Origin: Verrucomicrobiota bacterium
Lineage (GTDB): Bacteria > Verrucomicrobiota > Verrucomicrobiia > Limisphaerales > JAEYXS01
Direction: 5' to 3'
DNA: 64,000 bases
Assembly (NCBI GenBank): GCA_023431185.1
Contig: JAEYXS010000078.1
Location: forward strand, 43-64,042
Shown here in pieces: positions 1 to 64,000 of this stretch. Under the pieces are notes generated by a model. It did not search any database, had not been told where the DNA came from, and saw only the letters and a list, made by a program, of their open reading frames with translations. The translations under genes and the position numbers were made by a program. How positions within the stretch are numbered: position 1 is the first letter of the stretch; every line of letters begins with the position of its first letter.

Positions 1-143
1 ATAGCCCAGCGATTCATCGCTGGTTTCTTGCCGGCCCAACCGACCAGTCTCCCCAGAGACGAAAGATCGGTATCCCCAGATCATCTTGCTCGTCCTCGAA
101 TCTGCCGCTCCATCTTTCTTGGAGGCCGGACTTCGACCGGGAA

Positions 144-3100
144 CTAAGGTGCCTGTATCGCCCGATAGAACCGTCGGGAATTGGCTCCTGCTTCAGTATC
201 CACATACTGGATTACCCCGTCTTGGCCGGTGACGGTTTGCACGTCCACCCAGTTCACCAGATCGCTGGAAACTTGGATGACATACTTGATGCCCGGTTCG
301 GCCGCGAAGCCCGTACTGAAATTGCCGCCGACCGTCTTCGTCACCTCGTTGAAGGCCAGATTCGGCGCCGGCTTGACGGTCAACCGCACCTGACCCGCAT
401 CCCCGTTATAGCCATCCACCGCGATCTGATACGTCGTCCCCGCTATGGCATTAAGTCGCACCGTGGCATGGCGGGTCTGCGACTGCGGATCGTCATTACC
501 ACCCGCACTGACCAGCCCGTTCACCGCGCTCCCGGTATAGACATTCAGCAACGTATCGAAATCACTGCCCGCCGTGGTGATGAGATAAGTTCCGCTGCCC
601 GGTGCCGTCCAGGACCACCACACGGACTTGCCGCCCGCATTCCCCGCATGCACCGGTTCATTCGCCTCCTTCGTCGCGCCCACGCTCACGCCGGCCACCA
701 CATTGCTGCTGCCGGAGATCGTGATCCGATTGGCAAACAGGTCGTTAGCGGGGACGGGCGTCACTGGATTGACGAGGAGGACGGCTTCAACGCTAGTGGC
801 TGTTCCTACCGAATTGGACACCACTACCCAATATCGGCCCGCGTGGCTTGCTTGCGCGCTGCCCAAATTAAGTGTGGCCGTGGTTTTACCCGGCAAAAGT
901 TCTCCCTCCTTGTACCATTGGTACATTAAGGGGCCAGTGCCGCTTGCGGCCACGCTTAGGATGGCGGATTGTCCCGCTGTTAATGTCTGGCTTTGCGGTT
1001 CCGTATTGATGGTTGGCACGTAAAGCTGCTCCAAAAGGGCGACTGCATAGTCGTCAAAAACCATGTAGTTGTTTCCTGGCGACCCGGCGGTGCGCAGATT
1101 CCATCCCGCGTCGATATCTCCCAAGCTAAGATCGGCTCCTTTCGTGGTGATCGGCTGATTGCTGATGAGCAAAAATCCGTTGAGCGTGGCTGTCCAAGTG
1201 TTGTTTGCGAAATCCATATAGAGCCTCAGATCATAGACCAGATCGTTGCTGAAGCTATAGCCCGTGGCCCGGGATACGCCGTCGTCGAGCACATAGAAGA
1301 TCTCTAATGAGTTGTTGTCGAAGACGACTCGGAACAACTGTTCGGCAAATCCGTTATAGACCCCCCAACGAAAGGTATCCCACCGGCCGTTCGTGGAATC
1401 CACTATTTGCATCTGCGTGCCGAAGGCCACGAGCTGGCCTGCCTCCGGCAGGAGGTTGATGGGCCGGTACAGCCACAATGTGGAGTTGCCCGGATTGGGC
1501 GCGCTAAAGCCCACGTATGCCTGCTGGCCACGTCCAATGAACGCTTCATTGATGATTCCGTTGCCTCCGGTGCCGGACTTCAACCAACCGTTTTGTCCGG
1601 CCAGGCTGGAGCCCGTGGAATACCCTTCACCGGTTTCAAAGGAAGTCCCATAGACAAGCGTTGCCTGCACCAGTTGCTCGATTGCGAGCTTAATCTCTCC
1701 CGAGGCACCGTTCTTACCATCTACGGCGATCGTATAATACATCCCCGCACTGGCAAAAAAGGAAAGCTTGCTGGTGTTGCCGCCTTCCGAAGATTGATCA
1801 TTGCTGGCGATGGTCAAATTGTTCAGGGTGCTTCCGCCATACACGGCGAGCAATGTGTCAAAGTTGCTGCCTTTAGTGGATACCTCCACCAGGCCAGTCA
1901 CGGGGGCCATCCAAGTCCACCAGACGGAACGTCCGCCGCTGTTTCCGGCGTGATTGGGTTCATTGACTTCTTTGGTGCCCGCCACATTTGAGCCAGTGGT
2001 TTTTACCACGTTTCCACTGAGCAGAATCTTGTTGGCATAGTTGTCGTTAACCGGTTTGACACCTGTATCCAAAGTGAGATTTAACGTGATGCTTCCTGAA
2101 GCGGTGGTTCCAAAAAAACTCTGATACCCGTCCACCGCGATGTAATACGTGGTCCCGGAGACTGCATAAAAAACGACCTGACTGGTGGTTCCAGACGGAC
2201 CATCATCATTAGCGGTCACAAGATCCAGTTGTGTTGAGGCCGTGTAAATGGCCAGCAGGGTATCAAAGCTGCTGCCCGTGGTGTTGATGGTGACAACCCC
2301 GTTTGCAGGAGCGGTCCAATACCACCACACGGATTTGCCCCCGGCATTGTCGGCATGATCTGGTTCCATGCCGGTTTTGGTAGCGCCTATATTCGAACCC
2401 GTCACACTGGCGCTGGCACCCGTGATCTGAATTGCGTTACTGCCGCTGTCATTTGCAGGGCCAGTGGCCCCGGCTGAAAAGGTCAGGGTCAGCTGCAAGA
2501 TGCCGCCTGCTCCGTTATAGCCATCCACGGCGATGCTGTAAGTCGTGCCTGCTGTGACGCTGAATCCCGTTGTGCTGGAACCATCATTGTTCTCGCCATC
2601 ATCGTTGGCGGCCACGGGTGTTAAGGCGTTGAGCGAAGTGCCGGTGTACACGGCCAGCAACGTGTCATAACTGCTGCCATGCGTGGAAAGATTCACAATG
2701 CCATTGTCGGGTGCCTGCCAGTAGAACCACACGCTTTTGCCGCCTGAATTGCCGGCATGGAGTGGTTCGGTTCCTTCCCGGGTGGCGGAAAACGTGCTGA
2801 GGACTGCCGGGAATCCCCACGAGGAACCATTTAGAGAGGGCAGGGAAACGCGGTTGCTGAAATTATCGTTTGGCGGAGGCGTCAAAGACGTTTCCAGCTT
2901 CAACTCAAGTTCAAACGCTCCGCCGTCTCCTCCAAAGCCATCCACCGCAAACTGACAAATCTGGCCGGCGGTGACCGGAAAGGTCACGAAGCTCAAAGCC
3001 CGGGCGTTCGGAACAAGCGGGGTGAAGGTATCGTCATTGCTGACGATATGCGTAAGCGAGCCCAGGCTGTTGCCTCCATAGACGGCCAGTAACGTATCGA

Positions 3101-4988
3101 AAACAGCTGAGCGTGCGACGAGAAATACCTGCCCGCTGGCGGGCGCCGTCCAAGTATACCAGACGGATTTTCCACCCTGCACGTCCGCATGGAACGGTTC
3201 CGCCGGTTGTTTGCTGGCATGCAGGCTGGAGCTGCTGATGGTGAATTCTACGCCCGTTAACGGGGTGCGCTTTTCAAAATCATTGTTGGCGGGTGGCAGC
3301 ACCACGGGGTAGGTCAGGGTGAAATTGGCGGTCGTCTTGCCCGGAGCCGAGATGGAGACATTCAGGGTTACCGTTTCTTGAAAAGGTGGCACCCACAGGA
3401 GTGCGGTATAGTTGTCATCCCCGGCCACTTCATCCGGTGCCTGTCCATCGTTGACGAAGCTCAGGTTGGTGGAGCCCACGATATTTGCCGTGATGCTGGC
3501 TCCGTTGACGACGCCAAAGTCAGACACGGAGATCCGCAAGGGCATGATCGTGCCGCCCAGCAGTGTGGTTTCAGTCGGTGGATAAACCGAGATTTCCAAG
3601 TTTCCATCCGCCACGGAACTCACTGCATTGAACGCATTCACCCTTCCTCCAGTGGCAACCTTGGTCTGTAACCCACTTACTGCCACCGCACTGTTGAGGA
3701 TTGCCCGTTTCAGATCGCCTGCCGAGATGCCCGGAAAATGGGATAAGACCAAGGCCGCTACGCCGGAAACATGCGGCGTAGCCATGCTGGTGCCTTGGAT
3801 CGTTTTGTAGTCGGTATCTGAATCCTTCCAAGTGGAATAGATTTCCACGCCCGGAGCGGCAATGTCCACCGTGCTGGCTCCATAGTTAGAAAAATCTGCC
3901 AGTTGATTATGCCGGTCAATCGCCGCCACGGAGATGATGTTATCCAAGTCGTAACCGCTGGGGTAGGAAGGGGACGAGTCGTTGTTGTTCGCATCATTTC
4001 CGGCTGCCGCAACGAAAAGAACACCCCTGTCTCTCGCCCGGGCGATCGCATCGAATGTGGCTTGGTTGAACGGTCCGCCACCCCAACTGTTGTTCAGGAT
4101 ACGGGCTCCTTTGGAGACGGCAAAATCTATACACTTGATGGCATCGCTGGTCTTGCCGCCACCTTGCGCTGGTAAAAATTTACACCCGATCAGCTTCACC
4201 CGCCAGGCAACGCCGACATGCGGATTACCGTCATTGGCGGCGGCTCCGATGGTTCCCGCTACGTGGGTGCCGTGCCCTTGGTCGTCCATCGGATCACCAC
4301 TCCCGTTGATGGCATTGATGCCATAAACGTTGTCCACATAACCATCTTGATCGTCATCCACGCCGTTGTTCGGGATCTCGCCGGGGTTCCGCCACATGTT
4401 GGCGGACAGGTCTCGATGAGTGTAACGGATACCTGTGTCAATGACGGCCACAATCACTTCTGCATTTCCCGTGGTGATGTCCCACGCGGTTGTTGCCCCC
4501 ACGTCCGTGCCGCTCGTGCCCCCGCTCTGGCCCAGGTTGCGCAAGCCCCAAAGCCGTCCGTCCGTGAAAGCTTCATCACTTGGGGCGGCATGGGCATTCA
4601 CGAGATAGTCTGGCTCTGCATACTCAAAAAGCCCGCTCTCTTGCAGCGCTCTCAATCTGGTTGTCAGCTCCGCCTGCTGCTCCTTTGGGTGTTTGCGGGC
4701 AGGCTTGCCGCCCTGCAATGCCACATTGGGCCTGACTTCCTCTAGGATCACAAGGCCGGGAACCAGTGGGATATGAGTGCTTTCGGTCAGGTTCACCGAC
4801 TGCAGGACAGCCGCCTTGGCCGCCTGTAGTTGCCCTCTTGGATTCTTGTACTTCGCCAGAATCCTGCCGGGATCTACGGCATGGCCTTTGTGATAAACTT
4901 GAACCCCTTTGTCAGCCGCTGAAACGGTATATACGAACCCGATAACTGCTGCGCAAAGCCACCTCATCAGCAATCCATATGAACGCAT
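144..4988 (-). CDS. Giant secreted subtilisin-like (S8) serine protease with five repeat modules, a LamG-like domain, an Ig-like domain and a C-terminal tail
   Basis: ORF 144..5036. Position 5036 is a TTG; the first ATG (4988) gives the signal-like start 'MRSYGLLMRWLCAAVIGFVYTVSAA'. Subtilase triad motifs are present: 'VAVIDTGI' (Asp), 'GHGTHVAGT' (His), 'GTSMATPHVSG' (Ser). Downstream are repeated modules, an Ig-like stretch 'YQWYKEGELL...GRYWVVVSNSVG', and the ending '...RRFYRAIQAP'. Confidence 0.9.
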   Translation of the reverse strand: MRSYGLLMRWLCAAVIGFVYTVSAADKGVQVYHKGHAVDPGRILAKYKNPRGQLQAAKAAVLQSVNLTESTHIPLVPGLVILEEVRPNVALQGGKPARKHPKEQQAELTTRLRALQESGLFEYAEPDYLVNAHAAPSDEAFTDGRLWGLRNLGQSGGTSGTDVGATTAWDITTGNAEVIVAVIDTGIRYTHRDLSANMWRNPGEIPNNGVDDDQDGYVDNVYGINAINGSGDPMDDQGHGTHVAGTIGAAANDGNPHVGVAWRVKLIGCKFLPAQGGGKTSDAIKCIDFAVSKGARILNNSWGGGPFNQATFDAIARARDRGVLFVAAAGNDANNNDSSPSYPSGYDLDNIISVAAIDRHNQLADFSNYGASTVDIAAPGVEIYSTWKDSDTDYKTIQGTSMATPHVSGVAALVLSHFPGISAGDLKRAILNSAVAVSGLQTKVATGGRVNAFNAVSSVADGNLEISVYPPTETTLLGGTIMPLRISVSDFGVVNGASITANIVGSTNLSFVNDGQAPDEVAGDDNYTALLWVPPFQETVTLNVSISAPGKTTANFTLTYPVVLPPANNDFEKRTPLTGVEFTISSSSLHASKQPAEPFHADVQGGKSVWYTWTAPASGQVFLVARSAVFDTLLAVYGGNSLGSLTHIVSNDDTFTPLVPNARALSFVTFPVTAGQICQFAVDGFGGDGGAFELELKLETSLTPPPNDNFSNRVSLPSLNGSSWGFPAVLSTFSATREGTEPLHAGNSGGKSVWFYWQAPDNGIVNLSTHGSSYDTLLAVYTGTSLNALTPVAANDDGENNDGSSTTGFSVTAGTTYSIAVDGYNGAGGILQLTLTFSAGATGPANDSGSNAIQITGASASVTGSNIGATKTGMEPDHADNAGGKSVWWYWTAPANGVVTINTTGSSFDTLLAIYTASTQLDLVTANDDGPSGTTSQVVFYAVSGTTYYIAVDGYQSFFGTTASGSITLNLTLDTGVKPVNDNYANKILLSGNVVKTTGSNVAGTKEVNEPNHAGNSGGRSVWWTWMAPVTGLVEVSTKGSNFDTLLAVYGGSTLNNLTIASNDQSSEGGNTSKLSFFASAGMYYTIAVDGKNGASGEIKLAIEQLVQATLVYGTSFETGEGYSTGSSLAGQNGWLKSGTGGNGIINEAFIGRGQQAYVGFSAPNPGNSTLWLYRPINLLPEAGQLVAFGTQMQIVDSTNGRWDTFRWGVYNGFAEQLFRVVFDNNSLEIFYVLDDGVSRATGYSFSNDLVYDLRLYMDFANNTWTATLNGFLLISNQPITTKGADLSLGDIDAGWNLRTAGSPGNNYMVFDDYAVALLEQLYVPTINTEPQSQTLTAGQSAILSVAASGTGPLMYQWYKEGELLPGKTTATLNLGSAQASHAGRYWVVVSNSVGTATSVEAVLLVNPVTPVPANDLFANRITISGSSNVVAGVSVGATKEANEPVHAGNAGGKSVWWSWTAPGSGTYLITTAGSDFDTLLNVYTGSAVNGLVSAGGNDDPQSQTRHATVRLNAIAGTTYQIAVDGYNGDAGQVRLTVKPAPNLAFNEVTKTVGGNFSTGFAAEPGIKYVIQVSSDLVNWVDVQTVTGQDGVIQYVDTEAGANSRRFYRAIQAP
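1677..3296 (-). repeat. Four tandem ~130-aa protein modules inside the S8 protease gene (a fifth copy lies at 372..758)
   Basis: Each copy carries 'ND.F..R/A...L', 'EP.HA....GGKSVW..W.AP..G', 'GS.FDTLLAVY.G' and 'NDD...IAVDGY.G' (pre-peptidase C-terminal-like by eye). Confidence 0.8.
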
Positions 4989-5045
4989 GCGCTTTGGTAT
5001 GTTACGCAAAGAGTCTGTTTCAGGCCCATTGCGCAAGCAATCATA

Positions 5046-5077
5046 GTTTCAGCAGAAGCAGAAAAATATGCTGAAAC
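5046..5077 (-). terminator. Hairpin between the isomerase gene and the protease gene (possible terminator)
   Basis: Perfect 9-bp inverted repeat GTTTCAGCA / TGCTGAAAC with a 14-nt loop, 32 nt downstream of the stop at 5109. There is no clean T-tract. Confidence 0.35.
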
Positions 5078-5108
5078 TGGATTAGTTAATTAGGTAAAAA
5101 ACTCCCCC

Positions 5109-6050
5109 CTACACATCACACACCTTCGCCGCATGCCGCAGCGCCAGGATCGGATCATCCCACGTCGGAATAAACTCCTGCGCGACATAGCCCGTGTAGC
5201 CAGTCTCTAAAATCGCCCGCAGGATCGGCGGGTAATTGATCTCCTGCTGGTCATCCAGTTCGGCGCGACCCGGGCAACCGGCCGTGTGATAATGCCCGAT
5301 ATATTCCTTATACATCCGCAACCGCCGGATGACATCGCCATTCATGATCTGCACATGATAGATGTCGAAGAGCAGTTTGAAGTTTGGCGACCCCATCGCT
5401 TTCACCAGCTCGATGCAATAATCCACATTATCCCCGAAGTAACCCGGATGTCCCTTCATCGGGTGTGTGTTGTCGCGCGAATTCAGATGCTCCAGCACCA
5501 GCGTGATTTTTTTCTTCTCGGCGTGCTTGATCACCTGCTTCCAGCAATCGAGGCAGTTCTTCGCGCTTTGCTCGTTGCTGATGTTCGCCTCGCGCATGCC
5601 CGTGAACGTGATGACGTTCGGCGCGCCGACACTGGCCGCCAGATCGATGCGCTCCATCAGAATCTTCTTCACCTCCGCATGATAGGCCGGGTTCACGGGC
5701 CCTTTCGCGAAGCCATGACTGCCCACCAGCGAGATCTTCAGCCCCAGCTCCTTTACCATCGGATAATGCTCGGTGCCGATGCCTTCCATCGCCACCAGCC
5801 CGATGTCTTTGCAATGCTGGGCGAGTTCTTTTTCCGGCATGGGCTTGAAGCACCAGCCCATGATGGATTGCCGGATGCGCCCCTTTTCGACGCGATACTT
5901 CGGGTCCACCGTTGCGGTCGCGGGTACCGCATTGGCTTGCGGAGTGACGGCGGCCAGCCCGCCATAAGTGGCCGCCAAGGCGCTTGTTTTCAAAAAGTTA
6001 CGGCGGCTGGTGCCGGTGGCGGAAGAAATGTTCGATGAGGCAGTTTTCAT
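5109..6050 (-). CDS. Tat-exported xylose-isomerase-like TIM-barrel protein (hydroxypyruvate isomerase / sugar phosphate isomerase-epimerase family)
   Basis: ATG start. Twin-arginine signal 'TSRRNFLKTSALAA...ANA'. TIM-barrel motifs 'ITLVLEHLN', 'FKLLFDIYHVQIM', 'IGHYHTAG'. Confidence 0.8.
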   Translation of the reverse strand: MKTASSNISSATGTSRRNFLKTSALAATYGGLAAVTPQANAVPATATVDPKYRVEKGRIRQSIMGWCFKPMPEKELAQHCKDIGLVAMEGIGTEHYPMVKELGLKISLVGSHGFAKGPVNPAYHAEVKKILMERIDLAASVGAPNVITFTGMREANISNEQSAKNCLDCWKQVIKHAEKKKITLVLEHLNSRDNTHPMKGHPGYFGDNVDYCIELVKAMGSPNFKLLFDIYHVQIMNGDVIRRLRMYKEYIGHYHTAGCPGRAELDDQQEINYPPILRAILETGYTGYVAQEFIPTWDDPILALRHAAKVCDV

Positions 6051-6176
6051 AGCTGGGCGATAGCGGGAAAATACGACCTTTCCAGCAGGCTTGTAAACGC
6101 AAATGCACCCGGTTTCCCCGTCTGAGCGGTCTCAAAATGTCACAAAACGGGTTTTGACATCGAAAACTCTACGTCT

Positions 6177-6980
6177 ATGGTTCGCGGTTCATTTATGAAT
6201 CTGATTCATACATCCATCAAGCGGACGCTGGTCGTTGCCGGTATGCTGGCAGCGGTTTCCGGCGTGTTATCCACGAATGCCTTGGCTCAAGCACCGGCCG
6301 CTGCCGCTGCACCCGCTGTGGCGGAGAAGCCCGCCCCGAAATGGGAAGGCAGCGCCGGCCTCGGTGCCACCCTGACCCAGGGCAACAGCGACACGCTGAT
6401 GTTCACCGCCCGCGTGCAGGGCCTGCGCAAGTGGGACCAGAACGAACTGAACCTCGGCACGGACATCACCTATGGCGAATCCAACAACCAGAAGAACAAC
6501 GATTCCCAGCGCGTTTACGGCCAGTATAACCGGCTCGTCAGCGAACGCGCCTTCGGCTATGTGCTCGCGGACCTGTTGCACGACGACATCGCGGACGTGT
6601 CCTACCGTCTGAATGTCGGTCCCGGTGGTGGTTATTACTTCATCAAGCAAGACCGCATGATCCTCAGCGCGGAAGGTGGTCCGTCCTTCGTGTTCGAGGA
6701 AGTGGGCGGCCAGTCCAAGAGCTACGTCAGCGCGCGTGTGGCCGAGAAGTTCGAATACAAGATCAGCGACCGTGCCCGCCTCTGGCAGAAGGCCGAGTTC
6801 CTGCCGCAGGTCGATGATTTCAACAACTACCTCTTCAACTTCGAGATCGGCATCGAGACGGACATCACCAAGTCCGTGAAGCTCGAGTTCTACATCGTGG
6901 ACAACTACGACAACGAACCCGCTCAGGGCCGCAAGAAGAACGACATCAAGCTCGTCGCCGGTGTGAAGTACAAGTTCTAA
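6177..6980 (+). CDS. DUF481 (YdiY-like) outer-membrane protein
   Basis: Signal peptide '...VSGVLSTNALAQA'. Has 'GNSDTLMFTARVQGLRKWDQNELNLGTDITYGE' and a C-terminal 'VAGVKYKF', typical of DUF481 beta-barrels. An alternative ATG is at 6195. Confidence 0.75.
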   Translation: MVRGSFMNLIHTSIKRTLVVAGMLAAVSGVLSTNALAQAPAAAAAPAVAEKPAPKWEGSAGLGATLTQGNSDTLMFTARVQGLRKWDQNELNLGTDITYGESNNQKNNDSQRVYGQYNRLVSERAFGYVLADLLHDDIADVSYRLNVGPGGGYYFIKQDRMILSAEGGPSFVFEEVGGQSKSYVSARVAEKFEYKISDRARLWQKAEFLPQVDDFNNYLFNFEIGIETDITKSVKLEFYIVDNYDNEPAQGRKKNDIKLVAGVKYKF

Positions 6981-7001
6981 GCAATAATCTCAAATAACCA
7001 A

Positions 7002-7037
7002 CCCCGTTCCAGCAATGGAGCGGGGTTTTTGTTTTTG
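7002..7037 (+). terminator. Rho-independent terminator after the DUF481 gene
   Basis: CCCCGTTCCAgcaaTGGAGCGGGG hairpin followed by TTTTTGTTTTTG. A second small hairpin TCCCGCgactGCGGGA follows. Confidence 0.7.
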
Positions 7038-7088
7038 TTGCAGTCCCGCGACTGCGGGATGAGGAGGCGCTGCTCCTGATTTCGGCAG

Positions 7089-8033
7089 CTACGGCGCCAC
7101 CAGCGCCGCATACCTCAACCCGCGCGTCGTCACGCGCAAGGTCTGGATCTGGAAGTGATTTAGCACGGACTCATAGATGAGCGCGCCCATCAGCATCACA
7201 TCCGCGCGTTCCGGCGGCAGGCCGATGATCTGGCGGCGCTGGGCGAGCGGCAGGCTCCAGAGTTTCTTACAGATGGCAGAGACCTCCTGCGTGGTGAGCG
7301 ATAATCCCTCTATCTGTTCGCGCGAAAAATCCGACAAGGCCAGATGGATGCGGGCCAGGATGAGCGCCGCACCGCCTGTCCCGACGAGCAACGTCTGCGG
7401 ACTGCCCAAGGGCGGCAAATGCGGATGCACCACGGGTTTGACGGAATGCTCCAGCAGTTCATCCAGCCAGCGCTGGCAGACGGCGAGATCGTCCATCGTA
7501 GGCGGGTCAGCCGGTGGAAATTTCTCCAGCAAGCGGACGGTGCCTAATTGAAAACTGTGGTCGAACAGGCACTGGCCCAAGACGGTGACGATGAATTCCG
7601 TACTGCCACCACCGACATCCAGGATGAGCAGGGGATGCGTAGCAAGTGAAGCATCACTCAGCACACCGCGATAAACCCATTCTGCTTCCTGTGCACCGGT
7701 GATGACCTCAGTCTTGAGGTTGGTGTGCTCTAGGATGGCGGCCACCAGTTCCTGGCCGTTCTGGGCATCCCGCGTGGCGCTGGTGGCGATGACGCGGATG
7801 GAGGCCGCTCCCATTTCCCACGCCCGCGCGGCAAAACGCGTGACGCAATCCACCGTGCGGGCGATGGCCTCGGGGTGCAGGCGGTGTGATTCGTAAAGTC
7901 CCTGGCCCAAACGGGTCTGTTCCCCGGCTTCGAAAGCTGGGGTCACCGTGCCATCCGTGACATCGCCGACCAGCAGCTTGACGGAATTGGTCCCGATGTC
8001 GATGACGGCACGACGTGTGGGGGTGTCAGCCAT
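7089..8033 (-). CDS. Ppx/GppA-family phosphatase (short, two-domain exopolyphosphatase type)
   Basis: ATG start. Actin-like ATPase motifs 'AVIDIGTNSVKLLV', 'IRVIATSATRDA', 'LILDVGGGSTEF'. Confidence 0.85.
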   Translation of the reverse strand: MADTPTRRAVIDIGTNSVKLLVGDVTDGTVTPAFEAGEQTRLGQGLYESHRLHPEAIARTVDCVTRFAARAWEMGAASIRVIATSATRDAQNGQELVAAILEHTNLKTEVITGAQEAEWVYRGVLSDASLATHPLLILDVGGGSTEFIVTVLGQCLFDHSFQLGTVRLLEKFPPADPPTMDDLAVCQRWLDELLEHSVKPVVHPHLPPLGSPQTLLVGTGGAALILARIHLALSDFSREQIEGLSLTTQEVSAICKKLWSLPLAQRRQIIGLPPERADVMLMGALIYESVLNHFQIQTLRVTTRGLRYAALVAP

Positions 8034-8047
8034 GGGGAAACAAAAAG

Positions 8048-9034
8048 TCAGGCCAGGTTACGTCTGGCCAGCACGGCGCCGCCGGTGATGCCGGCATTGT
8101 CGCCAAGCTTGGAGGCGATGATCTCGATGCCCTCCGAGGTGCCATCCAGTGCGTAGTCGTGCGCGGTCTCGATGATGATTGCCATCATCTGGTCCTCCAT
8201 CTGCTCGATGACGCCGCCGCCCAGCACAATGGTGTCCGGATTGAGGATGTTGATGAGATTGGCCACGGCGATGCCCGTGTATTCGGCGGCTTCCTCGACG
8301 ACTTTCTCGACAAATTTATCACCTCGCTTGATGGCTTTGCGCAGATCACCGCTCTTCATCTCATCCAGATTATCCCCGAGCATCTCGGTAAGGACGGTCT
8401 TCTGGCCTTCCTTGATCGCGGTCTGGATGCGGCGGAAGATCGCGCTCCGGCTGGCCAGCGCCTCGAAGCAGCCTTTGTTGCCGCAGCCGCACTTGGGACC
8501 GCCGACCTCCAGCACCATGTGCCCGAGTTCACCGGCAGTTTTGTTGAAGCCGGAGTAGAGCTTGCCATTTATGATCAGCCCGCCGCCGATGCCGGTGCCG
8601 AGGAAGATGCCTACCATGTTCTTGGGTTTGCCCTCCAGTTCGGCCTCATGCACGCCGAGGGTGCAGATGTTGCAGTCGTTCTCCACGAAGACCGGGATGC
8701 CCAGATCTTTCTCCAGCAACTTTTTCAAGGGGACATCGCGCCATTGCAGATTGGGGGCGAAGATGACCTTGCCGCTTTCCGGATCCACCGCGCCAGGTGC
8801 ACCGATGCCGATGCCCTTCACCTGCTTGATGTCCAGATCGCCTTCATCAATCGCATCGCGCACGCACCGGGCCACCCGCTCGATGACCTCTTCTGGGCCG
8901 CGCTGGTGCTTGGTGGTCATCTTGGCCTGGCTGACGCACTTGAAGCCGCGATCAATGACGCCCGCGAGGATCTTGGTGCCGCCAAGGTCCACGCCGACCA
9001 CCAGGTTTTCACTTTTGCTCGCGGAATCCGCCAT
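8048..9034 (-). CDS. ROK-family glucokinase
   Basis: 'VGVDLGGTKILAGV', 'GELGHMVL', and the ROK zinc motif 'CGCGNKGCFEALAS'. Confidence 0.85.
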   Translation of the reverse strand: MADSASKSENLVVGVDLGGTKILAGVIDRGFKCVSQAKMTTKHQRGPEEVIERVARCVRDAIDEGDLDIKQVKGIGIGAPGAVDPESGKVIFAPNLQWRDVPLKKLLEKDLGIPVFVENDCNICTLGVHEAELEGKPKNMVGIFLGTGIGGGLIINGKLYSGFNKTAGELGHMVLEVGGPKCGCGNKGCFEALASRSAIFRRIQTAIKEGQKTVLTEMLGDNLDEMKSGDLRKAIKRGDKFVEKVVEEAAEYTGIAVANLINILNPDTIVLGGGVIEQMEDQMMAIIIETAHDYALDGTSEGIEIIASKLGDNAGITGGAVLARRNLA

Positions 9035-9052
9035 GGGAGTAGTTGGTTGGGA

Positions 9053-9814
9053 TTAACGGCCAGCGATGACTTTCCCGATGTGCTGTTGCAACTCGGCGTT
9101 GATGGCGTCCGAGGAGCGGTTGCCATCGATGATGGTGAAGCCGTAACTGGCCTGCAGCTTGGTGAACTGCTGGGCCATGAGCGCCTGATACTTCAGGAAG
9201 CTGTCGAACATGTCGCGCGAAAGGCCGAGGTCCATGCCGCTTTCCCAGTAATCAAGCGCATGGTTCTTGGCGAAGTTGCGTTGCACCAGTTGTTCCGGCG
9301 AGACGTTGAGATAGAATACGGCGTCCGGCTCCAGCGCGATGCCGTAGAGGTTCTTCAGCCACTTGTCGTCCATGCCGCGCACCATGTTACGCGCCATGAG
9401 CGTGTAGATGTAGCGGTCTGACAACACCATGAACCCGGCCTTGAGCGCCGGGAGGATCACGTTCTCCAACTGGTCGGCGAAGTCCGTGGCGTAAAAGAGG
9501 CTCAGGGTGGAGCGGCTGAGGATGTTGCCCTGCTGCGCCTGTTCCAATTCCTCGCTCACCAGCGTCGAACGTTTCAAACCGACCTGCACGGTGGCATGCC
9601 CGCAGCCTTCCAGCCATTCAACGAGCCGGTTGATCTGAGTGGAGCGGCCGGAACCGTCCGCGCCTTCCACGACGATGAGGCTGCCCGTGAGCTGCTTGAG
9701 GTCCACACGGGGGATGCCGTGACCGTAGAAGCGCTTGGCTTTGCGGGTCGGCACACGCACCTCGCTGGAGAGATGAGCGGGGGATTTGGCGGCGGTTTTC
9801 TTCTTGGTGGCCAT
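9053..9814 (-). CDS. Thymidylate-kinase-like P-loop kinase (paralog B)
   Basis: The ORF runs to 9832 (TTG). ATG at 9814 lies 2 nt after the upstream stop. P-loop 'VVEGADGSGRSTQ', 'SDRYIYT'. The lysine-rich N-terminal tail is atypical for Tmk. Confidence 0.75.
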   Translation of the reverse strand: MATKKKTAAKSPAHLSSEVRVPTRKAKRFYGHGIPRVDLKQLTGSLIVVEGADGSGRSTQINRLVEWLEGCGHATVQVGLKRSTLVSEELEQAQQGNILSRSTLSLFYATDFADQLENVILPALKAGFMVLSDRYIYTLMARNMVRGMDDKWLKNLYGIALEPDAVFYLNVSPEQLVQRNFAKNHALDYWESGMDLGLSRDMFDSFLKYQALMAQQFTKLQASYGFTIIDGNRSSDAINAELQQHIGKVIAGR

Positions 9815-9816
9815 GG

Positions 9817-10500
9817 CTAGAGTTTGTTGCAAGCGTAGGCGCTCAGGTTGATCTTGGAGGCCACCAGTTGCCGCATGATCTCCTGTTGCGGCTCCACGGT
9901 CTGGTTGGCGTCGATGACCATGAAATTATACTTCGTGCTCATGGCGAGGTATTGCTCCAGCAGACGGCCCTGGAAGATGCGGAAGCTCTCATACGGGTCT
10001 GCGGAGAGTCGCATGTCCATGCCGGCCTCGAAATATTTCAGCTCTGGGCGGCCATCGAGGATACGTTGCAGCGAGGTCTCGAGGCGGGCCTTGAAGAAGA
10101 ACGTGAGGTCCGGCTGGGCGGCGAAGCTATACAGGCCGCGCACCCATTCCGGGGGACAGCCGCGCACGGTATCACGGGCAAAGGCGGTGAAGGCGTAGCG
10201 GTCACACAGCACCAGATAACCGGCGCGGAGCAGGGGGACCAGTTGCCGTTCGTAGCGGTCGGCAAAGTCCGTGGCGTGGATGAGGCTGAAGGTGGTGGGC
10301 GTGAGCAGCTCGCGCTTCTTGCCCTTGCTGGTCGCGCTCTTCACTAGCACGGAGGAGTTCCACTCGCTGAAGAACACCTTGAGGCCCTGGAGTTCGAGCC
10401 AGCGCTTCAGGAGGTAGATCTGGGTGGATTTCCCCGAACCATCAATCCCTTCCACGGCAATGAGCCGGCCGGGAAAACCGAGTTCCGCGAAAGTCTTCAT
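9817..10500 (-). CDS. Thymidylate-kinase-like P-loop kinase (paralog A)
   Basis: ATG start. 'IAVEGIDGSGKSTQ', 'CDRYAFT', 'PDLTFFF'. Confidence 0.8.
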   Translation of the reverse strand: MKTFAELGFPGRLIAVEGIDGSGKSTQIYLLKRWLELQGLKVFFSEWNSSVLVKSATSKGKKRELLTPTTFSLIHATDFADRYERQLVPLLRAGYLVLCDRYAFTAFARDTVRGCPPEWVRGLYSFAAQPDLTFFFKARLETSLQRILDGRPELKYFEAGMDMRLSADPYESFRIFQGRLLEQYLAMSTKYNFMVIDANQTVEPQQEIMRQLVASKINLSAYACNKL

Positions 10501-10600
10501 CTGTCACGGGCAAACGTACCGCCGATACCGGCGAAAACAAATGTTTTTTAGTGCCTGTCCACCCGATGGAGGAGAGTTTTCACCCGATTGTAACGCAACC

Positions 10601-13072
<2,472 letters not shown>

Positions 13073-13134
13073 GCTGCCTTTGGTAGCGGAACCAAGGGAT
13101 TACGGCAAGTCGTGTTTGCGCCGAACGCCTTGGC

Positions 13135-14493
13135 TCACGCCAGGATGGCTTTCACCACATTGCCCGCCACGTCCGTCAGCCGGAAGTCACGGCCACCATG
13201 ATGAAAGGTCAGCTTCTCGTGGTTGAAGCCCAGGCAATGCATGATGGTCGCATGGAAGTCATGCACATGCACCGGGTTCTCGATGGGCTTGCGGCCGATC
13301 TCATCGCTCGCACCATGGACGATGCCGGGCTTGATGCCGCCACCGGCCAGCCACGAAGAGTAAACGCTCGCCTGATGACTGCGGCCATCTGGACTGTCCG
13401 GCGTGGGCGTGCGGCCAAATTCCGTGGTCCAGACCACCAAGGTATCCTCCAGCAGGCCGCGCGATTTCAGGTCTTTCAACAGACCGGCGACAGCCTTGTC
13501 GATGTTGCGGGCGAGCGGTTCATGGCCCTTCATATTGCCATGAGCGTCCCAGTTGTTGGAGGAGCCGACGTCGATCAACTCCACAAAACGCACGCCACGC
13601 TCGATCATCCGGCGGGCCACGAGGCATTGCCAGGCAAAGCCCTTCGTGCTGCCGCGCTCCAGACCGTAAAGATTTAACGTGGCATCCGTTTCCTTCGTGA
13701 GGTCAAGCACATCCGGCATCGCCGACTGCATGCCGAACGCCGTCTCGAAGGACTTGATGCGGGCCGCCAGCATTGGATCACTGGCCCGGCCTTGCTGATG
13801 CTTCTGATTGATCTTTTCGAGCAGGCCCAGTTCCAGCTCTTGCACCCGGGCAGAAGGCGCGCGGCGATTCAGGTCGGGGATTGGTTCCGCTCCGGCCAGC
13901 ACGCGCGTGCCCGCATGGGCGCCGGGCAGGAAGTCTGAACTCCACACCTGGCTGCCGGCGTAGGGCAGTTTGGGGGCGAGCACGACGAATGAAGGGAGGT
14001 TCTGGTTCATCGTGCCCAAGCCATAGCTCACCCATGAGCCCATGCTGGGACGGGCGAAAGTCACAGAGCCAGTATGGATGCCGAGGGTCGCCTGCGCGTG
14101 ATCGTTATGATCGCCATGCAGCGAGCGGATGAGGCAGATGTCATCCATACAGTCGCGCATGTAGGGAAAGAGATCGCTGACCTCGGTGCCGCATTTGCCG
14201 CCGCGTTTGAAATCCCAGAAGGCGGGGAGGTATTTCTTCCCGTCCGGGCTCAATTCTTTGAGGCGTGGTTTGGGATCGAAGGAATCGATATGCGAAACAC
14301 CTCCGGGCATGAACAGGAAGATGACGCGCTTGGCCTTCCCGGGGAAATGCGGAGCCTTCGGGGCGAGCGGGTTCACCGTATCCTCGCCCGCTTGGGCGAT
14401 GAGGGATTGCACGATGCCGGGCATCAATGCGGAACCGCAGATGAGCGAGCGGAGCGCCGCCCGACGGGACATGAATGGCTGCGTGGTAAACAT
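13135..14493 (-). CDS. DUF1501 (sulfatase-like) protein with Tat signal
   Basis: 'MSRRAALRSL'; 'FLFMPGGVSHIDSFDPKP', 'NWDAHGN', 'EFGRTP', 'GRSH'. The stop of the upstream gene is 3 nt away. Confidence 0.9.
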   Translation of the reverse strand: MFTTQPFMSRRAALRSLICGSALMPGIVQSLIAQAGEDTVNPLAPKAPHFPGKAKRVIFLFMPGGVSHIDSFDPKPRLKELSPDGKKYLPAFWDFKRGGKCGTEVSDLFPYMRDCMDDICLIRSLHGDHNDHAQATLGIHTGSVTFARPSMGSWVSYGLGTMNQNLPSFVVLAPKLPYAGSQVWSSDFLPGAHAGTRVLAGAEPIPDLNRRAPSARVQELELGLLEKINQKHQQGRASDPMLAARIKSFETAFGMQSAMPDVLDLTKETDATLNLYGLERGSTKGFAWQCLVARRMIERGVRFVELIDVGSSNNWDAHGNMKGHEPLARNIDKAVAGLLKDLKSRGLLEDTLVVWTTEFGRTPTPDSPDGRSHQASVYSSWLAGGGIKPGIVHGASDEIGRKPIENPVHVHDFHATIMHCLGFNHEKLTFHHGGRDFRLTDVAGNVVKAILA

Positions 14494-14496
14494 GAC

Positions 14497-16899
14497 TTAA
14501 TCGACAAAAATAAATTCGTTGCTGCTGAACAGGACGCGCGTGTAACTGGCCCACGCCGCGTCCAGCATCTTCTCCACCGGCGTGCCGGATTCCTTGAGCG
14601 CGAGCGAAACGGCTCCAAGATACTCCTCACCCGCTTTGACCTCGTCCCTCGTGGCGGGACGGCCGTAAGCGAGCAGGAAAGCGTTCTGGATGCGGTCGGC
14701 ATCCTTTTTGCCGGAGTTCCACACGCGCTGGGCGAACTTCGCCGCCTGTTCATGCACCAGCGCATCGTTCATCTGGAACAAGGCCTGGATGGGCGTGATG
14801 CTGATAGGGCGGGCGCCGGTGGAAGCGTTCGGGTCCGCGCCATCCCAAGTCTCGAAGAAGGGATGCTTCCGGATGCGTTGCTGCATCATGTACACGCTGC
14901 GCTTGGTGGTCGGATAACTGTCCACGAACGGCGTGTGCTGCGTGTAGCTCCACTTCGTGCGCGGCGGGAAAGGATGTTCACCACCGGGGGTGCGGTCCAA
15001 GCTTTCACCCAGCACTAACAAAGTGTCGCGGATCTCTTCCGCAGAAAGACGACGGCGGTCGAAGCGCCAAAGGTAGTCATTGGCCACGTCCTTGGCCGCA
15101 TCCGCTGCATCGTCCTCACTGCTCATCTGGTAGGTGCTGGAGAGCATGATGAGGCGGTGCATCGCCTTCAGGCTCCAGCCGCTTTGGATGAACCGGGTGG
15201 TGAGATAATCCAGCAACTCCGGATGCGTGGGCGCTTTGCCGCGTTTGCCGAAGTCATTGGGCGTCTGCGACAGCCCTTTGCCGAAATGCCAGAGCCAGAT
15301 GCGGTTCGCCATCACGCGATGCGTGAGCGGGTTGGCCGGGTCCACGATCCACTCCGCCAGTTCCTTCCGGCCGCTGCCCTTTTCTTCCTTGGGCAATTGC
15401 TTGCCGCCCAGCACCTGGAGGAAACCGCGCGGCACCACGTCGCCCAACCGCCCGGGTTCGCCCTTGATCATCAGCTTGGTATCGGCCGCAAAACCTTCCT
15501 GCACGCCGTAGGCCAGCTCCACCTTGGGCGGATTGGCTTTCAACTCATCGCGTTCCTTGCGGATATCGGCCATGCGAGCCCGTATCTTCGCCACATCATT
15601 CGTCGCGGCACGGGTGCCACGGGTGAGCGCCGAGAGTTTGTTATACTCCGCGTCCAGATCATTGAGCTTCACCTCGTAGGCTTTCCACTCGGCCTTTTGC
15701 TCCGGTGTGCCGAGCGGGATGTAATCGCGCGGATTCGGGACCACCTCAACTCCCGGGAAGGTGTAGGTGCTGCTCTTCAAGATGCCGTAGAGCGCGAAAT
15801 AATCCTTGGCAGTGACGGCATCATACTTGTGATCGTGGCACCGGGCGCAACTGAGCGTGAGCCCCATCAAACCTTTGCCAAGGTTGTCGATGCTGTCATC
15901 CAGCGTCAGATAAAACTCGTTCGTCTGCGAGGCGAACCGGCGCGACATGCCGAGATAGCCGGTGGCGATGATATTGCGATTCTGCTCCTCGATGGATTTC
16001 GCCTGCAACAAGTCACCGGCGATCTGCTCGCGCAGGAATTGGTCGTAGGGCTTGTCCGTGTTGATGGCATCAATGACCCAGTTGCGATACTTGTAAGCGG
16101 GCGGCACCGGGAAATCGGAATTGCACCCGGCGGTATCCGCATAGCGCACGACATCCAGCCAGTGACGGCCCCAACGCTCACCATAGGCGGGCGAGGCCAG
16201 CAAGCGCTCGATCAGACGTTCGAACGCCTTGGAGGATTTATCTTTCTCGAACGCTTCAATCTCTTCCGGGGTCGGCGGCAGACCGGTGAGATCAAAGGTG
16301 GCCCGACGGATAAGCGTGCGCTTGTCCGCCGGCTTGGCCGGGGTGAGACCTTTTTCTTCGAGCTTCGCGAGGATGAAGTTATCCACGGGCGTCTGCACCC
16401 AGCGCGAATTCTTCACCTTGGGTGGAGCCGGGTTCTTCACCGGTTGATAGGACCAGAACTGGCGTTCCTCCTCGAAATTGAAGGGCCCGACATGCGCGGC
16501 ACTTGCGCCCCCCGAACGCGGATCGGGCGCACCGAGTTTCACCCATTGCTCGAAAGCCTTGATGGTCGCATCCGGGATCGGCCCTTTCTTGGGCGGCATC
16601 TGGGTGGCTTCGTCATGGTAGCGGATGGCCTTGATGAGCGCACTGGCATCCGGTTTGCCGGGCACGATCGCCGGACCGGAATCGCCCCCCTTTACCCAAC
16701 CCTGTTTGGAGTCGAGCAACAGGCCGCCCTTGGCTTTGCCGCCTTGCGCGCTGTGACACTCGTAGCAATGCTCCACTAAAGCCGGGCGGATGCTTTTCTC
16801 AAACAATTCCAGGCCATCCACCGGGGCTGCCGCTTGCGCCAGACCGGCCGCAGTCAGCACCGCACCAAGAACCACCACATATTTCTTTAAAACTCGCAT
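14497..16899 (-). CDS. Planctomycete-cytochrome-C / DUF1549 / DUF1553 protein (close paralog of 10601..13072)
   Basis: Signal peptide. 'CYECH' and 'CARCH'. 'RRATFDLTGLPPTPEEI', 'GERWGRHWLDVVRYADT', C-terminal 'NEFIFVD'. Confidence 0.9.
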   Translation of the reverse strand: MRVLKKYVVVLGAVLTAAGLAQAAAPVDGLELFEKSIRPALVEHCYECHSAQGGKAKGGLLLDSKQGWVKGGDSGPAIVPGKPDASALIKAIRYHDEATQMPPKKGPIPDATIKAFEQWVKLGAPDPRSGGASAAHVGPFNFEEERQFWSYQPVKNPAPPKVKNSRWVQTPVDNFILAKLEEKGLTPAKPADKRTLIRRATFDLTGLPPTPEEIEAFEKDKSSKAFERLIERLLASPAYGERWGRHWLDVVRYADTAGCNSDFPVPPAYKYRNWVIDAINTDKPYDQFLREQIAGDLLQAKSIEEQNRNIIATGYLGMSRRFASQTNEFYLTLDDSIDNLGKGLMGLTLSCARCHDHKYDAVTAKDYFALYGILKSSTYTFPGVEVVPNPRDYIPLGTPEQKAEWKAYEVKLNDLDAEYNKLSALTRGTRAATNDVAKIRARMADIRKERDELKANPPKVELAYGVQEGFAADTKLMIKGEPGRLGDVVPRGFLQVLGGKQLPKEEKGSGRKELAEWIVDPANPLTHRVMANRIWLWHFGKGLSQTPNDFGKRGKAPTHPELLDYLTTRFIQSGWSLKAMHRLIMLSSTYQMSSEDDAADAAKDVANDYLWRFDRRRLSAEEIRDTLLVLGESLDRTPGGEHPFPPRTKWSYTQHTPFVDSYPTTKRSVYMMQQRIRKHPFFETWDGADPNASTGARPISITPIQALFQMNDALVHEQAAKFAQRVWNSGKKDADRIQNAFLLAYGRPATRDEVKAGEEYLGAVSLALKESGTPVEKMLDAAWASYTRVLFSSNEFIFVD

Positions 16900-17166
16900 G
16901 TTACGTCACCTAGACCTGACGGCTCCAATCGGGCCGGGATTCAACTTTTCTCTGCTGCATTTCTGCCCACTAAGATAACCCATTTCTGGTGCCGGGCGAA
17001 ACGGTATTGCATGCTCTGCGGCACTTTGAGTGAATAGCCAGTAACCCCGGGCAGTCAGCTTACGTCAGAACCATTGACACCCGGTAACAAATTGCGCGAA
17101 TGATTGAACAAATCCGGGCGGGTCAGACTCTTACGGATTAGTTAGTTTTCGCGGATTGAGCGGGCT

Positions 17167-17610
17167 ATGAAAATTACTGAAGCACTTCTCGCCGAGCATG
17201 TGGTCTTCCACAGTGTCTTCGATCACATCGAACGCGTGGCTCCGCACCTCGGGACCCTTGCGGAGATCAAGGTGCTGGCCAGCACGCTGGCCGCCTTGCT
17301 TGAGCATCATGGTGAGGCCGAGGACAAGTTGCTGATGGAGCCGCTGGAGCATCATCTGGATCACCTGGGCCACCGCGACTCCTTCCATCACGAGCACGAA
17401 GTCATCGACGGCTTCCTGATCCAACTCCAGAACATGCCCGACTTGGCCTCGGCCCGCAGTTTGCTGCTAAAGACCGTCCAGATTTCCCGGCATCATTTCG
17501 ACAAGGAAGAACGCCTTATCTTCCCCATGGCCGAACAGAACCTGAGCCAGAAGACGCTCCAGGACCTGGGTCAGCAATGGGAGAAACAACGGCAGGTGGC
17601 TTCGGCTTAA
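17167..17610 (+). CDS. Hemerythrin (HHE cation-binding) domain protein
   Basis: His/Glu-rich helices: 'LLAEHVVFHSVFDHIE', 'LLEHHGEAEDKLL', 'HHEHEVID', 'SRHHFDKEERLIFP'. Confidence 0.7.
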   Translation: MKITEALLAEHVVFHSVFDHIERVAPHLGTLAEIKVLASTLAALLEHHGEAEDKLLMEPLEHHLDHLGHRDSFHHEHEVIDGFLIQLQNMPDLASARSLLLKTVQISRHHFDKEERLIFPMAEQNLSQKTLQDLGQQWEKQRQVASA

Positions 17611-17656
17611 GCCATCGGTTGCCAGGCTTCAAAGTCTGTCCACCTGTTTAACTAGC

Positions 17657-20600
17657 TTAACTAGCCGGGTTCTCCAATATCCCCCGCAATTTCGTCTGCA
17701 GCTCATCCCGCTTGAACGGCTTCTGGATGAAGCCGGACAGCCCTTTGCCGGTGAAGCGGTTGATGGCGTCCTGCTCATTGAAGCCGCTCATCAGCAGCAC
17801 TCGGACACTGGGCTTGAGCTTGCGCAATTCACGGAAGGCCTGCTCGCCGTCCATGTGCGGCATGGTCAGGTCCATGAGCACGAGGGTTATGGCCTGCTCG
17901 TGAGCCTTGAATTTTTCGATGGCATCACGGCCATCGTGGGCGAGAAGGGTCTTGAAGCCAAATGATTCCAGCAGCCGGGCGCTGACAGCACGCACGGTCT
18001 CCTCGTCGTCCACCACCAGCACAGTGCCCTGACTGGACCAGCCAGCCGCTTGCTGGCCGCGGAAATCCAGCGGTGCGACCGGACCTTCGGCGCAGGGCAG
18101 GAGCAGTTTGAACGTGGAGCCGCGGCCTTCCTCGCTATAGACCTTGAGCGCGCCTTTGTGCGAGCGGACGATGCCGAGCACGGCGGCCAAACCAAGCCCG
18201 CGGCCGGTGAATTTGGTGGTGAAGAAGGGATCGAAGATGCGGGCCAGCGTTTCCTTGCTCATGCCCGTGCCATTGTCACTGACCTCGATGAACACGTAAT
18301 CGCCCTCCGCCAGATCCGGGGCCAGATGGGTGCCGCTGAGGTAAGCTTTGTCCGCGCGCATGATGCCAGTGCTGAGACAGATGACGCCGCTGCGCTCGCC
18401 GATGGCATCCGAGGCGTTGATCACCAGATTCATGAGGATCTGGCGGATCTGGGTGGCATCCCCGGCGACCGGCGGCAGCCCATGCGTCAACTGGAAGCGC
18501 AACACCGCTTTCTTGCTGATAGAGAGCTGGAGCAGGCTGGTGATCTCTTCCACGAGGACGGTGACATCCAGGTTTTGTACGATGAAGCGTCCCTTGCCCG
18601 CGTAGGCCAGCATCTGGCGGCAGAGCTCGGCGGCGCGTTGGGAGGATTTTTCCACCTGGTCGAGATGTTCGAAGAGGATGGGGTTGCCCGGGAACTCAAG
18701 CTTGGCGAGGCTGGCATGGCCGAGGATGCCGGTGAGCAGGTTGTTGAAATCGTGCGCGATGCCGCCGGCCAGCACGCCCAAGCTTTCCAGTTTTTGGGTC
18801 TCTTGGATCTTTTGTTCGAATTTGGCCTGTTCCGCCTCGGCGGCTTTTTCTTTGGTGATGTCGCGGCTGATGCCGACGAGGCCGATGATCTCCCCGGCGG
18901 CATTGCGCAAGGGCACCTTGGAGGTGAGGAACCAGCCATGACCACCTTCGGGCAGGCTGTAAGGTTCCTCACGATTGATGATGGGGGTGCCGGCGGCGAT
19001 GACGCTCAGATCGTCCTGATGATAGATCTCGGCCATTTCCTTGGGGAAATAATCAAACACGGTCTTGCCCAATACCTCCTCGGTGGAGTTGAGGCCGATG
19101 AGTTTGCGGTTGGCCTCATTGGTCGTGAGAAAGCGCCCGTCCTTGTCCTTGACGTAGATCGGATCGGGCAGGGTATCGATGAGCGTCCGCAGCAACTGAC
19201 GCTCCTCGATCAGCGCCTGTTTGGCGCGTTGCCGTTCGGTGATGTCGATGCTGAGGCCGATGACGCCGATGAGCGTGCCGTCATCTGCTTTCAGTGGTGC
19301 CCCATAAACTTGGACCGGCAGCCGCGTGCCATCTGGACGCCGGTATTCAATCTCATAGGAGGAGGAGATGCCGTGGGCCCTTTCCTCCAGATGGGCAGGC
19401 AGCTCCCGGTGGTATTCGGGGGCTACGAAATCACGGATGTTCTTGCCTTCCACTGCCGTCTGGGTGTCCAGACCGAGCATCTGGCGCAGGACAGGATTGA
19501 GGTAGCGGATATGCTGGCCGTCCGGCTCCAGTTGCCAGACGCCGACGGGAGCCCGCTCCACCAGCGAGCGAAAACGGGTTTCACTTTCGCGCAAGGCGGT
19601 CTCGGCGGTCTGGCGTTCCCGGTTCTCGCGGGCCAGTTTTTCATTGGCCTCCTGCAGTTCGGCGGTACGCTCGTTGACTTGTCGCTCGATGGTGGTTGCG
19701 CGACGGCTGACCGTCAGGATGAGCGAGATGATCAGCGACGTGATGAGCGTGCCGCCAAGGGCGATCGCAGGGACTTTCGAGGGGCCGGTGGAAGCCAGCC
19801 ACTCGGGAACCGGGCGGAAATAAAAGACCAGATTCCGTTCGCCCATGCGCAAGTCCCGCTTGCTGCTGAGACCCGCGCGCATTTCATCCGGAGTGGGGAC
19901 AGGCACTGCGCTTTTCCGCATCCGGGAGGGGTGAAAGTAAAGGAACTGGCGGTCGGCGGGCGCGGATTCATCCATGATGAGGACATCAACACCCCCGGCG
20001 TCCACCTGGCTCAAGATGCCTTCGATCAGGTTCCCAAGCCGGAACACGATCTGGACGTAGCCCAGAAGCAATTCCTGTCTTTGTTCTACGGTGCGCGGTT
20101 TGAGGCTGCCGCGATAGACCGGGGCGAGGGAGATGATGCCCTCTTGATCGCCCATCTCCTGGATGAGCCGGAACTTGGGCGTCAGCAGGGTGTCGGCGAT
20201 GTCCCGGGCCTGGTCCAACGTGTTTTTGGTGGGGCCAAAAGTAAGGTCAAATCCATGGGCGGCTTCATTGCCTTGCATGGGCGAGGTGTAGAGGATCGGG
20301 AAGTGGTCGGGAGCGGAAGGAGACGGGACGCGACCGCCCCCGGGGGCGGGGACGATGAAGGCAAAGTTTGTATGGCCGGCCTGACGCATGGCCAGCTCAA
20401 CCGCGCGGCGTTCACTTTCAGGCACGCGTTTAACCCATTGCAGAGCTTGTACCGGCGGGTGACGCCGGAGGGCGTTGCGGGCGACTTCATGGAACTCGAC
20501 CTCGGTTAGCTCGGGATTGTAAGTCAGCAGATTGCGCAAAGAAAAGAGCAACTCCTCGTAATTCACCCCGGCTGATTGAAATAGATTGATACGCGTCTCG

Positions 20601-20821
20601 ACAATGCGGTTGAAGCGGATGCGCCGTTGCTCTTTCTCTGCCTGGCTGACCAGGAGGCAGGCGGTGACGGTGAAGGCGGCACCGAGCAGAAAAATGAGCA
20701 GGACCGACGCGAACTCCCTCTTGCGCGGTCGATGTTTGCCGGTCTTGCTGGACTGCTGGTATGGCACGCGCGGGCAGGCTAGTTCATTCAATCTCTGGGG
20801 TAAACCATGCAGTTTGCCCAT
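17657..20821 (-). CDS. Hybrid sensor histidine kinase: TM-CHASE-TM, coiled coil, 2 PAS, HisKA, HATPase, receiver
   Basis: CHASE-like periplasmic block ('HFPILYTSPMQGNEAAHGFDL...LAPVY'). H-box 'GGIAHDFNNLLTGI'. 'GTGMS', 'GRGLGLA'. Receiver 'VLVVDDEE...LMDLTMPHMDG...K'. Confidence 0.9.
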   Translation of the reverse strand: MGKLHGLPQRLNELACPRVPYQQSSKTGKHRPRKREFASVLLIFLLGAAFTVTACLLVSQAEKEQRRIRFNRIVETRINLFQSAGVNYEELLFSLRNLLTYNPELTEVEFHEVARNALRRHPPVQALQWVKRVPESERRAVELAMRQAGHTNFAFIVPAPGGGRVPSPSAPDHFPILYTSPMQGNEAAHGFDLTFGPTKNTLDQARDIADTLLTPKFRLIQEMGDQEGIISLAPVYRGSLKPRTVEQRQELLLGYVQIVFRLGNLIEGILSQVDAGGVDVLIMDESAPADRQFLYFHPSRMRKSAVPVPTPDEMRAGLSSKRDLRMGERNLVFYFRPVPEWLASTGPSKVPAIALGGTLITSLIISLILTVSRRATTIERQVNERTAELQEANEKLARENRERQTAETALRESETRFRSLVERAPVGVWQLEPDGQHIRYLNPVLRQMLGLDTQTAVEGKNIRDFVAPEYHRELPAHLEERAHGISSSYEIEYRRPDGTRLPVQVYGAPLKADDGTLIGVIGLSIDITERQRAKQALIEERQLLRTLIDTLPDPIYVKDKDGRFLTTNEANRKLIGLNSTEEVLGKTVFDYFPKEMAEIYHQDDLSVIAAGTPIINREEPYSLPEGGHGWFLTSKVPLRNAAGEIIGLVGISRDITKEKAAEAEQAKFEQKIQETQKLESLGVLAGGIAHDFNNLLTGILGHASLAKLEFPGNPILFEHLDQVEKSSQRAAELCRQMLAYAGKGRFIVQNLDVTVLVEEITSLLQLSISKKAVLRFQLTHGLPPVAGDATQIRQILMNLVINASDAIGERSGVICLSTGIMRADKAYLSGTHLAPDLAEGDYVFIEVSDNGTGMSKETLARIFDPFFTTKFTGRGLGLAAVLGIVRSHKGALKVYSEEGRGSTFKLLLPCAEGPVAPLDFRGQQAAGWSSQGTVLVVDDEETVRAVSARLLESFGFKTLLAHDGRDAIEKFKAHEQAITLVLMDLTMPHMDGEQAFRELRKLKPSVRVLLMSGFNEQDAINRFTGKGLSGFIQKPFKRDELQTKLRGILENPAS

Positions 20822-20914
20822 TTTTTTGCCGCAATTCCGGTCAGCGGGTGCAAGGCGACCGGCTCATGCCACTCCCGGCTTGTTACCGGGAAAAAGCTTC
20901 AGTAGTCTGCGCCC

Positions 20915-21319
20915 ATGCCAGAAGTATTAAAGTTTGTTCATAACGGTGCCGCGAAGATAACGCCCCAGATCTTGGCGGGCGTCCATCACAAGCTCCCGCT
21001 GCTGAAGGTGGAATTTGCCCAGATCAATGCGCCCAAGTATCCCCACCTGGTGGATCAACTCGAGTTTTTGGCGGACGTGGTGGAAGATTATGCGGAAAAT
21101 GCGGATAAGGAATTGCCGTATTTCGCCATTGCCAGCGCGGTTTTTGCCTTGATCTATGCCCACCGGCAATTTGATCTCATCCCGGATGATGTGCCGGAGC
21201 TGGGCCATGCAGATGATTCCAGCGTGGTGCGGGCTGTGTTGATGGAGTATGAGCAGGCTTTTGCCGCCTATGCCCAACGGCATGGCATGAAATGGTCCAA
21301 AATCACGGTGAATCCGTGA
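20915..21319 (+). CDS. DUF1232 (YkvA-like) protein
   Basis: 'FDLIPDDVPELGHADDSSVV' matches the DUF1232 core. ATG start. Confidence 0.6.
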   Translation: MPEVLKFVHNGAAKITPQILAGVHHKLPLLKVEFAQINAPKYPHLVDQLEFLADVVEDYAENADKELPYFAIASAVFALIYAHRQFDLIPDDVPELGHADDSSVVRAVLMEYEQAFAAYAQRHGMKWSKITVNP

Positions 21320-21349
21320 GGGTCTGGGTCTGAAACTTGGATAATCACC

Positions 21350-21386
21350 AGCCCAGCCGGCAATTCTGTCGGCTGGGCTTTTTTTG
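21350..21386 (+). terminator. Rho-independent terminator
   Basis: AGCCCAGCCG / CGGCTGGGCT 10-bp stem followed by TTTTTTT. Confidence 0.75.
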
Positions 21387-21401
21387 TAGGGCGGAAAAGC
21401 T

Positions 21402-21680
21402 TCAGTTTCCGGTGTATTCGAAGACGTGGAGGACGAGTTCCCCGCTGCCAAACTGGACACTGTTGATGTAAAGCAGATGGTCGGCGTTCAAGGTGATTTC
21501 CTGGCCGGTCTTCAATACGGCGATCCGGCGCATCTCTTTTTCCTGCACCTCCGTTTCAACGATGGCCCAGATCCAGACGTTCACGTCGATGGGTTGGGCG
21601 GTCAGGATTTGCGCGCCCACGGGCATCTCCACTTCCTGGGTTTCCTGCCGCTTCACCTTGTATTTGTAAATCGTCTTCAT
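21402..21680 (-). CDS. Small conserved hypothetical protein (92 aa)
   Basis: ATG start, clean ORF. 'MKTIYKYKV...VEMPVGAQILTAQ...VWIWAIV' resembles a small beta-rich family seen in phages and bacteria, but I recognise it only weakly. Confidence 0.55.
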   Translation of the reverse strand: MKTIYKYKVKRQETQEVEMPVGAQILTAQPIDVNVWIWAIVETEVQEKEMRRIAVLKTGQEITLNADHLLYINSVQFGSGELVLHVFEYTGN

Positions 21681-21971
21681 GCTTCAGATTCCAGTCGCCC
21701 GCCAAGTGTGTGATTTGCACCCATGGTCATTCCGCCGTGATATGACATGGGAAACTCATTGACTGGTGACTATCCTTACCAGTCTTAAGTCCGGTGTAAA
21801 GCCGCCAGCCGGACCTATTTCGGTAGGTCTAAAAGACAGGTTTAGGGGCGTCTTGGTGGGTGAAGCGGTAGTGGGGTGACTGATTGACCAGCTTCATGGA
21901 GGCGGACCAGCCAGCGGGCAGGTTGTAAAAATACTTGTTCGCATCCAAGGTGCTACCTAGGCTGCGCGCAG

Positions 21972-22856
21972 ATGGCCCACGCGACCGGTTCGCCCAGAAG
22001 TAGTTTGCCGCTCGCGGGCTACGCCTCGCCAGGCAGAGACAATCATGTGATGCAGGAACAGGCGGTCAACGTAGGTGCAAGTGACACGGCACCCATGTCC
22101 CTGCCGGGGCGTCCCTTGCTGGCGCCCGGCGAGATGTGGCGGCGGCCGCTACCCCATTTGGCCAAGGATCACCTCACGCGTTTCCTCACCCGGCTGGCCT
22201 TGCACCTGTATCGCGGGCATTTTCTGGAAGTGATCGGGGCGGAGCGGCTGAAGCCCGAGCATGACCCCTACATCGTGGTGCTGAACCACAGCCAGCGCTC
22301 CGAGGCCATCCTGATCCCCGGGCTCTTCTTTTTTTTGCGGGATGGCAGGCGCGTCCATTTCATGGCGGACTGGAATTTTTGTCTTTTTCCTCCGGTGGCC
22401 ATATTATATCGCTGTGCGCAGGTCATCACGCTCGTGCGCAAGCCGGCGAAGCCCAAGTTCCTGAACGTGTTCAAGCCGTTGTTCACGGACAAGCTGCCGG
22501 CCTTCGAACGGGCCAAACTGCGCTTGGCGGAAGGCGCGCCAGTGGGCATCTTTCCCGAAGGCACGGTGAACCGGAATCCGCAGGAATTGTTGAAGGGATT
22601 TTACGGGGCGGCGCAACTGTCGCTGGAGACGGGAGTGCCGCTGTTGCCGGTGGGCGTGCGGTTTCCAACGAACCCGGCTGGCGAGCCGATCCTGGAATCC
22701 TCGCCGCAAGTGATTGAGATCGGTGAGCCGTTGGTGCCGGAAAAAAAACTTAGCAACCCGGGCCCTGATGAGGTGCGGGCCTGGCACGCGCGGATGATGA
22801 ACGAAATAGCCCGGTTATCCGGCAAACAATGGCAGTCTAATAGTAAACGCAAATGA
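21972..22856 (+). CDS. PlsC-family lysophospholipid/1-acylglycerol-3-phosphate-type acyltransferase
   Basis: Acyltransferase blocks 'VLNHSQRSE' (H-x4-E variant of H-x4-D) and 'IFPEGTVNR'. The true start may be an internal Met (22050, 22095 or 22134). Confidence 0.8.
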   Translation: MAHATGSPRSSLPLAGYASPGRDNHVMQEQAVNVGASDTAPMSLPGRPLLAPGEMWRRPLPHLAKDHLTRFLTRLALHLYRGHFLEVIGAERLKPEHDPYIVVLNHSQRSEAILIPGLFFFLRDGRRVHFMADWNFCLFPPVAILYRCAQVITLVRKPAKPKFLNVFKPLFTDKLPAFERAKLRLAEGAPVGIFPEGTVNRNPQELLKGFYGAAQLSLETGVPLLPVGVRFPTNPAGEPILESSPQVIEIGEPLVPEKKLSNPGPDEVRAWHARMMNEIARLSGKQWQSNSKRK

Positions 22857-23584
22857 CACTCTCTCTGAAAAAACGCACGCGGGTGACGCGGGTGAACACG
22901 GATGCCGACCGTCTGCACGCCATCACCGTGCTGAAGGCCACCTACCATGAGGAGAAGAACTGGGTGGCCAATGAGCAGAAGATGTTTTTGAGCGCGGACC
23001 TGCAAGACCCGAAAGTGTCGTGGTTCGTCGTGTTCGTGGAGGAAAAGCCGGTGGGCGTGTTGCGCGTGCTGTATGAGCTGCCGTTGGATGTTTACAAGGA
23101 ATACGGCTTCAAACAGCTCGGTCAGGGTATCGACATCGAGGGCTTCGTGAAGGCGAACAAGATCGCGGAGATCGGCCGGTTCGCCGTGTTGCCGGAGTAT
23201 CGCAAGTACATTGTGGTCGTTGGCGCGCTGATGCGCGAAGCGAGCAAGGAAACAGTGCAGCGCGGGTTCACGCACTACATCACGGACATCTTCGAAGGCG
23301 AGAAGCACAGCCCGTATCTCTTCCACACGCGCGTGATGGGTTTCATCCCGGTGGCGACGCATGATGTGGGTGAACTGAACTGCCCGCTGCGCCGCATCAC
23401 CATGGTGCTGGACATCAAGGCGGCGTATAACCGCCTGCGTGATTCCAATGGTTTTGTGTTCCGCTTCCTCACGGAAGACTGGGACAAGTCCCTCCATGAG
23501 AAACTGCGCGACGGCGATCCCAAGAAGAGCACGGAAGGGATGCTGCTGGCGATGGCGCGGGCGTATGGGCTGGTGGGGAAGTGA
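22853..23584 (+). CDS. GNAT-fold N-acyltransferase (N-acyl amino acid synthase / OlsB-like)
   Basis: ATGA start/stop overlap with the upstream gene. 'IAEIGRFAVLPEYRK' is the acyl-CoA N-acyltransferase core. Size is ~240 aa. Confidence 0.7.
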   Translation: MTLSLKKRTRVTRVNTDADRLHAITVLKATYHEEKNWVANEQKMFLSADLQDPKVSWFVVFVEEKPVGVLRVLYELPLDVYKEYGFKQLGQGIDIEGFVKANKIAEIGRFAVLPEYRKYIVVVGALMREASKETVQRGFTHYITDIFEGEKHSPYLFHTRVMGFIPVATHDVGELNCPLRRITMVLDIKAAYNRLRDSNGFVFRFLTEDWDKSLHEKLRDGDPKKSTEGMLLAMARAYGLVGK

Positions 23585-23680
23585 GGCCGGTTGTGCCATC
23601 CGTAAGCGGGCGCGCGCCGGGCGGTGCCTCGAATCGGGCAGACTGCGCATAAAAAGCAGGCCGTGCTGGATAATAAAAAA

Positions 23681-23719
23681 CGCGGACTGGTTCTCAAACC
23701 AGCCCGCGTGAATTTTTTT
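23681..23719. terminator. Bidirectional terminator between convergent genes
   Basis: CGCGGACTGGTT / AACCAGCCCGCG stem (one mismatch), flanked by AAAAAA on the 5' side and TTTTTTT on the 3' side. Confidence 0.6.
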
Positions 23720-23731
23720 GGAAATAGCCGC

Positions 23732-24211
23732 TTAGTTCAGCTTGGCGAGGACTTCCTTCACCGCGGCGAAGTTCGGCAGGTCCTTCGGCGTCGGCGTCTG
23801 TTCGCTGTATTGGATGACCCCGTTCTTGTCCACGACGAACGCCGCACGGGCGCTGACGGAGCCGAGACCGATGAGATCGGCGAGGAGCACGCCGTAATCA
23901 GCGGCGGTCTTCTTGTTCAGATCGCTCGCTATGGTGAGGCTGATCTTGTTCTGGGTGGCCCAGGCTTCCTGCGCAAAGGGGCTGTCCACGCTGATGGCGA
24001 TGACATCCGCGTTCAGGCCCGTGTAGGCACCGAGACCGGCGGTGATATCGCACATCTCCTGCGTGCAAACACCAGTAAACGCGAGCGGGAAGAAGAGGAT
24101 GACGGTGTTCTTCTGGCCAAAATTCGCGCTGAGCTTCACGTCCTTCAGACCTTCAGCGGTTTTGGATTTCAGGGAAAAATCAGGGGCTTTGGAGCCAACA
24201 GAGATAGCCAT
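23732..24211 (-). CDS. Peroxiredoxin (AhpC/TSA-redoxin family)
   Basis: 'VILFFPLAFTGVCTQEMC' active-site context. 159 aa. Confidence 0.85.
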   Translation of the reverse strand: MAISVGSKAPDFSLKSKTAEGLKDVKLSANFGQKNTVILFFPLAFTGVCTQEMCDITAGLGAYTGLNADVIAISVDSPFAQEAWATQNKISLTIASDLNKKTAADYGVLLADLIGLGSVSARAAFVVDKNGVIQYSEQTPTPKDLPNFAAVKEVLAKLN

Positions 24212-24378
24212 ATATTAAGCAATTGATGGTTAGCGGTTAATTCGCCCGGAAGTTATAGTTCGTGTGTCTGCGGGTGTCAAACGGCCAATCCACAAGTTTT
24301 TGTGGCGAACGTTTTTCAGCCTTGGTCGTATAACATTTTGGTGCATCGCACTTTGACCGGTTGAGTGTCGGGTGCGGT

Positions 24379-24858
24379 TCAACTGGCAAGTGCGCCCAAG
24401 ACTTCAGCCGCGTGGGTTTCGGGTTTTACCTTGGTCCAGACCTGTTTGATCAAGCCGTCCGGGCCGATGAGAAAAGTCATCCGGTGGATGCCTTCGAACT
24501 TGCGACCCATGAAAGTCTTTTCACCCCAGACCCCAAAGGCTCGGGCGATAGTGCGGTCCACATCGGCCAGAAGCGGGAAGGGCAGGGTGTATTTGGTGGC
24601 GAATTTGGCGTGGGATTTGACGGTGTCTGCGCTGACCCCGAGCAGAATCGCACCTTTTGCCTGTAGTTGGGCATAGTGATCGCGAAAGCCACAGGCTTCC
24701 TTGGTGCAGCCGGGGGTGTCGTCTTTCGGGTAGAAGTAGAGAATGACCGGGTGGCCCCGGAGATTTTTCAGGGTGATGACTTGGCCATCTTGGGTCTGGG
24801 CGGAGATGTCGGGGGCGGCAACTCCGGGGCTGAGCGGTTGGGCTTGGGCTGGAGGCAT
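24379..24858 (-). CDS. bcp: Thiol peroxidase Bcp (PrxQ)
   Basis: 'VILYFYPKDDTPGCTKEACGFRD' is the canonical Bcp motif. Confidence 0.9.
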   Translation of the reverse strand: MPPAQAQPLSPGVAAPDISAQTQDGQVITLKNLRGHPVILYFYPKDDTPGCTKEACGFRDHYAQLQAKGAILLGVSADTVKSHAKFATKYTLPFPLLADVDRTIARAFGVWGEKTFMGRKFEGIHRMTFLIGPDGLIKQVWTKVKPETHAAEVLGALAS

Positions 24859-25169
24859 AAGTATTGGTCTGATAGTTGCTTGTGCAACCGCCGAAGGATA
24901 TAGCCCGGGAAGCGAAAAGGCAAATTAGGGTTGGCCGGATGAGGCGCTAGGGGAAAACCCTAGGTAAAGTGAGCGGGGTTACGGATAGCCAAGAATGGCA
25001 CGCAATGGTTCTATCATGCCAATAAAGGGCTAAGGTGAGCTGGGGGGATAGCGGATAGTAGTAGCAGCTTAGCAGTCGCTAGCAGGGAATTTATGTGTAG
25101 GGCCGGATGGTGGGGTAGAGCTTGCACTGGGTTTGGATGTTAATTAGGCTTAGTGATGATAGTGTTGAG

Positions 25170-26927
25170 ATGATGATGAAACTATTGCTGACAGTTTTAC
25201 TGGTCGCAATCGGCCTAAGTGCTTCGGCGCAAACGCCTGAGGCACCCTCGTCTCCACGAACGCAGATTACCTTGGCCCCGGCGTCTGAGCAAGGTTTGAC
25301 GGTGATTTTGGGTGGTAAAAAATTTATACTACCCAAAGAAATGTCGCTTTTAGACAAGGCTGCCAAGGATGTCGGTATCACCTTGGCACTGGCTTCGCCG
25401 AACCCTCCCTTTGAGCTTCGGGTGGCGAGTGTGACCCATGAAGTGGTGGTGGAAGCCGAGGGCTTTGGCGGCTGGGGCAGCAAGGTGGATCTGGGCGCGA
25501 GCTGTCTGATCCATCCCGATTTCATCCGGCAGATCATTGATTTGACAACCCCAGCGGCGAACACGAACTCGGTGGTGCTGCGTTTTCATGATGGCGGCAA
25601 GGCCCTGATGGGGGGGGGCTCCACGCTGCGATATGATGAATTCAAGGACCGTTCCTACTACGTCTCGGGCAACGGCAAGGTCCAGGCGGAGAATGCGGAC
25701 GGCCAGACCATGGTGCTCTCTTCGTTTGTTCCGCCCATGACCGGCGGTCCGCTGGTGGAGGAGACGGACAAGGACGGAGCGAAGCGCACCCGGCGGTTGA
25801 GCCCGCTGGTGATGGCCCGCGGTGCCGGTGAATTGCTGGAGAAGATCCAGATTGGCCTGCAACAGATGCAATTTGAGTTTGAGCGCGAAGGTCAGAAAAC
25901 CGTGACGCTGGAGAATGGCACCACGGCCGTGATCTACATGAGTCCGGACCGGACGGCCTTGCGCTGGAAGGTGACGAAGGGTTACGTGCGTTTCGGCATG
26001 GAGCAGATACGTTGCTGGCAGGCGCAGATCCTGACCGACCAGAAGGCGGATTTCCAATGGGACTCCACGAACCTGATGGTGGACACGCACAACAACTCGG
26101 ACGCGGACATCTTCCCGGCCAATCGCGACATCCTCTGCACCCTCTCGCGCTCCATCACGGCCAGTACGGGCCCGGGGGGCACTTTCCAATACGCCTTGCT
26201 GGATGATTGTGACAAGTTCGTGGCCAGCGGTTACGGCGGGGATGTCCACATCTACAATTCGCGGACCAGCCGTGGCTTTGAACTGGCGGATGGCACGGTG
26301 CAGTTCCGCAACGGTTCCCCGGCCGGCAGCCCCTCCGGCGGTCAGAAACCGGAGATCAAACTGAGCTGGCAGGATGGTTCGCCCTTGCAAGTCGGCAGTG
26401 CGCAAGGTTCCTTGATTGTGGAAGCAGGTGGCAATCAAACGCTGACTCTCGAAGGCCATGGTGAACTCGGCATCAATTACAGCGGGTCTGGCATCGTGGG
26501 CATCGAATCCCAGTCAGGGGAATACACGCTCCTGCCCAAGATTTTGCAGGACTGGACGTTTGAGGTGGGGGCCAATGATTCGGTGGTCTTCACCTTGGAC
26601 ACTCAAAAAGGCGTCTTCATGGTCCACTCCAAGCCGGGCAACAGCAATCCGGTGAATGTGGGGTCGCCGGACGGATTCAATCCGGTGCTCTTTCCCGATT
26701 CGACCTTGACGTTCGTGCTGGCACCGACGGGGCTGACGCTGGGACGGACGGATGGGACGATCGTTTTTTACGAATCAGCGGGTGCCGGCACCATCGGCGG
26801 TCAAGGGCCAACCGCCCCCACGCTCACCACCGGCGGCACTTTGCCCCCGGCGTTCGGACCGCCGACCACGGGCATTGATCCGACCCAGTTGCGGGTGCCG
26901 CAGGCTCCCGTCAGCAATTTTAATTGA
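25170..26927 (+). CDS. Secreted hypothetical protein (585 aa), first gene of the export cluster
   Basis: The ORF starts at a TTG (25122). ATG triplet at 25170 gives the signal peptide 'MMMKLLLTVLLVAIGLSASAQ'. I recognise no domain. Confidence 0.7.
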   Translation: MMMKLLLTVLLVAIGLSASAQTPEAPSSPRTQITLAPASEQGLTVILGGKKFILPKEMSLLDKAAKDVGITLALASPNPPFELRVASVTHEVVVEAEGFGGWGSKVDLGASCLIHPDFIRQIIDLTTPAANTNSVVLRFHDGGKALMGGGSTLRYDEFKDRSYYVSGNGKVQAENADGQTMVLSSFVPPMTGGPLVEETDKDGAKRTRRLSPLVMARGAGELLEKIQIGLQQMQFEFEREGQKTVTLENGTTAVIYMSPDRTALRWKVTKGYVRFGMEQIRCWQAQILTDQKADFQWDSTNLMVDTHNNSDADIFPANRDILCTLSRSITASTGPGGTFQYALLDDCDKFVASGYGGDVHIYNSRTSRGFELADGTVQFRNGSPAGSPSGGQKPEIKLSWQDGSPLQVGSAQGSLIVEAGGNQTLTLEGHGELGINYSGSGIVGIESQSGEYTLLPKILQDWTFEVGANDSVVFTLDTQKGVFMVHSKPGNSNPVNVGSPDGFNPVLFPDSTLTFVLAPTGLTLGRTDGTIVFYESAGAGTIGGQGPTAPTLTTGGTLPPAFGPPTTGIDPTQLRVPQAPVSNFN

Positions 26928-26948
26928 TGGAAGGCGCAAAGGGACTGG

Positions 26949-28259
26949 ATGAATCACTTGAGCGCCGGGAAAATGCGGGTGAGCAGCTGCGGTAAAATGA
27001 ACCGCAAGTTACAAAGTCTTTTGGCGCTTGGCATTGGCATCATGACCACGATGGTAACAACGGCGGAAGCACAGGTCGGAGAGGATTTCCTCAGCCGCAC
27101 TGGACCGACGCCGCCGTACCGTTCGCCTCAGCCGCATCGCTACAATCTGAAGTGGGGGGATCTGACGGGCCGGCTCACGGGCACGGTGGTGACCGAGTTC
27201 AATGACAACATCAACCTGTCGGAGAACAATCCGGTGGCGGATATCTCCATCGGGCCGGAACTCGGGTTTGGGTTCCTTTATCCCATCTCCGACCGGAATG
27301 TGCTCCAGCTCGACATCGGCGTGGGCTACCGCTGGTACCTGAACAGTCCGGACGTCAGCACCATCACGGTGTCGCCGCGGTCCAGTTCCCGGCTGGATTA
27401 TTATCTGTATTTCGAAGAAGGCCGGGTGAACCTGCACGACATCTTTTATGTGCAAGTCAGTCCGGTGGATATCGCCGCATTGGGTGCAGGGGCAGCTGGT
27501 GGCGTCAATCTTTCCAAGTTCCAGCGGTTTGTGAACACCGCCGGGATATCCTCTGACTGGCGCCCGGCCAAGCAATGGGTGTTCTACGCGGGTTACGATT
27601 ACACCTTGGACCGCTCCCTGAACTCCTCGTTCCGCAGCCTGGACCGGGATGACCACACCTTCAGCTCCGGAGTCAACTACGTGGCCAATTCCCGGCTGAC
27701 CGTAGGTGCCTACAGCGCGTTCACCTATACGACATATCTTCAGGACATCCAAAACGATGGCTGGAATTTCACCATTGGTCCCCGCCTGTCCTATCAGGCG
27801 ACCAAGTTCATCGCGCTGGAGGCCTCTGCCGGCTGGACCACCTCGGATTATTTCGATAACGGTACGATCGCCGACCAGTCGAACTTCAGCAGCTTCACCT
27901 ATCAAGGTGGCATCCGGCACACGATCAACAAGCGGACGGAACAGGCTTTGCGCGGTGGTCGCAGCTTGGGGCTGGGATATGGGAGCAATTTTACGGACAC
28001 CTACAACTTGCAATACAGCCTCCGCTGGCTGGCCTCCCAAGGTGTTTCCATTTACAGCACGCTGGCCTACGAGCATATCGCTGTCTCCAATGCTGGGGAA
28101 TCGGCGGACCGTTATCTGTTCAATCTGGGCACCGGGTTCCAGTTGAGCCGCCGCTGGACTTTGGGGATGAACTACACGCTGAGCAAGAAGGACTCCGATC
28201 TGGCCGGCAACAACTATCTCCAGAACCGGGTAACCTTGGACCTGACCCGTCAATTTTGA
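26949..28259 (+). CDS. Predicted outer-membrane beta-barrel protein (polysaccharide-locus associated)
   Basis: Signal 'MNRKLQSLLALGIGIMTTMVTTAEAQ' (alternative ATG 26997). Alternating aromatic beta-strand pattern. C-terminal '...LDLTRQF'. Confidence 0.7.
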   Translation: MNHLSAGKMRVSSCGKMNRKLQSLLALGIGIMTTMVTTAEAQVGEDFLSRTGPTPPYRSPQPHRYNLKWGDLTGRLTGTVVTEFNDNINLSENNPVADISIGPELGFGFLYPISDRNVLQLDIGVGYRWYLNSPDVSTITVSPRSSSRLDYYLYFEEGRVNLHDIFYVQVSPVDIAALGAGAAGGVNLSKFQRFVNTAGISSDWRPAKQWVFYAGYDYTLDRSLNSSFRSLDRDDHTFSSGVNYVANSRLTVGAYSAFTYTTYLQDIQNDGWNFTIGPRLSYQATKFIALEASAGWTTSDYFDNGTIADQSNFSSFTYQGGIRHTINKRTEQALRGGRSLGLGYGSNFTDTYNLQYSLRWLASQGVSIYSTLAYEHIAVSNAGESADRYLFNLGTGFQLSRRWTLGMNYTLSKKDSDLAGNNYLQNRVTLDLTRQF

Positions 28260-28266
28260 GCTGCTT

Positions 28267-28893
28267 ATGAAAACGCGCATCTATCTCCTGTGCCTCTTGT
28301 GGCTGGCTGTTTCCGGCCTCCACGCGCAGGACCAGCCGGCCACTAACTCCGTGGTGAAGCTGGAGAGCATGGACAAGGTCCGTTTTCGCGTGGAAGAAGA
28401 CCCCTCGGTCGGCAGCACCGTGGTCGCCGTCAATCCGCTGGGTCAGGTCGTTGTGCCCGTGAGCATGGGCTTTGAAGACCCGGTGGTGACGATTCCGGCC
28501 AAGGGCTTGACGGTGGAGGAACTGAAGGAAGCGATCCGGAAACAGATGGAAGGCAAGTATTACAAAAAGGCGACCGTCAAGCTGACCTTGGTGGACAAGA
28601 CCCAGAAGATGGGGCAGGCCCTCTTCATTGGTGAATGCCGGGGGGTGATGCCGATCCCGCCCAACGAGGAAGTGCTCCTCTCCACCGCCCTGATCAAGCT
28701 GGGCTACAGTGAATTCGCCAACCTGAAGAAAGTGGAGCTGTACCGTGAGGACAAGGCCACCGGCAAGAAGCAGGATCCCATCATCCTGGACATGGAAGCA
28801 GTCATCAAGAAGGGCGACCGCAGCAAAGACAAAGACATCGTCTTGCAAGACGGGGACCGCATCAACGTCCGCGAGAAGAGACTGGTATTTTGA
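28267..28893 (+). CDS. Polysaccharide export protein (short Wza-like; Poly_export + SLBB)
   Basis: Signal peptide. 'IPAKGLTVEELKEAI', 'IVLQDGDRINV'. Confidence 0.8.
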   Translation: MKTRIYLLCLLWLAVSGLHAQDQPATNSVVKLESMDKVRFRVEEDPSVGSTVVAVNPLGQVVVPVSMGFEDPVVTIPAKGLTVEELKEAIRKQMEGKYYKKATVKLTLVDKTQKMGQALFIGECRGVMPIPPNEEVLLSTALIKLGYSEFANLKKVELYREDKATGKKQDPIILDMEAVIKKGDRSKDKDIVLQDGDRINVREKRLVF

Positions 28894-28895
28894 GC

Positions 28896-31304
28896 ATGAG
28901 CAAAGGCGCACCCAATCCTTTATACGGTCCGGCGGCAGGTGGTACGTCGCTGGTGGATCGCATGAACCTGTCGATCCATCTGCGGAAGTACATCAAGATG
29001 TTCGGCCGCCGCCTGTGGATCGTCGTGCTCTGCCTGCTGGCCGGTGGCGGGTATTCCTTTTATCAGGCGCGCCAGACGCCGGATGTGTTCCAGGCCACCT
29101 CGACCTTGGGCATCAAGCCCCAGTTGAAGACGCCGTATGACAGCCCGGTCTATATGCGCGAGCTGGCGGAGTTCCATGAGGCGCAGTTGCAGTATTTGCG
29201 GAGCATCACGGGACGGGTGCATGATAAGCTGGGAGATTACAAGTCGGCCAGCGCCCAGCCCGGCCAGCCTGAGCCCAAAGTGCGGATGACGAGCCCTTCC
29301 TTGGGGGCGGGTTCCACTTTCCTGCTCACGGTGCAGGCGGATGAGTTCGATCTGGCCCAGCAGTATGCCCGCCTGTGGGCGCGGGAATTCATCAAGTTCA
29401 AGACGGAACAGAAAGAGGCGGCCCTGGGCAGCAAGGTGATCGAGACCCGTAGTGAGATCAACCGCATTGAAAAGCTGCTGGAACAAAACCGCCGGGAGAT
29501 GGATGCCTTCCGCCTGAAGCATAACATGGGCAACGTGATCGCCACTGGCGAGGCCGCCCAAGCCCGTCTGTTCAAGGCCCAGGATGAACTGGCCACTTTG
29601 CAAGACCGGCGCCGGCTGCTGGAGAACACCTCCGCTGAGGAGCTCCTCGGCTCGCCGAAAAAGTCCAAGGATGGCAACCAGGCGGGGGATGGCCCGGCTC
29701 CGGGAACGGCGGAGTATAACGCCGTGGAGGCGTATATGGCCAGCAGCCAGATGGAACAGTTGAAGTTCGCTCTCTTGAAAAGGAAGGCCGAGCGGGATGA
29801 AGCCGCGCAAAACCTGCTGCCGTTGCATCCCTTCATGCAGAAAATCGAGCGCGATGTCGAAACCTTGGAGCGCGATCTGGCCCTGCAGGAAAAAGTGCTG
29901 GCGGAAAAGCGTGTGCAGGCGGTGGCCGCCGCCCGGGCTTCGCTGCTGTTGCAGATCGAGACCCTCCGCAAGACCGAGGTCGGGATGAGCAATAACATCG
30001 CCATCCTCAAGACGGAGGTCCAGCAATCCTACAGCCTGCAGAATGACTACAAGAAGCTCGAAGATGAGGAGACGCGCAACAAGGCCACGCTGGCGACCCT
30101 GCGTGACCAGGAGGCCTTGATCGACCGCAGCAATGCCACGGAAGACATCATCTCCATCATGGAGGAGGGGGTCGGTTCCCCCGCGCCCGTCGCCCCCAAT
30201 CGTCCCAAGATCATCATGAACGGGCTCATGGCCGGCTTCGGCCTGGGGCTGTTGATCGTCTTCCTGCTGCACCGGCTGGATGACCGGCTGGAACTCGCGG
30301 AAGATATCGAGGAAGAATTGGAAGAGCCCGTGCTGGGCCAGATACCGCAGGAAGACAACAAGTCCCTGCGTGACGGCCGCCTGCTGGTCACCAACCTGGA
30401 TGAACACAGCATGTTCGCGGAATCCATCCGCGGCGTGCGTTCCGCGATCATCTTCGGCAACCCCGACCAGCCCAAAAAGACGATCATCACGACGAGTGCC
30501 GTGCCGGGTGATGGCAAGACGACCTTCACGGTGAATTTCGCAGCCACGCTGGCCGCGGCCGGCAACCGCGTGTTGCTGGTGGATTGCGACCTGCGCCGGG
30601 GCAACATCCATGGTTACTTCCAGACTCCTCGTGAACCGGGCCTGACGGAAGTTCTCGCCGGCCAGATCCATTGGAGCGACGTGGTGCATGACACCCCGGT
30701 GCCGACCTTGAAGATCATCTCCACCGGCAAGCTGCCGGGCAACCCGGGCGAACTGCTCATCAGCCCGGCGATGGAAGAGTTCGTTAAGGAAGCGCGCGAG
30801 GAGTATGATCACATCCTGTTTGACTGCCCGCCGTTGACGGCGATCGATGACACGTTCTGCCTGTTGAATCTGGCGGATGGCATGCTCTTCGTGGTGAAGG
30901 CGGGCCAGACCTCGATGCGTTTTGCGAAGAATGCCCTGAGCCTGGTGCGCCAGCGCGGAGCGCACATCTTTGGCATCGTACTGAACGGCATCACGACCGA
31001 TCACCCGAGCTACTACTACAATTACTACTACCACGCCTACTATCGTACGGCGAAGGATGCGCCGACGACCGAAGGGAATGTGCAGCCGGCCAAGAAGCTG
31101 GCCTCCCGCGGCCGGCGCCGGATCCATTCCATCGAGGTGGAGGCGCATGCCCGCTCCGGCAATCCGATTGAGCCGGAGGTGATCGCCACGCAGGAACAGA
31201 AGAAGGCGGAGGACTTCAAGGCCCGGCGCGCCCAGAAGCTGGCCCAGCAAGCTGGCGAAAAGGCGCAAAACCCGGCCCAGCCGGACCCGGAAGGCAAGGC
31301 ATGA
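28896..31304 (+). CDS. Wzc/GumC-like chain-length determinant fused to a BY-kinase (tyrosine autokinase)
   Basis: Two TM segments flank a long coiled coil. Walker A 'SAVPGDGKTTFTVN', 'LLVDCDLRRG', 'ILFDCPP'. C-terminal Tyr cluster 'SYYYNYYYHAYY'. Confidence 0.9.
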   Translation: MSKGAPNPLYGPAAGGTSLVDRMNLSIHLRKYIKMFGRRLWIVVLCLLAGGGYSFYQARQTPDVFQATSTLGIKPQLKTPYDSPVYMRELAEFHEAQLQYLRSITGRVHDKLGDYKSASAQPGQPEPKVRMTSPSLGAGSTFLLTVQADEFDLAQQYARLWAREFIKFKTEQKEAALGSKVIETRSEINRIEKLLEQNRREMDAFRLKHNMGNVIATGEAAQARLFKAQDELATLQDRRRLLENTSAEELLGSPKKSKDGNQAGDGPAPGTAEYNAVEAYMASSQMEQLKFALLKRKAERDEAAQNLLPLHPFMQKIERDVETLERDLALQEKVLAEKRVQAVAAARASLLLQIETLRKTEVGMSNNIAILKTEVQQSYSLQNDYKKLEDEETRNKATLATLRDQEALIDRSNATEDIISIMEEGVGSPAPVAPNRPKIIMNGLMAGFGLGLLIVFLLHRLDDRLELAEDIEEELEEPVLGQIPQEDNKSLRDGRLLVTNLDEHSMFAESIRGVRSAIIFGNPDQPKKTIITTSAVPGDGKTTFTVNFAATLAAAGNRVLLVDCDLRRGNIHGYFQTPREPGLTEVLAGQIHWSDVVHDTPVPTLKIISTGKLPGNPGELLISPAMEEFVKEAREEYDHILFDCPPLTAIDDTFCLLNLADGMLFVVKAGQTSMRFAKNALSLVRQRGAHIFGIVLNGITTDHPSYYYNYYYHAYYRTAKDAPTTEGNVQPAKKLASRGRRRIHSIEVEAHARSGNPIEPEVIATQEQKKAEDFKARRAQKLAQQAGEKAQNPAQPDPEGKA

Positions 31305-31367
31305 TCCGGCGTCGTCCGGCCGACCGAATAGCTTTGAGGACAGCCAAAACCCCGGCAGACTAAGGCC

Positions 31368-33905
31368 GTGCGCTCCCATCAGGCAAAGGCGGCAAGAGCC
31401 AGCAGTACATTCAGTTCCCAGACGGGTGCGGTTTGCCTCGTGCTGGCGGTCGCCGTGGCACCTTTGTTGTTCGGCTGCGTTACCACCGAGGCGCAGGGTG
31501 TGCTTGGCATCTTGCTCGGGCTTTCCTTGTGGTTCACTTCCCGTGAATGGCGGCAAACGACGCCTCTGCTCCCGCGTTGGTTGCTGGTGGTGTTCTTTAC
31601 TGGAGTGAGCATCAGTCTGCTTCCGCTGCCGCCGGGATTGCTCAAACTGCTGTCTCCTGCCCGGGCGGATCTCGCGGCCCGGTTTCCTCTGCAAACGGAT
31701 TTTTCTTCCTGGTCCACGATCACTTTCTCGCCGGCCCTGACGTTGCGCTGGCTCTGGCAGTTCGTGCTTTTGCTGGTGGCCTTTTCGCTCATGCGGCAAT
31801 TAGTGCGCCGCCCTCGGGCCGTGTTGTGGCTGATCATCGCCCTGGGGTTGGGCATCATCGGTCAGATCGGAGCGGAGCTTTATTACCAGGGGGTGGAGGA
31901 GAAAATGATTCTCGGGCTCTGGCCGGTGCGTTGGGGGAACAGTGCCGGCACGTTCGCGAACCGGAATCATTTCGCGGGCTGGCTGATGATGGCTGCACTG
32001 GTGTTGTCCGCCTTGTCCATCCGCTTTCTCAAGCCGTTACGTTCCTGTCGTCCGTCGGAGCTGGAGTTGCCAATACGCAGACCGTGGCTTGCCTGGTGTA
32101 TGCTCGCGATGGCCGGGGCGGCGATGGGATTCGCCTTGATGAGCGGTTCGCGCAGTGGACTGCTGGCTTTGCTGCTGGGCGGTTTGATGCTGGTCCTGGG
32201 GCTCAAGCAGCACTCTGCCAGCCGTCGCCGGGGTTTCGTACTGCTGACATTGGCGCTGCTGTTAATGCTGGCGGCCTTGCCTTTTGCCGGGCATACGCTG
32301 GACCGGTTGAGCAAAACCAAGGATGAGACCTCGGCCAGTTATGCCAAGTGGCGGTTGTGGGAGGATGCGGCGCGGACCTTTGCCAAGTTTCCGCTGACGG
32401 GTACGGGGCCGGGAACATTTGTCCGGAGCAACATTCTCTACAAATCGACGGGTGGTGAAAGCACGGCCTGGCATGCGGAGAATGACGTATTGCAATGGCT
32501 TTCCGAGGCGGGCCTTTGGGGGTTGGTGGTGTTGGCAGGCTGCGGGGGCGCTTTCTGGTGCAAGGTGGGGCGCTGGTTTTGGCGGCAGGATTGGAAGTCC
32601 GCCGAGCCGGAGTTGGCCCTGGGGGCGTTTGCCGGATTAGTCGCGATCATGACACACTCGCTGTTCGATTTTCCCTGGCAGGTGATGGCGAATGCCTTGC
32701 TGGGGGCGGTGATGCTGGGCGTGATCGTGGGTTTGCGAGACGCTAGTGAGCCCGCTGCCCAATACAAGCTGGCGAGCAGAAAGCATGGCTGGTCGCTGGC
32801 GGCAGGTGGTTTGCTGATGGTGATCTTGGGCGTGCTCCCGGTGCTGAGTTTCCAGCAGTATCGGCAGGCGCAGCAGAAGGAAAAGGATTCTGAATGGGCA
32901 TTTAAGCACGCGTTCAGTTCGGTGATGCTGTATCCTTTGAATACTGAGCGCTCCATTCTGTGGTTGCGATTACAGGTCAAGAGCTGGCAGGGCAACTTAA
33001 ATGCCAGCAATTATGCGGATGATACCCGGGCCTTGCTTACCTCGTATTTGCGGGTTGATCCTTTGAACTGGGAACTCCGTCTGGAAAGGGCATGGCTGGA
33101 CATCGCTTTCATGAAGGACCGGCGGAAAGCTTTGCAGGAAGCAGTGATGGTCACAGGGCTGAATCCCAAGCAGGCGATGATCCCCTTGCGCTTTGCGGCG
33201 GTGCTGGCGGATCGCGATCCGGAAAAAGCGTGGGATTTTCTGCTGGCGGCGGATGTCACGCAGGAGCGTTTGTTGCGTGAGCGGCTGGAGATCGGGTGGC
33301 AGCTCCGCGCCGATGCCACGGAGCTTTGGTCCCTGGTGCCGGCGACGGACAATGGCTATCTCGCGCTGGCGGAGTTTGCCTTCTCCAAGAAGCTGCCTGT
33401 GCTGGCGCTGCGGGCCTATGAAAAGATGCGCTTGCCGCCACCGGCCGTGAAGCGGGCGGAGAATTTCATGGCGGCCCGGCGGTTGGACCTGGCATTGCAG
33501 GTGTTGCCGGAAATACCGGGAACGGCGCCGGAACGGCTCATGCTCGCGAGGGTTTACGGACAACTGGGCGATGCACCCCGCTGCCTGCGACTGCTGGAGC
33601 CGTTGTTCCAAGGAAAGGCCGATTGGCAGCAAGCCACGCGTCTGGACAGTTCAAGTGAAGCTTTGCTGCGGGTCTGGAAGAGCGGAGATCGCAGTGTGCG
33701 ACTGGCCTTGCAGGTGGCCGAGGTGGTGATGGAGGAAGCGCCGGACAAGCGTGACGTGGGGTTGCTCCAGCAGCTTTACGGGACATATCCCGAGGAGAAG
33801 CGTTTGCTGTGGCTGAACTACCGCACGCGGCTGGACCGGCATGAATTCCGGGAGGCCGCCCAGTTGGCCATCGCGCTGGCGGAGAAGCTCGCACAGGAGA
33901 AGTGA
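31368..33905 (+). CDS. O-antigen ligase/polymerase-like (Wzy_C) polytopic membrane protein with a C-terminal TPR-like domain
   Basis: GTG start. About 12 hydrophobic segments. 'LMSGSRSGLLALLLGG' Wzy_C-type loop. Helical-repeat C-terminus. Confidence 0.8.
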   Translation: MRSHQAKAARASSTFSSQTGAVCLVLAVAVAPLLFGCVTTEAQGVLGILLGLSLWFTSREWRQTTPLLPRWLLVVFFTGVSISLLPLPPGLLKLLSPARADLAARFPLQTDFSSWSTITFSPALTLRWLWQFVLLLVAFSLMRQLVRRPRAVLWLIIALGLGIIGQIGAELYYQGVEEKMILGLWPVRWGNSAGTFANRNHFAGWLMMAALVLSALSIRFLKPLRSCRPSELELPIRRPWLAWCMLAMAGAAMGFALMSGSRSGLLALLLGGLMLVLGLKQHSASRRRGFVLLTLALLLMLAALPFAGHTLDRLSKTKDETSASYAKWRLWEDAARTFAKFPLTGTGPGTFVRSNILYKSTGGESTAWHAENDVLQWLSEAGLWGLVVLAGCGGAFWCKVGRWFWRQDWKSAEPELALGAFAGLVAIMTHSLFDFPWQVMANALLGAVMLGVIVGLRDASEPAAQYKLASRKHGWSLAAGGLLMVILGVLPVLSFQQYRQAQQKEKDSEWAFKHAFSSVMLYPLNTERSILWLRLQVKSWQGNLNASNYADDTRALLTSYLRVDPLNWELRLERAWLDIAFMKDRRKALQEAVMVTGLNPKQAMIPLRFAAVLADRDPEKAWDFLLAADVTQERLLRERLEIGWQLRADATELWSLVPATDNGYLALAEFAFSKKLPVLALRAYEKMRLPPPAVKRAENFMAARRLDLALQVLPEIPGTAPERLMLARVYGQLGDAPRCLRLLEPLFQGKADWQQATRLDSSSEALLRVWKSGDRSVRLALQVAEVVMEEAPDKRDVGLLQQLYGTYPEEKRLLWLNYRTRLDRHEFREAAQLAIALAEKLAQEK

Positions 33906-33942
33906 GGGCCAAACCGTTGAAGCTTCTCTCACGAAGCAAAGG

Positions 33943-35295
33943 TCAGGCGGCGATGCGGGCGAGTGCCTTCCCGATGCGGTCCAGCACACGGTCTTTGCCG
34001 AGGACTTCCATCAGGTGATAGAGGCTCGGGCCGACGGCGCTGCCAGTGACGGCCACGCGCACCGGGGCGACCAACGCGCCGACTTTCACGCCGGTTTCCG
34101 TCGCAGTCGACTTGAAGGCGGTCTGGATGGCGTCGGAATTGAACGTGCTGATGGCGTTCAGAGCGTCGCGGAGTTTTTCCACACGCGGTTTGTTTTCCGG
34201 GATGAAGTGTTTCGTGGCGGCTTCCTGGTCGCAGGGATAGTCGTCGCTGAAATAGAACTTCGCGGTGAGCGGCGTGTCGATGAGTTGCTGCTGCTTCTCG
34301 CGATAGGTGGCGAGGGCGCCGGTGATGTAAGCTTCGGAGAACGCGCTGGTATCGATGCCGGCCTTGTGGAGTTCGCGCAGGCAGAGGGCGTTCCATTGGG
34401 GGATGGGCGCGGTCTTCAGATATTCGGCGTTCATCCACTGCATCTTCACCATGTCGAAGCGGGCGTTGCTGCGGAGAATACCGGGCAGGTCGAAGCGTTC
34501 GATGATCTGCTGGATGGGCATGACCTGGCTGCCGTCCTTCGGCGACCAGCCGAGGAGACAGAGGTAGTTCACCACGGCTTCCGGCATGTAGAAGCCGTCC
34601 ATGTAGGTCTGCATGGAAGCGCCGGTGTCGCGCTTGCTCATCTTGGAGCCATCGTTGTTCAGGATGAGCGGGATGTGGGCGTATTTCGGGGCTTCGACAC
34701 CGAAGGCGCGGAAGAGGGCGATGTGCTTGGCGGTATTGCTCAGGTGATCTTCGCCGCGGATGACATGCGTGATGTTCATCAGCAGGTCATCCACCACATT
34801 CACAAAATGGAACACGGGCTGGCCATCGGAACGGAAGATGACGAAGTCGGGTTCGATCTCTTCGCGATCAGTCAAAGCACGGGAGACATCGCCGACGACG
34901 AGATCGGGGATTAGGATGGGATCGCGCGTCATGCGGAAGCGGATGGCCCCGTCCTTTTCATAGGCCAGATCCTTCTTCAGCAGAATTTCGACGTGCTGGC
35001 GATAGATGTCGGCGCGTTGGGACTGGAAGTAGGGGCCTTTATCGCCTTTGGATGCCTTGAAATCGGTGCTGGAAACCGGACCTTCATCCCAGTCGAGGCC
35101 GAGCCATTTAAGGCCGTTGAAGATGACGTCGATGGCGGCCTGGCTATTGCGGGCGGTGTCGGTGTCCTCGATGCGCAGCACGAAGGTGCCGCCAGTGTGG
35201 CGGGCATAGAGCCAGTTGAACAAGGCGGTGCGGGCACCCCCGATGTGGAGGTAGCCGGTAGGACTGGGCGCAAAACGGACACGGACGTTGCTCAT
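33943..35295 (-). CDS. gltX: Glutamyl-tRNA synthetase
   Basis: 'RFAPSPTGYLHIGGARTALFN' (HIGH motif) and 'KMSKR' (KMSKS motif). ATG at 35295 (the ORF extends to 35337). Confidence 0.95.
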   Translation of the reverse strand: MSNVRVRFAPSPTGYLHIGGARTALFNWLYARHTGGTFVLRIEDTDTARNSQAAIDVIFNGLKWLGLDWDEGPVSSTDFKASKGDKGPYFQSQRADIYRQHVEILLKKDLAYEKDGAIRFRMTRDPILIPDLVVGDVSRALTDREEIEPDFVIFRSDGQPVFHFVNVVDDLLMNITHVIRGEDHLSNTAKHIALFRAFGVEAPKYAHIPLILNNDGSKMSKRDTGASMQTYMDGFYMPEAVVNYLCLLGWSPKDGSQVMPIQQIIERFDLPGILRSNARFDMVKMQWMNAEYLKTAPIPQWNALCLRELHKAGIDTSAFSEAYITGALATYREKQQQLIDTPLTAKFYFSDDYPCDQEAATKHFIPENKPRVEKLRDALNAISTFNSDAIQTAFKSTATETGVKVGALVAPVRVAVTGSAVGPSLYHLMEVLGKDRVLDRIGKALARIAA

Positions 35296-35556
35296 GATCT
35301 TCTTCTGCTTAAAATTGATCTGCCTCAAACCCGTCACCGAGTCAAAAGCAGGTCACACAGCAAAACGGATGGGGGAGGAGGCGTCAAGACAAGGGGAGAG
35401 GAGGGAAGGGCGAGGTGTGCTGCACAAATCCATAGCCGACGGAGCTGGCATTACAAGCAGCGCGGGATTTTGGAGCCAGTTACGGCTTGCCAGCGGGGGC
35501 GGATGGTGGTCCTTTTAAGGCAGAACCAAAATCCAACTCGCCAACAAGGAGTCATC

Positions 35557-36378
35557 ATGAAATTCAAATCACTTACTGTCGCCGTATTGTTATCCGCCAG
35601 TCTCGTGGGCCGGGATGTCCAGGCGGCGGATGCCCAGACGGAAGTCAAAGCCATCATCACCCAGATCCAGACGAAGCTGAAAGCGGGTGAAAAGACGGAA
35701 GCGCAATTGGCCGGTGAGATGAAGGCGTTTGATGAACTCGTCGCCAGATACAAGACGAGCGCCCCGGAGGATGCGGCCCAGGCAAGTTTCATGAAGGCGT
35801 TGCTGTATCTGCAGATCTTTGAGGAGACGGAAAAGGCCACGGCGATGTTCACACAGGTGCAGAAGGATTTCCCCGAGACCAAGATGGGCAAACAGGTGCC
35901 ACAGGTGCTGGAGTCCATCAAGAAGATGGCGGCATCGCAGGCTGCCCAGGCGGCATTGAAAGTGGGGGCGGTATTCCCGGACTTCAAAGAGACGGACCTG
36001 AACGGCAAGCCGCTCTCCATTTCCGGGCTTAAGGGCAAGGTGGTGCTGGTGGATTTCTGGGCGACGTGGTGTGGACCGTGCATCGGCGAGCTGCCGCATG
36101 TGAAGAAGGCCTACGAGAAGTATCACAAGGACGGCTTTGAAATCGTGGGCATCAGCCTGGACAGCGACAAGGCGAAGCTGACGAGCTTCCTTGCGAAGGA
36201 GAACATGACCTGGCCGCAATACTTCGACGGCAAGGGCTGGCAGAACAAGGTCTCGACCAGCTACGGCATCAACTCAATCCCGGCGACGTTCCTGCTGGAC
36301 AAGGAAGGCAAGATCCTGGCGAAGGGCTTGCGCGGGGATGCGCTGGAGCGTGAAGTGGCGAAGGCGCTGGGGAAGTAA
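35557..36378 (+). CDS. TlpA-like periplasmic thiol:disulfide oxidoreductase with an N-terminal helical domain
   Basis: AAGGAG RBS 5 nt upstream of ATG 35557. Signal 'MKFKSLTVAVLLSASLVG'. 'VLVDFWATWCGPCIGELP'. Confidence 0.85.
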   Translation: MKFKSLTVAVLLSASLVGRDVQAADAQTEVKAIITQIQTKLKAGEKTEAQLAGEMKAFDELVARYKTSAPEDAAQASFMKALLYLQIFEETEKATAMFTQVQKDFPETKMGKQVPQVLESIKKMAASQAAQAALKVGAVFPDFKETDLNGKPLSISGLKGKVVLVDFWATWCGPCIGELPHVKKAYEKYHKDGFEIVGISLDSDKAKLTSFLAKENMTWPQYFDGKGWQNKVSTSYGINSIPATFLLDKEGKILAKGLRGDALEREVAKALGK

Positions 36379-36401
36379 GACTGACCGGCTGATGCGTTCT
36401 G

Positions 36402-36446
36402 GAACACGCGGAAGGGTTAAGAGCCTTTTCGCGTGTTCTGTTTTTC
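36402..36446 (+). terminator. Terminator hairpin overlapping the stop of convergent panE
   Basis: GAACACGCG...CGCGTGTTC stem, extendable with G-U pairs, followed by TGTTTTTCC. Confidence 0.55.
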
Positions 36447-37397
36447 CAAGACTTCGAGAATGCTGCACAACCGGGCGAGGCGCGGTGCCTCTGAGCCGGC
36501 TTTTTGCGCGCGGCGGAGCGGTTCCAGAAACATCGTTTCCAGCTCCAACGGCAATCCGTTCTGGAAATCGAGGAGCGTGGAGGGTTTGTAGGCACCCATC
36601 TCGGAAGTGTTCTTGATCATCTTGTCAGCCAGTTCAAAGGCGACGTCGTGGCCTTGGGCGCGGGCGGCGGTGATGACTTCGAGCATCAGTTCACGCACGA
36701 GGGCGTGCCAGTGCGGGTCGGCGAGGAGGAGGTCGGTGGTGAGGCAGTTGGAGTTTTCAGTTTTCAGTTCCAAGTTTTCAGTGGAAAAGGCTTCGAGGCC
36801 GGAGGCGCTGGCGACGCCTAATCCATTGAAGGGGATGTTCCAGACGAGTTTTTCCCAGCGGGCTTTGGCCAGGGAATCGGAGACGACGCAAGGGACGCCG
36901 GAGTGTCGGATGGCACTGGCGATGTCGTGGGTACGGGGCTCAGGCCAGCGGTTGAACTCACCCATGACGATCTTACCGTGGGCTTGGTGATCGATGACGC
37001 CGGGTTCAATCCGGTTCAGGCAGACGAAACAGAGGCCACCGAGAATCTGTTCGGGCGGAAAGATCTGCGCGAGGGACTCCTCGTTTCCTAGGCCGTTTTG
37101 CAAGGTGAGGATGGCGGTTTGAGGGCCGACTAAAGGTGGAAGCAGTTTGGCGAACTGGTCGTTGGCGGTGGTTTTCAGGCCGATGAGCACGACATCCACA
37201 GCGCCGATCTCTTCGGGGGTGCGGGCGCACTTGGGGTTCACATGGAAGTCGCCCTCGGCGCTAACGATACGTACGCCTTTGCGCCGGACGATCTCGTAGT
37301 CCGAGCGGAGGAGGAAATGGACTTCATGGCCGTCGCGGCAGAGCTTGGCCCCGTAATAGCTGCCGAGCGCGCCGCAACCGACGACTGCGAACTTCAT
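36417..37397 (-). CDS. panE: 2-dehydropantoate 2-reductase (ApbA/PanE family)
   Basis: 'MKFAVVGCGALGSYYG' Rossmann start at ATG 37397, plus an ApbA C-terminal domain. A small insert 'STENLELKTENSN' is present. Confidence 0.8.
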   Translation of the reverse strand: MKFAVVGCGALGSYYGAKLCRDGHEVHFLLRSDYEIVRRKGVRIVSAEGDFHVNPKCARTPEEIGAVDVVLIGLKTTANDQFAKLLPPLVGPQTAILTLQNGLGNEESLAQIFPPEQILGGLCFVCLNRIEPGVIDHQAHGKIVMGEFNRWPEPRTHDIASAIRHSGVPCVVSDSLAKARWEKLVWNIPFNGLGVASASGLEAFSTENLELKTENSNCLTTDLLLADPHWHALVRELMLEVITAARAQGHDVAFELADKMIKNTSEMGAYKPSTLLDFQNGLPLELETMFLEPLRRAQKAGSEAPRLARLCSILEVLEKQNTRKGS

Positions 37398-37416
37398 GGG
37401 ATTCAAGTAAGGCAAG

Positions 37417-37514
37417 AAGGGGGAAAGAGCAACCACAGATGGACACAGATCAACACCGATGGGGAAGGGGGATTGAGCAAGTTCAAAGCTTAAAAATCAA
37501 AGTTCAAAAGCTGG
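37417..37514 (+). repeat. Intergenic repeat element, copy A
   Basis: 'AAGGGGGAA...CCACAGATGGACACAGATCAACACCGATGG...AAAATCAAAGTTCAAAAGCTGG' is alignable by eye to 38041..38120. Confidence 0.6.
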
Positions 37515-37973
37515 TCACTTGGGGTTGGTGAGGACCAGGTTTTCCCAGCCTACGCGTTTGATGCGGTTTATGCGGGTCTGCTTGGGGTCATCAGGGTCCT
37601 GGATTTTCACGCCTTCGCAATCTTCCTTGAAGACTTCACCGGTCAGGCCGTAGGCATCCAGCAGGAAGGAGTCGCCGCCTTTGCTTTCACCGGGCTTGAG
37701 TTTGATGTTGAAGCTGGTCTTCTTGGTCTTGCCATTGGTAAGGGTGGCCACGACCGAGCCTTTCACCTCCACGGGGTTGGCGGAGATGTTTTTGATCTGC
37801 ATGGCAAAGGACTGGGAGCCGAGGGTGGAGTATTTGTGCGCGAAGAGGCGCAACCGCAGTTTTTCCGATGGTTGCGTGGTCACCGGTAACTCAGTAACGA
37901 GGGGGTTCGGTTTCTTTTGGGCGAACCCGGTCAGGGTGAACAGGGCCAGGGCGAGGCAGAGCAAGGTTTTCAT
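37515..37973 (-). CDS. Small secreted hypothetical protein (152 aa)
   Basis: ATG 37973 gives the signal 'MKTLLCLALALFTLTGFAQ'. The longer ORF to 38081 runs into repeat copy B. I recognise no domain. Confidence 0.6.
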   Translation of the reverse strand: MKTLLCLALALFTLTGFAQKKPNPLVTELPVTTQPSEKLRLRLFAHKYSTLGSQSFAMQIKNISANPVEVKGSVVATLTNGKTKKTSFNIKLKPGESKGGDSFLLDAYGLTGEVFKEDCEGVKIQDPDDPKQTRINRIKRVGWENLVLTNPK

Positions 37974-38040
37974 AAGGATGAGGTGACCTGCCTGTTTTGT
38001 ATGCAGTCGGCAACGTTGAGTCACGGTCAATCTATTATCG

Positions 38041-38120
38041 GAAGGGGGAATTTGTTTGGCCACGGATGAAACACGGATCACACAGATGGAAAAACCAAAA
38101 ATTCAAAGTTCCAGCTCCAG
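38041..38120 (+). repeat. Intergenic repeat element, copy B
   Basis: 'AAGGGGGAA...CCACGGATGAAACACGGATCACACAGATGG...AAAATTCAAAGTTCCAGCTCC', same orientation as copy A. Confidence 0.6.
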
Positions 38121-38775
38121 AGAAACCGTAAAATGACAATGGGGACATAGGTTTTTGAATCTTCCCCGAGAATAGTGCGGAATAGCGAGGCTAGGGCTAA
38201 CGGCGTCCCATGATGAATGGTATTGTGGAGCATGAATAAGAGATGGAACAGAAGAGAACAGGGGACGGCGGCGAAGGAATCATCTGGCGGTCCTTTTTTT
38301 GAAATTTTTTGCCGATGTAGCCGATATAGCCGATGGAAGGCTGACGGGATGATGAAAGGAGGGATACAAAGGGGGCATGAAGCCGAACTGGATAGAAAGA
38401 GAAAGGAGCAGATCGAGAAACAAGGCCGACCGGGTTTTTCAAGAGGCGGCGGGGAAGGCCTCGGCAAGTGCTCAAAGCAGTCTCTCCCTGCCGTGTCGGG
38501 GGCGACAGGATAATACATTGCTTGGGCAATTCTTGTGTATGGCGGGCTGGTGTGAGTGTGGTAGAAATTACGTTCAGACCCTGTTTGTTGCCAGCCATGG
38601 GCGTGCTGTGGGCGTGGGAAAACGGTGTGAACGTGAAATTTTGTGTGGATGTAGTGAGATGTAGTGAGATGTAACGGTGGGAAACAGGTCTGGAATGGTC
38701 CATATTGTAGCGTGCTGGGCGATCCAGCGAGGCGGTGAAGAGCCGCCAGAAAAAACGAATTTGAGAGGCAAGCGT

Positions 38776-41700
38776 ATGAAGTGGAGCCAAGAGTTGAGCA
38801 AACGGATGGCGTTGATCGCGGTGCTGGTGGCGGCGGGGGCCACGGCGCAGGCGGCGGAAGCGCGGAAGGGCGCGGTGGAGTTCAACCGCGATATCCGGCC
38901 GCTGCTCTCGGAATATTGCACGGCCTGCCACGGGCCGGATACGGCGGCGCGCAAGGCTGATATGCGGCTGGATACCAAGGCCGGGCTCTTCAAGGAAACC
39001 AAGAGCGAGGGACCGGTGGTGAAGCCGGGCAATCCCAAGGATAGCGCCCTCTGGCAACGCATGATCACCACGGATGAGGATGACGTGATGCCGCCGAAGA
39101 AATCCAACAAGGTGATGAAGCCGGAGGAAAAAGAACTCATCCGGCAGTGGATTCAGGCAGGCGCGCCGTGGCAGGATCATTGGGCCTTCATCGCGCCGGA
39201 ACGGCCGGAAGCGCCGAAGGTGAAGAATACCAAGTGGGTGAAGAATCCGATCGATGCCTTTGTGCTGGCGAAGCTGGACGAGAAGGGGCTGAAACCGGCG
39301 GACGAAGCGGACAAACGGACCTTGGCGCGCCGGGTGACGCTGGATCTAACGGGCTTGCCGCCGACGCCGGATGAGGTGGAAGCGTTCGTGAAGGACAAGT
39401 CCAAGGATGCGTACGAGAAACTGGTGGCGCGGTTGCTGGAATCCCCGGCTTATGGCGAACACCGGGCGCGTTACTGGCTGGATGCGGCGCGGTATGCGGA
39501 TACCCATGGTCTTCACTTCGACAATTATCGCGAGATGTGGCCGTATCGCGACTGGGTCATCAAGGCGTTCAACCAGAACATGCCGTTCGACCAGTTCACC
39601 ATCGAGCAGATCGCGGGCGACCTGCTGGAGAATCCGACGCAGGACCAGCAGGTGGCGACGGGTTTTCATCGTTGCAACATGACGACGAACGAGGGGGGAA
39701 CCATCGTGGAAGAGAATCTGGCGAATTATGCGAATGACCGGGTCTCCACGACCTCCTGGGTGTGGCTGGGACTGACGGCGAATTGCGCGGCGTGCCATGA
39801 CCATAAGTTCGACCCGGTGACGATGAAGGATTTTTACGCGATGGCGGCGTTTTTCCGGAACACACAGCAGGGCGGGCTGGATGGGAATGTGAAGGACTCG
39901 AATCCGAGCATCACGGTGATCGACGATCCAAAAGATTATGCGCGCTGGCTGGAATTGCCCAAGGCGATCGAGGCGGCGAAGAAAAATGTGGAAGCGAAGC
40001 GCAAGGAGGCGGAGCCGCAGTTCGCCAAATGGGTGGGCGGATTGAAGGCGGAAGACATCCAGCGGGAACTGTCCGCCAAGGACATCGCATTCCACGCGGA
40101 TCTGGATGACGGGAACACGAATGAAGTCACAGCGGTGGTGCTGGGCAAGGAGCAGAAGTTCCAGCCGAAGGGCAGCCTGGAGCTGGCGCCGGAGGGACGA
40201 CCGACGCGCGGCATCGCCTTGAAGAAAGGCGTGACGGTGGAGTTTCCGGAGGCAGGTGACTTTGATCACAAGCAGGCGTTCTCGTATGGCGCGTGGGTGT
40301 TCATCCCGAAGGATTACAACGAGACGGCGGCGATCTTCTCGCGGATGGATGAGAAGGATAATTATCGTGGGTGGGACTTGTGGATACAGCAGGGGCAGTT
40401 CGCCACGCACATCGTGAGCCAATGGCCGGACAACGCGATCAAGCTGAAGACGACCAAGCGGGTGGCGAAGAAGGGGCGGTGGCAGCACCTGTTCGTGAGT
40501 TATGACGGTTCCGGCAAACCGGAGGGGATCAAGATCTTCGTGGATGGCGAGGCGCAAGCGTTGGAGACAGAAAACGGAAAAGGCATCACGGGGTCCATCC
40601 GCACGAAGGTCCCGTTCAAACTGGCGCAACGCAGCGGTGGGGCGCATCTGGACGGGCTGGGGTTGCAGGATGTGCGGCTGTATGCGCGGGAGCTAAATCC
40701 GGCGGAGGTCAGTGCGCTGGCGAATTTTTCGACGCTGCAAAAGCTGCTGGCCACACCGGTGGAGAAGTGGAAGCCGGAACAGAAGAAACCGATCTTTGAT
40801 TATTATCTGGCGACGAAATCGGAGCCGTTCAAGGCAGCGCAAATGGCGCAGGCGAACCTGGAGAAGGAGCGCGAGGGCATCCGCCTCAAGTATCCCGTGA
40901 CACATGTGCAGATGGAGAAGAAGGACATGATGCCGGTGGCGAACATCCTTTTCCGCGGGCAATATGACCAGCCGCGCGACAAGGTGGAGGCGGCGCCGTT
41001 CGGATTCTTGAATGCGCTGCCGGAAGGTGCGCCGAAGAACCGGCTGGGTCTGGCGAAATGGCTGGTGGCCAAGGAAAATCCGCTGACGGCGCGCGTGACG
41101 GTGAACCGCTTCTGGCAGGAGCTTTTTGGCACAGGTCTGGTGAAAACGACGGAAGATCTGGGAGTGGTGGGCGAGTTGCCGGTGAACCAGGAATTGCTGG
41201 ATTGGCTGGCGGTGGAGTTCCAAGCGAGCGGCTGGGATGTGAAGAAGCTCTTCACGCTCATGGTGACCTCTTCCGCCTACCGGCAGAGCGCTCAGACCAC
41301 ACCGCAAAAGCTGGAGCGCGATCCGGCGAACCGTTACCTGAGCCGCGGGCCGCGCTTCCGCATGGATGCGGAGATGGTGCGGGATTACGCGCTGGCGACG
41401 AGCGGGCTGCTGGCGAAGAAAGTTGGCGGACCGAGTGTTAAACCTTATCAGCCGCCGGGGGTGTGGGAGGCGGTGGCGATGCCGGAGAGCAACACGCGCA
41501 ATTACAAACGCGACAGCGGCGAAGCATTGTATCGCCGGAGCATGTACACCTTTTGGAAACGCGCGGCACCACCGGCGACGATGGATGTCTTCAACGCGCC
41601 GAGTCGCGAGGTGTCTTGCACGCGTCGTGAGCGGACGAACACGCCATTGCAAGCTTTGGCGACGATGAATGATCCGCAATTTGTGGAAGCGGCGAGGAAG

Positions 41701-41985
41701 CTGGCGGAAGCGGCGCTACAAGCGCACACGGGCAATGTGAATGAGGCGGTGGCGATGATGGCAGAGCGGGTGCTGGCGCGTCCGCTGGCAAGCAAAGAAC
41801 GTAGTGTGGTGAAAGATACGTTGCGTGAAGCGCAGGAGTACTACACCGGCAAGCCGGAAGAGGCGCAGAAACTCATCACGTACGGGGAATCGAAACCGGA
41901 TGCGACGCTGAATGCATCTGCGCTCGCGGCACTGACGATGGTGGCGAACCAGTTGATGAACCTGGATGAGGTGTTGAACAAGTAA
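38776..41985 (+). CDS. Planctomycete-cytochrome-C / DUF1549 / LamG-like / DUF1553 protein
   Basis: ATG 38776 gives a signal peptide. 'CTACH' and 'CAACH' CxxCH motifs. 'RRVTLDLTGLPPTPDEV'. The LamG-like insert (about 40091..40720) has 'FSYGAWVF...RWQHLFVSYDG...IFVDGE'. C-terminal 'NLDEVLNK'. Confidence 0.9.
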   Translation: MKWSQELSKRMALIAVLVAAGATAQAAEARKGAVEFNRDIRPLLSEYCTACHGPDTAARKADMRLDTKAGLFKETKSEGPVVKPGNPKDSALWQRMITTDEDDVMPPKKSNKVMKPEEKELIRQWIQAGAPWQDHWAFIAPERPEAPKVKNTKWVKNPIDAFVLAKLDEKGLKPADEADKRTLARRVTLDLTGLPPTPDEVEAFVKDKSKDAYEKLVARLLESPAYGEHRARYWLDAARYADTHGLHFDNYREMWPYRDWVIKAFNQNMPFDQFTIEQIAGDLLENPTQDQQVATGFHRCNMTTNEGGTIVEENLANYANDRVSTTSWVWLGLTANCAACHDHKFDPVTMKDFYAMAAFFRNTQQGGLDGNVKDSNPSITVIDDPKDYARWLELPKAIEAAKKNVEAKRKEAEPQFAKWVGGLKAEDIQRELSAKDIAFHADLDDGNTNEVTAVVLGKEQKFQPKGSLELAPEGRPTRGIALKKGVTVEFPEAGDFDHKQAFSYGAWVFIPKDYNETAAIFSRMDEKDNYRGWDLWIQQGQFATHIVSQWPDNAIKLKTTKRVAKKGRWQHLFVSYDGSGKPEGIKIFVDGEAQALETENGKGITGSIRTKVPFKLAQRSGGAHLDGLGLQDVRLYARELNPAEVSALANFSTLQKLLATPVEKWKPEQKKPIFDYYLATKSEPFKAAQMAQANLEKEREGIRLKYPVTHVQMEKKDMMPVANILFRGQYDQPRDKVEAAPFGFLNALPEGAPKNRLGLAKWLVAKENPLTARVTVNRFWQELFGTGLVKTTEDLGVVGELPVNQELLDWLAVEFQASGWDVKKLFTLMVTSSAYRQSAQTTPQKLERDPANRYLSRGPRFRMDAEMVRDYALATSGLLAKKVGGPSVKPYQPPGVWEAVAMPESNTRNYKRDSGEALYRRSMYTFWKRAAPPATMDVFNAPSREVSCTRRERTNTPLQALATMNDPQFVEAARKLAEAALQAHTGNVNEAVAMMAERVLARPLASKERSVVKDTLREAQEYYTGKPEEAQKLITYGESKPDATLNASALAALTMVANQLMNLDEVLNK

Positions 41986-41990
41986 GACGT

Positions 41991-43448
41991 ATGAATCCTT
42001 TCAACGATTATCTTAAATACGAATCGCGCCGCCAGTTCCTGTCACGCGGCAAGAACGCGATCGGTTTTGCGGCCTTGACGAGTCTGCTGGGCAACCACTT
42101 CTCCGCATGGGCAGCCGGTGGTAGCGAGTTGCCGGACAAGCTGCCGCACTTCGCACCGAAGGCGAAGCGGGTGATCTATCTGCACATGGTGGGCGGGCCG
42201 GCACAGATGGATACTTATGATTACAAGCCGGGCATGGCGGAGTGGTATGACAAGGATTTGCCGGACTCGATCCGCAAGGGGCAGCGGCTGACGACGATGA
42301 CATCTGGGCAGGCGCGGTTTCCGATCGCGCCGTCGAAGTTCAAGTTCGCGCAGCATGGCAAGAGCGGCATGTGGGTGACGGAGCTGTTACCGCAGACGGC
42401 GAAGTGCGTGGATGACATGTGCTTCATCCGCTCGATGCACACGGAGGCGATCAATCACGAGCCCGCCATCTCCTACATGCAGACGGGCAACATGAACTCG
42501 GGCCGGCCATGCATCGGTTCTTGGGCGAGCTACGGTCTGGGGGCGATGAACAGCAACCTGCCGACCTTTGTGGTGTTGGTGGCCGAGCCGACGAACAAGG
42601 AGCAGATCCAGGCCATCTCGGCCAGGTTGTGGTCGAGTGGTTTTCTGCCGGGAGAGCATGCGGGCGTTTCTTTCCGCAGCAGTGGGGATCCGATCCTGTT
42701 CATCAACAATCCGCCGGGGGTGCCGCCGGAGCTGCGGCGCAAGCAACTCGACGGGTTACGGAAACTCAACGAGATGAATTTCAAGCAAGTGGGCGATCCG
42801 GAGACACACACGCGCATCCAGCAGTTCGAGATGGCGTTCCGCATGCAGGCGAGTGTGCCGGAATTGACGGACCTGAGCGCTGAACCGGAATCGACCTACA
42901 AACTGTATGGAGATGAGGCGAAGAAGCCGGGCAGCTTTGCGGCGACGTGCCTGCTCTCACGGCGGTTGCTGGAGCGCGGGGTGCGCTTCGTGCAGGTTTA
43001 TCTTAACAACTGGGATCATCACTCGAACGTGGGCGGACGGTTGCCGATGCAGTGCAAGGACATCGACCAGGCGACGTATGGGCTGATCCATGACTTGAAG
43101 GCGCGCGGGATGTTCGACGATACGTTGATCATCTGGGGTGGCGAATTTGGACGGACGATCTACAGTCAGGGTGGGTTATCGAAGGAGAATTACGGGCGCG
43201 ATCATCATCCGCGCTGCTTCACGATGTGGATGGCGGGGGGCGGTTCCAAGGGCGGGACGATCTACGGTGAGACGGATGAGTTCAGCTACAACATCGTGAA
43301 AGACCCGGTGCATATCCGGGATTTCCACGCGACGGTGCTGCATCTGCTGGGGGTGGATCACCAGCGGTTCACTTACAAGTACCAGGGGTTGGACCAGCGC
43401 CTGACGGGAGTGGAGGAGGCGCATGTGATCAAGGAACTGGTGGGGTAG
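41991..43448 (+). CDS. DUF1501 protein with Tat signal
   Basis: 'ESRRQFLSRG'; 'YLHMVGGPAQMDTYDYKP', 'NWDHHSN', 'GEFGRT', 'GRDHH'. Starts 5 nt after the upstream stop. Confidence 0.9.
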   Translation: MNPFNDYLKYESRRQFLSRGKNAIGFAALTSLLGNHFSAWAAGGSELPDKLPHFAPKAKRVIYLHMVGGPAQMDTYDYKPGMAEWYDKDLPDSIRKGQRLTTMTSGQARFPIAPSKFKFAQHGKSGMWVTELLPQTAKCVDDMCFIRSMHTEAINHEPAISYMQTGNMNSGRPCIGSWASYGLGAMNSNLPTFVVLVAEPTNKEQIQAISARLWSSGFLPGEHAGVSFRSSGDPILFINNPPGVPPELRRKQLDGLRKLNEMNFKQVGDPETHTRIQQFEMAFRMQASVPELTDLSAEPESTYKLYGDEAKKPGSFAATCLLSRRLLERGVRFVQVYLNNWDHHSNVGGRLPMQCKDIDQATYGLIHDLKARGMFDDTLIIWGGEFGRTIYSQGGLSKENYGRDHHPRCFTMWMAGGGSKGGTIYGETDEFSYNIVKDPVHIRDFHATVLHLLGVDHQRFTYKYQGLDQRLTGVEEAHVIKELVG

Positions 43449-43611
43449 ATGGCTTGGGTATTGGAAGAACCGGCGCAGAACCGGTAGAAGCTGCTGCCGA
43501 CGCCCAAGGGTTTTGCCTGCATACCTTTGGAGCATGCGCAGTGCGAAGTGCAGGTGACCTTCCCCCGAAAGAGTGGACATCTGGGGGCAAGTGAGGCGGA
43601 GAAAGAGCGGT

Positions 43612-44886
43612 TTAGATTTCCGTCCAAGAGGTGACGATGAAGCCGCGGTTCAGATTGATACGACCCAAGTTCTCATCGTAGTGAAAATTGAAGTTGCCGT
43701 TCATCTGCGCGGACTTGGTGACACTGGCCCCGGTCATGTCTTCGAGGCTGCTGTTGCCACCGCCATTCATGGTGAAATTGGCGTTGGGTGCATAAATGAC
43801 TCCCGTAAAGGCCCCGTTGCCATTGATGGTCAACGAAGTGTTTGCCGGAGTTCCCCAGTAAAAAAAGTTGGTGGCATTGCCTGCCTGATTCACCACGCCT
43901 TGGCCGGTGATCTTCGCGTTGGCACCGGCCATGTAAAGATTGAGGGTGGCCCCAGGCTGGATGGTGATGGTATCCTGACCGGTCATGTTGATCTCGGTTT
44001 CCACGATCAGCCGGGCCTGCACGTTGCTTTTTACCAGCATGTTGCCCGTCAGGCTGGAGATGCGGTAGTCACCGCTGGAACTGATGACATACTGGTAGCC
44101 GGCGGCGTTGCCGGGGGTGAAGCCGCCACCATAGGGCAGCACCACGTCGGGAAAAGCGACGTTCATGTCGTCGCTGAAATAGCCGGGCTGGATGCCGCTG
44201 GTGCCGGAAGCTTGCCAGGCGAGATCACCCACCGCGCCGTTGTTGATGCCTACGGAACCGCCGGGGCCGGTGGAGACACGGCCGTAGATATTGGCATTGC
44301 CGGTGGAGAGGGCGTTAATGATGCCGGAGTTGGTCGCCACATCCCCGTTGGCTTTGCGCCGGCTGAGGAGGTAGAGGCCGTTGGTGCTGTAGTTGGGGTC
44401 GGCGGAGTCGAAGCTGTCCACGACGATGTTTTGGCCGTTCAGCGTGATCTGCCCCTTGGCGACCATGCCTTTGGAGAACATGCCGTCGCGCTTGGTCTCT
44501 ACGCGTACCACGCGGCGGATGACGTCACCACTCAAAGGAGCCTTCATGAAGGCGCTGGAATAGATCACCGGGGTGATGCCATTGGAGATGACGATCAAGG
44601 TGGAGCCGCTGCCCATGGTCCGCCATTTGAAGCAACCTTGGGCTGAGGCAAACCAGCCGTTGGAGACCAGATTGGTACCTTTGGTCTGGTAGAGATGGGC
44701 GAGGGCCTCCTCGATGCCGCCCTCGAGCACCGGGATGCAAGTGTTCCAGGTCTGGGAGCGCGCGATCGACTGGTTCTGTGCGTTGACCAGATTGAGGTAG
44801 GCCGCCAGCATGAAGCCGAGGACGAAGCTGGCGAGCAAAACCCCGATGATGACGGAGCCTTGGTGGCGCTGCGGGCGGATGATCAT
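43612..44886 (-). CDS. PilX-N-like pilus/pseudopilus-associated protein (paralog of 53954..55567)
   Basis: N-terminal anchor 'GSVIIGVLLASFVLGFMLAAYL', 'RSQTWNTCIPVLEGGIEEALAHL', Gly/Asn-rich beta region, and the ending 'NFHYDENLG...SWTEI'. Confidence 0.75.
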   Translation of the reverse strand: MIIRPQRHQGSVIIGVLLASFVLGFMLAAYLNLVNAQNQSIARSQTWNTCIPVLEGGIEEALAHLYQTKGTNLVSNGWFASAQGCFKWRTMGSGSTLIVISNGITPVIYSSAFMKAPLSGDVIRRVVRVETKRDGMFSKGMVAKGQITLNGQNIVVDSFDSADPNYSTNGLYLLSRRKANGDVATNSGIINALSTGNANIYGRVSTGPGGSVGINNGAVGDLAWQASGTSGIQPGYFSDDMNVAFPDVVLPYGGGFTPGNAAGYQYVISSSGDYRISSLTGNMLVKSNVQARLIVETEINMTGQDTITIQPGATLNLYMAGANAKITGQGVVNQAGNATNFFYWGTPANTSLTINGNGAFTGVIYAPNANFTMNGGGNSSLEDMTGASVTKSAQMNGNFNFHYDENLGRINLNRGFIVTSWTEI

Positions 44887-44908
44887 AGTGTCTCAGTGAC
44901 CGATATTT

Positions 44909-45364
44909 TTAGAAAATGTAATTCTGCAAGCCGTAGCGGGAGATCATAGTCCGCATCTCGCGGCGATGGACGATATTGCCGGAGTTCCAATTTACGGTGA
45001 CCACCACCTGACGCATATCGGACGCATAGCTCTCGTTAAAGCTGACGTTCGTGATGGTCAGGGTGCCCCGGTATTGGAGTCCGCTGCCGCCATCGGCGGG
45101 CCAGAATGGCGCGGTGAAATTCGCCGGCACGAAGCCGCTCGTGTTGACCTGGTCCCAACTGTATAGCCGGATGGTCTCCATCTTCTCCAGCATCACCTGG
45201 GTGGCGCGCAGGTTCTCCCGGGCGTTACGGATGATCGCGAGGCCAGAACTGATGCCCGCGTACAGGGAGACGAAGAGGATGCCGAAGATGGCCATGCCGA
45301 TCATCGTCTCGATCAATGTCATGGCCCGTTGGGATGGGCGGGCGGTCTTGAATGTCAGTTTCAT
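44909..45364 (-). CDS. Prepilin-type N-terminal domain protein (pseudopilin; paralog of 52910..53422)
   Basis: 'QRAMTLIETMIGMAIFGILFVSLYAG' is a class-III signal-like motif with Glu at +5. Confidence 0.8.
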   Translation of the reverse strand: MKLTFKTARPSQRAMTLIETMIGMAIFGILFVSLYAGISSGLAIIRNARENLRATQVMLEKMETIRLYSWDQVNTSGFVPANFTAPFWPADGGSGLQYRGTLTITNVSFNESYASDMRQVVVTVNWNSGNIVHRREMRTMISRYGLQNYIF

Positions 45365-45405
45365 GGGCGGTCGGGCATATCTGATACCAATCTGATTGCT
45401 AGTTT

Positions 45406-45421
45406 AGCAGGCGGCTTGCCA
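45406..45421 (-). promoter_or_regulatory. Candidate sigma-54 (-24/-12) promoter
   Basis: The reverse strand reads TGGCAAGCCGCCTGCT, with GG and GC at the canonical spacing, about 40 nt upstream of ATG 45364. Confidence 0.45.
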
Positions 45422-45736
45422 CGATGGATGCTGTTCCATGAAAATGGACGGGAGGGTAAATAATCTTTTTCAGATAGTGCTGAAAGGGGGTGGTTTTATA
45501 ATGCTTTTTGATTCTATTCGCAGAGCATAGTTTGTAATTGGAGGTGTCGGATGCTTAAGGAAGCATTTCAACAGCAGTTTCTTGGGGCGCGATTGCCAAG
45601 TTGATTCGGCCGTTCTGGGTGGTGTCTGTATGTAAAGTAAATGGTCGTGTCCTGTTTTGGTGCATTATATAAATTTCAACGGAATACACTTTTCAGACGG
45701 CCTCGGCTTCTTAGATTCTGGCCGCACAGATTACTG

Positions 45737-46372
45737 ATGCAATCACAGCGCGAAGAGTATTATCTTTTAGTGGACGGCGAATCCGCCGGTCCCTATACGC
45801 TCGCTGACCTGCACCAGATGTGGATGGACGACAAGATCACCTTGGATACGTTGTTCGTCCGGCCTGGGATGCGCAAATGCCAGCCCATCAATCTGATCTT
45901 GGGCATGGTGATCAATTACCATGCAGCCCAGCCGGTGGAAGTGAAGCCGGTAGTGGAGGCAGAGGAGCATCCGTTGTCACCTTTCAAAGGGGTTCTGCGT
46001 TGGGGCTTGATGGGCTTGTGCTTGGTTGTGTTCATCTGGCTGATCGGTCCCGGGCGGAGCGACAGCGAATACAAATCGGACATCATGCGGGGCATGGTGG
46101 TGGTGAAACCGGCTGATTTGCATGTCTTCAACGAAAGCGAGTTTGAGTGGCAGGAAGTGTATGTGCACCTGAATGGCCAGCCACCCGGCGGTTATAAACG
46201 GAAATTGAGCAGCTTGCCGCCGGGCATGGGTAAAGACATCACGCTCTTGGAATTTACGGACGTCAGCGGGGCGTCTTTTGAGCCTTGGCGCATGAGTGTC
46301 ACCGAGGTTTGGGTCGGCAACGAGAAGATCGGCTACCGTACTTTCCGGGTTCGTCCGCTGCCTCTGCAGTAA
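45737..46372 (+). CDS. GYF_2 (DUF4339)-like domain / single-TM protein
   Basis: ATG 45737. 'YYLLVDGESAGPYTLADLHQMWMDDKITLDTLFVRPGM'. TM segment 'WGLMGLCLVVFIWLIGP'. The C-terminal ~100 aa are of unknown function. Confidence 0.6.
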   Translation: MQSQREEYYLLVDGESAGPYTLADLHQMWMDDKITLDTLFVRPGMRKCQPINLILGMVINYHAAQPVEVKPVVEAEEHPLSPFKGVLRWGLMGLCLVVFIWLIGPGRSDSEYKSDIMRGMVVVKPADLHVFNESEFEWQEVYVHLNGQPPGGYKRKLSSLPPGMGKDITLLEFTDVSGASFEPWRMSVTEVWVGNEKIGYRTFRVRPLPLQ

Positions 46373-46506
46373 GCCGGTTCTCACCGTTAAACAACCCGTC
46401 TTTGGCAAAAAAAGGCCGTAATCCGGGCTGCTTGGTATTATTCTTTATCTGTTTGCCAGTTTTAAGAATGGCCTGCACTCTGCTGGATGTCAGGCTGCTT
46501 ACAGGT

Positions 46507-47124
46507 ATGGTGGCGCATCTTTTTCAAAGACAAGGCTTCAGACTGCATGCTTGGCCGGCCAAGGCAGGCTGGCTGGTGTGCGCTTTGGCTTTCGCGCTGT
46601 CAGGGGCCAGCACCCAGGCCCAGGAGGCGACTACCAATGCCACACCGGCGAAACCAGTGCAGTTGCAAGCCAACGATAACGGGAAGGGCAACGGCAACAA
46701 CGGGAACAACGGGAACAACGGCAAGGCCAAGGGAAAAAACAAACCCACGGTGGCAGAGCGGCCGCAAGTCCTCGGGGCCCAAGGCAGTCCCGCTGAAAAA
46801 GGAAAGCCGGAGCGTCCGGGTAATCCGAACCCCACGGACCCGGCCGAGGTCACCAGCCAGATCTCCCGGTTTCAGTCCGCCCGGGCGGAATTTTTGGCGG
46901 CTCAAAAAGAGCTGAACCTGCAGAAGAAGGACGCCACCGAAGAACAACGGGCCGTCCTGCGTGAAAAGGTCAAGGAAGCGCTGGAGAAGTGGAAGGAAGA
47001 ACACAAGCAGTTCGCGGAAGAGCAGAAGGAGCGCAGCAAGGAGATGAAGCTGGAGCTGCACCCTGACTTGGGGAAAGTGGTGGATGGAGCTGGTGGAGGT
47101 GGAGGCAACGGCCGCGACCGTTAG
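46507..47124 (+). CDS. Secreted low-complexity / coiled-coil protein
   Basis: Signal 'WLVCALAFALSGASTQAQ' (alternative ATG 46468). 'NGKGNGNNGNNGNNGKAKGKNK'. Charged helix 'EEQRAVLREKVKEALEKWKEEHKQFAEEQKE'. Confidence 0.6.
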   Translation: MVAHLFQRQGFRLHAWPAKAGWLVCALAFALSGASTQAQEATTNATPAKPVQLQANDNGKGNGNNGNNGNNGKAKGKNKPTVAERPQVLGAQGSPAEKGKPERPGNPNPTDPAEVTSQISRFQSARAEFLAAQKELNLQKKDATEEQRAVLREKVKEALEKWKEEHKQFAEEQKERSKEMKLELHPDLGKVVDGAGGGGGNGRDR

Positions 47125-47141
47125 GTCAACGGGGCAAGCAC

Positions 47142-48293
47142 ATGACGGGAGACGCCAAACGCCGCCTGGCTCAGAAGCCTGAAAGAATCGTCCGCTTTAT
47201 TATTCTGGGCATCGTTTCTTTTTCTTCAATCGCCGGGTTCGCCGCCGAGGATGAACTGGACCTCAAAGAGCCTTCGATCTGGAGTCATTTCATCGATCTG
47301 CGTACTGAGGCGGGCTATCGTGACAACCCGACATATGCTGCTTCCTACCCGGAGGGCAGCACTTTTGGTGCGATCAAGCTTGAATACACGCTGGCCAGAT
47401 TGCCCGTTGATGCATGGCAGGTCATGGTGTTGACGACGTTGGATGCGACGCGTTTTTTCGACAGCCATTTATCCGACCATGAAATTTATGGCTTCAGTCT
47501 TTTTCAGGTCCAAAAGGAAACCTTGCCGGGATGCCACTGGGAGGCGGGTTTGCAGCATGTATATCAGGACCAGACCATTGACGCCTCAACGACGGTGTTG
47601 AACCAGGGCTCGGTTGCCATCCATGGAAATACTGTTCAAGGCTATGGGCGATGGAAGCAGCAATGGCATTCCGGATGGTGGCTGGCGGCAAAACCGGAGT
47701 TGGAATGGCAGACCGTGGCTGCCCCGTTGGACGGTTCGATTGAATCAGGGTTCACGTTTTCACTGGGACTGGATCAGGGGGCTCGTACCGCGTACTCCAT
47801 AAATTATGGTTTTTGTGAACGGGTATTCGACGAGTTGACAACCACTGATGCATTGGGCGTGGCCTTACTTGGGAATGCGTTGCGCTTTCGGCAGCATAGT
47901 ATCGAAGCTATCTATCGCCGGGAACTGGATGCAGCCAGGCTCTGGCGGTTCACACTCCGGGCAGGTTGGTTACGAAATCAGGACAATGGACAGGGATATT
48001 ATGACTACGACAGGGGCCGAATGGCCCTAGATGTTAGGTGGCGTAAGAAACCTTGGGAAATAAAGCTTTATAGCCGTGCCTCATATTATGATTATAGTGT
48101 CCAGACGATAGCGGGTGTGGGCAGTGATTTGCGGGCAAAAGGGTTGCTCAGTGCCGGCTTGCAAGTGCGACGTGATTTGAAACCAGGCTGGTACGTGGTA
48201 TTACGTGGAGAGCATGAGCAGTCGGTCTCCAATTTGACGGTGGATCGTTATGTGGCAAATCTGGTGAGCATCGGTTTGGGCTGGGAAAACTGA
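47142..48293 (+). CDS. Predicted outer-membrane beta-barrel protein
   Basis: Signal-like 'FIILGIVSFSSIAGFAAE'. About 14 amphipathic, aromatic-capped strands (for example 'WRFTLRAGWLRN', 'WEIKLYSRASYYDY', 'WYVVLRGEHEQ'). Confidence 0.6.
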   Translation: MTGDAKRRLAQKPERIVRFIILGIVSFSSIAGFAAEDELDLKEPSIWSHFIDLRTEAGYRDNPTYAASYPEGSTFGAIKLEYTLARLPVDAWQVMVLTTLDATRFFDSHLSDHEIYGFSLFQVQKETLPGCHWEAGLQHVYQDQTIDASTTVLNQGSVAIHGNTVQGYGRWKQQWHSGWWLAAKPELEWQTVAAPLDGSIESGFTFSLGLDQGARTAYSINYGFCERVFDELTTTDALGVALLGNALRFRQHSIEAIYRRELDAARLWRFTLRAGWLRNQDNGQGYYDYDRGRMALDVRWRKKPWEIKLYSRASYYDYSVQTIAGVGSDLRAKGLLSAGLQVRRDLKPGWYVVLRGEHEQSVSNLTVDRYVANLVSIGLGWEN

Positions 48294-49798
48294 TGGTTGA
48301 GTCAGTGTCAAACAATAGAGATAAACGGCACGGTATGCCTTCTGTGTCGCCAACTGGCAAATACAAGCGAACGCTGGAGCGGCGGCAACTAAACTGGTTG
48401 CCGGTGGCTTCCATTGCTTTGGCTTTGATCCTGCTGGCCGGGGCCATCGCGGCCGGCACCTGGCATTTACGTGACCGCCTCAGAACCCAGGCGGTGAAGA
48501 AAGATGGTGAGGTGATGAAGGCCGTGACGATGATGCAGTATCAGGCCGAGCAGGAGGTCGATCCGCAGTTCTCTTTGGCCGCGCCAGATTCCCAGTTCAT
48601 CGTCTCGCTGAAGGCTTCCTTTTTGCAAGGGGTCATGGGAACCCGCCTGTATGATGCCAAGGGAAATTTCGTCACCTCATTTCCGGAGAACGTGACGGAG
48701 CGAAAACTGGGCGAGCCGGAGTTGCGCCAGCTTCAGACAGTGGACCCGGCCGTGGGCGGGCTGGTTGCGCTTTCGGTCTTCCATCCGGCAAGGAATTTGG
48801 AGCTGGAATTTTTGTCCGATCCCCAGCGGCAGAGCCGAATCGCCCCGATCTTGGAAGTCACCATCCCATTCCATCAGAAGGATGAAACGCAACTGCTCGG
48901 CGTGGCGCAGATCATCATCGACGGACGCGCCAAGGCGGCGGAGTTCGCGCAGCTTGACCGGACACTGGCCACGCAAGCGGGGGTGTTGTTTCTCGTTTGC
49001 GGGGTGTTCATGACGGGTGGTTTGTCCTGGGCTTTCGCGCGGCTGGCCCGGACGAATGCGGAGCTGGCGGAAAGATCGGAAAGCCTGCTGAAGGCCAACC
49101 AGGAACTGGCGATGATGGCGCGTACTTCCGCGGTGGGTGCGGTGGCTGCCAATCTGATGCACGGTCTGAAAAGCCCGCTTTTTGGTCTGATCAATCTTTT
49201 CGCCGCGTGGCGCGCGGCTGACAACGTGGGGGAAAAGGTGGAGTGGAGCACAGCAGTGGACACGGCCCGGCGCATGCAGGCGATGGTGAACGGCGTGATG
49301 GATTTCGTGCGGGACCAGGAAGGGCTTAACGATCATGAGGTCTCCGTGGCGGAATTGCTCCAGTTGGTCGGTGAGAAGGTGACGCCTCTGGCTGAGCAGA
49401 GCCGGGTGCAGTTCCAATGCCAGGGCGAGGTGGATATGGTGTTGAATGCGCGGGTGAGCAACCTGCTGACTTTGATTTTGGTGAACCTGATCCAGAACGC
49501 GATCGAGGCGACCCCTTCGGGCCGGCAGGTGAGGCTGAGCGTCAAGCAGGCGGCCAAAGAGATCGAGTTTGAAGTGGCGGATGAGGGCGGCGGTTTGCGG
49601 CCGGAACTGGAAAGACAACTTTTCCAACCTTGCGAGTCGACGAAAGACGGCGGTAGCGGTCTGGGCCTGGCCATCTGCAAGCAATTGGCCAGGCATATCG
49701 GAGCGGAGCTGGATCTGCGGCGGAATTCGGCACAAGGCTGTGTGTTTGGTCTGCGGTTGCCGCCGGAATTGTTGCCTCCACGCAGCAGCACGGCCTAG
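48293..49798 (+). CDS. Sensor histidine kinase (2 TM, ~180-aa periplasmic domain)
   Basis: The ATG overlaps the upstream TGA (TGATG). H-box 'AANLMHGLKSPL'. 'NLIQNAIEA', 'DEGGGL', 'GGSGLGLAICK'. Confidence 0.85.
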   Translation: MVESVSNNRDKRHGMPSVSPTGKYKRTLERRQLNWLPVASIALALILLAGAIAAGTWHLRDRLRTQAVKKDGEVMKAVTMMQYQAEQEVDPQFSLAAPDSQFIVSLKASFLQGVMGTRLYDAKGNFVTSFPENVTERKLGEPELRQLQTVDPAVGGLVALSVFHPARNLELEFLSDPQRQSRIAPILEVTIPFHQKDETQLLGVAQIIIDGRAKAAEFAQLDRTLATQAGVLFLVCGVFMTGGLSWAFARLARTNAELAERSESLLKANQELAMMARTSAVGAVAANLMHGLKSPLFGLINLFAAWRAADNVGEKVEWSTAVDTARRMQAMVNGVMDFVRDQEGLNDHEVSVAELLQLVGEKVTPLAEQSRVQFQCQGEVDMVLNARVSNLLTLILVNLIQNAIEATPSGRQVRLSVKQAAKEIEFEVADEGGGLRPELERQLFQPCESTKDGGSGLGLAICKQLARHIGAELDLRRNSAQGCVFGLRLPPELLPPRSSTA

Positions 49799-49883
49799 TG
49801 CCGTTGAGGATTTTTTTGTTGTGGTCGGAAAAGCGACAGTATTCGGGAGGCAGACAGGGCGCACACTTTTGGGTGTTGTGCTC

Positions 49884-51950
49884 ATGCGCACCTTGCTTGT
49901 CTTTTTGCTTTGGGCCGGCCCGTTGTTTACCTTGACTGCCCAGACCACTTGGCGCTGGAGCAATCCCCAGCCGCATGGGGCCAACGTGGTGGATATGACG
50001 GAGAAGCTGGGCGTGAAGATCCAGGTGGGTGAAGCTGGCCAGCTCTTCGCCTCGGAGGACATGCTGCTGTGGCAGGCCAAGCCGACCGGTGTCACCAATT
50101 CATTGCGCGCGGTGACTTTTCTGGGGCAGCGCTTGATCGTCACCGCCGAGCGCGGATTGATTCTTTATGCAGATTCTTTGGAAGAATTTTTTTCGGTGGA
50201 CTTGGGAACGGCGGACTGGCTGGAGGCAGTGACCGCTTCGGATCAAAGGGCAGTGGCCGTGGGGGACAATGGAGCGATCTATACAAGCACTGATGGTGTG
50301 GATTGGGGGGATCCGAAGAGTTTGCCGGGGAACAACAAGACCTGGTTGCGCGGGGTGGCTTATGGTGGCAGCACGTTTGTGGCGGTGGGTGAAGGCGGTT
50401 ATATCGCCACGGGCAACAATTCGGCGAGTTCATGGACCACACGGACCAGCGGTGTCACCGAACATTTGAATCGTGCCGCTTACATCGGCAGCAAATTTTG
50501 GGTCGTGGGGAACAACGGGCATATACTCTTCAGTCCCAACGGTACAGCGTGGACGAAGGTGACCAGCGTGAATGTCACCAACAACCTCTTCGCCGTTGCG
50601 GGAACCAACTCCACCATTCTGGTGGCGGGCGATCAGATCGCACTGTTGAGCGAGGATGATGGGGCCACCTGGAAGACGCAGACTGCCACTCCGGATGCTG
50701 CTCAACCGGCGCCGAAGTGGACTTACTACTCGGCCCTGCATACCGAAGGCATCTTCCTTTTGTCCGGTCGCAGCGGAATGACCTTGGAGGGTTTCAAGAC
50801 CAATGCGACGGCGCAAGTCTGGGTGGAGCGTAATGATTCCCACCGGCAATGGCTCTGGTCGGTGCAACGGTTCCCGGATTTTTATCTGGCTGTGGGGGAC
50901 CACGGTACGTTGCTGACCAGTGCGCGCGGGGTGAATTGGGAGCTGGAATTGACGCCTGATGCCGCCACCAATTCCATCTTGCTAGGTGTGGGCGGGACGA
51001 CGAACGGCGCGGTCGCGGTGGGCAACAAGGGCACCATCCTGTTCAGCCCCACGAATTTTGTCTCCGTGCTCTACACAAACCTGGACAGTACGGTGACCAG
51101 CAATTATGTCTCCACCCTCGGCACCTTCTGGCAGGCGGTGACACCGGCACCGGTGAGCGTGGATCTGCAAGGCGTGGCGTACAAGAACGGCATTTATGTC
51201 GTCTGCGGCGGCACCGGCACCATCCTGACCAGTCCGGATGGGACGAACTGGACTTCACGGCTTACACTGACCACGTCGTTCCTCTCCAGTGTGGCTGCGG
51301 GTCCAAGTCAGTTTGTAGCGGTGGGCAACAATGGCACCATCCTGACGAGCAGCGATGGCGTGGTGTGGCTGGCCAATTTGATCCCGCCCACTTCGCGCTG
51401 GCTTTTTAAGGTAAAGTATTTTGACGGCACCTTCATCGCCGTGGGTGAAAACGGCACCATCCTTACCAGTGAGACCGGATTGTTATGGGCCACGCGCAAC
51501 AGCGGCGTGACGAACTGGCTGAACGATGTCGAAAAAGTGAACGGGGAATATTTTGTGGCGGGCAATCAAGGCACGCTCCTGCGCAGCACCGATCTGGCCA
51601 CCTGGACACCCGGTAGTCTGCCCACAAAGAAATCACTTTTCGGCTTGGCATCGTTTGGCGGACAGCTTGTGGCCGCCGGTGTGGAAGGGGCGCTGTTGCG
51701 GATGCAACTGACGCCGGATGTGACGCCGGTAAAGTTCGTGGACTATGGCAAGGTGCTCAATCAGAGCCTGGTCCAGCTCTCTGGAAACACGGATCAAAAA
51801 TTCACGCTGGATACGAGTACCAATCTGGTTGACTGGGTGGAAGGCGTGACCTTTGAGATCGTGGACCGTTCAGGGACATTGTTGATCAAGCAGTCCACCG
51901 ACACCAACGCCACCAACCGGGAGTTTTACCGCGCCCGGATGGTGCCGTGA
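49884..51950 (+). CDS. Secreted multi-blade beta-propeller (Ycf48/BNR-like repeats) with a C-terminal tail domain
   Basis: ATG 49884 gives 'MRTLLVFLLWAGPLFTLTAQ'. There are 11-12 repeats of the form 'VAVG..G.ILTS.DG..W'. The tail is 'STNLVDWV...REFYRARMVP'. Confidence 0.8.
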   Translation: MRTLLVFLLWAGPLFTLTAQTTWRWSNPQPHGANVVDMTEKLGVKIQVGEAGQLFASEDMLLWQAKPTGVTNSLRAVTFLGQRLIVTAERGLILYADSLEEFFSVDLGTADWLEAVTASDQRAVAVGDNGAIYTSTDGVDWGDPKSLPGNNKTWLRGVAYGGSTFVAVGEGGYIATGNNSASSWTTRTSGVTEHLNRAAYIGSKFWVVGNNGHILFSPNGTAWTKVTSVNVTNNLFAVAGTNSTILVAGDQIALLSEDDGATWKTQTATPDAAQPAPKWTYYSALHTEGIFLLSGRSGMTLEGFKTNATAQVWVERNDSHRQWLWSVQRFPDFYLAVGDHGTLLTSARGVNWELELTPDAATNSILLGVGGTTNGAVAVGNKGTILFSPTNFVSVLYTNLDSTVTSNYVSTLGTFWQAVTPAPVSVDLQGVAYKNGIYVVCGGTGTILTSPDGTNWTSRLTLTTSFLSSVAAGPSQFVAVGNNGTILTSSDGVVWLANLIPPTSRWLFKVKYFDGTFIAVGENGTILTSETGLLWATRNSGVTNWLNDVEKVNGEYFVAGNQGTLLRSTDLATWTPGSLPTKKSLFGLASFGGQLVAAGVEGALLRMQLTPDVTPVKFVDYGKVLNQSLVQLSGNTDQKFTLDTSTNLVDWVEGVTFEIVDRSGTLLIKQSTDTNATNREFYRARMVP

Positions 51951-52074
51951 CAGTTTTCCCAGTTTTTATACCCCGGACATGGCCCGGTATTTTTTTCCGC
52001 AGCCAGATTTTATAACGGAAGGCTGTTGCATTTTGTGACAAGATGCTATTTTCTGCCGCCGTCAACACTTCAAC

Positions 52075-52737
52075 ATGACCATGCAAACTGGCAAAGCGAT
52101 GATTCGTATTCTGATTGCAGATGATCACCATGTGGTTCGTGTCGGGCTCCGTGCCATGTTCAGCCGGTTTCCGGCCATTGAAGTGGTGGGTGTCGCTGAA
52201 AATGGGGAACAGGCCGTGATCGAGGCGCAGCGCCTGAAGCCGGATGTCGTTTTGCTGGATGTGCGGATGACAGATGGTTCCTCCTTTGATGCCTGCCGAA
52301 AAATATTGGCCACGGTGGAATCAACGCATGTGATTTTTCTGACATCCTTCGCGGATGATAACACGGTTTTTGATGCGATTTCGGCCGGTGCCGACGGGTA
52401 TTTATTGAAAGATGTCGCTGAGCAGGAACTGGTGAATGCGATCACCCAAGTGGCGGAAGGCCGGTCTATTCTGGATCCTTCCGTGACGCGCCGGGTGTTG
52501 GGCCGGGTGAAGGCCGGAACCGAATCTCCCGCGCCCGCGGGGCTGGAGGTTCTCTCCGCCCAAGAGCGCCGTGTGCTGGCGTTGGTGGCGGAAGGCAAGA
52601 CCAACAAGGAAATCGCGATGGTCATGGGCCTAAGCGACAAGACCGTGAAGAATTACCTGAGCAATTTGCTCGACAAGTTGAATCTCTCCCGCCGATCACA
52701 GGCCGCTGCCTTCTTCGTGCAGCACACTATTAAATAG
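52075..52737 (+). CDS. NarL/LuxR-family response regulator
   Basis: Receiver 'ILIADDHHVVR...VLLDVRMTDG...K'. LuxR HTH 'LSAQERRVLALVAEGKTNKEIAMVMGLSDKTVKNYLSNLLDKL'. Confidence 0.9.
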   Translation: MTMQTGKAMIRILIADDHHVVRVGLRAMFSRFPAIEVVGVAENGEQAVIEAQRLKPDVVLLDVRMTDGSSFDACRKILATVESTHVIFLTSFADDNTVFDAISAGADGYLLKDVAEQELVNAITQVAEGRSILDPSVTRRVLGRVKAGTESPAPAGLEVLSAQERRVLALVAEGKTNKEIAMVMGLSDKTVKNYLSNLLDKLNLSRRSQAAAFFVQHTIK

Positions 52738-52830
52738 AGCTATATAGCCCTATATAATTAGGGCCTTATTATTGGTCCTTACGGCACTGTTTAATACGGT
52801 GCCATTTCCCTTAATCTCAAGGCAATAGAG

Positions 52831-52846
52831 TGGCATTGCCGCTGCT
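52831..52846 (+). promoter_or_regulatory. Candidate sigma-54 (-24/-12) promoter
   Basis: TGGCATTGCCGCTGCT fits TGGCAC-N5-TTGCW, with GG and GC correctly spaced, about 65 nt upstream of ATG 52910. Confidence 0.45.
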
Positions 52847-52909
52847 TCTATATCTATTACGTGAATGCGCAATGGATAGGGACAAGTTCAGGCGCAAACA
52901 TTCGCAGCC

Positions 52910-53422
52910 ATGAGATTTTCAATAACAAGCAGGAGCCGAAGCAACACGAAGCGAGCTTTTACACTTATTGAAGTGATGATCTCCATGGCGGTGGTGGCGA
53001 TGATGTTCGTTTCGCTTTATGCGGGGATCACACAGGGGCTGGCGGTGATTTCGACGGCCCGTGAGAACATGCGGGCCACCCAGATCATGATCGAAAAGAT
53101 AGAGCTGTTGCGGCTCTATTCATGGGACCAAATGAACACGGCTGGGTTTATCCCTGCGGCCTTTGCTGAACGGCTTATGCCCAGTAATGCCACCAATTCT
53201 TCTACTACAGCTTCAACGGTCGCGGGCTTGGCCACCCCCAGCGGTTCGGGTACGATTTTTGTGGGGACCATCCAGTTGGGAGCGGCTCCGGTGAATGATG
53301 GTTACACCAGTGCCATGCGGCAGGCCACACTCACGGTCACCTGGACCAACGGCAACATCCGCCGCAGCCGGAGCATGCAAACCCTCGTCGCCCAACGGGG
53401 CATCCACGATTATGTATATTGA
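52910..53422 (+). CDS. Prepilin-type N-terminal domain protein (pseudopilin)
   Basis: 'KRAFTLIEVMISMAVVAMMFVSLYAG'. Alignable with 44909..45364 ('AREN.RATQ.M.EK.E..RLYSWDQ.NT.GF'). Confidence 0.8.
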   Translation: MRFSITSRSRSNTKRAFTLIEVMISMAVVAMMFVSLYAGITQGLAVISTARENMRATQIMIEKIELLRLYSWDQMNTAGFIPAAFAERLMPSNATNSSTTASTVAGLATPSGSGTIFVGTIQLGAAPVNDGYTSAMRQATLTVTWTNGNIRRSRSMQTLVAQRGIHDYVY

Positions 53423-53948
53423 GCTCAAACGTCGCCGGGCTTTGGCCATGACACTGGTGGAGATGCTGATTGCTGTGGGTATCGGCAGCGTGGTGATGGC
53501 GGCGGTGGCTTCCCTGTCGTTCTACACGGCCCGCAGCATGGCGGCGATGTCCAATTATGCGGACCTCGACCGGCAGAGCCGCAATGCACTTGACCAGATG
53601 ACATTGAAGATCCGCTCGGCCAGCCGGCTGACTTCCTTCAACACCACCAACGTCACTTTTCTGTATAATGGCCAGACGCTGACGTACAGCTATTCGTCGG
53701 GCACCAAGCGCCTGACCGAAACTTTGGGAACCCAGGCCAGTGTCTTGCTGGAGGATTGCAATCAGCTTCAGTTCAGCATGTTTCAACGGAATGTGATCAG
53801 CAATTCCTTCAACCAGTACACGACCACGACGACGAATGACGCCAAATCCATCATCGTCACTTGGACGTGTTCCCGGTCGCTTTTGGGCAACTTGATCAAT
53901 TCGGAAAGCGTGCAATCCGCCCGCATTGTGATCCGCAATAACCCTTAG
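53412..53948 (+). CDS. Prepilin-type N-terminal domain protein (PulJ/PilW-like)
   Basis: ATG 53412 (11-nt overlap with the upstream gene). 'RRALAMTLVEMLIAVGIGSVVMAAV'. Confidence 0.75.
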   Translation: MYIELKRRRALAMTLVEMLIAVGIGSVVMAAVASLSFYTARSMAAMSNYADLDRQSRNALDQMTLKIRSASRLTSFNTTNVTFLYNGQTLTYSYSSGTKRLTETLGTQASVLLEDCNQLQFSMFQRNVISNSFNQYTTTTTNDAKSIIVTWTCSRSLLGNLINSESVQSARIVIRNNP

Positions 53949-53953
53949 AATTT

Positions 53954-55567
53954 ATGATTATCAGGCGTTCCTCCCGCGAGCAGGGCAGCATGCTCATAAT
54001 GACGGTGGTGATCTCTGGCATCATCGGTCTCACTCTGGCCAGTTACCTGTCCATGGTGCAGGCGCAGCATCTGAACGTGATGCGTTCGCAAACGTGGAAC
54101 GCGGCCATCCCGGCCTGCGAATCCGGGATTGAAGAAGCTTTGGCGCACTTGAACAGCATCGGTGATGCGGATCGGGCCACCAATGGCTGGGTGCTCTCCA
54201 CCGGCACTTACAACAAGACCAACACGGTCGGTGGCGCCCGGTATGAGGTGAGCATCTCTTCCGCCAATCCACCGGTGGTGACGAGTTATGGTTATGTGGC
54301 GGCTCCTTTGGGCAAAGGCGAGGTGAGCCGGGCGGTCCGGGTCACGACAACGCGGGAGACGAGCGGCATGAAAGGTTTGGTGGCCAAGGGCAGCATCACG
54401 TTGGGGCCAGGCAGTGTGGTGGACAGTTATGATTCGCGGATCACATTTACATACAACGCCGCCACCGCGAACTCCAATGCTTTCGTGGGCGCGGTAGGCG
54501 GTAATATCAGTGGCGGCAGCATCATCAAAGGGGACGTGGCCACAGGGCCGGGTTATACCATCAGTTCTCCGCATACGGGCAGCTCGGCGAATGACCTGAG
54601 CATGTCCTTTCCGCCGGTGAGCGCGCCGTTTGCGAGCGGTTTCACACCAGGCCCGGGCACGGTCACGGTCACGAATTTCAGTGTGGGCAGCTCCACCATC
54701 ATCACGAATGTGGTGCCAAGTCCTTTCCCGGCCAGCGGCGTGATCACGAACACTGGTTCCTTCACGAACACGTCGCCGCCGGCTTCGGGTGCCTACACCA
54801 CGCAAACATCGTCGACGAATACGACCTCGTGGCCCGGTGCCTCGGTGGGCACCATCACGACCAATGTCACGGCCATCACCGGAGCAAAGGATTTTCCGGC
54901 AGCCGGCACGTATATGGGCAGCGTTACGACCACGACCACACCGACCCGTTATCATTACAACCGGATCGACAGTTATTCCTATTCGATCACGCGCTATGTG
55001 TATACGACCCAGACGTACACCTATTCCACGTCCACCACCAACGCCATCAGCACCACGACTTCATCGTATGACTATGTATTGGACACGGGGAACTACAAAA
55101 CGACCTCCATCAGCATGAGCGGCCAGGCGGAAATGCTGGTGAAAGGAGATGCCGTGCTTTGGGTGACGGACAGTTTTACCAGTTCAGGCAATGCGCGCAT
55201 CACCATCCTGCCGGGGGCCAGTCTGCAACTTTATGTGGGGGATGGTTCTGGCACCGGGTCGGAAATTAAGATTTCCGGCAACGGAGTCCTGAACATGGCC
55301 GGGGACACGGAGAAAATGAGCATCTTCGGCCTGAATGACTGCACCGTGGTCAAGATGGCTGGCAATGGGGCTTACGTAGGCACGGTTTACGCACCCAATG
55401 CACAGTTGCAGGGCAAAGGTGGCGGCAACGATGTGGATGATTTCCAAGGTGCCGCCATTGTGGGCAGTGTCAGTTACAACGGCCATTTCAACTTCCACTA
55501 CGATGAGAAGCTGGGTGACAACGGCGGGCTGACAGAATGGAAGATCGCCTCTTGGACGGAGTTTTAG
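53954..55567 (+). CDS. PilX-N-like pilus/pseudopilus-associated protein, Thr/Ser-rich
   Basis: 'GSMLIMTVVISGIIGLTLASYL', 'RSQTWNAAIPACESGIEEALAHL', long T/S-rich middle, and the ending 'NFHYDEKLG...SWTEF'. Confidence 0.75.
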   Translation: MIIRRSSREQGSMLIMTVVISGIIGLTLASYLSMVQAQHLNVMRSQTWNAAIPACESGIEEALAHLNSIGDADRATNGWVLSTGTYNKTNTVGGARYEVSISSANPPVVTSYGYVAAPLGKGEVSRAVRVTTTRETSGMKGLVAKGSITLGPGSVVDSYDSRITFTYNAATANSNAFVGAVGGNISGGSIIKGDVATGPGYTISSPHTGSSANDLSMSFPPVSAPFASGFTPGPGTVTVTNFSVGSSTIITNVVPSPFPASGVITNTGSFTNTSPPASGAYTTQTSSTNTTSWPGASVGTITTNVTAITGAKDFPAAGTYMGSVTTTTTPTRYHYNRIDSYSYSITRYVYTTQTYTYSTSTTNAISTTTSSYDYVLDTGNYKTTSISMSGQAEMLVKGDAVLWVTDSFTSSGNARITILPGASLQLYVGDGSGTGSEIKISGNGVLNMAGDTEKMSIFGLNDCTVVKMAGNGAYVGTVYAPNAQLQGKGGGNDVDDFQGAAIVGSVSYNGHFNFHYDEKLGDNGGLTEWKIASWTEF

Positions 55568-55649
55568 AGCGGTGACAGTATTTTTAGAACTTTCCCAGGT
55601 GCTGCTGGGGTTCGGTTCAACCGCGTGCGAGTTTTTTATTGCCGATCGT

Positions 55650-57323
55650 TCATTCCGTCATTTGCCTGCGATGCAGCAGTATCCAGCCAGATTCGACTGC
55701 AGGCTGGGCCGAGGGAAGTGGCGTGAAGCTCTCATGTAGAGTTTTGGCGATGTCTGCCCCGGCCACTTCCCCGATCCACTCCCACTTGCTGCCGTTTGCT
55801 GAGGTGGCTGGCCGTATCTGGACCAGCACCAAGTCGGTGAGGGCGAGCAGCTTGGCGAACTGTGCATTGTCCGTAGGGCGGCGGATGATGGCGTGACTGA
55901 AGAAGATGTTGTGCGGGCGATGCGGTTCTTGTGCGACGACATACCATCCACCGCCGCCCCATGTGCCCATGATCAGGGAGCGAGGTCTGGGTGAGGATTG
56001 CGCTTCTTTCAAAGCCTGTTGGATCAGCAACCCGCGGGCTTCATCCTTGGTTGTAATGATGGGGCCGAAGAGGGTGTCGAGCCGGGTCAATTCCTGAAGA
56101 GGAGGGCTATGCCTGAGTTCTTGGATGATCCGGTTGGCTGGTCCGGCATGAACCAGCAAGAGGAGGGAAAGCCCCAGCCAAGGCAGGCGGTGCAGGATGG
56201 CCAAGGCCAGTGGCAGCAGCACCCATTGATATTGGAAGAAGTGCCATTCATGGCCGAAGTAGCCGAATTTAGGCAAAGCCGCGAGCAAGTAAAACGACGT
56301 GCCTACAGCTGCTTGGAAGAGCAGAAGTTCCGCAGGTTGCAGTTGAGCTCTTTGCCCGCGCCGCCGGCGCAGGCCGGCGGCTACGAGCCAGGGCAGCGGT
56401 GCGATAAGCGCCAGGATGGGCAGGATGACGGTCACGAAGTGGCGGGGATTGGCCCAGAGAGTCAGCCAAGTGCGTTGATATTCATCAGCGACGTAGAGCG
56501 GCCAGGCAGAGCGCCAGCCTTGCTCTGTGCCGAAGCACAGCACGAACAGGAAGCACCGCAACGCCTCCAGCAGCACAACGCCAACACCGGTCACCATCCA
56601 CCATCTCAACCAGGGGCGTAACAGTCCGGTCCGTCTTTGCAGCCCCAGCCAAAACACATCCATCAGGCCGTACGCGGCAAGGCCGATGAAGGCGCCGCCA
56701 ACTTTCACGGTTTGCCATGTCAGGAAGAGGAGGGCCAAACCGGCCGCGGATTTCACGGGCCTTCCTTCTGGTGGACGCCAGAGAATCATCAGGCCCAGCA
56801 GGCAGAGCCGTTCAAAGGTCAGATACTCGAAATTTGCCGAAGGTGAAGCGATAAGATGAAGATAAGGCGTGCGGACGAAAGTCAAAACCCCCAAGGCCAG
56901 AGCAATTGCTGAGACGGTGCTACGCCGCGTGGCGTGCCCGGTAGTCCACCAGAAGAGCAGCGCGATCAGTAGCAAGGTGAGCAAGTTTTGGAAGAGCACA
57001 TTGGCTGGGATGGAGTTCCCGGCGATCAAGGTGAAACCATGCCAGATCCAGATGGGCAGGGGGCCATACTGGCAATCTATATCGCGGTAGAGGGCCTTGC
57101 CTGAATGAAGCTGGTCAGCGCGAAAGAGTTGGTTGCCATTCTCACCCAAAATCCAATCCGGACTGTAGGTGGCTTCGGGCAAGGCCACGTTCAAACCCCA
57201 GAGTCCCAGGCAAATACCAATGAGCAACAGGCACAGCACCCAACCCCGATAGCGCGAGGTGACTGGGCGGTCCATCGCGCTGGGAGCGAGGGCATCGGGA
57301 TTTGGATCGGTGGTATGGGACAT
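55650..57323 (-). CDS. Polytopic integral membrane protein, possibly a GT-C (ArnT/PMT-like) glycosyltransferase
   Basis: ATG start. More than 10 hydrophobic segments and a C-terminal soluble ~150 aa. The family assignment is only a resemblance. Confidence 0.6.
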   Translation of the reverse strand: MSHTTDPNPDALAPSAMDRPVTSRYRGWVLCLLLIGICLGLWGLNVALPEATYSPDWILGENGNQLFRADQLHSGKALYRDIDCQYGPLPIWIWHGFTLIAGNSIPANVLFQNLLTLLLIALLFWWTTGHATRRSTVSAIALALGVLTFVRTPYLHLIASPSANFEYLTFERLCLLGLMILWRPPEGRPVKSAAGLALLFLTWQTVKVGGAFIGLAAYGLMDVFWLGLQRRTGLLRPWLRWWMVTGVGVVLLEALRCFLFVLCFGTEQGWRSAWPLYVADEYQRTWLTLWANPRHFVTVILPILALIAPLPWLVAAGLRRRRGQRAQLQPAELLLFQAAVGTSFYLLAALPKFGYFGHEWHFFQYQWVLLPLALAILHRLPWLGLSLLLLVHAGPANRIIQELRHSPPLQELTRLDTLFGPIITTKDEARGLLIQQALKEAQSSPRPRSLIMGTWGGGGWYVVAQEPHRPHNIFFSHAIIRRPTDNAQFAKLLALTDLVLVQIRPATSANGSKWEWIGEVAGADIAKTLHESFTPLPSAQPAVESGWILLHRRQMTE

Positions 57324-57414
57324 GGATTGAAGAAGCCGGCTTCCGCAATGGCTGCTGCCGCTTCAACGCGCACCACTGTAATACCGGGCACCGAGGTGAC
57401 CAACTGCAATGTGC

Positions 57415-58491
57415 CTAAAATCGAAACAACTCCAACTGTTGGCCTTGGGGGCGCCGGAAATGTTCGGTGGTCAGGTGGGTGCGCTCGCGGTTGAAGCCGT
57501 ATTTGTGGCAGGCCACGGTGAACAGTTGCTCGATCTGCTCGGCAAAGATGCCCTCGCCGGACATGCGCTTGCCGAACTCGGCGTCATACAGCTTGCCACC
57601 GCGGATGGCGCGGATGCGGTTGAGCACTTTTTCTTTGCGATCGGGGAAATGGCGCGTGAGCCAGTCTTCAAAGAGGTCTTTCTGCTGGTAGGGCAGACGC
57701 AGGACGACATGGCCGGCGTGTCGTGCTCCGGCTTCGGAAGCGGCTTTGAGCAATTGCGGGATCTCGTGGTCGTTCAGGCCGGGGATGATAGGCGCGGTCA
57801 TGACACCAACTGGGATTCCGGCACTGCTGAGCTTCTGCATCGTATCGAGGCGGTCGCGTGGCGAAGCGGTGCGCGGCTCCATCACACGGCGGAGATCGGT
57901 GTCCAGCGTGGTGAGGGAGATGAAGACCATCGCGCAATTATGCCGCGCGAGTTCCTGCAACACATCAATGTCCCGAGCGACGAGGGCGTTTTTGGTGACG
58001 ATACCGACGGGGTTGCGACATTCCGCGAGGACTTCGAGGCAGCCACGGGTGATCTTCAGCTTGCGCTCCACGGGCTGGTAGCAATCCGTCACACCGCTGA
58101 TGGCGAGGCATTGCGGCTTCCACTTGGGCTTGGCGAGTTCTTCACGAAGCAGGTCCGGGGCATTCAGCTTCACCATGATCTTGCTCTCGAAATCGAGGCC
58201 GGAGGAAAAGCCGAGGTATTCGTGCGTGGGGCGCGCGTAACAATAGATGCAGCCATGCTCGCAACCGCGATAGGGATTAACGCTGGCGCTGAAACCGATG
58301 TCCGGGCTGTCGTTGTAGGCGATAATGGTCTTGGAATGATCTACGAGGAACTGCGTGCGGAGCAGATGATCATCCTCTGGATTCCATTCCTCATCGCGCT
58401 CCAGGTGGATGTGCTCAAAGCGGTTCGTCGGGTTGCCAGAGGCACCGCGCACGAGCCGTTTCTCCGCACTGAGCTGGGACGGAATCGCCAC
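57415..58491 (-). CDS. Radical SAM protein (PA0069 / SplB-like family)
   Basis: GTG start. 'NPYRGCEHGCIYCYAR' (CxxxCxxC). N-terminal 'GASGNPTNRFE'. Confidence 0.85.
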   Translation of the reverse strand: MAIPSQLSAEKRLVRGASGNPTNRFEHIHLERDEEWNPEDDHLLRTQFLVDHSKTIIAYNDSPDIGFSASVNPYRGCEHGCIYCYARPTHEYLGFSSGLDFESKIMVKLNAPDLLREELAKPKWKPQCLAISGVTDCYQPVERKLKITRGCLEVLAECRNPVGIVTKNALVARDIDVLQELARHNCAMVFISLTTLDTDLRRVMEPRTASPRDRLDTMQKLSSAGIPVGVMTAPIIPGLNDHEIPQLLKAASEAGARHAGHVVLRLPYQQKDLFEDWLTRHFPDRKEKVLNRIRAIRGGKLYDAEFGKRMSGEGIFAEQIEQLFTVACHKYGFNRERTHLTTEHFRRPQGQQLELFRF

Positions 58492-58629
58492 ACCGGCAGT
58501 TTCGCATCATCGGCGGCATCCGCAATGAGGAGATGTTCACAAAATGAATTGAGAACGCTAATGGCGGAGCAGGCTTGACCGTGAAGGCGTAAGGCCGCAG
58601 TTTTTGCGGGCTGCGGTGTGATTTGCTTT

Positions 58630-58705
58630 GTCTCCATAGCTCAAATGGATAGAGCAGCGGTTTCCTAAACCGTTGATCCAGGTTCAATTCCTGGTGGGGA
58701 CACCA
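58630..58705 (+). tRNA. tRNA-Arg (anticodon CCT), with encoded CCA
   Basis: Cloverleaf folded by hand: acceptor GTCTCCA/TGGGGAC, D stem GCTC/GAGC, anticodon stem GCGGT/ACCGT with loop TTCCTAA, T stem CCAGG/CCTGG with loop TTCAATT, discriminator A, then CCA. Confidence 0.9.
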
Positions 58706-59106
58706 TTTTAGGAGGATTTGCGCGCCTGAGGGCGAATCGGGCGGTCGCGGTTTATTTCGATCATTCTCAGAGCAGCAAAACCTCGGAGGTAAAAACAATA
58801 CGCAGTGCCTGGACGCCAAGGAGGTGGGCCTGGGGAAGGCCGCTGAAGAAACGTTCCAAGCACCGCGCAAACTGTCAGAGAACGCAACCAACGCTCTCCA
58901 CTAACTTAGACGCCACTGGTTGCCTAATGTTCAAATCACTGAATCAACTTGTACGCTTTTCCGGCCAGGTTGCTCACCTGATTTTGTGCTAGTCCGCGCG
59001 TTTTTGGTGGTGGCTGACGGCCACCCTTCGATTCCTTGGGAGTAGGATAGCACAATCCTGAGGTGGTTGCGTTGCTGCGGTTCTGTCGCGACGTGTGACC
59101 CGCCCG

Positions 59107-59475
59107 CTATTTCCCCACTAGTTCTCCGATGGCCAGGATGATTTCGGCTTTGGTGAAGGGTTTGGCCAGCGTCCTGTCCGCGCCCATTTTGCTGGCGATC
59201 TTCAGGTAGTCATACGCACTGCCGCGTCCACCGCCCGACATGGCGATGATCTTCAGCTCTGGTAAAATTTTCCGGATCTCCAAGATGGTCTCCAAGCCTT
59301 CTTTCTCCGGCATCACGAGGTCGGTGATGACCAGGTCGAACTCGCTGCTCATGACCTGCTTCATGGCTTCCACCCCATTGGCGGCCGTCGTGACTTGATG
59401 CTGCTCCCGCTGCAATATTTTGGCGAGCGTGACCCGAAATGTCTCCTCATCATCAATCAATAATATTCTGGCCAT
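59107..59475 (-). CDS. Single-domain CheY-like response regulator
   Basis: 'ILLIDDEE...DLVITDLVMPEKEG...AMSG...K'. 122 aa. Confidence 0.9.
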   Translation of the reverse strand: MARILLIDDEETFRVTLAKILQREQHQVTTAANGVEAMKQVMSSEFDLVITDLVMPEKEGLETILEIRKILPELKIIAMSGGGRGSAYDYLKIASKMGADRTLAKPFTKAEIILAIGELVGK

Positions 59476-59496
59476 ACGTAGATGCTCGAAAAGTTT

Positions 59497-62400
59497 TCAA
59501 TGCAGTTCTTCGTCCAAAGCCCCTAGCAGTGCCTCGACTGTGAAGGGCTTCGTCAGGAAATGTCTTACGCCGTTGGCTTTCAGTTCCTCCACCCTCATCT
59601 GATCCTGCGTGCCCATCAGGCCGCTGGCAGCGATGCACTTGATCTCCGGCTTCAGCCGTCGCAACTGGGTCACCAGCGCCACGCCATCCATGGTTGGCAT
59701 CATGATGTCCGTGATGACGAGTTTGATCTCCTGCCGTTGTTGGAGAAAGACAGCGAGGGCGTCCACGCCGTTGGTCGCGGTCAATACCCGGTAGCCGGAA
59801 CGTTTCAAAAGCGTTTCCCCGATCATCAGGATGCCCGGTTCATCATCCACCAGCAGCACCAGCTCATTCCTGCCTTGGGGCAGGGCAGCCTTTTCCTTGT
59901 GGGCATCGCCTCCGCTGCCTGCGGGCAGGGCGGGCAGAATTACGATAAATTTGGTCCCATGTCCGGGCGTACTCTCCACTTCGATGGCTCCGCCATGGCC
60001 GCGCACGATGCCCATGACTGTGGCCAAGCCTAATCCGGTGCCTTTGCCCTGTTCTTTGGTGGTGAAGAACGGGTCAAAGATGCGTTCCATGACTTCCGGT
60101 GGAATGCCCGTGCCGGTATCACTAACTTCCAGCTTAACATACTCACCCGGTTTCAGACTAGGGTGGGCTCGCAGATCGCTTTCCATTAGATGGACATTGC
60201 TGGCGCTGAAGATGAGTTCGCCACCCGCCGGCATGGCATCCCGCGCGTTCACCCCGAGATTGAGCAGTACCTGGTGCAATTGGGTGGCATCCCCTTTGAT
60301 GGAGTGCAGATCGCCCGTCACCCGGGTTTTGATATGGATGTTGCGCGGGAAGGTCTCGCTGGCCATGCGCACCATGTCCTTGATGAGGTGGCGCAACTGC
60401 ACCGGGCCTTTCTCGCCTTCGATGCCCCGGGCAAAGGTCAGCACTTGCTTGACGATGTCTGCCCCCCGTTTCGCGCTGGCTTCCATGGTGTCGATGATGT
60501 TCAGCACTTCTGGCGGCAGGTCGTTGTAGCGCAGGAGTTCGGCGGACATCAGGATGGGGGCAAGCACGTTGTTCAGGTCGTGTGCGATGCCGCCTGCCAG
60601 CAGGCCCACACCTTCCATCCGCTGCGCCCGCAGATACTGTTTCTCCAGATTGCGGCGCTCGGTGATGTCCTGTTTGATGGCCACGAAGTGGGTGATCTTG
60701 CCGGTCGCCGAACGGACCGGCGTGATGGTCATCTCTTCATCAAAAAGTGCGCCGTCTTTGCGCCGGTTCCTAAGTTCACCGTGCCAGACTTGACCGGCCG
60801 TCACCGTGGCCCAGAGCTGCTCATAGAACTCCTTGCTCTGCACGCCGGACTTGAGCATCCGCGGGTTATGGCCCAAGGCCTCTTCCAGCGTGTAGCCAGT
60901 ATGCCGGGTGAAGGCCTCATTGGCCCAGACGATGTCGCCAGACTTGTCGGTGATGACGATGACATTGGCCGCCGCATTCAGAGCCGTGCTTTGGAGCTGC
61001 ATCTGGGCCTGTGATTTCAGTTGCTCCGTGATGTCATGCATCACCGCCACCGCTCCCAGTTGACGGCCGTTGGCACTCATCACCGGAGAAGCATTCGCGA
61101 TGATATGCCGGGGCGGTTGACCTTTGGCCATGATCACCATCCGGGCTCCCCGCACCTTTTCCTGGCGCATGGCCCGGGAAAGCGGGACCGACTGCAGGTT
61201 CATGGGAGTCTCGCCATCGGATTCGTAAAGGTCATAGCGTCCGGCCCAATGCTCCTGGCTCACATCCGTCGGCCCCAGCCCGTGCCATTCGCGGGCAGCC
61301 CGGTTGAAGAGCCGAAGTTTGCCGTTGGCACCGCACGCGACCACACCTGCATCCAGATTTTCCAGGAGCGCGAGGGTGAATTCCTGCTCTTGCAGCAAGG
61401 CCTCTTCCGTCTCCCGCCGTTGGGTTAGGTCAAAGAAGGTCACTAGGGTTTCTTGCGCCAGTTCGATGGCCGAGATTTCCACCGTTCGCTCTTGGCCATC
61501 CTTGCAGGTGACCTGACATTCCATCGGTTCAACCGGACGTTTCAGCTCACGGGCTTTCTGCAGCCGTTGCTGCCAGCTTTCCGCCATCTCTTGCCGGTAA
61601 GCTGCATCGGGATATGCCTTCGCCCACCAATCTTCCAGCGTGGGGATGTCGGCGCGGGAATATCCAAAAAGGCGGGTGGCTTGGGCATTGACGTAAGTCA
61701 CCATTCCCTGTTGGTCCGACATGGCCAGGGGAACGGGGGCCAGATCGAACAGGCGGCGGAAGCGTTCCTCGCTTTGGCGCAGCACCTGCTCCGCCCGCTT
61801 GCGCTCAGTGATGTCCGTCCACATCACGGACAAGAAAGTCTTGCCCTTGAGCTTCAAACCCCGGGAATTGACCACTACGTTGCGGAGTTCCCCGCTCTTG
61901 TTACGGTGAGTGGTCTCGAAGGCCAGACCTGAGGGGGCGGCGAGCACTTGCGCGAATTTGGTCTGGACTTGCTCCGCAGAGAATTCTGCCTGGATGTCCG
62001 CGACGGTCAGTCCGGCAAATTCCTCGTGACTATAGCCACGAGTAAGGTGGGCAGCTTTGTTGAATTCGACAAAGCGGCCGGTTACGGCATCCACCAAGGC
62101 TATGGCGTCCATGGCCTGTTCGAAGATGGCGGCCAGCACCTCCTCCCGTTCCCGCAAAGCTTGCTGCGCCCGTTTGGCTGCGGCTTCCCGCGCCAGATTG
62201 TCGAGCGAGAAGGAGATATCCCCGGCAGCTTCCTCCAACAGTTCTATTTCATCGGCCCCAAAGGCATTCATTTCCCCGGCATAGACCGTCAGTGCCCCGA
62301 TCACCTTGCCCTCCTGGCGCAAAGGCAGGGCGATGGATGACTTGATGCCCGCCCGCTGCGCCGCTTCCCGCCAGGGCAATGTATTGGGGTCGCCCAAAAA

Positions 62401-64000
62401 GTCGTTGCAGACGAAAGTGCGGTTCTCGCGGAGGGCGGTGCCGCTTGGGCCCCGTCCTTCCGGGCGGTCATCGACCGAGATCTTTATGCCGGTGGTATAA
62501 CTGGTGGCATCTCCCTCCACGGCCACGGGCCGGATCAACTTGGTCTCCACGTCCACCAAACCGATCCACACCAGTTTGAACCCGCCCTTGTCCAACAGGA
62601 TCTGGCAGACATCAGCGAACAGTCGATCGGCGGCGGTTGTTTGCACAATCGCCTGGTTCACCCCGCTTAACGCGGCGTACAGCCGGTTCAACCGCTGGAT
62701 GTGGGCTTCATGCTGTTTGCGTTGGGTGATGTCCCGGATGACGGCGATGATCTCAAAGTGGCCGTTGGTCCGCACCGCGCGTCCGCCGATGTCCACCGGG
62801 AAGGTGGTGCCATCTTTGCGCTGGTGGATGGTCTCGTAGCTTGCTCCCTCGGGGGATTGGAACTGTTTCAGGTTCTCCGCTTGGGAAGGCAGGTGATCGG
62901 CTGGACGGAATGCCTGCACTGGCAATCCTTGCATCTCCTCAGCGCGGTAGCCATAGACTTCCAAGGCCTTTTCATTGAACTCGACCACCCGCAGTTCCTC
63001 GTTCAGCACAAGAATGATGTCGTTGGTCTCCTGCATCAAGGAGACCAGCCGCTTGTCCTTCTTCCGCAGGGCCTCTTCCGCCGCCAGCCGCTGCACCAAC
63101 AAGCCGGTCTTCTGCTCCCGCCACCACCACAAACCTATGGCGACGAGGGCCAGCAGGCTGGTTAGTACCGCCAAAGTGATTTGATACGCTTCTTGTCGCA
63201 GCGGAGCGTTGATCTCCTCGTGATCAATTTTGGAGACCATGATCCAAGGGGTGCCCGGTACGGGGCGGATCGTGGCCACCACCGGGATATCACGATAGTC
63301 CAAACCGCTCAAGTGCCCCGTCATTCCACCGGCGGCTAAAGTGTATATATAGTTGGTTCCTTTCGAGATCGGTATACGAAGGGTCAGGGCGGTATTCTTT
63401 TTATGCCGCAGTTCATTCAGGTAAACCACCTCTTCGCCCTCACGGCGAAGCAGCAGAGTCTCGGCGGAGGGACTGGTGCCGGGCCAAGATTGCAGCAGTG
63501 GGTAAAGGAAGCCCTGAAGATTTCTTTGCAAGAGCAACACGGCGCTGGGCTCGCCCGCCGACGCACTGATAGGCTGAAGTAGACTCCAACGCGGCGCGCC
63601 ACTGATGGAATCACGCTGGATATCGGTGGTGACGGTTTGCCGGTCGCGCACGGCGGTATGGAGATAACCGCGGATCATCGCATCTTGGGGAGCTGTGCCA
63701 GCGGGGTGTTCCAGTAACAGTTTTCCCTCGTGGTCGTAGAGGGCTACGGAGCTGTAGAGATAGGAACTGTGCAGGGTTTGCAGCCAGCCTTGCACCTCGG
63801 ATTTCGCTCTGGGATCGCTGGGGTTGCTGGCGAAAGTGCGGACGGATTGTTGGATGGCTGGAGTGTTGGCAGCCGTCAGGGCATCGGCGTACCTCTCCGC
63901 GAGCCATTGATTGATCTGGCTGATCTTTAAGTCGGCGATCACCGCCAGTTCGCGGCCGGTCTTAAGCTCCAGCTCGTCGTGCTCTTTCTGGTAATAGCTG
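59497..64000 (-). CDS. Very large hybrid sensor kinase (extracytoplasmic sensor, TM, PAS/GAF array, HisKA, HATPase, receiver); 5' end runs off the window
   Basis: The frame stays open from 63942 (GTG) to the window edge. H-box 'GGIAHDLNNVLAPI'. 'GTGLGLATV'. Receiver 'LVLLVDDEP...ITDIMMPTMDG'. Multiple PAS-like 'DIT.RK' ends. Confidence 0.9.
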   Translation of the reverse strand, partial: SYYQKEHDELELKTGRELAVIADLKISQINQWLAERYADALTAANTPAIQQSVRTFASNPSDPRAKSEVQGWLQTLHSSYLYSSVALYDHEGKLLLEHPAGTAPQDAMIRGYLHTAVRDRQTVTTDIQRDSISGAPRWSLLQPISASAGEPSAVLLLQRNLQGFLYPLLQSWPGTSPSAETLLLRREGEEVVYLNELRHKKNTALTLRIPISKGTNYIYTLAAGGMTGHLSGLDYRDIPVVATIRPVPGTPWIMVSKIDHEEINAPLRQEAYQITLAVLTSLLALVAIGLWWWREQKTGLLVQRLAAEEALRKKDKRLVSLMQETNDIILVLNEELRVVEFNEKALEVYGYRAEEMQGLPVQAFRPADHLPSQAENLKQFQSPEGASYETIHQRKDGTTFPVDIGGRAVRTNGHFEIIAVIRDITQRKQHEAHIQRLNRLYAALSGVNQAIVQTTAADRLFADVCQILLDKGGFKLVWIGLVDVETKLIRPVAVEGDATSYTTGIKISVDDRPEGRGPSGTALRENRTFVCNDFLGDPNTLPWREAAQRAGIKSSIALPLRQEGKVIGALTVYAGEMNAFGADEIELLEEAAGDISFSLDNLAREAAAKRAQQALREREEVLAAIFEQAMDAIALVDAVTGRFVEFNKAAHLTRGYSHEEFAGLTVADIQAEFSAEQVQTKFAQVLAAPSGLAFETTHRNKSGELRNVVVNSRGLKLKGKTFLSVMWTDITERKRAEQVLRQSEERFRRLFDLAPVPLAMSDQQGMVTYVNAQATRLFGYSRADIPTLEDWWAKAYPDAAYRQEMAESWQQRLQKARELKRPVEPMECQVTCKDGQERTVEISAIELAQETLVTFFDLTQRRETEEALLQEQEFTLALLENLDAGVVACGANGKLRLFNRAAREWHGLGPTDVSQEHWAGRYDLYESDGETPMNLQSVPLSRAMRQEKVRGARMVIMAKGQPPRHIIANASPVMSANGRQLGAVAVMHDITEQLKSQAQMQLQSTALNAAANVIVITDKSGDIVWANEAFTRHTGYTLEEALGHNPRMLKSGVQSKEFYEQLWATVTAGQVWHGELRNRRKDGALFDEEMTITPVRSATGKITHFVAIKQDITERRNLEKQYLRAQRMEGVGLLAGGIAHDLNNVLAPILMSAELLRYNDLPPEVLNIIDTMEASAKRGADIVKQVLTFARGIEGEKGPVQLRHLIKDMVRMASETFPRNIHIKTRVTGDLHSIKGDATQLHQVLLNLGVNARDAMPAGGELIFSASNVHLMESDLRAHPSLKPGEYVKLEVSDTGTGIPPEVMERIFDPFFTTKEQGKGTGLGLATVMGIVRGHGGAIEVESTPGHGTKFIVILPALPAGSGGDAHKEKAALPQGRNELVLLVDDEPGILMIGETLLKRSGYRVLTATNGVDALAVFLQQRQEIKLVITDIMMPTMDGVALVTQLRRLKPEIKCIAASGLMGTQDQMRVEELKANGVRHFLTKPFTVEALLGALDEELH

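What the first reader, a model, noticed from the sequence alone, without database searches (positions are those of the whole stretch)
43612..55567. Inverted pair of paralogous pseudopilin/PilX-like modules bracketing a sensor and outer-membrane cassette, with no pilus machinery nearby
Left arm (minus strand): pseudopilin 44909..45364, then PilX-like 43612..44886. Right arm (plus strand): pseudopilin 52910..53422, second pseudopilin 53412..53948, then PilX-like 53954..55567.

The arms are clear paralogs. The small pilins share 'FVSLYAGI..GLA.I..AREN.RATQ.M.EK.E..RLYSWDQ.NT.GF.PA.F'. The large proteins both start 'MIIR', share 'RSQTWN..IP..E.GIEEALAHL', and end 'NFHYDE.LG...SWTE[IF]'.

Between the arms lie a GYF/TM protein, a secreted coiled-coil protein, a predicted OM barrel, a histidine kinase, a 12-blade-type propeller and a NarL regulator. 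No assembly ATPase, platform protein, secretin or prepilin peptidase occurs anywhere in the 64 kb.

The symmetric layout, dedicated regulation and orphan status suggest a self-contained, uncharacterised surface-fibre or pseudopilus accessory system rather than a fragment of a standard T4P/T2SS operon.
Basis: partly seen in the sequence, partly recalled or inferred. Interest (0 to 1): 0.72.

Follow-up and report, generated by a model that had tools for sequence, protein, structure and literature searches.

The report
Sigma-54-controlled minor-pilin gene sets, Verrucomicrobiota
The two "arms" are paralogous sets of minor (tip or priming) pilin genes of a kind found in very many Verrucomicrobiota genomes away from any pilus machine, so this is an undescribed member of a known kind rather than a self-contained new fibre system.

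Summary
All ORFs are at the stated coordinates. The arms are true paralogs: small pilins 43% identical (E 7e-53), large proteins 37-39% (E 2e-42). No pilus or type II secretion machinery gene was found in the 64 kb.

- The unit pilin1-pilin2-large protein (DUF7305) is common in Verrucomicrobiota, with more than 2,000 homologs.
- It is essentially never next to an assembly ATPase.
- The large protein models as a pilin helix and sheet plus a beta-solenoid. Its best structural match is the Thermus tip pilin ComZ.
- So the arms look like minor-pilin tip or priming sets for a type IV filament machine encoded elsewhere.

The mirror-image "bracket" is lineage-specific, seen only in relatives of at least ~72-77% identity. 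More distant genomes carry both paralog types in tandem.

What is conserved is the co-directional array coiled-coil protein, outer-membrane barrel, kinase, propeller, NarL regulator and right-arm trio, found in 9 of 9 cassette loci.

New points:
- Both arms carry conserved sigma-54 (-24/-12) promoters, a family-wide trait.
- The right arm also has a 7-6-7 palindrome found only where the NarL regulator is adjacent.
- In distant relatives the central cassette sits beside an NtrC-type sigma-54 activator.

The parts
43612..44886 (-). Left-arm large protein (424 aa). It is a DUF7305, ComZ/PilX/GspK-like tip pilin: N-terminal hydrophobic helix without Glu5, a pilin-like sheet, and a beta-solenoid.
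   Evidence: Pfam DUF7305, 3e-20. AF2 pLDDT 87.6 with helix 8-68, sheet 79-135, solenoid 141-404 and last strand 413-423. Foldseek top hit is ComZ 6qvi (E 9.7e-6), followed by ice-binding-protein solenoids. pAdhesive_15 is found in 20 of 56 family members.
44909..45364 (-). Left-arm pilin1 (151 aa), a prepilin-type minor pilin with processing site QRA|MTLIE.
   Evidence: N_methyl 3.4e-7 and TIGR02532 1.6e-5. 43% identical to the right-arm pilin1.
45406..45421 (-). Sigma-54 type -24/-12 promoter element TGGCAAGCCGCCTGCT. It ends 41 nt before the left-arm pilin start codon.
   Evidence: TGGCA and TGCT are invariant in 5 orthologous intergenic regions. The same element lies upstream of pilin1 genes family-wide.
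45641..46372 (+). GYF_2-domain protein with a TM segment. The likely start is near 45737. It is divergent from the left arm.
   Evidence: GYF_2 3.3e-9. Present only in bracket loci, plus weak homologs next to trios in L015 and L017.
46469..46484 (+). Weaker sigma-54-like element TGGCCTGCACTCTGCT, about 137 nt upstream of the coiled-coil gene.
   Evidence: Conserved as TGGYCTGCA..TGCT in 8 of 8 cassette loci. Canonical TGGCA elements sit upstream of the homologous gene in L093 and L091.
46606..47124 (+). Small exported Lys/Glu-rich coiled-coil protein. The ORF opens at 46285 and the likely start is 46606.
   Evidence: translation. It always precedes the barrel gene, also in L091, L092 and L093.
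47142..48293 (+). 16-strand outer-membrane beta-barrel, porin or channel-like.
   Evidence: AF2 pLDDT 79.4 with 16 strands. Foldseek hits OmpG, BcsC, chitoporin, OccK and AlgE, E about 1e-7. 535 representative homologs at E<=1e-3.
48293..49798 (+). Sensor histidine kinase (two TM segments, periplasmic domain, HisKA and HATPase_c). Its start overlaps the barrel gene's stop by 1 nt.
   Evidence: best NCBIfam matches AtoS, PhoR, PrsK, ZraS, all below cut-off. Homologs in L093 and L031 lie in a cassette headed by an NtrC-type activator gene.
49884..51950 (+). Exported BNR/Asp-box-type beta-propeller protein of the DUF6242 family.
   Evidence: Pfam DUF6242 3.8e-9. Seven S-x-D-G-x-x-W-like motifs spaced at about 40-aa multiples. 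Always follows the kinase.
52075..52737 (+). NarL/FixJ-family response regulator (receiver plus GerE HTH).
   Evidence: Orthologs at 53-63% identity sit directly upstream of trios in about 17 distant loci. In 15 of these they follow a HisKA_3/PAS kinase.
52747..52764 (.). Palindrome GCCCTA-TATAAT-TAGGGC, the candidate operator of the NarL-type regulator. Its centre is 76 nt upstream of the -24 GG.
   Evidence: Found in 16 of 25 regulator-linked pilin1 upstream regions and 0 of 55 regulator-less ones (Fisher 7.6e-11). In L059 and L047 it lies far from the regulator's stop codon, so it is not simply that gene's terminator.
52783..52803 (.). Second conserved inverted repeat, GGCAC-N11-GTGCC, between the palindrome and the promoter. 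Function unknown.
   Evidence: Conserved in 8 loci, with paired changes in L087 (GGCTC...GAGCC).
52831..52846 (+). Sigma-54 type -24/-12 promoter element TGGCATTGCCGCTGCT. It ends 63 nt before the right-arm pilin1 start codon.
   Evidence: TAGAGTGGCA and CTGCT are invariant in 8 orthologous regions.
52910..53422 (+). Right-arm pilin1 (170 aa), a prepilin-type minor pilin with processing site KRA|FTLIE. Weakly GspI/ComGE-like.
   Evidence: N_methyl 2.7e-7. ComGE 8.9e-6 and GspI 1.1e-3, both below cut-off.
53412..53948 (+). Right-arm pilin2 (178 aa), a prepilin-type minor pilin with processing site ALA|MTLVE. It occupies the GspJ/PilW-like position. Its start overlaps pilin1 by 11 nt.
   Evidence: N_methyl 2.9e-5. 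22 of 23 family members have N_methyl.
53954..55567 (+). Right-arm large protein (537 aa). It is a DUF7305 tip-pilin paralog with a Ser/Thr-rich insertion.
   Evidence: DUF7305 8.8e-17. Paralogous to the left-arm large protein. R-type orthologs at 41-68% identity in L086, L059, L045 and L055.

Best explanation
**What it is.** The two arms are paralogous minor-pilin gene sets. Each encodes the tip or priming complex of a type IV filament, either a type IV pilus or a T2SS-type endopilus. The assembly ATPase, platform, prepilin peptidase, secretin and major pilin are encoded elsewhere in the genome.

**The subunits.**
- The small proteins are prepilins. Pilin1 is in the GspI/PilV-like position and pilin2 in the GspJ/PilW-like position.
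- The large DUF7305 protein is the GspK/PilX/ComZ-like cap. It has a pilin helix and sheet carrying an ice-binding-like beta-solenoid, which would sit at the filament tip and probably act as an adhesive or ligand-binding head.
- Alternative sets would give the same machine filaments with different tips.

**Regulation.**
- Both sets are transcribed from sigma-54 promoters, so they need an NtrC-type activator that is not in the window.
- The right set carries an extra 7-6-7 palindrome that travels with the adjacent NarL-type response regulator and is probably its operator.

**The central genes.** The coiled-coil protein, outer-membrane barrel, histidine kinase and BNR propeller form a separate, older envelope-sensing cassette that is also sigma-54 driven. 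In distant relatives it is headed by an NtrC-type activator.

**History.** In this lineage the cassette has fused with the regulator-trio module. The left set, which has lost pilin2, and a GYF gene were then placed head-to-head next to it.

**Shown:** paralogy, pilin signatures, the fold, synteny patterns, promoter and operator motifs and their enrichment.

**Inferred:** tip location, which machine is used, which regulator the kinase phosphorylates, and the signal sensed.
For: **Pilin identity.** N_methyl/TIGR02532 hits in all three small proteins and in 20 of 22 and 22 of 23 family members.

**Tip-pilin fold.**
- AF2 pLDDT 87.6.
- Foldseek best hit is ComZ 6qvi_B (E 9.7e-6), followed by FfIBP-type solenoids.
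- ComZ is itself described as a GspK-like pilin domain plus an FfIBP-like solenoid (PMC6561018).
- Cyanobacterial PilX proteins have the same design and define alternative priming sets (bioRxiv 10.64898/2026.02.12.705559).

**Ubiquity and orphan status.**
- More than 2,076 homologs.
- Trio architecture in most of 80 genome loci.
- Neighbours are housekeeping genes.
- No PilB/GspE Walker A motif in 1.33 Mb.

**Sigma-54 control.**
- The elements are invariant in ortholog alignments.
- 46 of 62 pilin1 upstream regions match, against about 3 expected.
- The element is also upstream of orphan DUF7305 genes.
- Activator genes are adjacent to trios in L019, L025 and L084.

**Regulator link.** The regulator precedes trios in about 17 distant loci. 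The palindrome occurs in 16 of 25 regulator-linked regions against 0 of 55 regulator-less ones.

**Cassette.**
- It is co-linear with the right arm in 9 of 9 cassette loci.
- It is headed by an NtrC-type activator in L093 and L031.

**Derived bracket.** Tandem L-type and R-type sets occur in L059, L045, L055 and L072.
Against: - No machinery, major pilin, rpoN or activator gene could be shown for this genome. The tools give no access to the rest of it.
- Pfam PilX_N does not match any of 56 family members.
- GspI/ComGE/GspJ-type models match only the N-terminal helix, below cut-off.
- Profile searches of PDB sequences find nothing beyond the N-terminal helix.
- TM-scores to ComZ are low (0.22), so the match is at domain level and not global.
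- Pilin1 mostly has Ala rather than Gly at position -1, which is a poorer prepilin-peptidase site.
- The left arm lacks pilin2, so it cannot form a canonical three-part complex by itself.
- A NarL-type regulator cannot itself activate sigma-54, so its role at that promoter is unclear.
- The loci compared are phylogenetically related, so the enrichment statistics overstate independence.
Confidence: 0.62

Rival explanations
1. The arms plus the central cassette form a self-contained, uncharacterised surface-fibre or pseudopilus accessory system. It works without a canonical T4P/T2SS machine, perhaps exporting through the 16-strand barrel.
For: - No machinery in the window.
- The cassette and right arm are co-conserved in 9 of 9 loci.
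- An outer-membrane barrel lies in the cluster.
Against: - Trios occur in dozens of loci with neither cassette nor barrel.
- The coiled-coil/barrel pair also occurs alone (L091).
- The cassette occurs without an adjacent trio in L093.
- Class-III signal peptides imply a prepilin peptidase and an assembly ATPase (established knowledge).
- A 16-strand porin-like barrel is too narrow for a pilus of about 6 nm.
- The bracket layout is lost in L086, L087 and L090.
Confidence: 0.06
2. The sets are GspI/J/K-type tip complexes of a type II secretion endopilus. They select or push secreted substrates and do not cap an extracellular pilus.
For: - The three-gene order small, medium, large-without-Glu5 mirrors GspI-GspJ-GspK.
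- There are weak GspI/XpsI hits.
- ComZ's pilin domain is closest to GspK (PMC6561018).
- The window's lineage encodes many exported enzymes, such as the S8 protease and, in related loci, sulfatases.
Against: - Multiple alternative sets per genome, including four in tandem in L072 and orphan extra caps.
- The large adhesin-like solenoid heads (pAdhesive_15) fit surface-exposed tips better than a periplasmic piston.
- No GspH-like fourth pilin was found.
- The scores to Gsp models are far below cut-off.
Confidence: 0.2
3. The juxtaposition is incidental. The central cassette is an unrelated envelope-stress or nutrient two-component module that happens to lie between two pilin modules.
For: - The cassette family is much broader than the trio link: 535 barrel representatives, and L091 and L093 lack trios.
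- Flanks of the block differ in every genome, so this region rearranges often.
Against: - The same co-directional order, cassette then regulator then trio, holds down to 55% barrel identity.
- All three transcription units carry -24/-12 type elements.
- An activator-headed cassette lies 3.9 kb from a trio in the distant L031.
Confidence: 0.12

Closest known systems
ComZ-PilA2 competence tip pilins of Thermus thermophilus (PDB 6QVI; PMC6561018)
   Same: - A large pilin-like protein with an N-terminal hydrophobic helix and a GspK-like pilin sheet.
- An ice-binding-protein-like triangular beta-solenoid placed before the last strand.
- It is encoded next to small minor pilins.
- It is the best Foldseek hit for the left-arm large protein.
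   Different: - No detectable sequence similarity.
- The solenoid here is shorter, about 260 aa against about 380.
- A different phylum.
- No evidence for DNA binding.
- The gene sets are separated from other pilus genes and are sigma-54 controlled.
Alternative core minor-pilin sets of cyanobacteria (PilX_Com/PilV_Com and PilX_EPS/PilV_EPS; bioRxiv 10.64898/2026.02.12.705559) and the three minor-pilin/PilY1 clusters of Myxococcus xanthus (PMC7541494, title and abstract only)
   Same: - Several paralogous minor-pilin sets per genome, encoded away from the machine.
- Each is able to prime a filament.
- PilX members carry a beta-solenoid cap.
   Different: - The sets here have three genes, or two in the left arm, with no FimT/FimU/GspH-type member and no PilY1.
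- They have dedicated two-component genes and sigma-54 promoters.
- No experimental data exist.
GspI-GspJ-GspK pseudopilus tip complex of type II secretion (PDB 3CI0, cited in PMC6561018)
   Same: - Gene order and size gradient.
- The largest subunit lacks Glu5 and caps the fibre.
   Different: - GspK carries an alpha-helical insertion rather than a solenoid.
- gspH-K lie inside the gsp operon.
- The models TIGR01707 and others are matched only weakly, below cut-off.
PilS-PilR/sigma-54 control of pilin genes in Pseudomonas, Myxococcus and Geobacter (own knowledge)
   Same: Pilin genes are read from -24/-12 promoters under a two-component system with an NtrC-type activator. Such activators are adjacent to trios or to the cassette in L019, L025, L031, L084 and L093.
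   Different: - The regulated genes here are minor pilins and not the major pilin.
- The adjacent regulator in the window is NarL-type, with its own palindrome.
- The activator is unlinked.
Verru_Chthon cassette (TIGR02596-TIGR02600)
   Same: Multi-copy cassettes of prepilin-type proteins plus a large protein in Verrucomicrobia.
   Different: Scores are far below the family cut-offs: 15.7 against 51.4 bits for protein B and 21.5 against 256.5 for protein C, N-terminus only. This is a different family.

Membership tests
Type IV pilin / pseudopilin superfamily | Class-III signal peptide: short basic leader, G/A at -1, hydrophobic +1, Glu at +5, and a hydrophobic alpha1N helix (Pfam N_methyl PF07963, TIGR02532) | tested here: met
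   All three small proteins are above the Pfam cut-off (30.0, 30.3 and 23.9 bits against 21.2). The sites are RA|MTLIE, RA|FTLIE and LA|MTLVE. Position -1 is Ala here and in most pilin1 homologs.
Type IV pilin / pseudopilin superfamily | The same signature in the large DUF7305 proteins | tested here: not met
   There is no N_methyl hit. The N-terminus reads QG|SVIIG, with a near-invariant Gly10 and a hydrophobic helix but no Glu5. This is the pattern of GspK/PilX-type caps, so it does not argue against a pilin role.
PilX (Pfam PilX_N, PF14341) | A match to the PilX N-terminal model | tested here: not met
   0 of 56 family members match at E<=0.1.
ComZ / solenoid-PilX class of tip pilins | Pilin helix plus antiparallel sheet, with a triangular ice-binding-like beta-solenoid inserted before the C-terminal strand | tested here: met
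   AF2 secondary-structure order is helix 8-68, sheet 79-135, solenoid 141-404, final strand 413-423. Foldseek gives ComZ at E 9.7e-6 and FfIBP at 4e-3 to 5e-3. pAdhesive_15 is present in 20 of 56 members. The 3D pairing of the last strand was not inspected.
ComZ / solenoid-PilX class of tip pilins | Location at the filament tip and a complex with the neighbouring minor pilins | not testable with these tools
   This needs multimer modelling or experiments.
GspI / GspJ / GspK minor pseudopilins | Scores above the NCBIfam cut-offs (TIGR01707 gspI 44.35; related models) | tested here: not met
   gspI scores 14.6 and 19.4 bits, ComGE 21.8 and 25.7 against 49, and PRK10557 13.8-17 against 120.
Canonical T2SS/T4P operon | Assembly ATPase, platform protein, secretin or prepilin peptidase in the same cluster | tested here: not met
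   None appears in Pfam scans of about 40 window ORFs. No PilB/GspE Walker A motif occurs in the window or in 87 related loci. That regex had no positive control in the data.
DUF7305 (PF23981) | Score above the gathering threshold of 27 bits | tested here: met
   73.3 and 62.0 bits. 56 of 56 homologs match.
Verru_Chthon cassette (TIGR02598 / TIGR02599) | Scores above 51.4 and 256.5 bits | tested here: not met
   15.7 and 21.5 bits.
Sigma-54 dependent promoter | GG at -24 and GC at -12 with the TGGCA-N7-TGCW spacing, conserved and placed upstream of the gene | tested here: met
   Elements at 52831-52846(+) and 45406-45421(-). They are invariant in orthologs. 46 of 62 family upstream regions match, against about 3 expected.
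Sigma-54 dependent promoter | rpoN and a cognate enhancer-binding activator present in the genome | not testable with these tools
   No GAFTGA-type activator is in the window. Such activators are present in the related loci L019, L025, L031, L084 and L093.
NarL/FixJ response regulators | Receiver domain plus GerE/LuxR HTH | tested here: met
   Response_reg 5e-24 and GerE 3e-19.
Outer-membrane beta-barrel channels | Signal peptide and a closed antiparallel barrel | tested here: met
   AF2 gives 16 strands at pLDDT 79.4. 337 PDB barrel hits at E<=1e-3, including OmpG, BcsC, ChiP, OccK and AlgE. No Pfam family matches.

The most novel reading that the evidence does not exclude
Verrucomicrobiota may use a sensor-gated "tip-swap" system. 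An outer-membrane channel, a periplasmic coiled-coil protein, a BNR propeller and a histidine kinase would sense an envelope or glycan signal. Through an NtrC-type activator acting at sigma-54 promoters and a NarL-type regulator acting at a 7-6-7 palindrome, the cell would choose which ComZ-like solenoid tip complex is loaded onto a single type IV filament machine. That choice would switch the fibre's binding specificity. In this lineage the kinase may have been rewired to the NarL regulator when two modules fused, each losing one partner.
Probability: 0.22. Interest if true: 0.6.

Novelty: new member of a known kind. Interest (0 to 1): 0.4.

Why it matters
Pilus and secretion biology in Verrucomicrobiota is almost unstudied. 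DUF7305 appears in no paper of the searched library.

This work gives that large family a testable role:
- It is a ComZ/PilX-like solenoid cap of a type IV filament.
- It is encoded in small sets scattered through the genome.
- It is read from sigma-54 promoters and often sits beside its own two-component system.

If correct, abundant soil and freshwater Verrucomicrobiota diversify one filament machine through interchangeable, separately regulated tips. That parallels recent findings in cyanobacteria and Myxococcus.

The predicted promoter, operator and sensor cassette also give concrete handles for experiments: transcription-start mapping, gel-shift assays and deletions.

The work corrects the idea that this locus is a stand-alone new fibre system.

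Tried and rejected
- **Invertible or recombining element.** DNA-level inverted repeats between the arms are only 27-41 nt at 78-85% complementarity, and they lie in conserved coding motifs such as NFHYDE. Rejected.
- **Sequence-profile searches of PDB** for the large protein, pilin1 and pilin2 found nothing beyond weak matches to pilin N-terminal helices.
- **Sigma-70 promoter and terminator consensus scan** gave counts no higher than shuffles. Two of its "terminators" turned out to be the conserved palindromes.
- **Sigma-54 spacing.** My first pattern used the wrong spacing (N6) and found nothing. With N7 it worked.
- **ATPase motif.** My first Walker A regex was too strict. It was relaxed, still without a positive control in the data. 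The analogous GAFTGA regex did recover known activators.
- **Barrel family size.** The word-indexed search suggested the barrel family was tiny, with 15 hits. The exhaustive HMMER search showed 535 representatives, so the claim of a clade-specific barrel was dropped.
- **Literature** searches for DUF7305 and for the Verru_Chthon cassette returned nothing. A search for T4P machinery in Pedosphaerales-type Verrucomicrobiota gave nothing useful.
- **Machinery in the same genome.** I could not examine the rest of any genome carrying the locus, for example the 5.7-Mb ENA contig of L086, for machinery, rpoN or the activator.
- **Mobile element.** Homology among bracket loci stops exactly at the left-arm stop codon and the flanks differ in every genome. 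No integrase, transposase or repeats were seen, so this was not pursued.

Full report
**1. The observation**

ORF listing confirms every gene at the stated coordinates.

- Left arm, minus strand: a 151-aa protein (44909-45364) followed after 22 nt by a 424-aa protein (43612-44886).
- Right arm, plus strand: 170 aa (52910-53422), 178 aa (53412-53948, overlapping by 11 nt) and 537 aa (53954-55567).
- The two first pilins are 43% identical end to end (E 7e-53).
- The two large proteins are 37-39% identical over both their N-terminal and C-terminal halves (E 2e-42 and 7e-29). The right one carries a Ser/Thr-rich insertion.
- The second right-arm pilin is a different family.

Pfam gives N_methyl for all three small proteins and DUF7305 for both large ones. 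The genes between carry GYF_2, HisKA and HATPase_c, DUF6242, and Response_reg and GerE.

About 40 further ORFs in the window were scanned. They hold no T2SS/T4P ATPase, platform, secretin or prepilin peptidase. There is no PilB/GspE-type Walker A motif and no further class-III signal peptide in any frame.

Only the "12-blade" detail could not be checked.

**2. What the arm proteins are**

The left-arm large protein has more than 2,076 homologs. All named ones come from Verrucomicrobiota MAGs, most are 425-440 aa, and all are DUF7305.

An AlphaFold2 model built on 56 homologs is confident (pLDDT 87.6). It shows a long N-terminal helix (8-68), a small antiparallel sheet (79-135), a beta-solenoid (141-404) and a final conserved strand (413-423).

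- Foldseek against the PDB puts the Thermus competence pilin ComZ first (E 9.7e-6), followed by ice-binding-protein solenoids such as FfIBP.
- ComZ's authors reported the same two relationships for ComZ itself: a GspK-like pilin domain with an FfIBP-like solenoid inserted before the last strand. They argued it must sit at the pilus tip with its neighbour PilA2 (PMC6561018).
- A 2026 preprint shows that all cyanobacterial PilX minor pilins have this design, and that alternative PilX/PilV sets prime functionally different pili.
- 20 of 56 family members also match Pfam pAdhesive_15, "ice-binding-like adhesive domain".

The N-terminus (…QG|SVIIG…, no Glu5; Gly10 near-invariant) is the GspK/PilX pattern, although the Pfam PilX_N model itself does not match.

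The small proteins are bona fide prepilins by signature. Their head domains have no detectable sequence relatives in the PDB, and they match GspI/ComGE/GspJ-type models only weakly.

I therefore read each arm as a minor-pilin tip or priming set: pilin1 (I/V-like position), pilin2 (J/W-like position) and a solenoid cap. Tip location and complex formation are inferred and not shown.

**3. How general is it, and is the bracket conserved?**

A scan of one genome per species returned 80 loci, all from Verrucomicrobiota MAGs (a few records carry other organism names). I ran tblastn of the window's proteins against them and clustered their ORFs. The results:

- The standard unit is the co-directional trio pilin1-pilin2-DUF7305.
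- Its neighbours are usually housekeeping genes: OTCase, DXP synthase, fumarase, Mrp. Orphan status is therefore the norm.
- A NarL-type regulator 53-63% identical to the window's sits just upstream of the trio in about 17 distant loci. In 15 of these it is preceded by a 600-880-aa HisKA_3/PAS kinase.
- L059, L045, L055 and L072 carry an L-type set (about 430-aa cap) and an R-type set (about 530-aa cap) in tandem, behind the regulator in L059 and L045. The two paralog types are therefore old, and the inverted layout is derived.
- The full bracket occurs only in close relatives: L001, L006, L009/L088, L089, and partially L007. These are 77-91% identical in the left large protein, and L089 is 72% in the barrel.
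- In those bracket loci, nucleotide homology ends exactly at the left-arm stop codon and the flanks differ in every genome.
- L086, L087 and L090 (barrel 55-60% identical) have coiled-coil, barrel, kinase, propeller, regulator and R-type trio, but no left arm and no GYF gene. L086 has a second R-type trio placed convergently instead.
- Relatives also carry L-type pairs without pilin2 (L010, L014) and orphan caps without any pilin gene (L003, L011-L013).

The left arm and the symmetry are not.

**4. The central cassette**

The 383-aa protein models as a 16-strand barrel. It resembles monomeric porins and polysaccharide or oligosaccharide channels such as OmpG, BcsC, chitoporin, OccK and AlgE.

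The word-indexed search found only 15 homologs. An exhaustive HMMER search found 535 cluster representatives.

Contexts of distant members:

- The small coiled-coil gene always precedes the barrel (L091, L092, L093).
- In L093 the whole cassette of coiled-coil, barrel, kinase and propeller is present at 30-46% identity. It follows directly after an NtrC-type regulator gene with receiver, Sigma54_activat and HTH_8 domains.
- L031 has the same activator-headed cassette 3.9 kb from a trio.

The window's kinase is HisKA-type, and its best NCBIfam matches are AtoS, PhoR, PrsK and ZraS. By general knowledge, AtoS, PrsK and ZraS pair with sigma-54 activators. HisKA kinases can also pair with GerE-type regulators, as in FixL-FixJ.

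No activator of this type lies in the window or in any locus where the cassette is fused to the regulator-trio module.

The simplest history is a fusion of two modules. The sensory cassette lost its adjacent activator gene, and the regulator-trio module lost its HisKA_3 kinase. Whether the kinase now signals to the NarL regulator, to an unlinked activator, or to both is open.

**5. Regulatory anatomy**

This is new relative to the finding.

*Sigma-54 promoters*

- Alignment of the regulator-to-pilin1 spacer from 8 loci, and of the left-arm upstream region from 5 loci, shows invariant TGGCA-N7-TGCT elements. These have the sigma-54 -24/-12 consensus and spacing.
- In the window they are at 52831-52846(+) and 45406-45421(-). 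They end 63 and 41 nt before the start codons. They are the only two intergenic exact matches in 64 kb.
- Across the family the exact motif lies upstream of 25 of 62 pilin1 genes. A match of at least 8 of 9 positions, with GG and GC fixed, lies upstream of 46 of 62, against about 3 expected from its frequency in the same loci.
- Those without it are often second sets in a tandem.
- Orphan cap genes have it too.
- Activator genes lie next to trios in L019, L025 and L084.
- A weaker element, TGGYCTGCA..TGCT, is conserved about 137 nt upstream of the coiled-coil gene in all 8 cassette loci (46469-46484 in the window). Canonical versions occur in L093 and L091.

*Palindrome*

- The right-arm spacer contains the palindrome GCCCTA-N6-TAGGGC (52747-52764).
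- With at most 1 mismatch it occurs upstream of 16 of 25 regulator-linked pilin1 genes and 0 of 55 regulator-less ones (Fisher 7.6e-11). The loci are not phylogenetically independent.
- It lies 76-127 nt upstream of the -24 element.
- In L059 and L047 it is far from the regulator's stop codon, so it is not just that gene's terminator.
- I propose it is the NarL-type regulator's operator. The left arm has no such site.

*Second inverted repeat*

A second inverted repeat (52783-52803) is conserved, with paired changes in L087. It remains unexplained.

**6. Mechanism proposed**

*Shown*

- Two paralogous prepilin-plus-solenoid-cap sets.
- Sigma-54-type promoters on both.
- A regulator-associated palindrome on one.
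- A sigma-54-associated envelope sensor cassette between them.
- No machinery nearby, here or in relatives.

*Inferred*

- The sets are processed by a prepilin peptidase and nucleate filaments on a T4P or T2SS-type machine encoded elsewhere.
- The solenoid cap sits at the tip as an adhesive or ligand-binding head.
- The alternative sets diversify filament function.
- Expression needs sigma-54 plus an NtrC-type activator, probably fed by the cassette kinase. The NarL-type regulator modulates the right set.
- The signal may be an envelope or glycan cue, given a porin-like channel and a BNR propeller. This is speculation.

**7. Rivals**

- A self-contained fibre system is unlikely. Trios occur widely without the cassette, the cassette occurs without trios, and the pilin signal peptides imply standard machinery.
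- A T2SS endopilus tip role cannot be excluded. The multiplicity of sets and the adhesin-like heads argue for surface pili.
- Pure coincidence of cassette and arms is disfavoured by conserved order down to 55% identity, the shared promoter type, and L031.

**8. Novelty and score**

The kind is known: alternative minor-pilin priming sets with a solenoid-bearing PilX/ComZ cap, and sigma-54 control of pilin genes.

New here:

- Assignment of the uncharacterised DUF7305 family and its companion pilins to that kind, in a phylum where pili are barely studied.
- The predicted regulatory sites.
- The fused sensor cassette.

No paper in the searched library mentions DUF7305.

I rate it a new member of a known kind, with interest 0.4.

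Noticed in passing
window 52783-52803: A conserved inverted repeat, GGCAC-N11-GTGCC, lies between the palindrome and the right-arm sigma-54 element. L087 has paired changes on both arms (GGCTC...GAGCC). A related GGCACTAT motif occurs upstream of the left-arm promoter. It could be an activator or IHF site, or an RNA hairpin.
   Followed up: partly
window 44909-45364, 52910-53422 and pilin1 homologs in L001-L085: Pilin1-family proteins mostly have Ala rather than the near-universal Gly at position -1 of the prepilin cleavage site (about 29 Ala against 11 Gly among recognisable sites). Pilin2 proteins mostly have Gly.
   Followed up: partly
L003, L011, L012, L013 (the same genomes as bracket loci L089, L008, L009, L006): A third DUF7305 copy, 74-76% identical to the left-arm large protein, has no pilin gene beside it. 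It has its own perfect sigma-54 element and, in L003, L012 and L013, lies next to a PSCyt/PSD1 gene.
   Followed up: partly
window 43609-43619 and L001, L006, L009, L088, L089: Nucleotide homology among bracket-carrying genomes stops exactly at the left-arm stop codon. Both flanks of the roughly 12-kb block differ in every genome, although no mobility genes were seen.
   Followed up: partly
window 25122-33905: A polysaccharide export and assembly locus. It contains a 601-aa protein with no Pfam match, a BBP2_2-like barrel, a Poly_export (Wza-like) protein, a Wzc-like tyrosine-kinase/ATPase and a Wzy_C O-antigen-ligase-like protein.
   Followed up: no
window 10601-16899 and 38677-43448: Three PSCyt1/PSCyt2/PSD1 proteins, two of them paired with DUF1501 proteins, as is typical of Planctomycetota and Verrucomicrobiota. 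One pair directly abuts the left arm.
   Followed up: no
window 9053-10500: Two adjacent thymidylate-kinase-family paralogs (259 and 227 aa) on the minus strand, overlapping by 16 nt.
   Followed up: no
window 17657-20821 and 59497-64000; L001 20227-21281: Large CHASE/PAS and multi-PAS hybrid histidine kinases lie in the window. A CHASE/PAS/Hpt hybrid kinase also lies about 9 kb from the block in L001. Any relation to the pilin sets is unknown.
   Followed up: no
L072 4547-12352: Four minor-pilin sets in one tandem array (trio, trio, cap, then pilin1-pilin2). This is an extreme case of local expansion of the family.
   Followed up: no
L005 12901-13689; L089 19457-20341: Pseudopilin genes of the N_methyl plus SBP_bac_10 (DUF1559-type) kind lie 1-2 kb from trios in two loci. 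They are possible candidates for a major subunit.
   Followed up: no
window 55650-57323: A 557-aa multi-pass membrane protein with no Pfam match is convergent with the right arm. It is not conserved next to the block in any relative.
   Followed up: partly
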